Of a DNA stretch of 64,000 nt, positions 1 to 64,000 are shown in pieces (within the stretch, counting starts at the first letter, position 1; every line of letters starts with the position of its first letter). Origin of the DNA: Rhizaria sp. SCN 62-66 (lineage: Eukaryota); contig MEDY01000012.1 in NCBI GenBank assembly GCA_001724265.1, positions 124,001 through 188,000 on the forward strand. The letters run 5' to 3'. Both the position numbers and the translations under genes were made by a program. The notes below the pieces were generated by a model that saw nothing but the letters and a program-made list of their open reading frames with translations, did not search any database and was not told the DNA's origin.

Positions 1-2730
1 GACTGCGGTGTCATCATCCCATAAAAATGCGACTGTAGCCGACATATAGCGTGACAGAAGCTGGTTATCTTCAGCACCTTCAATAGCGTAGCCAGTCGTG
101 GCGTCTACAATGCAAGTAACAGACAATAACAGGGGATTAAGAAAGCATAATGAGGGTGCGTTTGAGATCGAAACTTTGGCGGGTTGCGATTAAAGGACAC
201 ATGTTCGGAGCAGAGAGATGTTAGAACGTACCGATCACACAGTCGCCGTTTTCGTAGAAATTGAACCCGCCGTTGGTGATCGTCGCCCAGTCGAGCAGGC
301 AGTGGTCCTGGTACGTGGGGGAGTCACGGACCCTTTGCTGCTCAAACTGGAAGATTTTGATGAGTTGATCCATGTTAAACACGTTTCCTTGCTGCGCGGA
401 GTAAATCACCTCGAGCTCGCGCTCGACGGAGGAGCGCATGAGCAGCACGGGCGCGACGTACTCGAGCCGCACGTTGTTGAACTCCTCCGCGGCGCGCGCG
501 CCCTGCGAGCGGAAGTAGCCGCCGTCAAGGTTCCAGTCGGTCACTTCGAGCGGGAAGTCGGTCCAGAGGAAGTTGACGAAGCTGCCGTTGGTCCAGGCCG
601 AGGCAACTGCGACGAACCAGAGCACGAGGAGGATGAAGTAGGCCAGGAAGCAGCTCATGCACGGCCGTTCCACGGCCAAACGCAGGTGTTGCATCGGCGT
701 AAAAGGCGTCGACCGCTTGTCCACGACGCTGTCCTCGGCGCTTGCGGCGCCGGCGCCCGCGGGGCCTGCCAGCGCGCCCGTGCCTAGGGGTCCGTGTGCG
801 CCGCCCGGCCCGCCGCCGGCGCCCGCGGCCGCCGCGCCGGAGAGCCGGATCGCCTCGGCGCGCGCGATGGCGTCGGCGGCGGACTTGGCGCGCGCGGCCG
901 CGGCCGTGGAGACCAGCACGGCGGGGTCGTCGCTGACCGCCGTGAAGGCCGACATCGGCGGCGCCGTGGCGCGCGCGAGCAGCGTGCCGTCCTCGCGCAC
1001 CACGTACTGCGGCTTCTCGGCCGCCGCAGGTCCCGCGCCCACCGAGTTGTCCCCGTCGATAGTGTAGACGCTGCCGCGCGCGCCGCCCCCCATGTCGTTC
1101 GTAGCTGCGCTGGCGCCGGCCGCGCCGTTGACGCTGTTGGCGTGCTGCTCTTGCGCCTGCGTGAAGGCGTACTCGGTCACCGCGGCCTCGGCCGTCGTGT
1201 ACCCGCCCAGCGCGCCGCGGTCGCGCAGCATGGCGCGCGCAGACAGCGCGTCCTCCACGGCGCGGTCCTCGGCGCGCGCGCGCAAGAATGCCTCGGCCTC
1301 CTCGCGCGCCGTGAGCCCGCTCTCGGCCGAGACGGCCGTCAGATGAGCCTCGTTGGCGCGTTCACGCTCGGCTCGGTCCCGTGCCGCGCGCTCCCGCTCC
1401 AGCCGCTCGCGCTCGGCGGCGCGCTCGCGGGCAGCGGCGGCCGCGAGATCGTGATCACTGAGCGCGCCGGGGGCGGCGGCGGCGACGCTGTTGTTGCGCG
1501 ATGGGGTGAGGCGCGAGAAGAGCGCCGACTGGCCCAGCGGCCGAGGCGCAACCGCGGACGCCAGCGCAACGCTGTCACCGCCCTGGCTGCCACCGCCTTG
1601 GCCGCCACCGCCCGCTGCCGCGGCCGTGGCGCCGCGAGGGCGCGCGGGCGCGGGCGCGGTCGCGGGCACAGCCCTGCCTTGCTGCTGCTGCTGCTGTTGC
1701 TGTGGCTGCTGCGCGGCGTACAGCGACCTGGGGGGCGAGCGCGACTGGGGCCGCGAGCTCGTCGCGGGCACGTCGTTCACGTTGCTACTCGTATTCGGTG
1801 GCACGGCGGGGCCGTACGCTCCGCGCGGCGCCGGCGTCTGAAGCTGTGAGGCCGAGGCGGCGGCGGGCGCGTAGGGGTCCGGGTGGTACCGGATGTGCTG
1901 ACTGCCGCCACTGCCCACGGTCCCGCCGGAAATCAAGCCGCCTGGGGAGCTGACGGTCCCGCGGGGGCGCAGCCTCGGACTCGCGGCTACGCTATTGCCG
2001 TTGATATTCGCGTTGTTGTAGTTGTTGTTGTGCGACAACGGAGAGCCGTAGGGCCCCATGGCCAGGGCGCCCGCGCCGCCGGCGCCGTGGGAGTAGCGGT
2101 GCGACTGCGGGAGGGGCGCGCGGTGCGCGGTGCGCAGCAGCGCGGTGCTGATGCGTGCCGAAATGAGCGATGCGTCGGGCCAGCCCTGGGGGGCGACGGC
2201 AATATCAATAAGATACGTGGGGGATATAACACGTTAGCAAGAAATATTCATCACGGTTTATCAATGCAATTAGAGCATAATAACAAAAGCGCACTGCTAT
2301 GATGACATGTTGATGTAGTTGGCTGTTATGGAAGAGAGGAGCATACCTGTCCCGCGAGCGTCGAGTGCACGAGCACGTCGTCAACCGAGACCTCGAAGAC
2401 CGAGGCCGAGGTCGACTCCGCGGCAATCTCGATCGGCAGCAGCCCGTCCTCGGCCGGATTCGAGTCGTTGAACTCAGTCAGCAGCGCGTTAGAGAGCGCC
2501 AGGAAGCGCGACTCGTAGCCGGAGCAGTACTGGATGAACACGCGGACCTGCGGGAAAGAAAGGAAAAGTACAATATGACAAGGAAAAAAACAACTTAAGC
2601 ACAGGCGAATATCGTATCAATCCACAAATTAAACCTTTTACGCGCGACCGGGGAAACTGGGAGCACGATACGACGCTTAAGTGTAATGTTAAAGTGAACG
2701 TACGCGTGCCCTGCCGTATGAGGCGCTCAT
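1..2730 (-). CDS. Rdx (SelW/SelT-like) domain fused to the N-terminal part of a Dispatched/Patched-like membrane protein; 3' end beyond window start
   Basis: Spliced model 2730-2704, 2547-2347, 2185-232, 104-<1, all GT-AG and in frame. N-term VRVFIQYCSGYESRFLALSNALLTEF...FEVSVDDVLVHSTLAGQGWPD resembles the Rdx fold. A long Ala/Gly/Gln linker follows, then a TM helix (CFLAYFILLVLWFVAVA) and LEVIYSAQQGNVFNMDQLIKIFQFE, resembling the first luminal loop of Dispatched/PTCHD proteins. Any sterol-sensing domain would lie outside the window. Confidence 0.7.
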
Positions 2731-3807
2731 TTTGCGCGACAACAGCAGCTACCTACGCCGTCACAGGACAATGAACAGACGCCGGGCTGCGCGCGTTGTG
2801 ACTCGCGAGCGAGGGAAGGGTGACAGGAGCCAGTGCTGGTGATAGAGACTGCGAGAATGCCTGGTCAGTGCCTGACTGCGCAAGTACGTTTCGCTCTAAA
2901 GTGGGGCAGCGTGATAAAAACAAGGACCGAGGCAACATATACAAAATATAATGTAGGATGTAAGTGCGAAAGTGTCATGCGTGATATACAGACGGAATTC
3001 ATTTGATTTAATGCCTACGGGATGTCACGGAGGTGAGTGCGTCACCCTTAACCGTGCTTTCTGCACGTCGTCTTAACTAGGTCGTTCTCAGGCCTAAAAT
3101 AGATCAACTAAAAAATACGGCTCAGCATATAGATTTACACTGCAAATGGCGTGTCAATGCCGGTATCAAACTTCAAGATTCAATTTGATCCGAAGAGTAA
3201 TGCGCGGAATAATGGACGAGTGAAGGGGTTGTCCTAACGATCAAGTGGTGAGTGACTCAAAGCGAGTTCTGCTGACCATAGTCATTTATGACCGAAATTA
3301 CATTTTTGAAAACGGTAACTTCAATAGTGGAAAAATTTAGAAAAACATGTTACAGGCCACGTAACGGTTTTCGCACGCCGTGTTACCTGTTCAAAATCAG
3401 TCTCCGATTCGAGCCGTTTGACACCCCAAACTCTCGCTATCCTTGTGCAACATCGAAAGATTCGTTAATTTCACCACTGTTATGCTCAGAGAAGCTAGTT
3501 AAGAACGCTTACAAGAACTTCAAGATAATATTTTTTTTTACAAATTGCGTCGGTCGTATAATTTATGTATAGGTTGTTAATTTATAACCCGAATCGACAG
3601 AGGTTGCAGCAACGTTGTCCTCGTTTAAACGGGCCTTCACGAATGGTTCAGGGGGAAAGTCGCGCTCGCCAGTCCTCTTATGAAATAGGATGTAGCAAGC
3701 GCGTGCAGGATGGTGGTGAAAGGTCGCACAGCGGCGATGCGATGTACAGTCAGACAGAGTAGGTAAGTCAAACAGACAGCAACGTTGGTTGAGTCAGGTT
3801 GCTTACA

Positions 3808-4281
3808 TTACTTGGCATCCGGAGCCGGATTCTGAGCCGGAGGCTAAAATGTCGCAAATAAGAGGAGGCACGGAGAGGAGAGACGTAAGAGCTCGTTCGT
3901 CGTAGAAGAGTGCATGCTTGCGCAGGTGAGTTGTGAATGTACAGTTGAGTTACGATACGGTTGGTGGCGAGAGATGGGTTTTACATACTGCCGTTACTGA
4001 CCTTGGTGCAGGCGGCAGCCTCCTCGCGGCACTTGCAGCGCTGGTCCTTGGGGACGTCGGCAAGGGCAGACTCGATGTGCATGCCGCAGCCAGCCCAGGT
4101 GGGCTTCTGGCCTGTTGTGGATGCAGGAGTGAAGCAAAGGGAAACAAGAGAGCAGGATGACGCGGGGATGAGGAAGATTTGTCAGGGGTTCACGGAAAAG
4201 AGAGGTTACACAGAAAAGAAGACAACATTTTGAGAAAATTCTTTGAGACGTACACTTATCACAGGTAACCTTGCGGCACAT
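3808..4281 (-). CDS. 57-aa Cys-rich microprotein (MCRKVTCDKCQKPTWAGCGMHIESALADVPKDQRCKC...)
   Basis: Exons 4281-4254, 4111-4002, 3843-3808 (TAA). If the second intron is retained the protein instead ends ...TKVSNGSM*. The pattern C-x4-C-x2-C, WxGCGxH, RCxC matches a small uncharacterised family I recall from fungi, protists and actinobacteria. Confidence 0.8.
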
Positions 4282-4856
4282 AGTGGTTAAACTAGCTGAG
4301 ATAGATGGAAGTATGAGATAATCGCGAGTTTTGATGAGTCGATGGGGTGGAGTTGCAGTGGCCGTTTCGAGGTTTCAGACCTGAGCACAGTTAAGGGCAC
4401 AAATGAATTTGAGTCACCGCCAAAAATTGAGAGAATACAGAACAAAGCACTGGGTGCATATTGAACGCATCCTTGAAGCTTGCACGCGGATTGGTTGCTG
4501 TGTTCATGTTCCTCAAATGTTGCAGCTCAGCACTCCCAAACGAACACGCCCAAGTCGCCAGGAGTGGCACGTGGGCCGGAATGCATTCGTGGTGGACGCC
4601 ACAATTCCGTGCATACTACGCGCTAAACAGTCGCATATTTATGCAGATACAGTGCAGCGCAGTAGAAAGTACTTCCATGTTGTATTACGCAATCCTTGGT
4701 TTCATGTTGTTATCCAATAAATATCTATAATTTAAAAATCTTGAAAACACTTGGCCACTACCACCACAAACACCGACGGTCCACGCTCTCGAACGACGCA
4801 GCGCTTCAAGGAGTGACTTGAAGTGAGCGTGCACATCGAGCCTTGACGAAACAGAT

Positions 4857-4920
4857 TTACTGCGCACCGAAGGGGTTCCTGCGGCCGCCCTGCTTCCTCG
4901 GCGGCATGCCACTGATCTGT

Positions 4921-4953
<33 letters not shown>

Positions 4954-7900
4954 GACTCGGGCAGAGACGACGACTGCGTGTCATGCGACTGCGACGGGGA
5001 GTGGTGTCCCGTGGCGGCCGCAGCAACGTGCTGCAGCGCCACCGCGCGCATGGCCTCCCTGTCGGCCAGCGTCTTGCGCAGCTGCACCGCGGCCTGGAGA
5101 GCGCCGCCACAGCGCAGCGCCAGGATGTGCATCGCCGTGCCGCTGTAGCGGGTGCTCACGGTCACTTGCTGTTTGTTGCTGCTCACGGCTCCCGACGCGC
5201 CGTCGCCATCTTCCTCAACAGCGTCAGCGTCAGCGGCCTTGCCGTCCTTGCTCTTGTCCTTGTCGTCCTTGGAGCCGGAACCGGAGACCTTGAGCACGAC
5301 CGACTGCACGGCGTCGGCAACTCCCTCGGCGTGCTTGTTCACGCTCACCGCCAGCCGGTCGATCGCGCTCGCGCGGCCCTTAACGCGCGCCGCCACGGCC
5401 GCACGGAACGCCTCCTCCTGCTTCTCGACCTCCTTGGCGCGCGCCTTGTCCGCGGCGCTGGATCCCATATTCGCCAGCGTCCGCAGACCGCCGCCCGAGA
5501 GGTAGCGCCAGAAGCCGCCACGTCGGTGTGAGGCCTCGTGGCCGCTCGCCTGCGCGTCCGTCAGCGCGGCGCCGTCGGCTGCACTAGAAGAGCTGACGCT
5601 GTTGCCGAAATAATCGTACGTGTCGACGATGTTGGCGCTCTCTGCGGGGGCGCTGCGGCCGCTGTTGCTGCTGATGCCGATGCTGGTGTCGTCCGTGAGC
5701 GTGATGCGGCTCATGAAGCCCTTCTTGCCCGCGGTAGTGTTTCCGACCGCGGTGGAGTTGTTGGAGCTGGCGGTGTGAACGGCGACTGACCCACCCCAGT
5801 AGCCGTAGGCGTCGCGGCGGTGGCCGAGGCGGTCCTGCTCCCAGTGAGTCAGCAGGTGCGACAGCGCCGGACTCACTGCCAAGCCAGAGCTCACCTTAGA
5901 AGCAACGCCCTTGCTGGCGGTCGCGGAGTTCTTGCCCTTCGCATTCTGCGCACCATGACCGTTGTTAGAGCTAGTCTGACCGTGTGCGTTATTGCTGTTG
6001 TTGTTATTGTTGAGCGCCGCGCGCACGGTCGGGCCCGGCGCGCTGCCGAGGGTGATAGTGAATTCGAGCGTGCCCCCGGGCTCCAGCGCCGCCGTCACGT
6101 TGGGTAGCTGCACAAACGAACCAACACCACCGAGCAGCTCCTTGCCGCTCGCCGCCGCGCCCGCAGTCTGCTGCGCCGCGGGCGCGCTGACGCCGCCGAG
6201 GAGGCTGTTGACGCCCGCGGCCGCGCCGTCGAAGCCGGTGCCCACAGCGGCGTTGGGTTCGCCCGCGCTCCAGGGCTGCAGCAGCGCCGCGCCGGCCGCG
6301 CCGAGCCGGCCCGCGCGGACGGCCGCGGTGACTGGCCCGGCGCCCAGCCAGAGGCGCGCGGCCAGCACGCCCTGCTCGCCCAGCGCGGCCGCGAAGCCGG
6401 CATCGATGCCGTTGTGGAGCAGCACGGCGCAGCCGGCGAGCCGCAGCGCCGCGGCGGCCGCCTCGTGGGTCGCGGGCGCGCCGGAGCCCAGCGGCGAGGG
6501 GTGCGTGAAAAGCAGCGCAAACGGCGCGGGGGCCGCGAGCGGGGCCGACAGCGGCGCCGCGGCGGCAGAGACCGGGATCAGCGGGGAAATTGACGACTCC
6601 AACAGTGCGCCGTTCGTCGCAGATGCGGTCGCCGTGGCGCTGGCGCTGTAAATCGTAGAGGGGAAGAGCTGGAGCGAGCGACGGCTGCTGCTTGCACTGT
6701 TCGCGGCGTCACTGCTGCTCACGGCCACGGACTGAGGGGGCACAGTGGAGAGGACAGTCTCGGCCGCTCCACCGGTGGCAGCGCTGCTGGTGACGCCCAC
6801 CACAGGAATAGGAACATAGCTGGTCGCGCTCGTCGACTTGACCGCAACGCCGCTCGCGACACCGCTGCTGGCGGTGGTGCTTGGAGGGACCGCGGGCAGC
6901 GAGTCCGGCTGGAAGCGGCTCAGCCCTCGGCGCGCGATCGCATAGGCTAGCGATGTCATCGCGCTGATGCTGCCGCCGACACTGACCCGGTTGGCGCCAA
7001 CAGTCGCACTCGCCCCAGAGAGCGCGCTCGCCGCGCTACCAGCAGAGGCGGAGTTGCTGTTGTTGTTGTAAACCGCGGTGGAGGCGGCCTCGAGGCGGAG
7101 CCGCGCCTCGGACTCGGCGGCCGCGCGGGCCAGCGCCGCGGCGGGCGCCACGGACGGGGTCGCGCCCGCCCATTCGCCCCAGTACGGCGCGAACGACGGC
7201 ATCGCGGCACGGCTGCCACTGCTGTTGCTGCTGTTGTTGAGCAGCGTGGTTGTGGGCCCCGGGGAGATGAAGGCCGAGGCGGGGATGCAGGGCATGTCGG
7301 AGCCGAACAGGAGCGGGATCTGCGCCCCGTCCAGGGGCTTCACGCCGCGCGCCGAGGTGTTGCTATGGTAAGCACCTGCAGTTGCAGTGGCAGCGGTGTC
7401 ACCCGCAGATGAGGCTGGTGAGGATGAGGATGAGGAGGTTGCCTCACTCGAGAGGCTGCTGCCGCCGAGCGTGGGCCACGCGGGGTGTGGCGTGTAAACC
7501 GGCAGCCGCGCCGCCGCCGCCGCAGAGGCCTCGGCCAGGCGCGCGCTCACGGTCACTGCACCGGCCACCGTGCTCACGGTCACTTTACCGACCTCCGCGA
7601 GGCTCCCAGTGTTGACGTTGGCGCTGGCGTTGGGGAACAAGTACGCGTTGAGATCGCCAGTGACGCTTGAGCTCGCGGTGATATTCGCGTTATGGTTCGC
7701 AGTCAGGTCCTTGGTGACCGTGGTGACCCCGCCCTCTTGGCTCACGGTCGCTGCGCGGCCGCCGTCGACGACGCGCCACACGCCGTCCAGGTCCGCGGTC
7801 AAGTCGCGCGCAGCCGCAGAGCCCGGCGCGGGGACGCGCGAACGGTGCGCGCGCGTCGACAGCGACAGGGCCGTGGCGGCGAGCGCGGGCAGCGACAGCG

Positions 7901-10297
7901 CCGTCTGGAAGCGGTCCGCGCGCAGCGGTGCCAGCAAGGGAGAGCTGGGAGGGTACGACGGCAGCGTGACCTGGAACCAGCCCTTGCTCTCGGTGGAGCT
8001 CGCGGCGCTTGCGCTGCTCTCAGCGCTGTTACCAGAAGACGGGGGCTTCACGGCGGGCATGGTGATGGTGATGCCCTTCTCCGCCTCCACGATAGGCGAC
8101 CGCAGGTCTCCCGACGCCGCGCTCGCGAAGGCCACGAGCGGGGACGCAGCAGCGACCGTGAGCAGCGGGAACGCGGCCGAGAGCGCGTACGGGTCCGCGC
8201 AGGCGCCCGCGGCGACCGGGCTCGGGTTCGCGAGGGGCGCGGACGAGGTAAGCGATGAGGACGTCAGCAGCACCGTCTGGCGGGAAGTGAGGCCGCCCGG
8301 GGCCAACGCCGCGGAAGCTAGGTCGCGCGCGAAGTGGGCCAGCACCCACTCGCGGACATCGCCGGCCTCGTTGACCGCAATATCACCCTCGCTAGCGCTG
8401 GTGCTGGCGTTGGCGTTTGTTCTGGTGCTCAGGCCCGTGCTCGAGTCCGCGTGTGGGAACACCTTGGCTCCCACGGCCTGGAAGGCGGCGACGTAGCCCT
8501 GCGCCTCGAGCGCCACGAAGTCGGCGCGCGAGGCGGGCACAACGAGGACCGTGGGCGCGGCCAGACTGAGATGCCCGACCCAGTCCGCGGGCGACCGCGA
8601 GGCGTAGAGCTGCACGCAGTGCGCCGCGAGGGGCGCAAGCTGAGCGAAGCCGCCCTCGATGACGGCGCCGGCTACGGTCGGCGGCAGCGGCGCGAACCCG
8701 GACACGGCCGCGGCGCTCGCACCGGCACTAACAACAGCCGAGCCACTCTTATCACCCTTGCTGTTGTTTGTGGTGAGCGCGAGGCTGGCTGCGTTTTGGT
8801 TGAGGAGCACGCGCACGAGCGGCGGGAAGCGCGCCTGCTGCGCGTAGGCCGCCCTCTCCGCCTGCGACAGCGAGGCCAGCGGCGGGGTGCGCACGGTCAC
8901 CGCAACGCGGCGGTCAATGCTGCCGGGACCCACCAGCACGGGGTCCACCTCGGCCAGGTCGAAATGCAGCAGCTTGGTCAGTGAGAAGGCATCCAGGTCG
9001 GGCCGCAGACACGCTTCGGCATACTCGTTGAGTAGGTCCGCGTGCTGCGGGCGGCCCTGGAGACGGAGCAGCTCGGCGATGGCGCCGTTGCCGCTAAAGG
9101 TGCAGTACTCCAGGCCCGCCAGGTGGGCCATTTGGGTCAGGATGACGCGGTCGCCGAGAGAGAGAGCAGGCTCCGCCTCGTTCATGATGAACTCAATGCC
9201 GAAGCGAGCACCTATAGTAAAGCATAAATGACGATATATCAAAATAATTAAAGAGATTAAGAACAAAACTCATAATACACAGAAATATAAAACAAATCAC
9301 CCCCATAACTCGAAGCAGAAGGTTGACATTCTTGTAAGAGTGCGAAATCTATCTCGTATTGCATACCTGGACGCGCGGCGGTGCTGGCCTTAATCTCGGG
9401 CCAAATGTACCACCAAAGGTCTTGCGCGCTGACGCCGGGCCTGAGCGCGCCCGCCAGGTCCACCAGCACGGCGTCGGCGACGGTCCACGTGAGCGGCTCG
9501 CCGGCCAGCGCGGCCGCGGCCTGCATAGGCGTGACCGCGAGGCCCAGCGCACCCGCGGCCCCGAGCGCGGCGGCGGGGCGCTGCGCGGACGCGGCGTGCG
9601 TGGCCAGCGTAAGCGTGCCCGGGACGGCGAGGGAGAGCTGCGCGTCCACGGGGCTCAGGAAGGCCGGGGCGACCGCGGCGGCGAGCCCCAGCGCGGGCAG
9701 CGCGAGCAGCGCGTCGTCGGCCGCACGGTGCGCATGTGCTGTCGCAGTGGCGGAGTTAGAGCGCGTGACCGCAAGTGCCGCGCGTTGCGCCTGGCCCTAG
9801 CCAAAGGCGCGGTAGTGGGAAAGCACCGATGGCAGGGAGAGGTCGTCTGTGGCGACGCGTGTGGGCAGCAGCTGCACGTTGCCGGTGACGGCGAACGAGG
9901 ACGGCTCCACCGAGTGCATGACCATGATTTTGTCGGTGAGTGAGAGGCGGCGGTCGGAGGAGCGGCGGAAGATGAGCAGGCGGTCCAGCATGCGCATAAG
10001 GACGCGGTTGTAGTCGTACATGTCGAGCGCGCGCGAGACGGCGCCGGTGTCGGTGTGCGAGTGCGCAAGCGCGGGGCTCTCGCTTCCATAGGGCGACAGA
10101 GGCACAGGGGCCGCGGAGGCCGGTGGGGGCAGCGTGTCGCGCGAGATGACCTTGACGCCACGGGAAGGAACAGAAACCACGCCGTGGCTGTGATGCGGTC
10201 CGGAAGTAGCCGATGAGAGCGCAACCGCGGCGACGCGGTGGCTACGGGAGGCAGCGGTAGCCGCAACGCGCGGCGAGTGGGCAGCCAACCCGTACAT
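4857..10297 (-). CDS. Degenerate mitochondrial-type aconitase homologue (about 1761 aa), probable pseudoenzyme; in-frame TAG at 9797-9799
   Basis: Exons 10297-9367 and 9211-4857 (TAA). Presequence-like N-terminus. Colinear aconitase blocks: RRLSLTDKIMVMH, LLPTRVATDD, PGTLTLAT, LAGEPLTWTVADAVLVDLAGALRPGVSAQDL, LSLGDRVILTQMAHLAG, FDLAEVDPVLVGP, swivel-domain AALGEQGVL and LRCGGAL. ORFs 9797..10297 and 9257..9649 are the same frame, separated only by one TAG. Confidence 0.75.
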
Positions 10298-10671
10298 CGA
10301 TCTATAGAAACAGGTGTATGATTTAGAAACATATTATTTAAGAAGTATATTTTCCCAAAACGTTAAATTCTATTGCACTCTGACACGTCGATGTACACGA
10401 TCAAAATCTCCCATTAGCTAGCTTTGAATGTAGGGCTCTCTCTTCCGCAAACAGTGACGATACAGGCCGCACACTTGCTGCAAATAGGAAACAAGCATAA
10501 GAACGTCGAGACGACTTTGAGACAAAGAGAACCAAGCTTTGTAAGACAAACTATTATGTATTTGATGAAACTAAAAAACATAGTAAAATAACCTATACCC
10601 AACTCCCCCTCCTGTCAACGCAACATCATGAAATGATATTGATAACTCATCTATCACACGTCATTGTAGAC

Positions 10672-13517
10672 TTACATGCGCTCGATGGAGGTGATGCCGA
10701 GGACGTAGAGCACGCGCTCGAGCATGATGGCAATGGCCTGGATGAAGACGACCTTGGTGGGCAGCGCCTCGGGGGCGACGGCCGTCAGGCGCACGACCTC
10801 GTACCAGGACGAGAAGGACTGCGCCATGGCAAAGCCGAAGTCGCACACGGGCGACGGGTTGTTAGCCGCGGTGGCCTGCTCGATGACGGCCCAGAAGCGC
10901 GACATGTGCAGCAGCACGGCGCGCTCCGTGGGCTCGGTGAGGTACTTGTTGAAGTCGACGGCACTCTTAAACGCCACGCCGGCGGGAGTGGTGATGAACT
11001 TGCGGAAGTCGAAGCGGGTCTTCTCGTCGCCGGTGACAAAGTCAGCCATGATCTGCTCCTGCGTCAGCGCCACGCCCGTGGTGGTCGTGAAGGCGAGCAG
11101 CGCGCGCACAAAGTCGAACTTGGGACCGTCGTAGCTCTCGCGCGCGACCAGGATCGAGTTGATGCGCGCGAAGGCGTACATGAGGTAGGGACCGGTGTTG
11201 CCGGTGTTGTTGGTCCACTTGTCCATCTCGAACACGATGTCCTTGGCGGTGTCATGGTTGAGCATGCCGTACTTGATCGACGCCACAGCGACGCGGCGGA
11301 TGGCCTCGGGGCTGAGCGTGTTGTTCTTGTTGAACTTCTCGTTGAGCACGCGCTCCATCTCGCGCTTGAGCTGCGAGAAGAGCAGCACGTTGCCCTTGCG
11401 CGACGACATGCGGCCCGACGGCAGCACGACGACGCCGTAGGGGATGTGGACGCACTTCTTGGCCTGCTCGTAGCCACAGAGCTGAAGCACCTTGAAGACC
11501 TGCTGGAAGTGGTGCGTCTGCGCCGCGTCGACGATGTAGATGCTTTTGTCGATCTTGTACGAGTCGAACTTGTGCTTGGCCAGCGCGATGTCCTTGGTGG
11601 CGTAGAGGCCCGCACCGTCGGACTTGAGCAGGACGCAGATGCCGAGGTTGTGCTCGGACAGGTCGGCGACCACGGCGCCGTCCTTCTTGACCAGCTTGCC
11701 CTCGTCGAACCACTGCGGCGGAAAGAAAAAGCAAATAAACAACAACAAAAAACACAAAAGACTCATTGTGAGATTTGAAAATGAAGACAGATGGAGCATG
11801 AATACGCAAGATAATGAAGGATTAGTACAGTCCTATATTTCGAGTGCGTACCTGGGTAACGACGGCGCGGGACGGCTCCGAGACCTCGGACTCGGTGAAG
11901 TCGTGGTCGAAGCGGCAGTCGAGCCACTTGTAGATAGCGTGGAACTCGTCCAGCGACCACTGGCCCGTGCGGCGCCACAGCGCAACCTGGTCGGGCACGT
12001 TGTGCTCCAGAGCGAGGAGCACGTCAGCGGCCTACAAGACAAGAAAGCAGAATGAAAGTGACAATAAAACCAGGTGTCAGCCTACGAACCTACAAAATAT
12101 TTAAACACATACACATCGAATACTTTCAACTTTACAGGGAAAACGACGGATTCATAAAGATCAGATCTAGTAGAGAGCGTACCTGCTTCTTCATGGCGTT
12201 GAAGACCTCCATGACGGTCTTGCCCTCGGGCACAGTGTCCTTGCGGCCCAGCTCGGCGAGGCACACACCCGAAACGGGGTTGCAGCCGTTGAGAAGCTTG
12301 ATCTGCTTCGCGGCGGACGCGGCGGCGGACGCGGAGGCGCCCTTCTTGCTGGCCTTCTTGGGCGCGGCGGCCGCGGCGTCGGCAGCGGGCGCGGCGTCGT
12401 CGTCGTCGCCGCCGCCGCCGAGCTCGGCCTCGGCGAGCATGACGCCGCACGAGTCGACGCCCAGCATGTCCTTAGGCGCGATCACGCCCATCTTCTTGGT
12501 GAGCTTGGCGCCGACGGGCAGGTACGCCACGTAGTCACCGACCTCGTAGCCCGTGCCGCCGCAGACGACGTCTGCAGTGGTGCCCTTGGCGTCGACTTCA
12601 ACCTTGCACAGGTGCCAGTTGGCCGGCGCCTCGGGGTTCGGGTGCGGGCCCTTGGCGACGACCTTGGCGGCGATGACCACGGCCCAGGGCATCGACGTGT
12701 AGGTCGAGATGTCAAGCAGGTCGACGGCCTTGGTGTACAGGTCACCCAGGAACTCGGCGCGCGCCGCCGCCGGGATCGTCTCGAGGTCGTCCAGCGACTT
12801 GAGCGGGTACACCGAGGCCGGGTCCGCGGCGTCGAAGACCTTGCCCTCGGCCGCGGCCTTCTGCGCGAGCGGGAGGTAGATCTGCTGCAGGTACCAGAGG
12901 CACTTGGCGACGTGCGCGCCTTCGTCGCCGAAGTAGTTGACGGCGACGACCTCGTGGCCCGCCTGCTCGTAGAGACGCACAAGCGAGTCGCCCAGCGCGG
13001 CGTTGCGCATGTGGCCGACGTGGAAGGCCTTGTGCGTGTTGGGCTGCGAGTACTCGATCATGACCTTGTCCATACCGGGGATGCGCGTGGGCGCCACGAA
13101 GTCGCCGAACACGGTGCCCCAGATAAGCTGCGAGTGGAAGTCGGGCGTGAAGGTGAAGTTGACGAACGCGCCGGACGTCGTCACGGACTGGAGCACCGAT
13201 ACGCCGTTGAGGGTCAGGCCCTCGGCGGCGGGCATCTCGCGGATCGCGGACGCCACGGCGTCGGCGATGTTGTTCGGGTTCACGTCGAAGCCCATGCTCT
13301 CCTTGAGCTCGGCGGTGCGCGGCTTCAACACGCGCATGGCGAAGTGGCAGGGAAGCACGTAGTCGCCGTGGCCGGCAGTCTTGGGGCGGTTGATCTCCTT
13401 GCAGAGGTCAGCAGCGGCGAAGTCGGCCGCGAACTTGGTCTTGAAGAAGTCCGAGATGAATGCCGCGAGGGTCTCCTTCGCGACAGTCGCCGTGTCGCGA
13501 ACAATCTGCATCGACAT
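10672..13517 (-). CDS. RARS: Arginyl-tRNA synthetase (851 aa) with an inserted tRNA-binding OB-fold
   Basis: Exons 13517-12183, 12031-11852, 11712-10672 (TAA). IEYSQPNTHKAFHVGHMRN (HIGH motif), LLKSDGAGLYATKDIA, RMSSRKGNV (KMSKS equivalent), GNTGPYLMYAFARINSIL, C-terminal LGITSIERM. Confidence 0.95.
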
Positions 13518-14326
13518 AGACAGCTATGCACGGTGCGATGTAATCGTTATAGGAGATTATGTTGGAAGATGTGAGCGGATGAGAGTAATGAAACGCGATA
13601 ATGCAAGCCGAACAAAGGGCGCGCAGGAACCTCCGGTGTGGCCCCGCGCGAAGCTCTGCGCAGAACGTGATAAGGCGCCGGTAGGCGCCGCCGAAATATA
13701 TTATTATATGCCCGCCAAATATGCACCATTATCAATAATTCAAATGTGGATAGAACGATAAGAAGGCGCAATGTAGGCGTGTTTCATGCAGTGCCGCGGC
13801 TTAACATTGCCCCTCCTCTTCGCGCCGACCACCGACAGACTTATGAGCCCACCACAAACTCGATCCGACCCAACCACACACTGCGACACGCTAAACTTCG
13901 TGCATATCTTATCACAGCAGGGGTCAAACAAAACTCTTGCAGTTAAAACTGATAATTAATGATGCATTGACAGTGTGGTATAGATCAAAGTCCTGTTATT
14001 ATTGCGATTCACACTTGTTGAGCATGTGTTCTGGCAATTGCTGTGCTTTCGGCAACATGAAAAACAATTCGTTGCCACCCGCTCGCCGCCCCACCGTTTG
14101 AACCGGAACCTCCTACTTCGAGGACTTCACAGCGCTACCAACACTTCGAACTAATTCAGTGTCCATGAATCATTGTTTATTTCCGGGCTAGTTATCTGTT
14201 TCCTGATTTGTTGGCCCATGTTAGGGGCAGCATCATCCGATTTTCATGCAACTTAAAGAAGTTCCCTCTCTCATGGTTCCATCGCCCACCTCTTTCATCT
14301 TGTGCCATCTAAAGCACCTCCGCGTT

Positions 14327-16738
14327 ATGAGTTATTTCCCGCGCGAGCACCCAATCGCCGTTGGCGACTCCGATCCTGAGCACTCGATTGAACAGTGGGC
14401 GGCGACCTACCCAGTTCCGCGCTGGGTGGCCGAGAAGACGTACAAGCAGTGCTATCACTGCCAAGATACGTTTAAGTCCAACCAGCAGCACAACTGCAGG
14501 CTCTGCGGCGAGATCTTCTGCTCCCGCTGCACCGGTAAGTACCACCTGCCAGACCGCTACGACCTTAAGGGCAAGACGGGCCTCATGCGCGTCTGCTTCG
14601 GTTGCGTCATCACCTGCAACCGGCTGCGCCAGGCCACCTGCGGGCTCCCGCTCGACCGCGTCAACAAGACCATCTCGCCGCCACACTGGCAGGCCCCTGA
14701 GCACTTTGTAGCCTGCAACAAGTGCGCCAAGAAGGACCGCAGCCCGCACAACTGCCGGCTCTGCGGGCTGCTCTACTGCGAGACCTGCGCCAGCAAGCTC
14801 AATATGGAGGTACGTCCCGGTCAATAGCTGCAACTAGATTTGAAACATGAAGCTACTGAAAGAAGTTCACTTATGTTTTGAACGTAACTTAAACAACAGT
14901 TCCATAAGTTTTAACATGTAATTTTAACATTGTTTTGCTTTCTGTCAATTCACTTGACTGCCACGCTTTGCTCGCCTCAGATCCCGATCACGTTCAACAA
15001 GAAGAACAAGACGCCCCCGCACCGCGTCTGCGACCAGTGCCGATACCGCGTCGTCGCGGGCGCCCTGCTGCGCGGCCCGCATGACCCGCCTTCGCCGAGC
15101 CAGTCGCAGTCCTTGCCGCCCGTGCAGGACATCTCCGCCATCCTCGCCTCGGCCCACGGCCACTCCCTTGCTGCGGGGCCCGGGACCATGCCCTCGACGC
15201 CAAGCCGCAACTCGGCCTCCGGCAACGGTGCCACAATCAGTGGCACACGCCCGCGCACGCTGCCATTTGGCTCCTACTCAAGCGCCAACGGCAGCGGCTC
15301 GCAGCGCGACCTCCTCGCTTCACAGGCGCTTCACGCGCAGCAGCAGCAGCAGCGCGGGTCGGGCTCGCGTGTAAGCAACGCCGCGGCCGGCGAGTACCCC
15401 GAGTCTCCCCGCGTTGCGGTCTGCTACGAGAGCGGCGCGCCTGCCGTCCTCCTCTCGCCACTCAACGGCGCTAACACCAATACGAACGCAAACGCAGGCT
15501 ACAGCGAGAACGCCGGCTTCGTGGCGAGCGGCGACTTTTACAACACTAACGGCACGCTCTCGCTCGCCGCGCTCGCCGACCTCCAGCGCCAGGCTGCTGC
15601 AAGTACCCCCACGAGTAACCCCACAGGTACTGGCGCTGCGAATGAGAGCCCGCTGGACCCCACATCCGCGCTAGCTCAAGAGCTAGCCGCGATGGGCATC
15701 GCCAACCCCGGCTTTGTGCCGGGCCACACGGCTGCCGCAACAGCGCCCCCGCTCATGTCCACTGCCAAGGCTCTAGCAAACGCCAACGCAGCTAACGCTA
15801 GCGCGGTGATGACTGTGCCCGTTGTCCCGCCCGTGCCCGCCGTGGCCCCCGCCGCGCCTCCGATCCCGGCCGCCCCCGCCGACGACTCCGTCGCGACCAC
15901 GATTGCAGGCGCGGCTGCTGCGGGCAGTGACGACGCGGTACCCGTGGGTGGCTCGACGTGCATCCACATCAAGCGCATCGGGCGCAGCACGCCGCTGGCC
16001 GTGATTGACCTGGACCCCGAGTGCACGCTCGACACGCTCAACAACATCCTGCTGGCGCGGTGCCCCGAGCTGCGGTTCAAGTCGCTGCAGTACATCGTGC
16101 GCGGCGAGCCCGTGAGCAAGAACTTCTGGGACGCGATGAAGGTCAAGTACTGCCGCGGGGAGGTTCACGTCGCCGAGGCAGGGCTCGCGCTGATGCCGCG
16201 CATGGTCCTCTCGGGCGCAAACGCCGCAGCAGCCACGAACAACACTAGCACGACGCTGACCGCGGCGGTGACGCCTTCCGCGACAACCCCGACCGCCGCG
16301 GGCGCTAAGACAAGGGACGAGAACGCTGTTCCCGCGGCTGGCGACAGCGGCGTGAGCGTTGACGTCACCGAGAGCGGCGAGCTTGACAACGCTGATGACG
16401 ACGGCAACGACACCGAGAACGCCGTCACTCAGCTCGCAGCCGGCGCGACCTCCGGTGCCGCCGGCGTCAAGGCCAGCCGCGCTGCGGGCACCAGCAGCGG
16501 CGTGACCCGCAGCGCGACTGCCCTGGGCGCGCGCACCGAAGCCGAGCCCGCGTACGCGCAAAAGACCAAGCCCGCCGCGGCGCTGCCCGCGCTGCCACAG
16601 GCCCCCGCTGGCGCCGGCGAGGCCAACGCGGCTACTGGCGGCGCTGGCGGCGTGGCGGGCGGCATGACTGTGGCGCAGCGCGCGGCCGCCTTTGCGCGCG
16701 GCGCGCCAGTGCCGTTTGAGAACGAGCAGCGCAAGTAA
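14327..16738 (+). CDS. Tandem FYVE-type zinc finger protein with low-complexity region and possible ubiquitin-like domain (about 746 aa)
   Basis: Exons 14327-14809 and 14981-16738 (TAA); start could be 14246. Two 8-Cys fingers: W..CYHC..HNCRLCGEIFCSRC..RVCFGC and W..CNKC..HNCRLCGLLYCETC..RVCDQC, the second split by the intron. A globular segment near 15955-16175 has a beta-grasp-like pattern. Confidence 0.85.
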
Positions 16739-17692
16739 GCGGCTCTACACGCGCGTGTCGCGGCCACACATGAGAACGACATATAGTAGTCGCAGAGTTT
16801 CTGTTCAAGTTTGTTGTGATGAGTATTAAAGTAAGTCAACGCTGGTGTTGGGTAGGTTATATTGATGATGATACCAGTAATGTAATATTAGTAGTTTAAT
16901 TTAACACGCATTTTGTTTTTGTTTCTCAGTTTCGTTTTGTATTCCAGTTTGTGAACGCGTATTGCATTTCACTTCCTTCATGCGTTATTTTTGTTCTTGA
17001 AGTACATCGAACAACACATACTAGGATGAGCAATACAAAGCAGTGTTAACAGCATTTACATTAATATTTCCTTGTGTCTGTGTTGGTGTGTGAACAATTC
17101 ATCGTTTTTATTGTGAGCTGGCGTAATTGACAAAGTCGTCAGTGGTAGTACGAAAAGCAACAACAAAGACAACAGTCGCAGCTGTCATACGCAGCATCTA
17201 GTGTGAGTGTGACTATCGGGGTTGGCGTCCATGTACGGCGAAAGAGTGAACTTGCGTAGTTTTTGCGTGCTCGCGCGCCGTAAGTGGTGAAGGTCGAAGC
17301 CTACTTACTGACATCCACGAAGGTGCGAAGGAGTATCTTACGAAAAGATATATCGCACCTCCGCTTGGCATACTAATCAAGTAAATCATGTAGAGAATGT
17401 TTAACACTTGAAGCAACAAATAAACACAACACACACAACTGTCACCATACAAATTGACCAAACCAACGTCAGATCGCAAAGAAAGCGCAACACCAAGCGC
17501 AACACCAAGACAAGCACAGCACAACCCAGTTCAGTTCAATGATACATGTAAATGACTCAAATGCATGTTGCCTTTCAGTTTTTACCCCCAAAGCAAAGTA
17601 CTGTACACGTGTACTGAGCGAGCCATCTTCTCATCATCCGGGCCTAGCAGTGACTGTTCCTGTTGCCTTGCAGTACTGACTGTTCCTGTACT

Positions 17693-18882
17693 TTACGCCA
17701 TGTTGGAAGGGGTAAGAGCAGCGCCCGCGGTGCCGCCGGGCAAAGCCTTGGGCTACTTGACGTTGATGGCGGAGATGACAGGCTTGCCCGAGCTGGCGAG
17801 TATCTGGTCCTTAGAGAGCACGCACTGGCAGCGGTTCTTCTGCGCGGCCTTGTACGCGATGCCGCCCGCAAGGCGCACGGCGGCGTAGAACGCGGTGGGC
17901 ACCGTCTTGAGGAGCAGGTTCTTGGTGTTCCTGGCGGCGGCTGAGAGGCACATCTTGAGCGCGCGATCGCTCTCCACGCGGGTTTGACCGCAGATGTCGT
18001 ACGCCTTGTCGTGGGTGTTGCAGCACTGCGTCATGGCGGCGGGCAGGAACTTGACCAACGCCTTGCTGACCGTCTTCATCGCATCGCTGCCACAGCCATT
18101 CTGCACGGTGGTTGAGCGCGGGGTGATCTCGAGGTGGTAGCCGTCGGGGCAGAAGCTCTTCTTGGCACCGCTCTGGCGTGTCGTCGTAGCCGCGGCATCG
18201 GCGGCAGCCGTGCTCTTGGCGTCGGCGGCAGCCTTGGCGACGGCAGCGCCTGCGTTCTTGATGACCGCGGTAAGCGTCGAATTGGTGGTAGGGGCCGCGT
18301 CCGAGTCAGAGTTGGTCTCGAGCAGGGCGGAGATCTCCTCCTCCACGGCGGCCTCGCTGCCGGCGTAGAGCACGTCGGCGACGTCGGTGCCGAAGTTGGC
18401 CTCCAGGTCAATGCCGGCCTCGATGGCCGCGTCGATGGTAGACTCTTGCTCAGACTCGGCCTCCATGTCGGCATCGGCGTCGGCGTCAGCGTCGGCGTCA
18501 ACCTCGGTCTCAACATCAACCTCAGCATCCATGTCAGCATCCATGTCAACCTCGGCGTCAGCCTCAGCCTCGGCGTCGGCCTCAGCAGTTGCATCGGCGC
18601 TCGCGTAAAGCTCCGCAAAAACGGCGTCCTCAGCGACCTCAGTAGAAGCAGCAAGATCGAAAGAGTAGTCCTCGACCTCAGTCGCGGTCGATCCCGCGAG
18701 TACCGCGCCTGTTGAGTGGGAGAGGGTGAAAAGAATGAAAAGGTTGAAGGAGAGTGAGACATGGAGGGCGTGACCCGATCTTCAATGTCATTTACGACGC
18801 TATAGAAGAACCAGAAGATAAAAAATCTGTTGAGTCACGTACAAATAACAGAGACAACAAGAATGAGCTTAAAAAGCTTCAT
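17693..18882 (-). CDS. Secreted group XII-like phospholipase A2, copy A (351 aa if TAG 17753-17755 is read as sense)
   Basis: Exons 18882-18843 and 18708-17693 (TAA). Signal peptide MKLFKLILVVSVICAVLAG, acidic D/E-A region, FCPDGY, NGCG, CCNTHDKAY (His-Asp), FYAAVRLAGGIAYKAAQKNRCQC. Confidence 0.85.
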
Positions 18883-20200
18883 TTCCACCTGCAGGAAAAA
18901 ACACACAAAAGGAAAGAGAAAGGAGGCGGGTGAGCGTCGTCCATCAGGGAAAGCGGTACTCGGACAGCTCTACTGCTTCAGAACAAAAGCGACAACAAAA
19001 TTTTGGACAATGAACAAACAATCCATGCAAATATGCCAGCGATAAAAGGTTGACACGCCCACAAACCGCGTTTTGACCTCGCAGATGAAGCCGCAAGACC
19101 GACCATACTCCTTTTGACACTTTTGACTAAGACGCTGGGAGTGTGCAACAGTCATAGGTGATAAATGGGTACTGGTAGCTGATGAAAATATCTCCGATCA
19201 ATGTAGTGTTACGTTATATGCGCAGTAAATAGTTGACATAAATGATGTCGACAATTTATTAGAACTAGCACCAAGCGTCGGCCATATAATTGCGTTTGTA
19301 GAGTGCGTTTGTAGTGAGATGAAGTACGTGCAAAGAGGGCTAACAGAAGAAACACAGGAGCGACTGTTTGGAATTTGTGCACAGGAGATGTGACGTCAGC
19401 TGGTGCGTTGAATGAATGAAGGGGATTCCAAGACGAGTGACAGATCGTCAACAGTCACAACACCATCTCCAAACAGCTCCAGTCCACGGATACAGACCAC
19501 GGGATACTGGGTGAAGTGAGGAAAAAACTGTGATATGTGAGTGTGGGAAGCATATATCGAAGTCGAAGAAAGAGAAATACAGAATTTAAGAACCGTTGTG
19601 CTCGCACGTGCAAATGCAACAAGAAACAACACCAGTTGTTGGCTTGTGTGGGTTCTGGCTGCACACGGAGGCAAGTCGGAGATTCTTAAAGGATGTGGAA
19701 TCTTTCGTGAACTAAAATCAGCAATAAAAAGAAGGAGAAAACACACACAAAAAAATTAAAAACATATCAATACAAATTGCCAGCACTAACACCAACAACT
19801 TAGCTGTGACGGGCACAGTAAGAGTTAAAGTAAATAGCGGCCAATCTGCCACTTCAGTGTGGGTTTGAGTTTGACACGTTGCACAACACACGCCGTCATC
19901 GTTCCTGCACTCATCTCACAAGACCTAGCATGACGTGCTGTGTTTTCAAAAAACATCAGTGTCGTGGATAGGTGTAGGAAGAGAGCACATGCGCACGTGG
20001 GAGCAACGATCAGCCCGGAAAAATAAAAAGAGAAACACAGGGGACAGGAAATTACCCAGACATCGTCTAGTCACAGACACTATTGTGTTATTGTGACTCA
20101 TTTTTGGAGCGAGAGCAATTTGTTTTAACAGGAACAAGATGGGACAGCTTCGACAACCATGAACAAGTATACGTTCGACTGTTCATCTGGTGTTTCGCAT

Positions 20201-21389
20201 TTAGAACATGGAGGCAGTCGTGTTAAATGCAGCAACCTGGGCCTTGGCCTTGGCCCTGGCCTTGGTGCCAGTGGAGGCAGTTGCGCTGGTCTTGGCGGTC
20301 TTGGCGGCCGCGGCACCAGCCGCGGCACCAGCAGCAACGCCGCCCGTGTTGATCTTGGTCGAGGCGCCGTCAGCGTTGGTGCACTTGCAGTGCATCTCCT
20401 GCGCGCTCTTGTACGCGCCGCCGCCACCAACACGGACGGCAGTGTAGAACGCCTCGGGGATGGCCTTGACGATCTTGTTGGTCGACTGGGCGGCCGCGGC
20501 GGTCAGGCACTGCTTGAGGTTATCGTCGGCCTGCTTGCGGACGAAGGGGCAGTACGAGTACTCCCGGTCGTGCGTGTTGCAGCACTCGGTGATGGCGGCA
20601 GGAAGGATAAAGTTAATGGCATGGTGGATGGACGAGTGCATCTTGGAGCTGCCGCAGCCGTTGACCTCGATCTCGACGCCGGACTTAGCCTTAACGGTGT
20701 AGCCCGCTGGGCAGAAGGACTGCGTGTGGGCGGGGTTCGCAAAAGCAGAGGCGGCGGAAGTGCCCTCGGCCTCGTGCTCGTACTCGTACTCGGCGTCAGC
20801 CTCGGCCTCATACTCAGCCTCGTTCTCGGCCTCGTACTCAGCGTCAGCGTCAGCGTCGGCCTCAGCATCAGCCTCGGACTCGTACTCGGCATCGGCCTCA
20901 GCCTCGAGCTCGAACTCAGCATCGGCATCAGCCTCAGCGTCAGCCTCGGCGTCAGCCTCAGCGTCAGCCTCAGCGTCGGCCTCGACATCAGCCTCAGCGT
21001 CGGCCTCAAACTCAGCCTGAAACTCGGCGGCGAACTCGGCCTCGGACACGAGCTCGGCAAAAACGGTGCCGTCATCGGGATGGCTGGCAGCGAGCTCGAG
21101 CTGGGAATCGTAGGCGTTAACGCCGGCGAACGCAAGAGCGCCTGTGTGGAGAAGGAGAAAGCACATTTGTGCCGTTTTTGTGTGTAGTGGTGTGAGATTG
21201 AGGATAATTTGGAGCGGTGCAGAAGAGGAAAGCAACATGTCATAATAGGGTTGCTGTCGGCACAGGACGCGAATAGTAGTTGTGATTTGATAGACTTCCA
21301 AACGATGACAGTTCATGGAATTCCGAATGCAATGGCAATATGAACGTACACACAAGCGCGGCTGCAACAATAAGCTTACAAGAGCTCAT
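20201..21389 (-). CDS. Secreted group XII-like phospholipase A2, copy B (326 aa)
   Basis: Exons 21389-21350 and 21141-20201 (TAA). Signal peptide, long EADA tract, FCPAGY, NGCG, CCNTHDREY, FYTAVRVGGGGAYKSAQEMHCKC. Confidence 0.88.
20770..21045 (-). repeat. Coding tandem repeat of about 12-bp units encoding Glu-Ala-Asp-Ala in PLA2 copy B
   Basis: Repeated tcagcctc/gcgtcagc/ggcatc units on the + strand; translation EAEFAAEFQAEFEADAEADVEADAEADAEADAEADAEADADAEFELEAEADAEY. Confidence 0.9.
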
Positions 21390-22481
21390 TTCCACTGTGG
21401 GGGATGTGATGCAAAGACGCAGGAGAAGCGGGTAAGCGTTGAGGAACAGCATACAAGGTATTTCCAGGCGACTTTCTGCAGAGTTCAAGTAGTGCACGTA
21501 ATATAATATACCCGATATATGTTTCGCTAAAGAAAATCAGATCAACGTTCTTGCCAGGCGTTGTAAGTTCGTAAACAGTTCGATAAACGAAGGAGCACTT
21601 TGGCCACGTCGCCCATCGAGGTCATCGGACCGAAAAAATGGGAACATCGACCAACCTCTTTTATGAAGATAAGCGTATAATAAAAAAAATATACCTCGCT
21701 CAAATTCCAAGTCATGTCAACGAGAGTATAAGAGACTATGTGTTGCAACTTGAACCATATTAAAAAAACACTGATAAATGCAATGCATCCAGATACATGT
21801 TGTATAGCTGTCCACTGAGTAGACGTATTGTTGGGCGCTGATTACAAACCACCTCGTATATCTAATATTATGGGAACCGGGGGTCGCACAACTTGATTGT
21901 GTCATTGGTGTCGAAGTGACTGAAGTCAAGACCATGTGATATTTGCGTGACTTAAAGCGACATGATTGAGAGAGTCAAAGCTTAATGTGTGACCTTCAAA
22001 TATCATCAAAAGCAAGCGACGTGAAATCCACGTTAGAAATGCACATTTGTAACAGGCGAGCTCTGCGTTGACGATCATACGTAGAGCTTAATTGTGATCA
22101 ATCATCCGAATAAACACACATAAACGTACAAGTGAGCAAGCACTGTGCACAATTATGGTTTATGGGAGTTAATCTTTGAAAAGAGGGATGTGGCTTTCAC
22201 TTGAAACTCTAGCTGGTCTCATCGTGCAAGTACTGACAAGAATATTATCATATTAATAAGATTGTGAATGAAAACAGACTGTGAACAACGTAGTAACAGA
22301 ACACGCGCGTCGCGGGTTGTTACAGCCGAAATTAGATGACAAGAATTAAGAGATAAGATATGGTTTAGCATTCTACAAATGCAAGGAACAAAAAATTAAC
22401 AATACACAAATCAAATCACACTGCACAGAGTAACATGAAATTTTAAGCACCACCGTCAGCGGTGCGGAGCAAAGCGAATCA

Positions 22482-23498
22482 TTACTCAAGCTTGCTCCCC
22501 GGGTTGATGCTGCTCGTGTTGCCGTCAACGGCCATGCATACACACGACTCAACCTGCGCAGTGCGGAACAGCTCGCCGCCGAGCGTCCGCACGCCCTTGT
22601 AGAACACTTCAGGGACCCGCGAGACGAGTGCGTTGGTCTAGCCGGCAACCGCGGACGTGAGGCAAGTGAGCAACTTATCGTCGGCCGCCTTGCGCAAAAC
22701 GCTGCACTTGGAGTAATCAACATCGTGCTGGTTGCAGCAAGCTGTGACAGAGGCTGGCAGAGCGTCGCGGATGAGGCCCTCGAGCCCGGGGCCGAAGTAC
22801 GAGGGGCCACAGCCGTTGGTGGTTGGACGCGAATTGGGGCGAGCAACAAGGGAGCTGCCAGTGGCGCAGTAGGACTTGTCGTATACGCGGGGGTTGTGCT
22901 TCGCCTTGTTGACCGCATCGGGGGCATCGGCCTGAGTCTCAGTCACGGACTCGGAATACGAGTTAATGAGCGCATCAAGCTCTGCCTCCAGCTCAGTGTC
23001 AGCCTCAGTGTCAGCTTCAATATCGACATTGGACCCGGCCTCGACCTCAACATCAGCCTCAGCGGCGTCAGCATCAACGTCAGTATCATCGTCTTCGATG
23101 TCGATGTCGATGCTAGCATATACCTCACTGAGCGAAGCAATGGCCGTGTCCAGCTCAAGTTCACTCTCGTGGGCAATAGCGAACGACTGCTGCGAGTCGA
23201 GCGAGTCGAGCGTCGTCGCACTTGAGAACGGGACAACAGCAACAGCACAAGCGCCTATTGAGGTGTCAAATGAAGCAAATACCAAAATGAAAACATGATG
23301 GATTCAGAGTGTCATCGCGAGTGAGATCGATTGGCAGCCACAAATGATGTTGAAAGACGCGACTTCAAGGTTTGCAAGATCGCGAGCAAGTCGACGAGTT
23401 TTCAAGTGGGTATTTAACCATGTTATACCCCGTGACAAAGGTTAATCACACCACGTACATAAAAAAGCTGCCGTGATAAGCAGCTTGCAAAAACTCAT
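22482..23498 (-). CDS. Secreted group XII-like phospholipase A2, copy C (270 aa); in-frame TAG at 22638-22640 inside the catalytic domain
   Basis: Exons 23498-23459 and 23254-22482 (TAA). NGCG, CCNQHDVDY, CLTSAVAG[TAG]TNALVSRVPEVFYKGVRTLGGELFRTAQVESCVC. The post-TAG segment aligns without gaps to copies A, B and D. Confidence 0.82.
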
Positions 23499-24843
23499 TA
23501 ATGACTACAATGAAGTTATAGTGCGTGGGAGTGGGCGGAAGATGTGCAAGGAGACGATTCAGGACAGATGAGTTTCATTTGGAGGAAAGGACTGGATAGT
23601 CTACAAATCAGGGGTCGTTAGTTTCATTTTTTGAAACAATCCACATCAAAAGACAAAATAACACGGCCATACATACTTGCATTTCCAGACAGCCAGACTG
23701 TGTTGCTGAAAACTCAGACAAAGATAGTGTTCCTTGAGATTTCTGACCGACGGCCCCCCACTTCACGTCATATCACTAAAGCCTGCACAGCAAATCGTCT
23801 GACACACAATCCCAAGTCAACAGTCGCGCAGGTGAAGATCAAATTAGAACTAAAGCAACATAAAAGCAGGACGAAATAGTGGTGAATGTATTCCAGTCAA
23901 TATTGAAGGAGAATTGAGCCGCAGGTAAACCCGAATAGATGATGAAGAGCACATACGTGCATTAACAGGGGACAATGGAACAAATCATAGGTGAATGACT
24001 CAAAACGAAGAGAAATGTGTCGAAGAGGTCGTAGACAAAGCAGCGTTTGATGATATCTGTCGAGTCATAGTGAGTAATAAGATACAGCGTGGACTCACTG
24101 GTGAGTGGGAACATGCTTCTGAGAGTGGAGTTAGAGCCGGTGAAGATTAAGAGTGAGCAAATCAGTTGCGAGTGATGGCGGTCATGTTGGTATGCGAGCG
24201 AGCTCAGAGCATACAACGGTGAGCAAAACCGCGGACATCCACAGGGAGGGACAATGGGTGACTGCAACAAGAACAATTTCTGGTCGTGATTGTCATTGCC
24301 ATAATGGCTGTCGTCATATCATCGAATTACGACTGCAATGCTTGCGAAAGCTTCTACGTGAAGTAAGTGTTTTTGCAAATTCACACTGCATCTGTTTGCT
24401 GAGACATCTCTGAGTATCCAGCCACAAACGAGGCATACCAGAAAGGACAACATAACACATGAATACGAATAGACATTAAAAACCCACAGCACAAAGAAGA
24501 ACACTCACGAACGAGCAGTGTCAGGATGACGATAGAGGGGAAGACGGCAACCTAGCAGGCACCAAGAGGCTTTGATGATAAGAACGTGGGTCACACATGC
24601 GCGGGTTATGATGGGTTTAAAACAAATGAGAATCAGAGAGTAACTAAACAACAACAAAAAAAAAGGGGCCGATTGAAACAATCTCACAAAGCCCTGAAAG
24701 CAATATACGAAAATCGTGTAGCCAACGTGGTCGCAGACGTATGGGAAGTGTTACACGGGGATAAACATTACGTGCGTGACATCTGCAGGACACATGGGCG
24801 ACTCCACGAGTGTTGCTCGCTAGGCTCTCAAACCGCTAAGCAC

Positions 24844-26147
24844 TTACGCGAGTTTCACGGGGACCTTCACGTTCACCTTAGAAGCCTGAAGCGGAGACGA
24901 GGGGCTCGCGCACTGGCAGAAGTCGGTCTGCGCCTGGGTGTAGGCAGGGCCGCCGCCGACGCGTACCGCGGCGTAGAAGGTGCGGGGCACGGCCTGAAGG
25001 ATAATGGAGTCGACGGCGTTGGCGGCAGTGGTGAGGCAGTTGAGAAGACGGCTGTCCGCGGAGGCACGGTCGTAGCCGCACTTGGCGTAGTCGCGGTCAT
25101 GCGTGTTGCAGCACTCAGTGAACGACGCGGGGAGATTCTCAGTCATAGTCTTGGAGATGGAGGGCATCGAGTCGGCGCCGCAGCCGTTGACGGTCACGAC
25201 AGCGTCTGAAAAATAAGGCAAGAGCGAGCAACAGGTAATACGCAGGGAAAATACAGATGTGAGTGAGTATCGAGTGAAAAATATCAATCACGTCGAGCAT
25301 GCGTTCCACCCAAGTGCATAGACATTGTGAGTAAGTTTGTCTCAAATTCACAGCGTGCTGAACGTACTGGGACGCTTCTCAAGAATATAGCCAGTAGGGC
25401 AGAACGTCCGAGCGACGTCATTGAACTTGGCAGTCGGGATATTGGCAACCTGCGGGACATCGGCAGCCTGCGGGGCATTGGTAACCTGCCGGACATGCGG
25501 GGCATTGGCAACCTTCGGGGCCTTGGCAGCCTTCGGGGCGTTGGCAACCTTCGTGGCATTGGCAGCCTTCGGGGCATTGGCAGCCTTCGGTCCCTTGGTC
25601 GTCTTCGGGGCATTGGCAGCCTTCGGGCCCTTGGTCGTCTTCGCCGTAGAATCCTTCACCGGGTCACCCTCGTCCTCGAACTCGGCCTCGAGCTCCTCCT
25701 CAGCGTCAGCCTCGGCATCAACGTCAAGCTCAGTGTCAGCCTCGGCATCAACGTCAAGCTCAGCATCAAGCTCAGCATCAAGCTCAGCGTCTAGCTCGGC
25801 CTCGGCATCGAGGTCGACGAAGCTCTCGGCCGCAGCGTAGGCATCGGAGTCCTGGTAGCTGAGGACCTCGGCGGACACGTCAGAGGAGTAGGCGACCGCG
25901 GAGATGGCGAAGAGAGCGCAGGCAAACGCTGTATACAGGGGAAGCACAGAAGAGATAACATGTGTTGAAATATGAGTTTGTGAGTGAAGAGCGCATGCGC
26001 AAGCGGTGGCCAGCAGATGGGGCAGACGTTTTGCGACAGGAAAGATTTAAACTAGCGATCGGATTGCACGGGATAGAAGTCACGAATGAAGAAGTAAGTG
26101 TCCGTACCTGCGAACACCATGACGACGAACGACTTTGACATCCTCAT
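24844..26147 (-). CDS. Secreted group XII-like phospholipase A2, copy D (320 aa)
   Basis: Exons 26147-26108, 25928-25368, 25205-24844 (TAA). Signal peptide, DAEL repeats, PKAANA repeats, FCPTGY, NGCG, CCNTHDRDY, FYAAVRVGGGPAYTQAQTDFCQC. Confidence 0.88.
25441..25645 (-). repeat. 18-bp coding minisatellite encoding PKAANA/PKTTKG hexapeptides in PLA2 copy D
   Basis: About 11 degenerate copies of ggggcattggcagccttc-like units on the + strand. Confidence 0.9.
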
Positions 26148-26878
26148 CTTACACACTGCGGTGGTTCATGGTCCATGAGGCAAGCACAGAGAGAGGCGAA
26201 CCGGGAGGATGGGATCGGGGAGGGTCAAAATGCAAAAATCAAGGCACGGGTAGGACGGACAGGATAAGAGAATGCAAGCGGTATTAATGGAGACTAATAA
26301 AACGTGTCAGGCCACACACGTCCTTGTTGCAAGGATCCATGCAGTACCAGCGCGAGGGATGACGCAACTAAAAGGAGTAGGAGTGACCGTCGTTGACCGG
26401 GGCCTCGTGGCGCCACTAGGGGGAATGCCATGGGATCCAGAAACACGCTCAAGAAGTTTTGTTGGTAGAAATCGACGGCAAACAGCAAGAATTCACTGGA
26501 AAAATCGCCAACACGCTGCATGACGGGCTCTATGTACCATATCCAGGACTCATTAGAAAGTCGGCCCTGGGCTGGCTCAACCACCCATGGTAAGGGGCTG
26601 CTCACGGTCACTGGCCTGGTGAGCCCGAAAATTGACCAAATTACGGACATAATTCAGACAAGAAGCTCCAAGCAAAGAAAAATTGACACAACATTGAGTT
26701 AAAACAAATATGATTTGTATTTTTGTTCGACTGACTAACATTCACGCGCTGTTATTGAACTCTTTGGCCCGACTGAGCCACACATAGGCCACGAACATTA
26801 CATGTTACATGTACCGTACGTACGTACAAATGTATATTTCTGCTGTGAACTCGCCGGATGCGCTCACATCAGGTGAGT

Positions 26879-29179
26879 TCACAACATGTCGTTTTTGTCG
26901 TTAGTGAGCTGCGCCTGGTAGATGTAGAGCTTGTTGAGCCCCGCGACGGCGATGCAATCCAGCCGCGGGTGCCACGACAGGTGCAGCGACTTCTTCGCGA
27001 AGTCGATGCTGCTGATGTCGGGCGACTCCGACCGCCGGTCGCGCGCCGCGACGCCCTTGCGCAGCGTGCCGCCGGGCACGGCGGGCTTGGCTGGCTTGGC
27101 CTTGCGCCGCACCTGTTGCTGTTGCATCGCCTCGACGTTGACCGTGTTGCCGGTGACGAAGTTGTGGACAACGAAGCCGTTGCAGTAGGTGCCCGACGCG
27201 GCCTGCAGCCCGTCACACGAGGCCGCGATGGAGAACTTGTCGAAGATACAGTCGTTCTCGTACAGGTCGCAGAGCAGCGTGCGGAAGTGCTCGTGCACCG
27301 GCACGGACGACACTGGCCGCGCCTCCATGCGCAGGTCCCAAAGCCGCATGTGTGTGTAGTCGCGCGAGAACACGTGGCGGCCGTCGGGGGAGAACTTGGC
27401 GTCGGCAACCGAGGACGTGATCTCACTGAAGAAGGTCTTCTGTGCGGGGTCGTCGTCGATCTCGAAGGTGCGCGCATGGTGATCACACAGCGCGGCGTCG
27501 CGCAGGTCGATAAGCCGCACCGCGCCGCGCGACGACGCGTAGAGCATCAGGTTGCACGCCGTGGGATGGAAGTCAACAGCTGTGATGACCTCTGTGATCT
27601 CCTCCATCGACGACGGCTTGATGTCGACGATGTTGTAGCACTCGAGCGACGAGTCGAGGTTCCACAGGTGCACGCGCACGTCGTCTGCAGACACAAACGT
27701 CTCGCCGTCGCTGCTCGCGGCGATCGAGTTGATGTAGTACGCGTGCGCGTTGGTAAACACGCGCTTGCGCGTCGCCGCCGTGACCGTTCGCGCCACCTCG
27801 CTCTGCGGCAGCACCAGCTCGCCGACGGTGCCGGGCGCCTTGAGCACGGTGTTGGCGACGCTGCCGCCGTAGACGCGCGAGTAGGCCGCCGAGGCGCGGG
27901 TCAGCTGACGCACCGGCTGGTCGCGCAGCTTCCACAGCTTGATCGTCTTGTCGTTGGTCGCCAGGATGAGCTGCGAGCCAGAACGCGAGGGTAGCCAGCG
28001 CAGCATGTTGATCTTCTCCTCGATTTCAGACGACTTGAGCGCGTCGAACTCGGGCTCGTGAGACTGGAACTCGCTGTAAAAGCGGAACTCGAGTCCCGTG
28101 GGCGGCAGCGACTGTGCCAGCCCCGACGCCAGCAGCGCCTGCGGGGCCAGCGCGGGGCCGCCGGACGCGGCCGCTGCGGCGGCGGCCGCGGCGGCGGCTG
28201 CGGCGCCGGGCGCGCCCGAGGCCGCGGCGTTGGCGCCGGCGCTGGGCGGCGGCGCGGAGGAGTAGTACTGGCTCATGCCGCGCATCACGCGCTGCGCCGA
28301 GTACGTCATCGACGTCGTCGTCGTCAGCCCGCTGCCTGGGGGCGCGCCGATGAGGCGGACTGCGCCCACGCGCGTCGACACGCCTGCGTTGTTCGCGCCG
28401 CCGCCGCCGCCGCCGCCGCCGTTGCCGCCGCAGCCGCCGGAGCCGCCGCCGGAGCTAGAGCTCGACTCGGGACCGTATCCGCCGCTGCCGCCCTTGCCGG
28501 CGCTGGGGGCGGAACCGGGCCCCACGTAGCCGGTGCCCGCAAAGCCGTGGAGGCGGATGTCGGTCAGAGCGGCCGCCTCGAGCGCGGCCAAGCTGTAGCT
28601 GTGGCTGCCGCCCGCGGCGCTGTCATGCTCGCCGTAGCCGCTGTCGTAGTAGCGGCCCGTGCGCGGGTCGACGTCGCCCGCCGCGCCCTCGGGGCCGAGC
28701 CCGGCCGAGGCCGGCTGCGGCGGCTCGGCAGCGCGGTGCGAGAGCGCCAGCGCGGCCACTGCGCGGGCGCCCTGGGCGAGCGCTGCCGTGGACGAGCCCA
28801 GCGCGTCGGCCGCCTCGAAAATGCAGATGCGGCCTGCGTTGTCGCCCACGGCGAGGAAGTTGCCGCTGCAGTCGAAGGCGACCGAGGTGACGAGGTCGTC
28901 CGAAGAGGAGTTATCGTCACCGAAGGCTTGTGTGTGGCGCCACTGGCGCGCGGGCGCGGGCGGCGCGTACGCCGACGAGCCCGGCTCGCCCAGCGCAGAG
29001 GAGGAGGTGAGCATAGTGCTGTTAATGCCTGCAGAGGTGGGTGTCGCAGTGGGGCGCTTCATCATCTGGATGGGCACGGCGGAGGAGGACAGCGACGCAG
29101 TGGGGGAACCGAGGCCGCCGACGCCGACGCCGCTGCCGCCGCCGCCGCCGGGAGCTGAGGACCCAGCGACGGAGTACAT
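26879..29179 (-). CDS. PPP2R2: Protein phosphatase 2A regulatory subunit B55 (WD40), 766 aa, single exon
   Basis: EFQSHEPEFDALKSSEIEEKIN, TNDKTIKLWK, NAHAYYINSI, SADDVRVHLWNL, IVDIKPSSMEEITEVIT, SRDYTHMRLWDL, LCDLYENDCIFDKF; ends TGA. Confidence 0.96.
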   Translation of the reverse strand: MYSVAGSSAPGGGGGSGVGVGGLGSPTASLSSSAVPIQMMKRPTATPTSAGINSTMLTSSSALGEPGSSAYAPPAPARQWRHTQAFGDDNSSSDDLVTSVAFDCSGNFLAVGDNAGRICIFEAADALGSSTAALAQGARAVAALALSHRAAEPPQPASAGLGPEGAAGDVDPRTGRYYDSGYGEHDSAAGGSHSYSLAALEAAALTDIRLHGFAGTGYVGPGSAPSAGKGGSGGYGPESSSSSGGGSGGCGGNGGGGGGGGANNAGVSTRVGAVRLIGAPPGSGLTTTTSMTYSAQRVMRGMSQYYSSAPPPSAGANAAASGAPGAAAAAAAAAAAAASGGPALAPQALLASGLAQSLPPTGLEFRFYSEFQSHEPEFDALKSSEIEEKINMLRWLPSRSGSQLILATNDKTIKLWKLRDQPVRQLTRASAAYSRVYGGSVANTVLKAPGTVGELVLPQSEVARTVTAATRKRVFTNAHAYYINSIAASSDGETFVSADDVRVHLWNLDSSLECYNIVDIKPSSMEEITEVITAVDFHPTACNLMLYASSRGAVRLIDLRDAALCDHHARTFEIDDDPAQKTFFSEITSSVADAKFSPDGRHVFSRDYTHMRLWDLRMEARPVSSVPVHEHFRTLLCDLYENDCIFDKFSIAASCDGLQAASGTYCNGFVVHNFVTGNTVNVEAMQQQQVRRKAKPAKPAVPGGTLRKGVAARDRRSESPDISSIDFAKKSLHLSWHPRLDCIAVAGLNKLYIYQAQLTNDKNDML

Positions 29180-30051
29180 GGGAAGCTCAAGGGTGGAAAA
29201 CGCCCCAGGGTGGGAACGAACGAGTGGGAAAAGAGGAACTGTTAACGCGAAGAGACGGGAGAAGCTTGCGCTTTGCTAACGACGAGTGGGGGACTGTACT
29301 GCCGCAAAGTGAGGGAGTAGGGGGAAAAGCGATTGGAGAGGGAAAGCAAGGCAGGATTGAAATTAAGCGAAGATATAGATACGTCAAGGGGAGATACATT
29401 ATGCACGCATAGTCAATGCGCTATTGGCGATTGAGGCAGGGTGACTAACGTCGACGTCGTCCCTCGTTGAGGAGCTTTGTAGTGCTTTGTAGCCAAGGCA
29501 CTTATCCCCTTTCAGAAGTCGACGAAAGCGTTGCCACAAGCGTATTTAGTCGTGCATCCAGATAGAACATGTAATATTTGAATCATAGTCCCACTCTTGA
29601 GTCACATGGAAGGACAGAAATAACACTAGCATTTGTTTTCTGAGGGGGTGGTATCTCGCGGCGGCGGTTCACCGCTCACTCTGGCGCGGTTCCCAAAAAT
29701 TTCGCGAGCCTCGTCGATCGACCGATCAACAAACCCACACGTTTTGAGGCATATCTGTGTTCGGTTCGTTCCCATCGTCATTTCCTACTGGCTTTTGATG
29801 TAGAAACTTTCCAACTCTTAAATCATTAACTCATTTTTTCTTTTTCGCTTATAGTCTCGCATTGTCCTTAGCCGAGTCCTCTATTCTCCTTTTCCCACAC
29901 TGCAGCAAATCTTGCTCAGCAAGCTCGCTCGCTGCACAGCTCCCCCACCTCTTTCGGTGAGAACCAGCGTTTATCACTGCGGGTGGTGCAGCATTTTAAC
30001 CAGTTTCTGTTGTCTACGCAGCGAGTTGACAACATCCCTCTCTGAGCAACA

Positions 30052-33000
30052 ATGCTGACGCGCTTTGTCAATCGGCTCTTCGGAGTCGTGCTTGCCATGC
30101 TCTGCATCTTAACCATCACAGACACGGCACATGGCAGTCCTTCTTTGGCGGACGAGGTCCCGGATATCTCCAATTTTTTGAACATCTACCTCATCCCACC
30201 CACTTCCCCGCATCAGTTCACCGTCGCGACCAACTCTCCCGTCGTCTATAACGTCTCCTTACACGACTCCTACGTGCCCCTGCTCGTTAATGGGACCGCA
30301 GATGCAGCCTGCCTCAAGCCCGTCGTCAACAAGCTCTCCAACGCCCGTGAGCTTGCGCTGCCCGACTCCGCGACGACTGCGACGCTGCTGGTGACCGTGA
30401 GCGAGGCCTTCCCCTGGATGACTGCAAACATCAAGCGTGTCGAGGTCGCCATCAAGGCGGCCGGCTTCGTTCCCTCGGCGGAGCTGATGGACGCTCGCGT
30501 GGGGCGCGTGGCCGTGAACTCGCTGCTGCCGACCGCACACTCGCTCGTTGACTCCACCGAAGGGCTTCTAGTGACTGTGCTTTATGGCAGCAACCTCGCC
30601 TCTGACTCTATCACTCACTCTATGAATTACCACGCGAACGATGATGACGACGACAGCTTGCTCGTCTTTGCCGCGACGACTCTGCACGCCCGCATCTACT
30701 CCCCATTTGGCTTGCCCCTTGCTAAGGACTTGGTCCTGTCGCTCTTCATACCCAAGCTCGCCTCGGCCGCGCCGGCCTCCGCGATGCCGGCGCCGCTGTC
30801 GGGCTTCGCGGTGACCTTCTCGCCCTCGCCCGTACTCGCGGACGACTTTAACGTCATCGACGCCTACAACGCGGGCGACACCGACATCAGCAAGGACGAC
30901 ACGGGCAGCGCGGCGCAGAAGCTGCTCAAGTTCCTCGTCACCAACGGCGTGGCTGCAGCGAGCTTCGAGCCTGCGCTGACCATCACGACGAGCCTCACGA
31001 CGAGTCCAGTGCTTTCTGCGATTGCCAATGACGCGAGCGCCGCTGATCTCGTTCCCTCGCCGATGAACGACGCGTCGAGCATGATCAACACGATGCCAGT
31101 CGCGCGAACTAGCCGCGTCGGCACGAAGGAGCGGTTCCAGCTGCAGGTCAAGCAACAGAACCAGCAGCTTACCACTGCCGACACTGATTCTGACCTGAGC
31201 AGTAGTAATGAATCGGTCGAGGTGCATATTGACGTGCGTGTGCCTTATTACATGAATGAGCCCATCGTCACATTCACACACACGGATAACTTAAACAACG
31301 ATAATGGTGTGAATCTCGTCACTCGTTCTACGATTGCTGGCAGCGAGAGTCGGGGCGATCGCCACTACACCGCCACCGTGACCGTGAGCCGCGGACCAAC
31401 CGTGGGCACCCCTGTCGCGGACTTGCCCGGCGTCCTGACGCTCGACATCTGCGGCAACGGCTTCGTCACCGCGCCTGGCTACACCTACAGCAACACGGAC
31501 GAGTCCGACTCTGATTCGCGCGAGATCGTCTTCGCGCCCGTGACGCTCACGCTCACGCCCATGACGCCGTCCCCCGCATCCGCGTACCGGCCTGCCACGG
31601 TGACCTACGTCAAGGCGTGCGACCGGCAGGCCGCCATGTCCCCTGCGCTCGTCGCCGCCGTCGTCGTCGCTATCATCGTGCTGGTCCTGGCCGTCGCCGC
31701 GGCCGTGTGGCACTTCTTCCGCGTCATTCACCGCGGCCGCACCTTCCCGGGCGCCGAGGGAGACCTGGAGGCCGAGGCCGAGTGGGACCGCGCCCGGCTC
31801 CGCGCGCAGCACCGCCGCGGGCTGGCGCACGGCGACGACGACGCGCTCGCCACGCGGTCCGCGCTCGCGCTCAACGACAGCGCTGCCAGCAGCGACCGCG
31901 CGAGCCAGAGCTACGCGCAGCGCATGCCGTTTCTCTCGCTTATCTGCCCCTGTCTGGGCGGGATCTTTGCCACCGTCAACAGCGCCGGTGCCGGTGAGAA
32001 GAAGAGGAAGAACAGGCGCGTCGCCGGCGTTGCGAGCTGCGGCAGCGGCGAGGGCGGCGTCACCGGCTACCTGAACAGCGACGACGACGAGGATGACGAG
32101 TACGACTACCACGAGAACGTGGTCATTGGCAACGACGACGACGACGAGGACATTGAAGAGGGGCTCGGCAATAGCTCCAGCTTCAGCAAGGGCTTTGCTG
32201 ACGGCACGCGTCTTACTGTGTTGCAGCACTCCACCAGTAGCAACAACAGCAACGACAACAGTGCCTCTGTTACCGTTGCTACTCCAAGCAGCGCCATTCC
32301 CATCAACATCCAGAGTAACAACAATCACGGTGATGAGAATAGTGCGTCTTCGAAGCCCCGCTCGACGTCTAAGGGCCGCTCCCTCTCTAAGGGCCGTTCC
32401 GCATCCAAGGGCCTGTTCATGCCCCCCGAGCCCGGGTCTGGGGTGACTGTGAGCACAAACCCGACGCGCACGGCGCGGTCGCCGATCGCGCAGATCGAGA
32501 ACATCGACGACCTCATTGCCGACGCCAAGGCCAAAGCCGCTGCGGAGGAGGCCGCGGCGAAGGCCAACGCATTCACAGCGAGCGACACCACTGCTGCGGC
32601 TGCGGCTGAGACCGTGGGTGCGGGCGCGACTTTGGGCGACGGTGCGAGCGCGAGCGCGAGCGCTGGTGCGGGTGAGGTAATCAGTGTTCGTGGTGGCGGC
32701 GCGCAACGCGCTCGCGGCTCCACAGTCGACGTGAACAATGGCGCTGCTGTGAGCAACACGGCCTCAGCTCACAACGGCGACATGCGTGTTCCCCTGGAGT
32801 CAGCGACTCTCGCCAGCAGTAGCAGCAGCATCAGTACTAGCAAGACCGCGACTGCGGGTGCGGGTGAGACTACCGACGGCGGCGATGACCCGCGCTCGGT
32901 CGTCGTCATCCGCGGCGGCCGCAAGAGCCGCTCCACCATCTCCGCCGCGCCGTCCTCTGGCGCGGCGACCGCGGGCGGTCACAGCGCGGGCAATGGTGCG

Positions 33001-33234
33001 GCGGTGAGCAGCCTGCACGCAGTGGCGTCGGGCAAGTACCAGTACGCGCACGCGACGACGGGCCGCGAGAGCGAGGTCGCCGCGATCCCAAACATCCCGC
33101 GCACGGACGCTGCACAGATGATGGCGCGCTTGCAAGGCAACCCCGAGGCAGCGGCGGCCGCGGCGGCAGCGGCGGCTAACGGCAAGGGGAAGAAGAACAA
33201 AGGAGGAAACGAGACGGAGCTCACACGTCGTTGA
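30052..33234 (+). CDS. Type I single-pass membrane protein of unknown function (1060 aa)
   Basis: N-terminal signal peptide, beta-rich ectodomain, TM helix ALVAAVVVAIIVLVLAVAAAVWHFF (about 31645-31720), low-complexity Ser/Ala/acidic tail; ends TGA. Confidence 0.8.
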   Translation: MLTRFVNRLFGVVLAMLCILTITDTAHGSPSLADEVPDISNFLNIYLIPPTSPHQFTVATNSPVVYNVSLHDSYVPLLVNGTADAACLKPVVNKLSNARELALPDSATTATLLVTVSEAFPWMTANIKRVEVAIKAAGFVPSAELMDARVGRVAVNSLLPTAHSLVDSTEGLLVTVLYGSNLASDSITHSMNYHANDDDDDSLLVFAATTLHARIYSPFGLPLAKDLVLSLFIPKLASAAPASAMPAPLSGFAVTFSPSPVLADDFNVIDAYNAGDTDISKDDTGSAAQKLLKFLVTNGVAAASFEPALTITTSLTTSPVLSAIANDASAADLVPSPMNDASSMINTMPVARTSRVGTKERFQLQVKQQNQQLTTADTDSDLSSSNESVEVHIDVRVPYYMNEPIVTFTHTDNLNNDNGVNLVTRSTIAGSESRGDRHYTATVTVSRGPTVGTPVADLPGVLTLDICGNGFVTAPGYTYSNTDESDSDSREIVFAPVTLTLTPMTPSPASAYRPATVTYVKACDRQAAMSPALVAAVVVAIIVLVLAVAAAVWHFFRVIHRGRTFPGAEGDLEAEAEWDRARLRAQHRRGLAHGDDDALATRSALALNDSAASSDRASQSYAQRMPFLSLICPCLGGIFATVNSAGAGEKKRKNRRVAGVASCGSGEGGVTGYLNSDDDEDDEYDYHENVVIGNDDDDEDIEEGLGNSSSFSKGFADGTRLTVLQHSTSSNNSNDNSASVTVATPSSAIPINIQSNNNHGDENSASSKPRSTSKGRSLSKGRSASKGLFMPPEPGSGVTVSTNPTRTARSPIAQIENIDDLIADAKAKAAAEEAAAKANAFTASDTTAAAAAETVGAGATLGDGASASASAGAGEVISVRGGGAQRARGSTVDVNNGAAVSNTASAHNGDMRVPLESATLASSSSSISTSKTATAGAGETTDGGDDPRSVVVIRGGRKSRSTISAAPSSGAATAGGHSAGNGAAVSSLHAVASGKYQYAHATTGRESEVAAIPNIPRTDAAQMMARLQGNPEAAAAAAAAAANGKGKKNKGGNETELTRR

Positions 33235-33658
33235 AATTATTTCCACTTCCCTAAAATGTAGAAATAAGTTGACGTTTTAATGTCGTTTTAGAGAATTTAA
33301 GATTGTATACTTAGTCTTTGACATGATTTTTTTTTTAACTTTACAACGCTGTGGTGGCCTGCTCCGACTGGCATGGAACGGGTCGGGCTGGCTGTGCAAC
33401 TTGAAAATAAATGCCACTTTCCATTTTCACTCCAAACGACAATTTCTGCGGACTCCGCCGAGTGATGAAATTCAACATATACTTAAGCACGACTTTGACG
33501 CATGAATTTTTTCAATCTTTCACCGGCGTGCTCCCAAACCTTACGTATCATCTTCTGTGAACCTTTTAGTTGCACTCACCACTCCGACCCACATTGGCCT
33601 CTCCCCAAGGTAACTGACCCTGCTCTTGAGCTACACCCAACACGGTACTTGAAGCGCC

Positions 33659-36600
33659 ATGCCGCGCATTCGATTTTTTCCTGCGGCACAAGGGTCGTCC
33701 TCTAAGCCCGCGTTGCGTCCCATGCCGCATCCGCCAGTTTCGACCCCCACCAAGACTTCAGCACCTCAGGTCAACCAAGAAGGGGTTCCGACTCACTTAA
33801 CTGCAACTGCTCCAGCACTAATCTCTACCGGTGCCGCTCCATGCGAAAACGTGCGGCCCTCCTCGCGACGCACCGAACCCGCGTCTCCGGCGTGGTCGCG
33901 TCTGCGCGGCGAGCAGGCGCACTACGACGCCATCGCGCACGAGCTTGACGGGACCCCCGCGGCAACCCCGCTCCGCTCCACACCGCAGCCTTTCTCTCAG
34001 CAACAGCATAAACACCAGGACGTGCTGCGCTCGATGCGGACTGATCAGCTGCTCATGCATCAGCTGACTGACCAGGTGACACCAGCTGATGTTGATGTCG
34101 TCGTAACTGCTGAGTCGAGTCCGATCAAGTTTGCTACTAGCAGCAATGAGGCAGGGGGCTGCGTTGAGGGTGTTGTCGCGTCCTCAAGTCAACCTCCTCT
34201 CACTGACAAGGGCGACTATACAAGCGCTGCAGTGCTACACTCAACGTTTACTGAGCCGAACGATGATGATCAGCAGACGACGAGAAGCTCTGCTCCTGGC
34301 GCATCAGTAAGCGTTGATACAACGACGAAATCCTCCGCGAATGCTGTTAACAAAAACGACTCAGCTTGCAACCATCCTGACGCCCTAGCTTTGTCGACCG
34401 ATCTGCCGGCAAGTAACGACAGGGTTGCGCCAGACACAGCCGCGGCGCCACATGCGTCCTCTGCCCCGCCTCTCTCATCACACACTCAGCCTCGCGTGTC
34501 GCGTGCACCCCCCGTCCATGCACCGCACTTGCCCCCAGTCGGAGTCTCTCTCAACACAGACGCGACTGTCAGTGCCAGCGCAGGCGCTGCGGGCATCAGC
34601 ATCCGCAGTCGTCGCTCGAGCCGTCCCGTCGTGAACGCCAACAGCGCTAGCGCAAGCACGAACGGGAGCAACAATCACAATAGTCTCAACACCGAGTCTA
34701 CGCTGGTTGCGCCGCAGTCGCGCGCGTCACTGCTGCCCCCACCAGTGACTGCGACAAACATGCTCGTGCGCTCCCGGCCTTTGCCGCGCCCTGTGGTGCG
34801 CCGCCCGTTGCCCCCGCCGCTGCAGCCCATGCAGGCACAGCAGGAGATGCACGCGCATTTGGTGTCAGTTGCGCAGACAAGCGCCATCTCGCTTCCGAGT
34901 GTGCTAAGCAGAGACCAGATGTCGCCCACGAGAGGTGACACTCTCGCCAGCACTGCACATGACTGCACTCAAGATGGCAACGCAAACTATGGAGATGTGT
35001 TTGCTCGTTTGTGTGTAGACGCAGGTGCACACGACGGTGACGACGCGCTACTCGTGAGCACAGATTCCAGCGTAAGCGTAAGTGCGCACGCAAACATGGA
35101 CGACTTAAACCACGCTGTGCATGTACACTCGCCGGAAGCCACCAACATGAGCGCTCATGCAGAGCAGTCCGATCTATTTCTCGCACACTTGCAGGCTCCA
35201 CAGTCTTTCCGTCCGCAGCAGTCGCTCTCCGAGCTGGCCGAGTCCCTCTCCGCAGCGCCGCCGCTGCTGTCGGCCCGCGACCGCGCTGCGCTGGCCGTGG
35301 CGCAGCGCCGCACCGCCGCCGCAGAGGGCGCAGTTGCCGAGGCCGCGGCGGCTATGAAGGCTCGGAGGGCTCGCGGGAGCAAGGGTACGCACGCTGCGAG
35401 CAGCGGTATCACAAGAATTGAGACTACCACTCGTGCTGCCAATAATGTTGTTGCCAACAGCGACGCCATCGACGAAAACACAAGCGTGGCTGAGGCTCAC
35501 GGCGACACCGGACCACATGTGAATGGAAGTCTGAGCGCCGTTCCACTCTTGACCGAGATGACTGATGCAAGTGCTAGCGCGCCTGTCACCGGAGCCACTA
35601 GTGCTGATCGCTACAACGCTATGTCGGCCGATGTAATCACTGTCAGTGACTCCACACTACGCACGATGCCTTCAGCCGAAGACGTGCTCAGCGGACTGCT
35701 TGTGCGGTCCAAGCCTGCGCGCGCACCGCGCCCGAAGCGCTCAGCGCCTATTGCCAGCAGTGACAGCACAAACAACAGCAACAGCAGCTTGTCTGCAGCA
35801 GAATATGCAAACTCTGCCACACGCGCGAGTCCCACTAACCCTGCATTGCCGCAGCATCATCACCAGGCGCAGCATCAGCACCCGCAGCCGCAGTCCTGCC
35901 AGTCCCTGCCCCTGCGCGTGACCCTGCCCCGGCGCGGGCCGGACCTCAGCGTCCCGGCCACCGCGGCACTCGCGGCACGCCGTGCGGCGCAGCGCGCGCG
36001 GGCGCTGTGCCGGCCGCTGCTGACCGCGGCGTGGGCTGACGCCGCTGCCGATGCCGCTGCGGACGCTGCCGTTGATGCTGACACTGCGTTCAATCTTTAC
36101 GGTCATGCTGGCGACGACCCCGGACGCGCTTATGACATGGACTATATCAGCAGTGATGGCGCTACTGCGTCCTGCGCTGGTCCTGCAAAAGAGAGTGCGC
36201 TGGTCGTGTGGATGCGCGCCCAAGGCCACTTGTCAAACGCGGGTGCCAGTAGTGCATCTGCAAGCGCGTTTGCATTGTCCAAGAACGACGTCGAGACCGC
36301 AGAGCGCGCCGCTCAGGCGCTGGCCCCGTCGCAGCGGCAGCGCGTGCCGGGCATCGCGCTGCTTTCTGTGGGCTACGCGGTCACCGCAGTCACCGTGCCC
36401 ACGGTCACCGTCGTGACGCAGATGAGTCTGGCGAAAATATCAGTGGTCGGAGTGCCGTTCATGCCTGTCGAGCTCAATGACGCCAACGATTGTGTCGCGG
36501 GCTGTGCAACACACCTTGTCGTCGGCAACACACTCGATGTCACAGTGACCCATTTGCGCCTTGATTGCGACCATGCGTTTGAATGTGACTGTGACAGCGC

Positions 36601-39600
36601 CTGTGGCGGAAGCTGTGACGGCCACTGGCGCCAGATCGCCGCCGCCGCCAACTACACGCGCGCGACAGTATCGGCTAAACTGTGGCCGGCAACAGAGCAG
36701 CGCTATCATAGCCACACCGGTCAGAACGCTGCTAGCCATAACCACGGTATTTACCTGCATGACAGTGAATTTGCCAAACTACTTGATGATGTCAACGTTC
36801 AGACTGTTGATGTATCAGGGAGCATGTCACCATCATTGCATATTAGCCGCGACTACGTCGAATGTGAGTGGGAGTTGGCGTCACTGATGGCGGACGATAT
36901 GCTGCAGCTAAGCGACGACGATCACACGCCCTACGCACATCCATATTCTGCTCCTCTCAACTCCCCAACTAGCTCGAACATGGACACTGCTGACTGTGAG
37001 GCAACGGTCGTAACACCAGCCGCCTATGTGCAGGATGACTCGGAGCCTAATGAGATGAGTTGTATTGGTATCGACACCGCGGCCGATATTTGCAGTGACT
37101 TTGCGACAGTCTTCAACATGGATCCCACGTGCAACGATGCGATCAAGGTGACCCCTGCACTGTGTGATTTTATGTCTGCCAAATCCGTGTATAATGACGC
37201 AGTCCTCAGCGACAGTTGCAACGCTATCATCGTCACTGACCGTGCAGGTCTGAGTTGTCATGATTTTGACGACGACACCTCGCTGCTGCACCCCGAAGCA
37301 ACTTTGACGACAAACAACAATGATCTCGGTATTATCACAATCAGCATTGAAGGTGCTGCCCCAGCAGGTGTCGCGTGCGCTGGCGCTGTGCACATTGATG
37401 CCACGTGCTCTGCTGACTCTGAGTCGACGCTGTGCCGGGTTAACTGTGGATCACCCGGCCTGTACTTCTACTACCCACAGCTCAGTAGCGCTCGCACCTG
37501 TGAAAACTCTATGACGCCGCAGAGTCTCGCGCTGTTACTCGCCGGCCGCCGCAGCTCTGTCCCTGCGCCAGTCCCGGGCCAGCTGTCACACTGCATGTCG
37601 TTCCCAGTGTCGAGTTTCTTGCCATCTCCCTGGGTACACCAGCATAGTTCTATGCAACAACCGCTAAAGGTGCCGCATACTGAGGCTAAGGATGTGGCGA
37701 CAGCGCTGCTCCAACGACACTTGTCAGACGCTCTGTTATTATCTGCAGCAGCGCATGACATTTCATCGGAAGTCGTCGCAATGCCTCTTGCTGCCGATGT
37801 TGACGTTGATGTGGAGTATATGTCGCTGCCAGACGAGGACTTTCCCTACGCCGCTGAGGTGACTGCTCTTGACGGCGACACTTTTGGCGAAGACGCGTAT
37901 TGCCTTCAAAACATGGATTACATTCAGAACCAAGTGTTCTCAGGTTATTCGGTATTTGATGAGAGTGTCAATAGCGACAAACATGTTGCGGCTTCAACCA
38001 TTCGCGAGTTACGCCGGCTTGTCTCGACTACGGCTCACAGCAATGATGATGTGAGCGTGGCACGCGATGTTTGTGACCACGTTGGGTGCGGATACGCGCG
38101 TGTCGGGCACGCGCCGCTTTTACAAACGGCATTGCCGCAGCTGCACATGTATGGAGCAATTTCCCCGCAGCCACAGTCGACACAGCCTGAAGAGATGCCC
38201 CACAGAGCGCAGTGTTTAGTCACACGCATTGGCGCTGCCACAGCACGGCAATGCGCGCTGGCTCTAACACAGCGTTACAATGTTGGCACACAACGTCGCG
38301 CTACTATTGCAGCAAATCTGCGTGCTGCTGGTGAAGACAATGCTTACAACAGCAGTGACATATTCACACTCGAAGTTCCTTTAATTACAGTCAATGATGC
38401 GCTTGTTAACATCTACTCTACTTCTCTCGGGTCCACAAACATAGGGATTATTGAGCGCGTAAGCAACGTTGATGCCACGCTGCGCTGCTTTGACCCTAAC
38501 TCATTCTGTCATTGCGACGCTCGTAGCCATATCGGCAGCGCCGTGTTCGCCGCTGACGGTCATTCTCACTCTGCTATTTACAGCCACTGCGTTGACTCAG
38601 CCGACCTGCTCCAGATGTATCCCTGCACCAGCCCGGCCTCTTGCATCAACAACAGCGACGCTCTTAGTCGTACACCCGTTCAAAGTCGCACAGTCGTAGG
38701 CACTTGCGCTCTCTGTGTCCACTGGAACACGCCGGGTGACTGTGACGACTGCAGCAACAACGCGCCCATCAATAATCATTGCGGCACACATAGTCGCTGC
38801 GACTGTATCGGCCCATGTGACTGTGAGCACGACAGCACTCGCTTCCTCGGCATGACCTCAGTGCTCACCGACACACCGTACGCGCGCGTTCCTCACGGCA
38901 CATACTTCATGCCTCGCGGCAACTCTGCAAATGCAAACGGTGGCCGTGCTGACACAAACTCATGTGACAGTGCAGCTACGCTGGACGATAGTGACCAGAA
39001 CACAGACAGCAATGGCGGCGCTGCGTCCTCCATGCTCGACCTCGCGCCAGTGCCACTGCCCCTCGCCGCGCTCGGCTGGGCCGTGACCAGCGGGTCCGCC
39101 ACAGACGCCGTCACCGCAGCAGCCGCAGCGGCGGCAGCGGCGGCCGCGGCGACCGCAGCGACGGGGCAGCGCGCAAAGGGCGCTAGCGCTGGCACGCGCA
39201 CAGCAGGTTCTGCACCTGTAGTCGGCGGTGTCGCACGGCTGACTGGCGCGATGAAGGCGCGTATGAACCGCGCCCTTAAGGCACCGCCCCCGCCGCGGCC
39301 GACTGACCCCGCAGCAATTGCCGCGGCGCGAGCGCTGTCGATGGCCGTGATGGCAAAGCAACAGATGGAGCAGAATAGCAAGGCTGTTGCCAGTGGCACT
39401 GCGTTAGCTGGCGGCGGTAAGAAAGCTGTAGGCGGACTCACCAAGCGTAATAGGGCCGCGGCGCCTTTGTTGCTCAATACGGCGAGCAGCAACCGTGCAA
39501 GCAGCGGCGGTCAGCAGCAACTGAAGCCGGTCTACGCGGGGCTTGGCAAAGGAACGTTCAAGCTTGAAGGGCCAGTCTACAAGCGCTCTCGCATTGCGAC

Positions 39601-42600
39601 CACCCCCGCCACTGCCAGTGCTGACACAAATGGTAACAACAGTGGAAGTAATGATGCCACAGACACGCAAGCGAGCGATGCGGACGCTGCTGTCACAGCC
39701 GCAACGCAAACATGCGCTGACAATGCCGACGTTCAACTGCCCCTTATCTCCGGCCCTAACAACGCCAGCGATGATGAGGGTTTGGCTGATGACAGCCCCG
39801 ATGACACTGATGAGACCATTGTACGCCTCAGCTGCTACGACATCGCATACGGCCCCGACTTCTGCGCAGACCACACGCACACCAAGGATTGCGACTGCGA
39901 AGACTGCGAGTGCGATCTGGATACAAGCAACAGCATGCCCGTAGTCGCCGCCCTGCGCTCTGCGCTCACGCTCTCGGCATTCGCGCGCTGCGCACCGCGT
40001 GCGTACGACGCCTGCGACCCGTCGTTACGTCTGCCGGTGCCCGCGCTCCGTTTCGACCTCGACCGCCAACGGCGCTGCACTGCACAGGGCGTCGCGGTGC
40101 CTCACATCAGCGCGTCGCCGGGCCTGGCCGTGCGGAGCCGTGCAGGCGGCGCTGGTCTGGTCGGCGACCTGTGGGCCGCGTCCAACTGGGCTGCGAGTCT
40201 GCTCACTGCATGGTCACAGCCCACGGTCGCGGTCGACACCGCTCATCATACGGTTGTAGTAGTGTCATCAGGCACTCGTGCGCGTAGTCCCACTCGCCGC
40301 CCCAGTGAGTTTCTTCCAGCTACGCGTTTGCCCGCAGTTAGTTTCTCGCTCACGATCGGCTCCATTGATGCAAGCGCGTTCGACTCGCCGTGGCCGGCGA
40401 CGGAGCTCGTGCCAAGTCCGTTTGCAGCTAGTAGCTCGACGCGCAGCATGGCGGAGTTTAGCTACAGCAGTTGCACTGAAAGTTCTGTTGCTGATCGCGA
40501 TACGTTTACTGACACAAACATCGCTACCGCCGCTAACTCACTCCGCAGTAACCTAGGCCTCGGGCTCGCAGTTGCTTACAGCGCGCCCGCGTTTGCCCCG
40601 CTGCGGTCCCGCCACTGCCGCCGCCGCGCGTGCCGCCGCTGCGCCGCGGTCACTGCCGACAACGCCGCGCTACTTGCAGACAGCGACACTTCTGGTGCTC
40701 AGGGTGGAGTGGATCCCAGCGATGCTCCCGCCGACGCCGACGACAATGACGACGAGTGCGAGCTTGACGACTGCGACACTGCGGTGCTGCTGCACCGGCT
40801 GCTCGTAGTCGCTGACGCCGCACTGCCATTGGCATCCGTCGCGACGCTGCAGGAGCGGAGTCCGCCTGCACCACAGCAGCCGGACCGGCTTCCGCGGTCT
40901 GCGGCTGACTCTTCCGCTGCACGCCATGACGCGTCCGCTTTGCACGGCACCCCTAGTCCTCAGCGTGAGAGCCGGGATGGCGGTGCTGCCGTGGTTGCTG
41001 ACGGCGGTGATGGCGACGACGACGGCGGTGATGGTGGCGACGATGACTGCATCGTGACTGGGGGCAGCAGTGGTGCCCTGCATCGGCCTGACCCAACGAC
41101 TGCACGCAGCATGAGTGGGTTCAAAACACAGAGCTACGACAGGGCGAGCAGTGAGCGTGACGCATGGCTCGGGCCTCAGCCTGAGCTGCAACACTGGCGA
41201 CACCAACATGCGTGCTACGGCGCGCGCCATGGCGGCAGCTGGCAGGAGCACCACGGTGCAGCAGCTGAACAGCATTATAACCTTGATCACGAGGGAAGCG
41301 GTAACGTTCAGCACTCGTTTCACCGGTCTCAGTCTCAGCACGTCAACGCAAACGCGCATCAACACCACGATGCGCAGCAGCAGTGGCGCCGCGAGCAGGA
41401 GCAGTGGCAGCGTCATCAGCACCGGCCACATACGCAGTGGCAGCACAGTCGAGACGAGCCGTGGCACCCGGCCCACGCCGACCGTCAACGGCAGCTGCGC
41501 GAGCAGTGGGGCAACCGCTCTGCCGCGCCAGGCGGCTCTGTTGTCGGGCGCGGGACTGCTCGCGACGCGGCGGCTAGCGCCTGGGTGGCCCCCGGCGTCT
41601 GTGTGAGCGCCGAGCAGGTGTTGCTGCTGTCCCCACCGCCGGGGCCCACGCGCGACGACCCCATGTCGCCGCCGCGGCGCTCCACCTTCGTACTGCCCGT
41701 GCTCGGCAACGGCACCAGCGCGCGCGGCAGTTACAGCCACAGTTATAGCGGAGCATTTGAGGCCATCGATATTGCGCATATTGAGACGTCTGCGGCGCCA
41801 TTTCAGGGAGCGCCGCTAGCAAGCTTTTCAACGGCGCCATTGGCTGGCTTTGTCCCACACCAACCTCTGCAGCTCCCTCAATCCCAAGCACGGTCGCAGC
41901 ATCAGCTACAGCCGCATACGCTGCCTTTGCTGCCGGCCGCATCGGCACAGTCAGCGGCCACAAGCGGCGGCGGAGCCGTAGGCCCAGCGCAGACTGTGAG
42001 CTCGAGCGCTAATGCAAGTGCTCCTGCTGGTGCGCGCACAGCGGCCCAGGCAGCAGGTGCGACGCCGCGGCCGGTCGACCCGCGGCTGGGGCGCAAGCGC
42101 CCCGCCTCCGCTCTCACGCTGTCAATTGCTCGCAGCGCCACCGGGGAAAGCTCTGGGGTGACACCGGGCTCTGCGCAGTCCGGCGGCTGGAGCGGTGACG
42201 GCAGCAGCAGCACAGACGTCGGCAGCGGCAGCGGCGGCGCTGGCGGGGTGTGGCTTCCTGCAGCGCAACAACAACCGTCTCAGACATCGTCACAACCGCC
42301 GCACCAGCAACAGAGTTGGACTGCCACACTGCAGGCACAACAGCGGTCGCAACAAGAGCATGCATCTTGGCAGCAACAGCACAGCAACTGGCAAGGGGAA
42401 TCCGTACCACAACAGCAACACCAGTACGACCAGCAACAGCAGCAACATGAGCAGTGGCGCCCGCAGCAGTCTGGCGACAACGCTGCGCAACCACACAACG
42501 ACAGCAACAACGACACGCTACAGCAACCGGCGTACCTCCCGCAAGAGCCGCAGCAACTGCGCCCGCCGCAGCCGTCCCCGCGCCCCGCCAGCGCCGTCTT

Positions 42601-43108
42601 CGGCGCCGGCAGCGGACTCCGACAGCACGCGGCGCCCAACAGCAGCCACAGTCACGCAGGTCTCGCGCACGGCTACGCGCAAATACCCGGTGCTCACGCA
42701 GCCCATTCTTACAATAGTGGACTCAACCATAACCACAGCGTGTTCAATAACTCCATTGACTTCTCCGGCTTTGCGACTCCCGCGAGCGCGCGTGCAGGTG
42801 CGAGCGTGAGTGCGAGCGGCTTCAGCACTGGTTTCAGCACGAGCGCGACGCCGCGGGCCTGGCGCGGCGGCGGGCTCGGCGGGGCTAGTGCGCGTGTTAA
42901 GCAGCAACGGCAGCAGCAGCAACATGGGGCGAAGGGACAGAGCAGGGGAGGGGTGGAACAAATGTGGGCTGCTGGCACACCGAGCAACAATAACCAGAGT
43001 ACTGCCAACGCCAACAGCGGAGCTGGCGCAGGTGTTTACATGTACAGCAACAATGGCAACGTGCGCCCTGGCATGGGCGGCGCTGGTGGCAACAGGAGGG
43101 CATGGTGA
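33659..43108 (+). CDS. Very large single-exon hypothetical protein (3149 aa), low-complexity with Cys/His/Asp clusters
   Basis: 9.45 kb uninterrupted ORF flanked by AT-rich DNA, amino-acid composition like neighbouring genes; no domain recognised; ends TGA. Confidence 0.75.
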   Translation: MPRIRFFPAAQGSSSKPALRPMPHPPVSTPTKTSAPQVNQEGVPTHLTATAPALISTGAAPCENVRPSSRRTEPASPAWSRLRGEQAHYDAIAHELDGTPAATPLRSTPQPFSQQQHKHQDVLRSMRTDQLLMHQLTDQVTPADVDVVVTAESSPIKFATSSNEAGGCVEGVVASSSQPPLTDKGDYTSAAVLHSTFTEPNDDDQQTTRSSAPGASVSVDTTTKSSANAVNKNDSACNHPDALALSTDLPASNDRVAPDTAAAPHASSAPPLSSHTQPRVSRAPPVHAPHLPPVGVSLNTDATVSASAGAAGISIRSRRSSRPVVNANSASASTNGSNNHNSLNTESTLVAPQSRASLLPPPVTATNMLVRSRPLPRPVVRRPLPPPLQPMQAQQEMHAHLVSVAQTSAISLPSVLSRDQMSPTRGDTLASTAHDCTQDGNANYGDVFARLCVDAGAHDGDDALLVSTDSSVSVSAHANMDDLNHAVHVHSPEATNMSAHAEQSDLFLAHLQAPQSFRPQQSLSELAESLSAAPPLLSARDRAALAVAQRRTAAAEGAVAEAAAAMKARRARGSKGTHAASSGITRIETTTRAANNVVANSDAIDENTSVAEAHGDTGPHVNGSLSAVPLLTEMTDASASAPVTGATSADRYNAMSADVITVSDSTLRTMPSAEDVLSGLLVRSKPARAPRPKRSAPIASSDSTNNSNSSLSAAEYANSATRASPTNPALPQHHHQAQHQHPQPQSCQSLPLRVTLPRRGPDLSVPATAALAARRAAQRARALCRPLLTAAWADAAADAAADAAVDADTAFNLYGHAGDDPGRAYDMDYISSDGATASCAGPAKESALVVWMRAQGHLSNAGASSASASAFALSKNDVETAERAAQALAPSQRQRVPGIALLSVGYAVTAVTVPTVTVVTQMSLAKISVVGVPFMPVELNDANDCVAGCATHLVVGNTLDVTVTHLRLDCDHAFECDCDSACGGSCDGHWRQIAAAANYTRATVSAKLWPATEQRYHSHTGQNAASHNHGIYLHDSEFAKLLDDVNVQTVDVSGSMSPSLHISRDYVECEWELASLMADDMLQLSDDDHTPYAHPYSAPLNSPTSSNMDTADCEATVVTPAAYVQDDSEPNEMSCIGIDTAADICSDFATVFNMDPTCNDAIKVTPALCDFMSAKSVYNDAVLSDSCNAIIVTDRAGLSCHDFDDDTSLLHPEATLTTNNNDLGIITISIEGAAPAGVACAGAVHIDATCSADSESTLCRVNCGSPGLYFYYPQLSSARTCENSMTPQSLALLLAGRRSSVPAPVPGQLSHCMSFPVSSFLPSPWVHQHSSMQQPLKVPHTEAKDVATALLQRHLSDALLLSAAAHDISSEVVAMPLAADVDVDVEYMSLPDEDFPYAAEVTALDGDTFGEDAYCLQNMDYIQNQVFSGYSVFDESVNSDKHVAASTIRELRRLVSTTAHSNDDVSVARDVCDHVGCGYARVGHAPLLQTALPQLHMYGAISPQPQSTQPEEMPHRAQCLVTRIGAATARQCALALTQRYNVGTQRRATIAANLRAAGEDNAYNSSDIFTLEVPLITVNDALVNIYSTSLGSTNIGIIERVSNVDATLRCFDPNSFCHCDARSHIGSAVFAADGHSHSAIYSHCVDSADLLQMYPCTSPASCINNSDALSRTPVQSRTVVGTCALCVHWNTPGDCDDCSNNAPINNHCGTHSRCDCIGPCDCEHDSTRFLGMTSVLTDTPYARVPHGTYFMPRGNSANANGGRADTNSCDSAATLDDSDQNTDSNGGAASSMLDLAPVPLPLAALGWAVTSGSATDAVTAAAAAAAAAAAATAATGQRAKGASAGTRTAGSAPVVGGVARLTGAMKARMNRALKAPPPPRPTDPAAIAAARALSMAVMAKQQMEQNSKAVASGTALAGGGKKAVGGLTKRNRAAAPLLLNTASSNRASSGGQQQLKPVYAGLGKGTFKLEGPVYKRSRIATTPATASADTNGNNSGSNDATDTQASDADAAVTAATQTCADNADVQLPLISGPNNASDDEGLADDSPDDTDETIVRLSCYDIAYGPDFCADHTHTKDCDCEDCECDLDTSNSMPVVAALRSALTLSAFARCAPRAYDACDPSLRLPVPALRFDLDRQRRCTAQGVAVPHISASPGLAVRSRAGGAGLVGDLWAASNWAASLLTAWSQPTVAVDTAHHTVVVVSSGTRARSPTRRPSEFLPATRLPAVSFSLTIGSIDASAFDSPWPATELVPSPFAASSSTRSMAEFSYSSCTESSVADRDTFTDTNIATAANSLRSNLGLGLAVAYSAPAFAPLRSRHCRRRACRRCAAVTADNAALLADSDTSGAQGGVDPSDAPADADDNDDECELDDCDTAVLLHRLLVVADAALPLASVATLQERSPPAPQQPDRLPRSAADSSAARHDASALHGTPSPQRESRDGGAAVVADGGDGDDDGGDGGDDDCIVTGGSSGALHRPDPTTARSMSGFKTQSYDRASSERDAWLGPQPELQHWRHQHACYGARHGGSWQEHHGAAAEQHYNLDHEGSGNVQHSFHRSQSQHVNANAHQHHDAQQQWRREQEQWQRHQHRPHTQWQHSRDEPWHPAHADRQRQLREQWGNRSAAPGGSVVGRGTARDAAASAWVAPGVCVSAEQVLLLSPPPGPTRDDPMSPPRRSTFVLPVLGNGTSARGSYSHSYSGAFEAIDIAHIETSAAPFQGAPLASFSTAPLAGFVPHQPLQLPQSQARSQHQLQPHTLPLLPAASAQSAATSGGGAVGPAQTVSSSANASAPAGARTAAQAAGATPRPVDPRLGRKRPASALTLSIARSATGESSGVTPGSAQSGGWSGDGSSSTDVGSGSGGAGGVWLPAAQQQPSQTSSQPPHQQQSWTATLQAQQRSQQEHASWQQQHSNWQGESVPQQQHQYDQQQQQHEQWRPQQSGDNAAQPHNDSNNDTLQQPAYLPQEPQQLRPPQPSPRPASAVFGAGSGLRQHAAPNSSHSHAGLAHGYAQIPGAHAAHSYNSGLNHNHSVFNNSIDFSGFATPASARAGASVSASGFSTGFSTSATPRAWRGGGLGGASARVKQQRQQQQHGAKGQSRGGVEQMWAAGTPSNNNQSTANANSGAGAGVYMYSNNGNVRPGMGGAGGNRRAW

Positions 43109-43292
43109 GTGCACGTGCACTGCAGCACACCAGGGCCAACACACTGACATATCAAAACATGCGAAACGGATGGATGACGATAGAAAGTCGGATTGATATT
43201 GTATGATCACATTAAATCAAGAGGAAAGAACTAATTAATAAACTATTTAACATTGAGCGCAAACGAACGCGTCTTAGAAAGGAATGGAGCAA

Positions 43293-44838
43293 TCACAGTG
43301 AAGAAGAAGACTCAGCAGCGAAAGCTGCAAACGGGTCCGCATCAGCCTGGCCCTGCTCGTTGTTGGCGCTGAGCTGAGCCTGCGCGCCGCCCGCGTCGGC
43401 CGCGGCGGAAATGTTGTTGCCGCCGCCGTCCACGGTCGGCGTCGGCAGTGATTCGAGCGAGCCCCCGAACAGGTCCATACACACCGCGCCGCCGCCCGCG
43501 CTGTGGATGGCGCCGAGACTCAGGCTGCTGGCCAGGGGCGACATGGCGATGGGCACGGAGGCCGCGGCGGCGCCCGCTCGCGTAGCGGGCGAGATGTAGT
43601 CCGCAAAGCTGCCGCTGTGGCTGATGTTGACGTTGTCGCAGTTGCTGGCGCTGACGCTGCCATTGCTGCTGAGACTGTTGCTGTTGAGACTGTTGCTGTT
43701 GAGGCTGTTGCTGGCAGCGCGACTCGGCGTCGGGGGCGACAACACCCCGCTGTTGCTGCTGGCCGGCGACAGCAGTCCCCCCAAACCCGCGCCCACGCTA
43801 GCCGCGCCCGCGGCGCCGTTGCCGCCTGCGGTGGGGTTCGCGTCGGTGGCGGAGGAGAGCACATCGCGCAGCACCTGCTCGTGCGCGGCGTTGAAGCGCG
43901 AGAAGTGGAAGGGCGCTGTGGGCCCGTCGTGCGTGTACACGGAGCCCAGGCTGGCGATAACACTGGCGTGCGCGCGCTGGAGGAATTCGGGCAGGTTGAG
44001 CTGCGTAAACGTCCACGCCTCGTGGTTGAACGCGCGGGAGCCCTGTGACAACGGTTAGACAAAGTAACAGGACACATACAGGGACAAAATATGAATTGTG
44101 ACTGTTAGACAACATATCAAAATTACCTGACAGGTTTGCGCTATAAAAATTCACTAGTGAGGTTGGATTAGAGGATTGTGCGGAGATATTGCCGATTTTC
44201 ATTTGTGTTGCAAAGTAACGTACCGAGTTGGGCTCCCACAGCTGCGGCCGCGTGAAGACCTTCTTGATATAGTTCAGAATAGCCGCAATAAAAGGGGTCG
44301 TGTTGGGCCAGTCAGCAAACTGCGGGTCCATGTCAAGCTGGCCCTGGTCGTCGACAAGCGGGTGGTAGAGCGGCGTCTTGAAGTAGACCACGGGCCGCGA
44401 GTCGGGGAAGCGCACTGGGATCTTGAGCAGGAACTTGAAGATGCCCGTCGCGTAGGGACCCTTGCGCGGGAACACAACGCCGTGCCAGAGAAACATGTTG
44501 TCCTTGGCGGGGGCGATGTACATGCCAGCGGGGATCTGGTTCCTGAGCATCTTGCTGTCATGGCAACGCGCGAGAGCAAGGGGGACAACGAAGTGAGTCG
44601 AGTCAGCGACGCAGCTAGAATGAGGGCGTGCAGTTTCTTAGCAGAAGTATACAACAATAAAGGCCAACTTGGGAGACAACTGCTTCGTGTTAATGGTCAA
44701 TCCGGTTGTTTTAGAAACGTACTACTCTTGTAGAAGCATATATGCCTTGAAAGCCCTGGTGCTTGACTCGATTTCGCTGAGCGTGCCAGAGGCTTGGCGC
44801 TGGGGCGTCCCGGGAGACAAGGGATGTTCACCACTCAT
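43293..44838 (-). CDS. AKTIP: AKTIP/FTS-like catalytically inactive E2 variant (398 aa)
   Basis: Exons 44838-44723, 44554-44224, 44042-43293 (TGA). YMLLQEYKML..IPAGMYIAP, WHGVVFPRKGPYATGIFKF, PLYHPLVDDQGQLDM (Asp at the catalytic Cys position, as in AKTIP), FNHEAW. Confidence 0.88.
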
Positions 44839-44970
44839 TGCAATTTAGCGGGAATACGTCAACGCACCTATAAAATTCCGTCGAGAGTGCTGCAGAAGGT
44901 TTAACGGACTGTGGGGGGTAGAGCTGCAGATGATTTATCTCTGACTCTGCGCCTCGTGACCCACCAGGGT

Positions 44971-44982
44971 GGTTCGCAAAAA
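44971..44982. promoter_or_regulatory. Candidate promoter element GGTTCSCAAAAA in the AKTIP/RFC3 divergent intergenic region
   Basis: Same 12-mer (one variable base) at 29688-29699 and, reverse-complemented, at 50181-50192, each between divergently transcribed genes. Confidence 0.35.
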
Positions 44983-45162
44983 TCGACCGGTCGGAATTCG
45001 CGCGCTTCATGATTAGCTTTTCGCTGTCTCATCTGCCATCACTTCATCGTCAAATGCCTAAATGATGACTTATTCTGATAGAAATCTTAGTTGTCATTCT
45101 AATTATTAAATCAAATCTTCGGACATTGCGTTTCTGTTTTCCCATCCATGTCTGTAGCAACC

Positions 45163-46491
45163 ATGGTTCTCTGGGTTGATGACCACCGTCCTAAGGGACT
45201 CGACAACCTCGACCTTCACCCCGATGTCACTCGCCGTCTCAAGAAGCTGGTACGTTCCAGTGCAGATCGCATTGTATTATGTTACATTGCGCTATTTATA
45301 CCCCGGTATACCTTGATCGTATCCTCTGCACTGCTTCACTTTTCTCACTCACCCCGAACTCTGCACTCTGCACTCTGCCTCGTGTACTTCTCAATGTAAT
45401 CACCTTCATAGGCATCTACGGGTGACATCCCGCACATCCTCTTCTACGGCCCCGCCGGTGCCGGCAAGAAGACCCGCATCATTGCCCTTCTGCGCGAGAT
45501 GTTCGGCGCCGGCGTGGAAAAGACCAAGGTCATCGTGCGCCAGGTCAAGACCAAGACCAAAACGATCGAGATCGCCACCGTGTCCAGCTCCTACCACGTC
45601 GAGATCAACGCCTCGGACGCGGGCAACAACGACACGCACGTGATCCAGGAGGTCATTAAGGACCTCGCTATGACGCAGTCGGTGTCGGCCGTCGCCAAGC
45701 TGGGCGCGCTGCCGCACGCCGACGCTAACTCCAACGCCGCGGGCGCCAGTGCGATGGCCGACGACGACGCCGCGCTGGCCGCCGCGACGGCCGCCTCGGC
45801 GCCTGCGTTTAAGGTGGTGGTCCTGCACGAGGTGGATCGGCTGTCGGCGGATGCGCAGCACGGGCTGCGGCGCACGATGGAGCAATTCACGCAGTCGTGC
45901 CGCCTCATCCTCTGCGCCGAGTCGGCGTGCCGCGTCTCGGCCCCGCTAAAGTCGCGTTGCCTGCTGCTGCGTGTGCCGGCCCCGTCAGCGCCTGAGCTGT
46001 CGGCTATCCTCGCCGCCGTCGTGCGCAAGCAGGGGCTGGGTGAGCTGCCGGGCGCGCTCGTCGCCGCCATCGCCGCCGGCTGCCGCGGCAACATGCGCAA
46101 GGCTGTCATGCAACTTGAGGCCACCGCCGTGGACCAGTTCCCGTTCGCTGCCGGGCAGGCGCCGCGCCGACCCGACTGGGAGGTGTTTGTGGAGGACGTG
46201 GCGCGCCTGATCTTGGAGGAGCAGAGCGCACAGCGGCTGCTGCTGGTGCGCGGCAAGCTGTACGAGCTGCTGACGAGCTGCGTCCCCGCCGATGTGATCG
46301 TGACGAGCCTCACCGACGCGCTGCTGGCGCAGGCCGGCGCGGGCGACGCCGTGCAGACGCAGACGGTGCAGTGGGCGGCCTTTTACGAGCACCGCATGCG
46401 CACGGGCTCCAAGCCGCTGTTTCATATCGAGGCCTTTGTGGCCAAGTTCATGGCCCTGTACAAGAAGTGGGCTATCACGCACATGAAGTGA
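45163..46491 (+). CDS. RFC3: Replication factor C small subunit (human RFC3 / yeast Rfc5 type)
   Basis: Exons 45163-45249 (alternative ATG 45148) and 45412-46491 (TGA). LWVDDHRP, YGPAGAGKKTR, EVDRLSADAQHGLRRTME, SRC motif, YEHRMRTGSKPLFHIEAFVAKFM. Confidence 0.95.
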
Positions 46492-46899
46492 AATGATGTG
46501 CTTGTGGACGAAGGACAACAAACGTCTGCGACGGATGCTCGCATGGTCGGTCTACGTTGCTACTTCACTTCAATAATACTAATGAGGCTTTTTGTGGTCA
46601 TTGATGGGCCACATGTCACGCACAATTTGACTCTGAGGGCCAGTGACAAACATGATCAAAGAAATACACAAAGAAATCCAGAGATCGTGAAAATTACGAG
46701 TGAAACATCGTTCAGTGAGCAACTTGGACTGTATTATCTGTTGGCCATTCGAAATGACCAGTTGTCATTCATGCTTTAAATCAATGTTCAAAACAACCAC
46801 AGCTGTGTCACACGATGTCGCAGCAGCCACAAGAATAGATACGTGATGAAGATAGCGATGAAGATAGCACACGAAAACGCATCGAATTGCGTTCCTGCT

Positions 46900-48664
46900 T
46901 CACTTCTTGTCCTTCTTGTCCTTCTTATCCTTCTTGTCGTCCTTGTCCTTCTTGGCGCCGGCTGTAGGCGGCAGCGGCGCGCGCCGGGCGGCGGCGAACA
47001 TAGCGCTGAGGTCGCCCAGGTCGTTGGCGTCGTCGTCCTTGCCGCCGGCGCCGCCAAGAAAGTCCGCGAACCCGCCCGCCGACACGGACCGCGCGTTAAT
47101 CGCGGCCACGGTCTTCTCGTCCTTCTTGGCCTTCTTCTCGGCCGCCTTATCCAACTTGCGCTGCTCCTTGGCGGCCTGACGCTCCTCCTCGGCCGCGGCG
47201 GCCGCCTTCTCGGCCTCAATCGCGGCCGTCTCGCGGACCACGACCTCGGCGACGGTGGGGCCTGTGTAGCCGTGCAGAGAGAGAGACTTGAGCATCGCCA
47301 TCAGCGCCGTCGCGGAGTGCGTCGCGTGCGCAGACACGATCACCTTGCCGTTCGCGTCCAGGCCGGCCTCCGCGCCAGCCACAGCCAAGTCCTGGCCCGC
47401 GGCAGCGGCGGCGTCGGCGTCGGCGCTGTCGGCCTCGGCCTCGGACTCGGAGTCGGACGCGGCGCCGCCGTAGACGTCGTCGTCGAGGTCGTCCGCGGGT
47501 TCCTCCCCGTCGTCCGCGCCCGCCACACCGTCGTCTTCGCCGTCCGCGTCATCGTCGTCGCCGTAGATGCCCTCGTTGAACCAGAAGACGTCGGCCGCGC
47601 CCGCCTCGGCGTCCTCGGCCTTGGCGGCGGCGGCCGCGGCGGCGTCGGCCGCGTCGTCGTCATCGTCGTCGTCCGACTCGTCGAACTTGACGCCCGCGGC
47701 CATGCTCTGCAGGAAGAAGGCCTTGCCGGTAAGCTTGCTCATGTCGGGCTCGCGGCCCAGGCGCTTGCGGCGCTTGGCCTGCTCGACCAGGAACATCATG
47801 TTCCACGCGTTGAACGAGTCCACCGTCACCAGCGTCTTGGGCGGGATAGGAATCGTGCTCTCGTTCTCGCTCTCAGGGTCAGACAACCACGCGTCCGCGG
47901 CGGCGGCGGCCGCGGCGGCGGCTTCGGCGGCGGCGGCGGCCTGGGCCTCCTCGATCTTGCGGCTATAGAGCAGAGAGAAAAAGATATTGAGATACAGAGC
48001 CGGCAAGACTAAGGTGAGAAAGATACGAATGGTTAATATTATACTAGAAATGGTTGTTCCGCCATGAGATGTTATTGTGCTATATATCGATATCTCGAGC
48101 AGACTTGTTGCGTACCGAGCGTCAGCCTCCTCGTCGAGCTTGGCCTGCAGCGAATCGCGCATCGACATCTGCTCCTTGACGTTGTTCTCAATCAGGTACT
48201 CCTTCAGAGCCTCGGTAACCTCGTGCAACAGCACGGAGCCCTTGAGCGGGGCCGCGGTGGCGTTGGCCAGCGTCTCGAGCTCGCGCGCCTGCGCGGCGCT
48301 GAGGTTGTTGGCCGACTCGATGCTGAGACAGGCGGGGAGCGTGTTCGGGTAGGTCGGGCCGAACTCGATCGCGAGCACGCAGGAGACAAAGCTCTGCTCA
48401 GTCTTCTTCTTGCTGTTGCGAGGGTATGGCAGGATGGTGACGTTGCAACCCATGGATGTGCGTTCTGTAAAGAAGAAGACCGTGTTGAGTGGTCGAGACG
48501 ATGTAATGAGAGAGCGAAGGCTTATGAGAAGAGTTGTCCGTGACAATCTGAGTGCAATGGCGAAGCAAGCGGATGGGAAGATAGACGGGTAACGTACCAA
48601 AGTCCTCCTCGAAAATTGACTCGAGAACGATCATCTCGTTCTCCTGTTCCTCTTGGGGATCCAT
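46900..48664 (-). CDS. RWDD1: RWD-domain protein RWDD1/Gir2-like (DRG partner), 492 aa with acidic and Lys/Asp tail
   Basis: Exons 48664-48598, 48464-48116, 47962-46900 (TGA). EEQENEMIVLESIF, FGPTYPNTLP, TLVTVDSFNAW and KLTGKAFF. Confidence 0.85.
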
Positions 48665-49186
48665 GCGACCGAGCGACTGTGTGACCGCCGATGCGCAAGT
48701 TCCCACCGACACGAAAAGCGAGACGCAAACAAAATTTGAGAGAACGTAATTAGATGAGGGTATTTTCGTGAGCATGTAAAAGTGCATAGCGAAAGGCAGT
48801 GCTATTTGATGATCAATTGAACGAGGGCGAAAGGCTGCGAAGCGAGCTCACTTCACACACCTCACCGACCCCCCAGACCGCGCCAGTCCAGCTTGGCAAG
48901 CGCTGCTGTGCAAGAGTGTAACACAGATTCAAAGCACACAATAGTACGGCCAAAGCATCGAGAACTGAGATATTCTCTTGGTTGTGTGTATTAATCTCAT
49001 TGTAATTCGTCTAATTAACATATTTTTTAACTCATCGTAAAAGTCGGAATACGAAATATTGCGGCCTTCGAACATAGCCCAGCGTGCGAAGATTCATCAC
49101 AAGCACTCTCATAACATTCGCTGTGTCACATTGAACTTCGTGATAACACGACATCGAAAGGAGTAGCGCGTGCTGCGGCGCCGCGC

Positions 49187-49985
<799 letters not shown>

Positions 49986-50682
49986 GACTGGAACTGACGA
50001 GTGATGAGAGTGTCCAGACGGATGCGTAGATCAACGCCGCAAGGAAAGCTGTTTTAAAGAAACGCGTGTTCGCCTAAATTCCAAGCAACTGGCGTAATCA
50101 ACTGCACTTTGGCGGTCACAGAACACCAGTGTACGCTTTGCATTCAGACTCACCACGAACTGCTCTCTTTCTCGCCTCCTTTTTTGCGAACCGCGCGCTG
50201 AGCGGCTAACGGCGGTCGGTGAGATGGGCTTTGTACCGCAGCATAAACTAGTGTCCCGGGCCATCAGCTCTCTGTCGATAGCAATTTAACTGCGATTGGT
50301 TGAAATTGTGCGACTGCTTCTTGTTGGGGATTTTGAATGTACTTTCAATAATTTGCGTTAATGCCGTCTGCACGTTGCTCAAAGTAACCTCACTTCCGAG
50401 TGTCAGTCCTCCGTCCTAACCTCACCATCTCTCTCCTTCGTATCATGTCTCCCGTTTTTGCTCTTGTACAGGCTCTTGCACCACTCTTCATCAGGTGGTC
50501 ACATTTGCCTTCCGTCCCTTGCTGCAGACCTATCCTCTTTGGGTGTGTCTCTAGCTAACTATTTTTACACTGGACTTAGTCGTCCGTACAGTTGCCCAGC
50601 CGCAACACAAACGCGCACGCGCAGGCGTTCTTGCTGGCACGCACAGTCGGAGCTGAGGTAAGCAAAAACTCCGCCGACACAC

Positions 50683-52373
50683 ATGTTACGTGCGCGCTGC
50701 GTCCGCGCAGCCAGCTCTACCTCTGTGGTGGCTCGCGTCGTACTTCCTAGCGCGACTGCTACTGCTGCTGCTGCTGCTGCTGCATCTATTGCTGCTGCTT
50801 CCGCGTCCTCCTCTGCATCGAGTGCGGTCTTTACGACTCCTGTCAGCACATATAACACAAACACGTGTGTTCCGAGCAGCCGCGCAAATGCCACTGCATT
50901 GCTTTGTCTCAGCACTGGCAGTAAGAGCGCTTCCGTCGCAGCCGTCGCCGCCGCAGCCCGCCCCGTCGCTGCAACGCTCTTCACCGCGACCCCTGCTCTC
51001 ATGAGCTCCAGCAAGGACAGCAACGGCAGCGACGACACCTCGAGCTCTAGCGCCGACGGTGATTCCGGCGCAGGCGACGCCGACGCTGACGCCGCCGCCA
51101 AGGCCGCCGCCGTCGCAGCCGCGCGCCCGCCGGTGCCGCTGTCGCAGCGCATCAGGAGACTGCTCCGCGCCGTCCGCGCCGAGACCGTGTACGCGACCGA
51201 GTACATCTCGGAGCGCCTGCGCCCGACGCCGCCCGTGACCGCGGCGACAGGCAAGCACCTGCCCTACATCCCGCGGCGCCGCCTGCTGCACCCGGGCGCG
51301 CGGCCGACCTTCTTCGAGCACGAGATGCCCGAGCTCTACTGGGACTGGGAGCGCTCCTTCGGCTTCCTCGACGACGTCAACGCGCTGGCCGCCAGGCTTA
51401 CCGCCGTGCAGACCGAGCGTGACGCCAGGGAGTGGCAGGAGCTCCGGGCGCCGCTGCCTCAGGGGCTCGCAATCGAACAGGTATGTTGGCAAGCAACTCA
51501 TCATTAAACATCAATTACGATATATGTTCGATCTATTTTCAATGTAATGCGTTATTTGTGTTGGAATTCCGTACGTAACTTCATTAGAATTCTCAATCTA
51601 ATAACTTGCTCGTCTTTCTTCGCCTTGCTTCGTTCATCTTATACTTAAACAGGCGCACGGCCGCATGCTGGCCGAGTCGATCGAACTGGTGGTCCAGGCC
51701 GTGGAGAACAAGGACCGCGAAGGTTTTGCCGACGTGCTCAAGATGCTCGATGAGCGCGACGCTTCGTTCAAGCGCGCCATCAAGCGTCTGGTGCACAAGA
51801 TCAGCATCGGCTACGTGCTGACCCCCGAGGAAGTGGTCATCCGCGACTACCTCTGCGGCGACGACCTCACCGGGCTGCTCCCACACCAGCTCTCTGTCGC
51901 AGACATCTGGGCTGTGTATACGGAGCAGCAGCAGGAGTTCCGCGCCGCGCTGACCGCGCTCTACGAGGTCTTCTCCGCGCTCGACACGGACGCGCTCGCG
52001 GCCGACGCGGGCAAGGCCGCCATCGACACGCTCTACGCCGCGCAGCGCGCCGAGGAGGAGGCGCGCGCCGCGGCGGAGCGCGAAGAGGAGGAAAAGCGTC
52101 TCGCCGCCGAGCGCAAGGCTAAGGAGCGCCGTGCGGCGATCCTGGCCAAACACGCCGCCGCACGCAGGCTGCTCGAGCAAGAGAACGGCGGCGGCGACGC
52201 CGGCGCCACGCCCGCCGCCAGCGTGGAGACTGGCGCGGGCAGTGGTGACGCGGGCGCCGCGAGCGCGTCTGCGGGCGCGGCGGCGAGCGCGAGCGCCGAG
52301 AAGACCGCCGAGCAGGTGGCCGCCGAGGCCGAGGCTGCCAAGGCGGCGGCCGCCAAGGCCGAGGCCGAGTCCG

Positions 52374-52404
<31 letters not shown>

Positions 52405-54214
52405 TGTCCGGCGCGCGGCGCTGCACCCGCTGCAGGACCCCGAGGCGCCGCCCGTGTCGCGGCGCTTCGCGTCGCTGCACGCGCTCGTCGCCGACGCGGA
52501 GCAGGGGCTGCCGTTCGCCGTCTACTGCGTCACCAAGGAGTGGCGCCGGCGCCGCGGGGCCGAGGCGCTGACCGCGCACGTCGCCGAGGTGGCGGCCGCG
52601 CGCGAGAAGATGATCGAGGAGGCGCACGAACGGCGCAACGCCAACGTGGCGCAGCGCGCCAAGGAGCTGGCGACGGCGCAGACGGAGAAGACGGCGGCGG
52701 CGCACCAGGCGGCCGACGACTTCTACAAGTTCCTGCTTGAGCAGGGCGCGCCGGAGGAGGGCGCTAAGGCCGCGGCGGACGAGAAGCGCGAGATGGGGCT
52801 GGCGACGGCGGAGGAGGAGCTCAAGGCGCTGGCCGACGAGCACCAGAAGGCCAACGATGAGGAGCGCGACGAGCTGCTCAAGCTCACCGGCGAGGCCGGC
52901 AACGCGGCCGCGGAGGGCGAGGGCGAGGGCGAGAGCGGGGAGGGCGCGGAGAAGCAGGACGACGCCGCCGATGACGACGCCGCGGCCGCGGTGCAGCAGG
53001 GCGCGAGCTCGGCCGAGGATGCCGCCAAGTACGGGCTCAAGCTGCGCGAGCGCACGCCGCTCATGTGGGAGCGCCGCTTTGCACGGTTATCGGCGCTCAT
53101 GACGGAGCTCAAGCCGTCGAACCAGCTGCATCTGCGCGTCGCGGCGCTGCGCACGCGCGAGGAGCCGTGGGCGCGCAAGGTTGTCAAGGCGTACAACAAG
53201 ACGCTCGACTTCCTCGACGACTGGCAGGAGTACGTGTCGCAGCCCGTGCCCGGCGCGGGCAACAGCGAGGGCGGGTTCTTCGCCCGCCGCAGGAAGCGCC
53301 GGCGCGATGAAAAGATCGAGAAAATGCTCGAGCGCCGCGGGCCGATGCGCGGCCAGGCCGACCTCACGCTTGTCAAGTGGCTGGTCGAGACGCGCAAGAA
53401 CCACAAGGGCTTCACATCCGCGCGGTGGCGCGTCGACTTTCACAAGTACACGGTGTGGCTCTTCACCGTGGCGTATTTGACGCGCAACTTCGAGGTGATG
53501 CGCTCGCTGTGCACGGCGCCAGCGTACGCGCGCATGGTGGAGCTGTTCAACAAGCAGGCCGACCTGCGGCCCGGTCAGAAGGTCGCGCACCCGTCGCCCA
53601 GCCGCTTCATCATGCGCAAGGAGCCGGTGTTCTACAAGGCCGAGGACGACGGCGATGGCGGCGAGTATCGCTGGGAGTACCAGTTTAAGTTCCGCTACCC
53701 GCGCGCGTTCGAAGACGTCCAGACGGGCTTGCTGACCGAGGGCGCACTCAAGCACGTCACCTGGGTCGTGTGCATCCTGCACGCGCAGCTCGATCTCGAG
53801 AACCCCGACAGCAACTACAAGATCGTCGCCGCGTACTTCAAGGAGCTGCAGAGCAATCACCCGCTCCCCGAGGAGCAGGACTGGGTGCCCGTGCCCATCG
53901 ACGCCATGTTGGAGAACTGGCGCAACGGCCGCGGCTTCACCGCGAACAAGAAGCCCGCCGCCAGCGCCGCCGCTGGCGCGGAGGCGGGCGCGGAGGCGGG
54001 TGCTACCCCAGACGCTGATAAGACTGCTGTTGCTGCGCCGGAGGTCGTTGATACGCGGACTGAGGAGCAGAAGGAGGCCGACGCCGATGCTGAGGCCTTC
54101 CGCCGCGGCCGTGCCGAATATGACATGGCGCTGCAAATGCGCAAGGAGGCCCTGAAAGCCAAGGCCGCCGCCCGGGCTGCGGGCATGCCCGACTTCGACG
54201 ACTACGAAGACTGA
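50683..54214 (+). CDS. Mitochondrial protein with coiled coils and C-terminal Tim44-like domain (Tim44 / mL45-Mba1 family), about 1119 aa
   Basis: Exons 50683-51480 and 51653-54214 (TGA). Presequence-like MLRARCVRAASS. AYLTRNFEVMRSLCTAPAYARM, TGLLTEG and ENPDSNYKIV parallel the Tim44 C-terminal domain. Confidence 0.65.
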
Positions 54215-54767
54215 AGTAGGTGACTTGAGCGAGAACGCATCGGCATCTTAAGACGATGCTGAACGACATCTTCGCTGTTTTGCTGCTTCCCTTTGTAATG
54301 TCTGTGATAGCCTCATATGTATTAATAGTAAATATTTATTGTCATTTTTATTCATATTGGGTCTACGTGTGTCATACATTGTGTTAAGTGACAACAGCAG
54401 TCAGAGTGATTTTACGGTGTCACCATGCTGTCTCAACATTTTGTTAGAAGAATAAAAATAAAACAAAATAAAACTAGACTTCAAGATGTGCGTATGTACA
54501 TACTAGTCAGTACATACTTAAGAATATTCATGCATCTTTTATGTTCGATATTCGATTTAGATTCTGGCGATGCTTAGCCCCACCGACTCATTTAGTCCCC
54601 AAAAATGTATAATAAACAATCATTTTACGAAACAAACTCACGAAGGAGAAAAATAGTCTTTATTAAGTAGAGATTATTATAAGTATCATATAAATTAAAG
54701 TTTACTTCGCGCGGAGATTATATACCCCTGTAAATGAGTGAGTTCAGGTCACAATATTGCCCAAAAT

Positions 54768-57700
54768 TTAGTACGCCTTAAAATAGGCACCAAAACGATG
54801 CAAAAACAGCGCGCAGAGCGGTTCAGCCCGCGCAAAGCCAATCGATACAATCTCGTGCCATTTGTCATAATCGAGAATTTTAAAGTTCTCGATATGTTGC
54901 GGACGGATGTAGAGGTCGACAAGCGCAGCTGCGTTCGTGTCATTCCGGGTTGCAGCGGCGGCAGCTGCAGTGGGAGAAAGAGCGCCAGGCGCGGCGACGG
55001 CAAGGGTGAGTGAGCTGGACACAGCCGCGCCGGTTCCACGCTTGAGCTTCTTCAAACTGTTGCTGTTAACACTCACGGCATCCCCTCCACTCATCGCACT
55101 GTTGTTGCTGTTGATGTTGTTTGCGTTAACCGTCGTGGTGGCGGTGATGCGGAGTACGGCGGCGGCGTCGGCCGAGCCGGCCACGCGCGCTGCCTCGGCC
55201 GCGCGCGACTGCGAGCACTCAACCGCAAGCGTGTCGCGGATCAGCATCGTGTGGGGCAGGAACTTGAGGGCGCCGATGAGGTCGCCGAAACGGGGGTATT
55301 TGAACACAAACCGCGACACAGCACCGACTAAACCAGTATTACCATCCGCCTTGTTGGAGTTGCCGGTGGACTGGGCAGACATAGCCAGCATGTACTTAGA
55401 CTCGGCCTCGCTCACATCCCCGCCCTCCGAGGCCAGCACGCCGGCCTGGGATGACACGATTGCGCCGGGTTGCGGCTCCGCATCGGGGTCGGCCACCGTC
55501 GACAAGTCGAACAGCGCGGTGAAGAACGAGGAAAGGCCGCCGGAGCCTTGATTGCAGCGGGGCTTAAGCGACCGCGCAGCCTCGGAGCTGGCGCCAAAGC
55601 CGGCGGTACTGGTGGCCGGAAGCGTGCTGTTGCTGCCACTTGTCGCAGGAGGCACGTTCTTGGCAGCAACGACAAGTTCCTTGCTCTTAGAACCAGAGTC
55701 ACTGTCGTTGTTCGCGGGAAGCATATAGCGTAGCCACGGCGTGATGACCGCGGCCTGCACGCGCTTGCCCGCGAGCCAAAAGCCGTTGACGCTGTCGCCG
55801 TACCAGGGCAAGCCCTGCAGCTCGGGGGCCGACTTGGACTCGACGTCGACCGCGATGGTGAAGAGCGGCGGGAGCAACGAGGGCCAGGCGAGGCGGCGGA
55901 GCGGGACCACGGGGAGATTGTCTGCAAAACCGCCGTCGGCGAGGATGTCGCCTGTCGACGGGTCCTGCAAAGGGGGCAGGTACTCGAGCAGGGACATCGA
56001 GGCGCGAACGGCGCGCCAGAGGGAGCCCTGCGAAGAGGGGAGAATAAAGGAACAAAAAAAGGGGAACGCGAAAGAGAGTATGTCATGAGCAGTGTGAGAG
56101 CAAATTAAATCAGGAAATAAGAGTGAATGAACTTAATGCGAAGATAGGATTGAGACGTACACGTGTGTGCACGACGAGCTCAGCAGTCGACAGATTGACG
56201 CTCACGGCGCTAAACGGCACCCACGCGTCCTCAAGATCCGCGTCGTCGCCGCCCAGCACAGCCTGCAGGTTCTCTCCGAAGCGCTGCCCAGCAAAGAATG
56301 CGACAAGCGGCAGCGTGGCGTCGGCGAGAAGGCCGCGAAGGGAACCCATGATGATGCCGAAGTTGCGGAAGCTTGCCTCGAGCGATGAATTGCCATGGGC
56401 GCCGTAGCGGTAGCGATCGCGCGGTAGCAGGCGGAGACAATACTGAGTCGCAGACGCGTCATGAGACCCAGTCGCACCACAAGTAGAGCTAAACTCGCAA
56501 ACTGTTGTTGCGGCAGGTGGGAAGGCAGGGCCTGAGACCGGCAGGCCAAGGCGCGCAAGGGGAGATGAGACAGGAACTGCGACGACGCGTGAGAGAGTCC
56601 GGCGAGGGCGACGGGACTTCGGCTGAGACGAGGTACTCGCAGTGTCGTTCGGAGCATTAGTCGTCGGCGTCGTGGCAGGTTCTGTGTCGTCGCAGTTCTT
56701 ACTCTCGAGCTCAGCATCGACACCGTTAAGATCGTTGTTGAAGCTGTTATCGGAAGTGTTTGCGTTAGGGCTGCTGCTATTCGTGTTGAAATCAAAAGCA
56801 CAGAACACCTCACATTCATCATTGTCATGCTCACACTCGTCGGCATAGCCCATACAGCTGCTGTTCGCAGTCGTGTTGTCGGGGTATGATTGTAAGTGTA
56901 ACGTCGACACTCCGTCATAGTACCACTTCGTGTCGACAACAACTCTCACATCGCTCGCGTTACCAGTGCTAGACGTTGTGTTGTTGCTGGCGTTGTTGTT
57001 GCTAAGAGCGCTCTTGTCAATGTTCGAGTTTGTGTTCGAGCTCGTGTCAACGTTATTGCCAGTAGTATGACTGATAGCGTTACTGTTGTTGTTAGCGCCT
57101 GCTGGTGATGGCGTTGTCGTCTCGTCATACAATGGCTCGCCCCAGCCGAGCGACAGCAACGCACCGATGCACGCTCCCTGAGACGTACCACAGACGCGGT
57201 CAAACGCAATCCTGTGATCGAAGAGAGCCTTTGCAGCTCCCAGGTGCGCCATACCGCGCGCGCCGCCGCCGGACAGCACCAGTCCAACTGCGGTTGCAGC
57301 GGCGTGGCGCGCCAAGCGGCCCCAGTGACGCACCCACAGCGGGGCAACCGTTTCCGCACCGGTGTCGGCGTCAGAGTTGCTCGCCACCGACTGCAACTGC
57401 GACGACGAGTGTTGCTCTCGCTTTGGCAAGAAAAGAGCGCCAACAGAAACCGGCGTATGAGAATAGGAAGGCGTAGCTACGATAAAGTGACCATGGGCAG
57501 CGCAGCTCTGACTCGGGGCAATCGTATCCGTGCTCCCCAAACTGGCCGTAGCGCTGGTGAAACTCTTTGTTGCGTTAGCAACGAGTGCAAAGGCGGTTGC
57601 AATACCCACCGCCGTTGTGGACAATTCGCCATCAAGCTCTCCATCGGCTGCATTGATCACGGCGATATCCTCGTGACCTTCGTCGTCGTTGTCACCAGCG

Positions 57701-60700
57701 GACTCAGCGTTGCCTTCATCAATTGTACTCATGCTGTTGCTACGCGCTCCCTTGTTAGAAGAGCGATTGATGCCATTTGCTTCGTTATTGTTGTTCGCGC
57801 GTGAAGTCGTGACCACGTTGCCATTGCTGTTGACGGAGTTGGCAGCGTCACTTTGGGTGTCATTACCCTCATCATGCTCGTCGCTTTGGCTGGAACACCA
57901 CGAATGAGGCATGACGGTATGCAGCCAGTGACACACACCAAGTCCGCTCTTACCCTTTCCGCTGCCATTACCCAGCGAGGACGGCGAGCCCTTTGGCTGG
58001 TATGAGGCACTTGCCCCAGCGTCAAGACTATCGAGGATGTTGCTGTTGTTTGAGGTCGCGAGCAGCTCGAGGTACTTCGCGTGGCGATACTTGGACTCCA
58101 GCGCCTTCGAGATCTGCACACCCTTGCTCAGGCCAACGCGAGCATTCACAGACACACTCATGTTGTTTGTGTTATTATGGCTCCTGCTAGTCGCGATGGC
58201 AATGAGAGCCGTCGCTACCGCGCGCGCTCCCACCGTAGCCGCCGCAGCGCCCGCGCGCGCCGCCGCGTTGGCCCTGGTGTCGACGGCCCGCGCAGTGCCG
58301 CGCGGCTGCGCGGTCGTCGCCGGGTGCAGCAGCAGCAGCTCCACGGTGGGGGGCGGGCGGCGGAGCGCGGGCGTAACAGTGAGCAGCGAGAGCGAGTGGC
58401 TGAGCGTGGACGCGAGGATAAGCGCGGCGTGGCCGTGGGCAGAGTGAGTGCTGTGGTGCAGCTTGTGGACGAGGTGAGGACTAGAGGCGCTCGTGGGGCA
58501 GCTGTGGAGTGACGGCGCCGTGACTGAGACTGAGGCCGCAGCGTTGATGCGCGACCACAGTCGCTTCTCAGCCACACTCATGCAATACCGAGACACCGAT
58601 GCAGTTGCCAACGGATCTTCATTTAAGTTTGCGTTGTTTGCGTTGTTGCTGCCGCCGCCTTGAGATGAAGATGAAGGGGTTGGTGTGGACTGTGTGATGA
58701 TGACGCGGTGCGAGAGCGACGTCACGACAGCATCCCACACGCAACCCCACTCACGGTCACAGTCGGTCGCTATCGTTGCAGAACCAGTCCCAGAGAGTTC
58801 ACCGTCAGCGACGCAGATCAAAAAGTCAAGCCGCGACTCAAGCCGCGACAACCAAGCCGCGATCTCGATTGCAACATGAGCGTTGTTGTTACAGCGCGCA
58901 GGTGTAATCGAGGACAAGCACCGGCGCGCGTCGCGCGCAGTGACAACAGCCGCAGCAGCGTCGGCATGCGTGCGCAACGAGTGCGCAAGCAGCAGAGCGG
59001 ACGCGCGTGCGGCGGCGACGGGCGAGGACGCAATGCTGCCAGTATCAAAGCCGCTGACATTAGTGGCGGCTGGAGCATTGCAGTCAGCAACAGCAGCAGC
59101 AGTGTTGGCCGCACCATTGTTTCCCGTCGAGTTGGCTGCATTTGCAGGGACAACCGTGACAAACTGCGCGCAGTGACCACGAGCATTGATACCAACATTG
59201 TTACCTGTACTCTGAGCACTGTACCCATAATTGTTACTCTTGCTGTCACTCATTGTCATAGAAGCAACCGCGCACACGGCTGCTGTAACACTATCACACC
59301 CAATACGGCCGAGCTTCCCGTCGCGACCCAGCTTCAGGCCCAGGCACGCGCCGCCCATGCCCGCGACCGCGCCGGCGTCCAGACCGCCGAGAGCAGCGGC
59401 ACGGGCCGAGGGGGCGGCGTCTCTACCTGCAGCCGCCGTGGCCGCGGCGGATGACAGCGCAAGAAGGGCCGGCGCAGGGGTGGCAAGGGCGAGAGCAGCG
59501 GAGGCGGAGGCAGTGACGGCACGCGTGTGCGACACAGCACATTGCGCAACAAGGCCAAGACCGCCAGCGTTAACATTCGCGCAATGTGCGGTGGTGCTGC
59601 CGCTGCGACGAGGAGTGGCTTGGAGCAGTGCCTGCAGCCGCGTATACACGAACGCAGGAACCGTGACCACTTCGCTCGGCCTCGTGGGCACAAGCTCCAG
59701 GCAAGAGCCCCAGACCGTGGTCGGCACAGCCAGCACAGCAAAAGCATTCGCCGTCGTAAGCGCGGTGTCAGAGAGCGCAAACGCAAGCGGCAGCGGCACA
59801 CACGCGCCGGCGGTAACACATAGCGGAAGCCGCCTCGGCCTCGGCCTGTTGCCAGGCTCTCCGTCGCCCCCACACTGCGACTGCAAGCTCGTATATGCCG
59901 CAACGCCAGCCGTTGTGAAGTGGCTCTGAACATTGTCACTGTCGATGCTAGCGCCGTCAAGCGCAGGCACTGTAATGGGCTCCAGCATGGTCGGCATGGC
60001 GACAGCGAGCACCGGCACCGGCGGCGCAGTGGCGTCGTCGGCGCTCACGCTGTGGCGACGACTGCGGCTCCGGCGGCGATTGCTGCTGCCGAAGCTGCAA
60101 TTTGTGCTGATAGCACTCACGTTGGTGTTGGCATTGGCTTCAGCCGCAGTGTCAGTGCCCGTGCTGTTGACCGTGCTGGTCGTGCGAGCTGCTTCGTCTA
60201 ACGGCTCACCCGCACCGCCTTCGATGTCAAAGATAAGGTCTTCGTCAGTGCCCAGTCCGACTGAGCTGCACCCGCCGGCGACAGCGACTGTGCGATCGCT
60301 CACAGCCACATCGGGCCTGGCGTTGCCGTTGCTGTTGCTGTGGGAGAACGCGAACGGCGAGCGCTTGCGCGGCACGAGGGGCCGTGCTGGGGGAATCACC
60401 GTTGCGCTCACGGTCACGGCGGTATTGGCGACCGCGCTGACAGCGACGCTGCCAGCTGGCGCGCTGTAGTTGCTATCCCCGCCTTCAGCGTTGTTGTTGT
60501 TCGCAGCAACAACAATAGCGGCCGCGGCAGCAGTGAGCGCCTCCTGAGCCTTCTCCGCAGCCACGGTCAGTGCGGACGCCGAGGCCGCGGCGCGCTGCAG
60601 CCGGCCGCGCACGACTGCGAGCGCAAGAGACGAGGCGAGCTCAGGCGGCGCGTACACATGCTGCGACGGCGACGACGGTGCGCGCGCAGATTGCGAATGT

Positions 60701-63700
60701 AACTGTGACTGCTGGTGTGCAGTGCCAAGGTTGTTGCCGTGCGTGACTGTGAGGTTGATCTGAGGAGCAGAAGCAGGGTGCGGCGGGAACAAAGGTGGCA
60801 AAAAGGACAGCTTTGATAGGTTAAGACGGCGATCAAATCCATCGTCACTCTCGTGCTCAGACTGGCTACTAGCATCAGCAGCGGCAAGCGAGTTCGTGAT
60901 TGTGAACGCACTCGTTGCCGTCGGCACAACAGACAATCCGAGCGACTCCACCGCGACGAGTGAAGGTAACAGCGCACGCGCGCTCGCACGCAACACACGT
61001 TTGGGTAACTCTGCAATCGCGCGTCCTGGAAGACAGTTTAAGCCGACGCCACGGTCCGCGTCGTCACTAGTGTTGATGTCGTCGAGGGTGATCCATGCGA
61101 CAACTGTAGGCTCCCACTTCAAGGTTTGAGCACCAGGCTCAGCCGCGGGGCTTTGCAGCGAGGCACACAAGCCAAGATAGCCGTGACCAGCGCTCGGGCT
61201 GCAGTCAACAGAGTCGTTATGGTCATTGTGATGAGGAGACTGCACAGCAAGGGCGAAAACATTGCCGTAACAACCCTGTTGCTGTTGCTGCTCGTGCGCC
61301 TCCACCGCAGTTGCCCCGGAAGCAGCAGCCAAGGCGCCAACCACGTCACCGGCGCTCACCGTTGCTGTAGCCGTGTTGCGCACGTTGTTGCCCGAGAGAT
61401 GGCCAGATAGCACGACGTAGTAGCCGTACAGCGGCGCCTCGTCGACAGCGTCTTTGAAGCAGGCCGCGTCATCGCCACTGATTCCATCACAACTGAAGTC
61501 ATTCAACTTAGCATTGTTGTTGCTAATGACGCCATCGTCGCAGTCTGCCGAGTTAAGCAACGTTTGCACGGTCACAACACCCGCATCACTAGTTGTGTGG
61601 AGGCCGCTGCAGTGTAGCTTCTCTGTCTGGGTACTATGGCGGTGTGCAGCAGTCGAGTTGCGCAGCAAGCGAGCCTTCGCAGGCGCGAGCAGAGCGCGCG
61701 TCGGCACGGGCAGGGGAGCGCCAGGGGGGAGATACATAAAATGCAAACCAGGGTTTACTGAGAGTGACGTAGTTCCTAAAGCAGATTTGGACTCATCAGA
61801 ATCAATAGCGCTGTTTGTGGTTGACAAAAGACCAATCGTGGCCTCGTTGGGAAGAATCGAACAATCATACGAGCTGTCGACGCAGGTGTTCACGCAAAGC
61901 GCGTCGCAAGCGTTATCCGTCTCGGTCTTAGCAGACTCGTCTTCTGACTTGGCTTCGGTCTCCGTATCCACCACTGATTCTTTACTGGTGTCGGACTCGG
62001 CGTTTGAGCGCGCCACGTACAGAGTAGGACAGCCTTGTCGCACCCATGCACACGCTGCACGCGATAGCACTGCAACGTCACCGACCTCCTCGTCTCGCTG
62101 CTCAGCCGCAGCCGCATTCGTGCAGCTTGCACTGACCAAAGCGTCAGCTGCAGTTATGGCGGCAGCAGTAGCGGCATCACCGAGTGCGATGCGCGCACCG
62201 GCCGTGAGAATGCGCCAGTGTGACGCGACACATGAGCGGTAAAACAGAGATGCGTGACGCAGGTTCTCCTTGTTGTTCACGCTTGCGTCGTTAGCATGCG
62301 CGAGAGATGCAACAGCGGCGCGCAAGACACGTGGAGGGATACAGAGGACCACGGCGGCAACGGCAGTGTTGCTCGCCCCAGAACCGCTGTTATCACCACC
62401 GTCGACGATGCACGGGTTGAACCCGCGAATGCACATCGCACTCGCACTATTCACAACACTTGCGTCGTCAATGTGCGCGAAAGCTGCGGCCACTGCAGAT
62501 ACGTTGAGAGCTGTGCCAGCGCCGTAGACTGGCGCAGTGTCCCACTCATGCTCCGTGTGCGTACTGCTTGCGCTCACGCTAGCGCTCACACTGTCGCTGA
62601 ACTTGCTGCGTACGTAGCCATTCAGCACAACCACAAAGCCGTGGTTGGACTCGTCGTTCTTGCCGTTTGTGAGCATCTGCCCGTGGGAAAGTGGTTTGAC
62701 CTCAGCACCGGAGAGCAACACCTCAACAAAGCTACCACGACCACTAGCGGTACCACAGTCACTTAGGTTGTTGGTACGACCAGCAAGAAGGTTAAGAGTC
62801 GCCCTGACAATCACTTCCTCCTCGGTGAATTGAAGCGCACCACGAGCATTCTTAGATGAGTTCACATCCACTGACTCCTTAGCGGCGGTCTCGGTGAGTG
62901 CATGTGCAATCGACGGGAAGATCTGTGCCATGATACGCGCCTTGGCAGTTTGTGCAGCAGGGTGAGAACTTGCTGCAGCAGCAAGCTCTCGCTCGGTCTC
63001 TTCCTCCGCTTGCGCCGCGGCTTCAGCTTTGGCGTTTGCCTCGGCAGTGACGGCAGCAGCAGCAGCTGTGGCAGCATCAACAGCATTGCTGACATCAGCG
63101 AGCTTGATCTTGCTCTCAACCTTCATCTTAGGCGTCGTCTTAACCGCTCCACCACGGCGGCGCGCGCGCAGTCCTTGCTGCTGTGCCTCGAAAGGACTAC
63201 TTTGATCGGTAGCGACATAGGTCAAGTCTCCAGTGGTGAGACTGCTAATGTCGCTCTCGTTGCCGCTCACGTCCCCGTCGAGCTCAACGTCAGCAGCGAT
63301 GTTCGCCACGTTGCCTGCGCGCGGGTGCCGCAGTTGTGTGGCGTTTCTGGGCGACACGGTGAGCGACTGCGGAACCGACTGATGGCTCTTCGGTGACTGC
63401 GACTCTGTCGCACGCGATTGGGGACTGGTGAAGCCGGATTCCGTGCCGCCGATGGTGACAACACCGTCTTGGCCGTCGATCTCAACATCGCCCCGTTGCT
63501 GTTCACTAATCGTCGCTCGCGCAGCGTTGCCCTTCAGACTCATCCCAGCGGTGTCATCATCCGAGTATGCAGCATCATGATCGCTATCAACATCGCTGCC
63601 GCTTGTACTTGTGCTGTCGCTGCTCCACGTATCTTCCTCTTCGTCTTCGTCACTCACAACGTCATCTGTACCCAGCACCTTGCTGCCCTTCGCTTTGCCC

Positions 63701-64000
63701 CGCCGCCCAGCCCGAACACGAGTCGCATCGCTGCTCATCGCAGCGTACTGGGTCCCTTCTGGGTCTGAGTCGTCTCCGTCCTCGGCGTCCTCCTCGAGGT
63801 TGAGACGCGCCTGCTCTGCGTCCGCAGCGGCGACGAGCGCTGCCGCTGCGGTGGCCGGGCTGGGCAGCTGCGGCAGTTGCGGCAGCGCCATGGATAGTGA
63901 CAGCTCAAGCGTCACTGGCGACGGCGACATCTCGCCCTGTGACTGCATCAGCAGTGAGTCATCCTCCTCCTCGTCATCGTCACAATTGACACTCTTTGAC
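54768..64000 (-). CDS. NTE1/PNPLA6-7-like patatin phospholipase with degenerate cNMP-binding domains; 5' end beyond window
   Basis: Frame stays open to the window edge; exons >64000-56161 and 56027-54768 (TAA). WGRLARH..VGLVLSGGGARGMAHLG, GTSQG nucleophile (57175-57189), VHTR|GSLWRAVRASMSL, LADGGFADNLP, LYIRP. Upstream YYVVLSGHL..AGDVVG, AWLSRLE and ELLLLHP match NTE architecture. Confidence 0.88.

What the first reader, a model, noticed from the sequence alone, without database searches (positions are those of the whole stretch)
9797..22640. Probable variant nuclear genetic code: UAG is a sense codon (most likely Leu) while UAA and UGA remain stops
Seen: three genes have a single in-frame TAG followed by intact-looking coding sequence (aconitase-like 9797-9799, PLA2-A 17753-17755, PLA2-C 22638-22640). 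No modelled exon has an in-frame TAA, TGA or frameshift. Of 17 visible termini, 16 are TAA or TGA (8 and 8), and the only apparent TAG stop (PLA2-A) runs on to a TAA 20 codons later. The 3' contexts (GGC, CCC, ACC) share no readthrough motif. Homologous columns favour a hydrophobic residue: Leu in mitochondrial aconitase, Val twice in paralogue D, though one column also has Thr and Ser. Inference: Gln is the main alternative, but the many CAG/CAA poly-Gln tracts contain no TAG although it is one transition away. A Leu codon reachable mainly from TTG would be rare, as observed (3 in roughly 16,000 codons by my estimate). Known: UAA and UAG usually share a meaning in nuclear codes; UAG-only reassignment is exceptional (rhizarian exLh UAG=Leu and Iotanema UAG=Gln, Panek et al. 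2017; some ciliates). Three sites is a small sample.
Basis: partly seen in the sequence, partly recalled or inferred. Interest (0 to 1): 0.93.

Follow-up and report, generated by a model that had tools for sequence, protein, structure and literature searches.

The report
Likely UAG sense codon in protist
Three genes of an uncultured wastewater protist carry an in-frame TAG followed by sequence that still looks like protein, which suggests this organism reads UAG as an amino acid, although three sites in one 64 kb window cannot prove it.

Summary
All three TAGs are on the minus strand at the stated coordinates. Independent contig assemblies from other sequencing runs also carry them.

- **Only in-frame stops:** they are the only stops on the sense strand of modelled genes with coding-like sequence on both sides. 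No TAA or TGA qualifies.
- **Two are clearly internal.** The 22638 TAG sits inside a PLA2G12 domain, with 11 family-invariant residues after it. The 9797 TAG sits in a conserved motif of a 1761-codon aconitase-like gene. Its full-length orthologue has Val at that column.
- **The third is less clear.** The 17753 TAG could be an ordinary stop, but the 19 codons after it look coding, unlike the sequence after every TAA/TGA terminator.
- **Terminators:** 17 modelled genes end in TAA (10) or TGA (7).
- **Homologues** show V, L, V, V, T, S at the TAG columns. Leu is much the best fit among the one-step neighbours of TAG.

Cautions:
- 63% of one-step nonsense mutations in this GC3-rich coding sequence would give TAG.
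- No tRNA, eRF1, whole genome or RNA over the sites was available.
- Relatives at about 50% ArgRS identity appear to use TAG as a stop.

I put about 0.6 on UAG being decoded as an amino acid. The organism groups with Paulinella (Rhizaria) in a single-gene tree. UAG-to-Leu is already known in another rhizarian, so this would be a new member of a known kind.

The parts
9797..9799 (-). In-frame TAG, codon 167 of the aconitase-like gene
   Evidence: It lies between residues that are identical in orthologue P0124, which has Val here. Bovine mitochondrial aconitase has Leu in a weak profile alignment. A single NF005558 aconitase HMM stretch, residues 130-306, spans it.
9367..10297 (-). Aconitase-like gene, exon 1 (ATG at 10297; 310 codons plus 1 base)
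   Evidence: Pfam Aconitase match to profile positions 135-194 downstream of the TAG. 59% identity to P0124 over 243 residues across the TAG.
9212..9366 (-). Intron (GT..AG, 155 nt, AT-rich, phase 1)
   Evidence: Sequence. The spliced junction matches the uninterrupted orthologue sequence.
4857..9211 (-). Aconitase-like gene, exon 2, ending in TAA at 4857-4859
   Evidence: 1470-codon open frame. Collinear with P0124 to the shared C-terminus. Aconitase profile 207-321 continues here.
17753..17755 (-). TAG near the 3' end of PLA2-A: either a sense codon or the terminator
   Evidence: It aligns with Val in paralogue D and Thr in B. It is kept in the diverged strains X4 and X8.
17693..17752 (-). 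19 sense codons plus TAA after the PLA2-A TAG
   Evidence: GC 0.70 and coding score 0.32. The 17 TAA/TGA terminators give GC 0.28-0.60 and scores of -0.65 to 0.08.
17756..18708 (-). PLA2-A main exon (PLA2G12 domain, acidic repeats)
   Evidence: Pfam PF06951, E 3.6e-10. The acceptor site and frame were checked.
18843..18882 (-). PLA2-A 40-nt first coding exon (start of the signal peptide)
   Evidence: A conserved 40-nt phase-1 first exon followed by a GTACG donor is present in all 4 paralogues.
22638..22640 (-). In-frame TAG inside the PLA2G12 domain of PLA2-C
   Evidence: The Pfam domain covers residues 145-258 and spans the X at residue 222. The column has T, S and V in paralogues A, B and D. 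Eleven invariant family columns, including two Cys, follow it.
22482..23254 (-). PLA2-C main exon, ending in TAA TGA at 22479-22484
   Evidence: The catalytic His-Asp motif is intact.
23459..23498 (-). PLA2-C 40-nt first coding exon
20201..21389 (-). PLA2-B paralogue (ends in TAA)
24844..26147 (-). PLA2-D paralogue (3 exons, ends in TAA); has Val at both PLA2 TAG columns

Best explanation
[quoted passage not shown] The organism is an uncultured, GC-rich, intron-bearing eukaryote from bioreactor and wastewater metagenomes, probably a rhizarian.

**Inferred mechanism (not shown here).** A tRNA with anticodon CUA decodes UAG. The simplest source is a mutated copy of tRNA-Leu(CAA), because leucyl-tRNA synthetase does not read the anticodon. 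eRF1 would also have weakened recognition of UAG.

**Usage.** UAG would be a very rare sense codon here: 3 in about 16,000 codons, all in fast-evolving genes. That fits a young or inefficiently decoded reassignment.

**Which residue.** It is most likely aliphatic. Leu is the most economical choice, but the residue is not determined.

**Shown:** in-frame TAGs with conserved coding sequence on both sides, present in independent assemblies, and no modelled gene that must end in TAG.

**Inferred:** that the TAGs are translated, which residue they give, and the tRNA and eRF1 changes.
For: 1. **Only in-frame stops.** The three TAGs are the only sense-strand stops with coding-like flanks on both sides. 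TAA and TGA give 0 such cases in about 16,000 modelled codons, and no frameshift is needed in any gene model.
2. **Aconitase-like gene is otherwise intact.**
   - It has an ATG, a canonical phase-1 intron and a 1470-codon second exon.
   - It is collinear to its end with a 1488-aa orthologue, P0124.
   - The TAG lies between four identical residues on each side, where the orthologue has Val.
3. **PLA2-C is otherwise intact.** It keeps its first exon, splice phase, catalytic His-Asp and all 11 family-invariant columns after the TAG, including two Cys.
4. **The PLA2-A tail looks coding.** The 19 codons after its TAG score 0.32 with GC 0.70. The maximum after the 17 TAA/TGA terminators is 0.08 with GC 0.60. 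The tail also partly aligns with paralogue D's tail.
5. **Terminators.** TAA 10, TGA 7 and TAG 0 of 17, although TAG is 14-21% of stop trinucleotides elsewhere in the window. P(0 of 18) is 0.018 at a 20% share.
6. **Homologue residues.** The TAG columns carry V and L; V; and T, S and V. Summed BLOSUM62 scores among the one-step neighbours of TAG are Leu +4, Ser -3, Tyr -8, Gln and Lys -9, Glu -10, Trp -16. The likelihood ratio for Leu-coding against nonsense from a random precursor codon is 19.
7. **The TAGs are real DNA.** They appear in independent contig assemblies, and the 17753 TAG is kept in two diverged strains.
8. **Precedent.** A UAG-only reassignment to Leu, with UAA and UGA kept as stops, is documented in the sainouroid rhizarian exLh (PMC5304391, sections 6 and 8 read). 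The window's RFC3 falls in a 100/99 clade whose only named members are two Paulinella species, which are Rhizaria.
Against: 1. **Small sample.** There are only three sites, and one (PLA2-A) can be a plain terminator.
2. **TAG is the expected nonsense codon.** It makes up 63% of the one-step nonsense target in this codon usage. 'All TAG' is therefore expected about 1 time in 4 for three random nonsense hits.
3. **The affected genes may be dispensable.** Two are members of a four-copy tandem family. The third is a fast-evolving aconitase-like protein that lacks the catalytic Asp-Ser-His in the alignment.
4. **Strain differences after the TAGs.** Of the listed differences between strains, 3 of 3 downstream of the TAGs change the amino acid. 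In ArgRS the figure is 3 of 12. All three lie in poorly conserved tails.
5. **No TAG in conserved genes.** ArgRS, RFC3, UBC and the WD40 gene have none. ArgRS of 13 relatives has no in-frame stop either.
6. **Relatives use TAG as a stop.** At 49-53% ArgRS identity, 3 of 11 termini examined are TAG. Two of these are convergent genes 300 nt apart in L004. Any change of code is therefore lineage-restricted.
7. **Missing components.** No tRNA gene is in the window. There is no eRF1 and no RNA contig over any TAG.
8. **Val, not Leu.** The nearest homologue has Val at all three columns.
9. **Selection effect.** The window was flagged by a scan of many windows.
Confidence: 0.6

Rival explanations
1. 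The organism uses the standard code. PLA2-A simply ends at TAG. PLA2-C and the aconitase-like gene carry recent nonsense mutations, as young pseudogenes or loss-of-function alleles fixed in this bioreactor lineage.
For: - TAG makes up 63% of the one-step nonsense target.
- PLA2-C is one of four tandem paralogues.
- The aconitase-like protein looks like a non-catalytic, fast-evolving protein, with 38% overall identity to its orthologue against 73-78% for ArgRS and RFC3.
- 3 of 3 listed strain differences downstream of the TAGs change the amino acid.
- Relatives use TAG as a stop.
- Code variants are rare a priori.
Against: - It needs two or three independent premature stops in 17 genes while about 16,000 codons show no frameshift and no TAA or TGA.
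- Every other feature of both genes is intact: splice sites, invariant residues and collinearity to the C-terminus.
- The aconitase-like column is aliphatic in homologues. A one-step nonsense there needs the rare TTG precursor, which is 5% of TAG precursors.
- The PLA2-A tail is an outlier for coding signal.
- No other gene ends in TAG.
Confidence: 0.27
2. UAG is still a stop codon genome-wide, but it is leaky. Near-cognate or suppressor decoding gives enough read-through for these three genes. This would be an ambiguous, context-dependent UAG rather than a full reassignment.
For: - It is compatible with the very low frequency of in-frame TAG and its restriction to low-constraint genes.
- The PLA2-A TAG sits 19 codons before a TAA, like known C-terminal extension read-through.
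Against: - The three downstream contexts (GGC CAG, CCC AAG, ACC AAC) share no motif.
- A stop at codon 167 of a 1761-codon gene would need efficient read-through.
- 0 of the other 16 genes end in TAG.
Confidence: 0.08
3. The TAGs are corrected in the mRNA by RNA editing. One example would be A-to-I editing of UAG to UIG, read as Trp, as recalled from sexual-stage editing in filamentous fungi. No call or paper here covers this.
For: It would select for TAG specifically. There is no direct evidence here.
Against: - Trp is the worst-fitting residue at the three columns, with a summed BLOSUM62 score of -16.
- The precedent is fungal, while this organism groups with Rhizaria.
Confidence: 0.03
4. 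The TAGs are sequencing or assembly errors.
For: None found.
Against: Independent contig assemblies of other runs reproduce all three TAGs (X3). The 17753 TAG is also present in two diverged strains, X4 and X8.
Confidence: 0.01

Closest known systems
Rhizaria sp. exLh (Sainouroidea) nuclear code: UAG = Leu, with UAA and UGA as stops (Panek et al. 2017, PMC5304391; abstract, sections 6 and 8 and passages read)
   Same: - Only UAG appears in frame.
- UAA and UGA are the terminators.
- UAG sits at hydrophobic columns.
- The host is probably a rhizarian.
- In exLh, UAG was rarest in highly expressed genes. Here it is absent from the conserved housekeeping genes.
   Different: - exLh has 384 in-frame UAGs in 71 genes, 95% of hyperconserved sites being Leu. 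Here there are 3 in about 16,000 codons, and the nearest homologues have Val.
- Kinship with Sainouroidea was not tested, as the window has no 18S.
- The paper reports that the sainouroids Guttulinopsis and Rosculus appear to use the standard code, so the change is patchy even there.
Phyllopharyngean ciliates with UAG = Leu or Gln and UAA as the preferred stop (McGowan et al. 2024, PMC11687900; abstract and outline only)
   Same: UAG-only reassignment found in metagenome-derived genomes of uncultivated eukaryotes, with suppressor tRNA(CUA) genes identified.
   Different: - They are ciliates, an unrelated supergroup.
- Their reassigned UAG is in widespread use.
- Their tRNAs were found. None could be looked for here.
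Iotanema spirale (Fornicata): UAG = Gln, UAA as stop (PMC5304391)
   Same: The meaning of UAG is decoupled from that of UAA. UAG is a minority codon, about 8% of Gln codons per section 8.
   Different: Gln fits the three columns here poorly (-9 against +4 for Leu).
Ordinary nonsense alleles or young pseudogenes in tandem gene families
   Same: A single premature stop in an otherwise intact paralogue. TAG is the commonest nonsense outcome in GC3-rich genes.
   Different: Three cases in 17 genes, no frameshifts, an aliphatic column in a conserved motif, and no TAG terminators.

Membership tests
Nuclear code variant with UAG reassigned to sense and UAA/UGA kept as stops (exLh type) | In-frame UAG inside conserved coding sequence, with homology continuing in the same frame | tested here: met
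   Two clear sites and one near-terminal site. The sample is only 3 sites.
Nuclear code variant with UAG reassigned to sense and UAA/UGA kept as stops (exLh type) | UAG absent, or nearly so, as a bona fide terminator across the genome | tested here: inconclusive
   0 of 17 termini in the window, or 1 of 17 if PLA2-A ends at its TAG. P is about 0.02 to 0.1 at a 20% share. No genome is held.
Nuclear code variant with UAG reassigned to sense and UAA/UGA kept as stops (exLh type) | UAA and UGA used as terminators and absent in frame | tested here: met
   TAA 10 and TGA 7 termini (corrected). Three are checked by homology: ArgRS against its relatives, the aconitase-like gene against P0124, and RFC3 by its Pfam C-terminal domain. 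0 in-frame TAA or TGA.
Nuclear code variant with UAG reassigned to sense and UAA/UGA kept as stops (exLh type) | One consistent amino acid at conserved columns aligned with UAG | tested here: inconclusive
   The columns show V and L; V; and T, S and V. Aliphatic residues are favoured: Val 11, Ile 8, Thr 5, Leu 4. Three sites cannot fix the residue.
Nuclear code variant with UAG reassigned to sense and UAA/UGA kept as stops (exLh type) | A cognate tRNA with anticodon CUA | not testable with these tools
   No tRNA gene is in the window by ARAGORN or Rfam. The rest of the genome is not available.
Nuclear code variant with UAG reassigned to sense and UAA/UGA kept as stops (exLh type) | UAG present in mature mRNA and decoded into protein | not testable with these tools
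   PolyA-RNA contigs of run X10 lie on both genes (9958-10349 and 22185-22503) but none crosses a TAG. No proteomics is available.
Pseudogene or loss-of-function allele | Further lesions (frameshifts, other stops, lost splice sites, lost invariant residues) or relaxed constraint after the stop | tested here: inconclusive
   No further lesion is found in either gene. However, 3 of 3 listed strain differences after the TAGs are non-synonymous, all in variable tails.
Programmed stop-codon read-through | A shared downstream context or structure at the read-through stops | tested here: not met
   The downstream codons are GGC CAG, CCC AAG and ACC AAC, with no common motif. RNA structure was not examined.

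The most novel reading that the evidence does not exclude
This would be an uncultured rhizarian caught at an early stage of a UAG stop-to-sense reassignment, to Leu or another aliphatic residue. UAG would already be purged from gene ends but would make up only about 0.3% of the corresponding sense codons, confined to fast-evolving genes. Relatives at about 50% ArgRS identity still terminate at UAG. That would be a second, possibly independent, rhizarian case and a natural snapshot of how a stop codon is captured.
Probability: 0.4. Interest if true: 0.8.

Novelty: new member of a known kind. Interest (0 to 1): 0.62.

Why it matters
Nuclear codes in which UAG changes meaning while UAA stays a stop are few. 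The papers seen here report one rhizarian, one fornicate and some ciliate lineages.

A further case with genomic DNA in hand would allow several things:
- The predicted tRNA(CUA) and eRF1 changes could be looked for directly. Panek et al. could not do this from transcriptomes.
- The very low UAG usage would bear on the debate between codon capture and an ambiguous intermediate.
- Gene callers that use the standard code split or truncate this organism's proteins. The database entries for these genes already stop at the TAG: P0123 has 166 aa and P0128 has 215 aa.

Tried and rejected
- Whole genome: none is held.
- The look-up of encoding contigs is declared closed and was not called.
- Supplementary files of papers were not requested. 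Tables S1-S4 of PMC5304391 might give codon-usage detail.

**Searches that gave nothing useful**
- tRNA or other RNA genes in the window: none.
- Word-index protein search with the aconitase-like exon 1: 0 hits. It was swamped by low-complexity words and limited by its length window.
- Word-index search with the PLA2-C domain: only the window's own truncated protein, so no PLA2 orthologues were seen.
- phmmer of exon 1 against PDB: 0 hits. A profile with the orthologue gave only E 0.12.
- Viral contigs and prokaryote genome contigs searched for the orthologue's DNA: nothing.

**Metagenome scan with ArgRS**
- It did not return the window's own long contig, only a 1.2 kb identical piece (L003).
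- It returned a 3 kb contig of the closest relative (L001, 73%) that holds ArgRS alone.
- So the orthologous codons at the TAG columns could not be read.

**Read laying**
- No RNA contig covers a TAG.
- No spliced joint is shown at the modelled introns among the 15 of 118 joints listed.
- One of the 12 X4 differences near 22638 and all 3 near 9797 are not listed.
- Coverage gaps are not evidence of anything.

**Ideas considered and dropped**
- The TAGs lie in introns. The flanks are GC-rich and homologous, while introns here are AT-rich and 130-170 nt long.
- The aconitase-like gene starts downstream of the TAG. The orthologue and the HMM both align across it.

Full report
**What the window is**

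- It is a GC-rich eukaryotic metagenome contig. Coding third-position GC is about 0.8-0.9.
- It has short (130-170 nt) AT-rich GT-AG introns.
- Runs from 10 studies of bioreactor, wastewater and sludge metagenomes hold at least part of the queried 7 kb. Four runs hold half or more of its sampled words.
- No whole genome is held.
- I modelled 17 genes, using Pfam, codon statistics and homology:
  - an unannotated 670-codon ORF;
  - a 1761-codon aconitase-like gene;
  - ArgRS (3 exons);
  - a FYVE protein;
  - four tandem PLA2G12-like genes (A-D);
  - a WD40 protein;
  - unannotated ORFs of 1062 and 3151 codons;
  - a UBC enzyme;
  - RFC3;
  - an RWD/DFRP protein;
  - two further unannotated ORFs;
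  - a giant patatin-like gene that runs off the window.

**The observation**

It scored codon usage for up to 40 codons on each side of every stop, in all six frames.
- Seven stops passed. The three on the sense strand of a gene are exactly the three TAGs.
- Looser thresholds added two true terminators, two 5'-UTR stops and one intronic stop on the sense strand.
- So in about 16,000 modelled codons there are 3 in-frame TAGs, 0 in-frame TAA or TGA, and no frameshift.
- Other TAGs that close long ORFs are intronic or out of frame after a splice: 14825, 11833, 12082 and 43798.

The TAGs are not assembly errors.
- X3 contigs, from another study, cover all three sites with 0 differences.
- X4 and X8, strains 0.3-0.55% diverged, keep the 17753 TAG.
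- X4 very probably keeps 22638, since 11 of its 12 differences are listed and none is at the TAG.
- 9797 in X4 is unknown.

**Site 1: aconitase-like gene, 9797**

- The gene has an ATG at 10297 followed by an Arg/Ala/Ser-rich N-terminus.
- It has a phase-1 intron at 9366-9212 with GT..AG.
- Its second exon is 1470 codons and ends in TAA.
- A full HMMER scan of 1.84 billion representatives gave 5 hits:
  - two are the window's own fragments, which end or begin near the TAG;
  - one is a 1488-aa orthologue, P0124;
  - the other two are weak, at E about 6-7e-4.
- P0124 is 59% identical over 243 residues in one ungapped stretch across the TAG. Four residues are identical on each side and it has Val at the TAG column.
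- P0124 confirms my splice junction and is collinear to the shared C-terminus.
- An aconitase HMM (NF005558) aligns residues 130-306 in one stretch across the TAG, at E 0.001.
- A profile of the window protein plus P0124 aligns over about 300 positions with bovine mitochondrial aconitase. That protein has Leu at the column, but the match is weak (E 0.12).
- The protein lacks the Asp-Ser-His of the active site in that alignment, so it is probably not a working aconitase. It is nevertheless a conserved, maintained gene.

**Site 2: PLA2-C, 22638**

- The Pfam PLA2G12 match covers residues 145-258 and spans the TAG at residue 222.
- In the four-paralogue alignment the column has T, S and V.
- Eleven invariant columns follow the TAG, including two Cys. 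The catalytic His-Asp lies before it.
- All four paralogues share a 40-nt phase-1 first exon that starts the signal peptide, and PLA2-C's copy is intact.

**Site 3: PLA2-A, 17753**

- The TAG lies after the domain, 19 sense codons before a TAA. On its face it could be the terminator.
- However, those 19 codons have GC 0.70 and a coding score of 0.32.
- The first 19 codons after each of the 17 TAA/TGA terminators score -0.65 to 0.08, with GC 0.28-0.60. After PLA2-A's own TAA the values fall into that range.
- One row of that table (56110) was later shown to be intronic. It was not an extreme value.
- The tail partly aligns with paralogue D's tail, which has Val at the TAG column. That match is short and only suggestive.

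**How unusual is this under the standard code?**

It is less unusual than it looks in two respects.
- With this codon usage, 1935 of 3056 one-step nonsense paths (63%) lead to TAG. 'All TAG' is therefore weak evidence.
- TAG is 14-21% of stop trinucleotides outside the reading frame. At a 20% share, 0 of 18 TAG termini has P 0.018 and at most 1 of 18 has P 0.10. With the corrected n of 17 the values are about 0.02 and 0.12 (hand calculation).

It is more unusual in other respects.
- The standard code needs two or three independent premature stops in 17 genes that are otherwise free of lesions.
- The aconitase-like column is aliphatic in homologues. Only 5% of TAG's one-step precursors are Leu codons.
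- Weighing homologue residues by BLOSUM62 gives a likelihood ratio of 19 for 'codes for Leu' over 'nonsense from a random precursor'.

Several observations count against a sense reading.
- The three listed strain differences downstream of the TAGs are all non-synonymous. In ArgRS, 3 of 12 are. All three lie in unconserved tails.
- No TAG occurs in the conserved housekeeping genes.
- The affected genes are plausibly dispensable.

**Which amino acid?**

- Summed BLOSUM62 scores over the six homologue residues rank Val 11, Ile 8, Thr 5, Leu 4, Met 3 and Ala 0.
- Lower down are Ser -3, Tyr -8, Gln and Lys -9, Glu -10 and Trp -16.
- Val is mechanistically unlikely, because valyl-tRNA synthetase reads the anticodon. 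That point is recalled and comes from no call.
- Leucyl-tRNA synthetases generally do not use the anticodon as an identity element, as Panek et al. argue (passage read).
- Leu is therefore the most economical assignment, but three sites do not decide it. Gln is disfavoured.

**Relatives and placement**

The metagenome scan with the ArgRS first exon found 85 related stretches and kept 80. I examined 13 of them by tblastn, the ORFs of 6 and 11 gene ends in 5.
- The closest is L001: 73-76% identity, a 3 kb contig with ArgRS only, ending in TAA.
- No ArgRS has an in-frame stop.
- In L004 (53%), two convergent long ORFs 300 nt apart end in TAG, with further stops 5 and 14 codons later.
- In L008 (49%), a 2179-codon ORF ends in TAG.
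- So TAG closes 3 of the 11 termini examined in these more distant relatives. Any reassignment is restricted to the window's own lineage.

I also built an RFC3 tree of 31 rows. These were the window, the 9 best unnamed hits and 21 named hits, chosen from the 120 listed.
- The window pairs with a 74-78% identical environmental sequence (support 100/98).
- It sits in a 12-row clade (100/99) whose only named members are Paulinella micropora and P. chromatophora.
- This is a single-gene placement in Rhizaria/Cercozoa. It does not test affinity to Sainouroidea.

**Comparison with what is known**

- Panek et al. 2017 (PMC5304391; abstract, sections 6 and 8 and passages read) describe the sainouroid rhizarian exLh. 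It has 384 in-frame UAGs in 71 genes. Its termini are UAA 56 and UGA 15, and UAG is read as Leu. They also describe Iotanema, with UAG read as Gln.
- They note that Guttulinopsis and Rosculus seem to keep the standard code.
- McGowan et al. 2024 (PMC11687900; abstract and outline only) report UAG as Leu or Gln in phyllopharyngean ciliates, with suppressor tRNAs.
- My literature search on Sainouroidea, Rhizaria and UAG from 2017 on matched 47 papers and listed 20. None of the 20 listed describes a second rhizarian case.
- The present case would be the same kind of code, in a probably rhizarian host, with a far lower UAG usage.

**Verdict**

| Explanation | Probability |
|---|---|
| UAG decoded as a sense codon | about 0.6 |
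| Standard code with recent nonsense alleles | about 0.27 |
| Leaky read-through, RNA editing or assembly error | the remainder |

It is a strong lead. The binned genome and the existing polyA RNA runs could settle it quickly.

Noticed in passing
window 4857-10297 (-): A 1761-codon aconitase-like protein. Its N-terminus is collinear with mitochondrial aconitase, but the catalytic Asp-Ser-His is replaced in the alignment. Long Ala/Ser-rich insertions follow. It is conserved end to end with a 1488-aa environmental orthologue, P0124. It is probably a non-catalytic aconitase-fold protein of unknown role.
   Followed up: partly
window 17693-26147 (-): A tandem array of four secreted PLA2G12-like genes (A-D). 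Each has a 40-nt phase-1 first exon, long acidic Asp/Glu/Ala repeats and a C-terminal phospholipase domain. The repeats attract very high depth from unrelated contigs when reads are laid.
   Followed up: partly
window 10672-13523 (-); L001, L002, L004, L005, L008: This ArgRS carries a weak match to the tRNA_bind domain (PF01588, E 0.0036) inside its first exon and has two introns. The ArgRS of five environmental relatives is a single uninterrupted ORF of 858-995 codons. Every one of these ArgRS genes ends in TAA after a C-terminal Met.
   Followed up: partly
window 54768-63999 (-): The 2629-codon ORF and the 454-codon ORF are one giant patatin-like phospholipase gene. They are joined by an AT-rich intron of about 130 nt near 56028-56158, and the gene runs off the window's end.
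   Followed up: partly
window 33653-43108 (+) and 30046-33234 (+): Open frames of 3151 and 1062 codons with no Pfam match. The 1062-codon ORF begins with a signal-peptide-like sequence.
   Followed up: no
L004 9020-9324: In a relative at 53% ArgRS identity, held as 11.5 kb of a 112 kb contig, two convergent long ORFs both end in TAG 300 nt apart. TAG is clearly a stop in that lineage.
   Followed up: partly
whole window: The organism is deeply divergent from named taxa. The best named RFC3 hits are two Paulinella species at 49% identity. It has a sister lineage at 73-78% protein identity in other metagenomes.
   Followed up: partly
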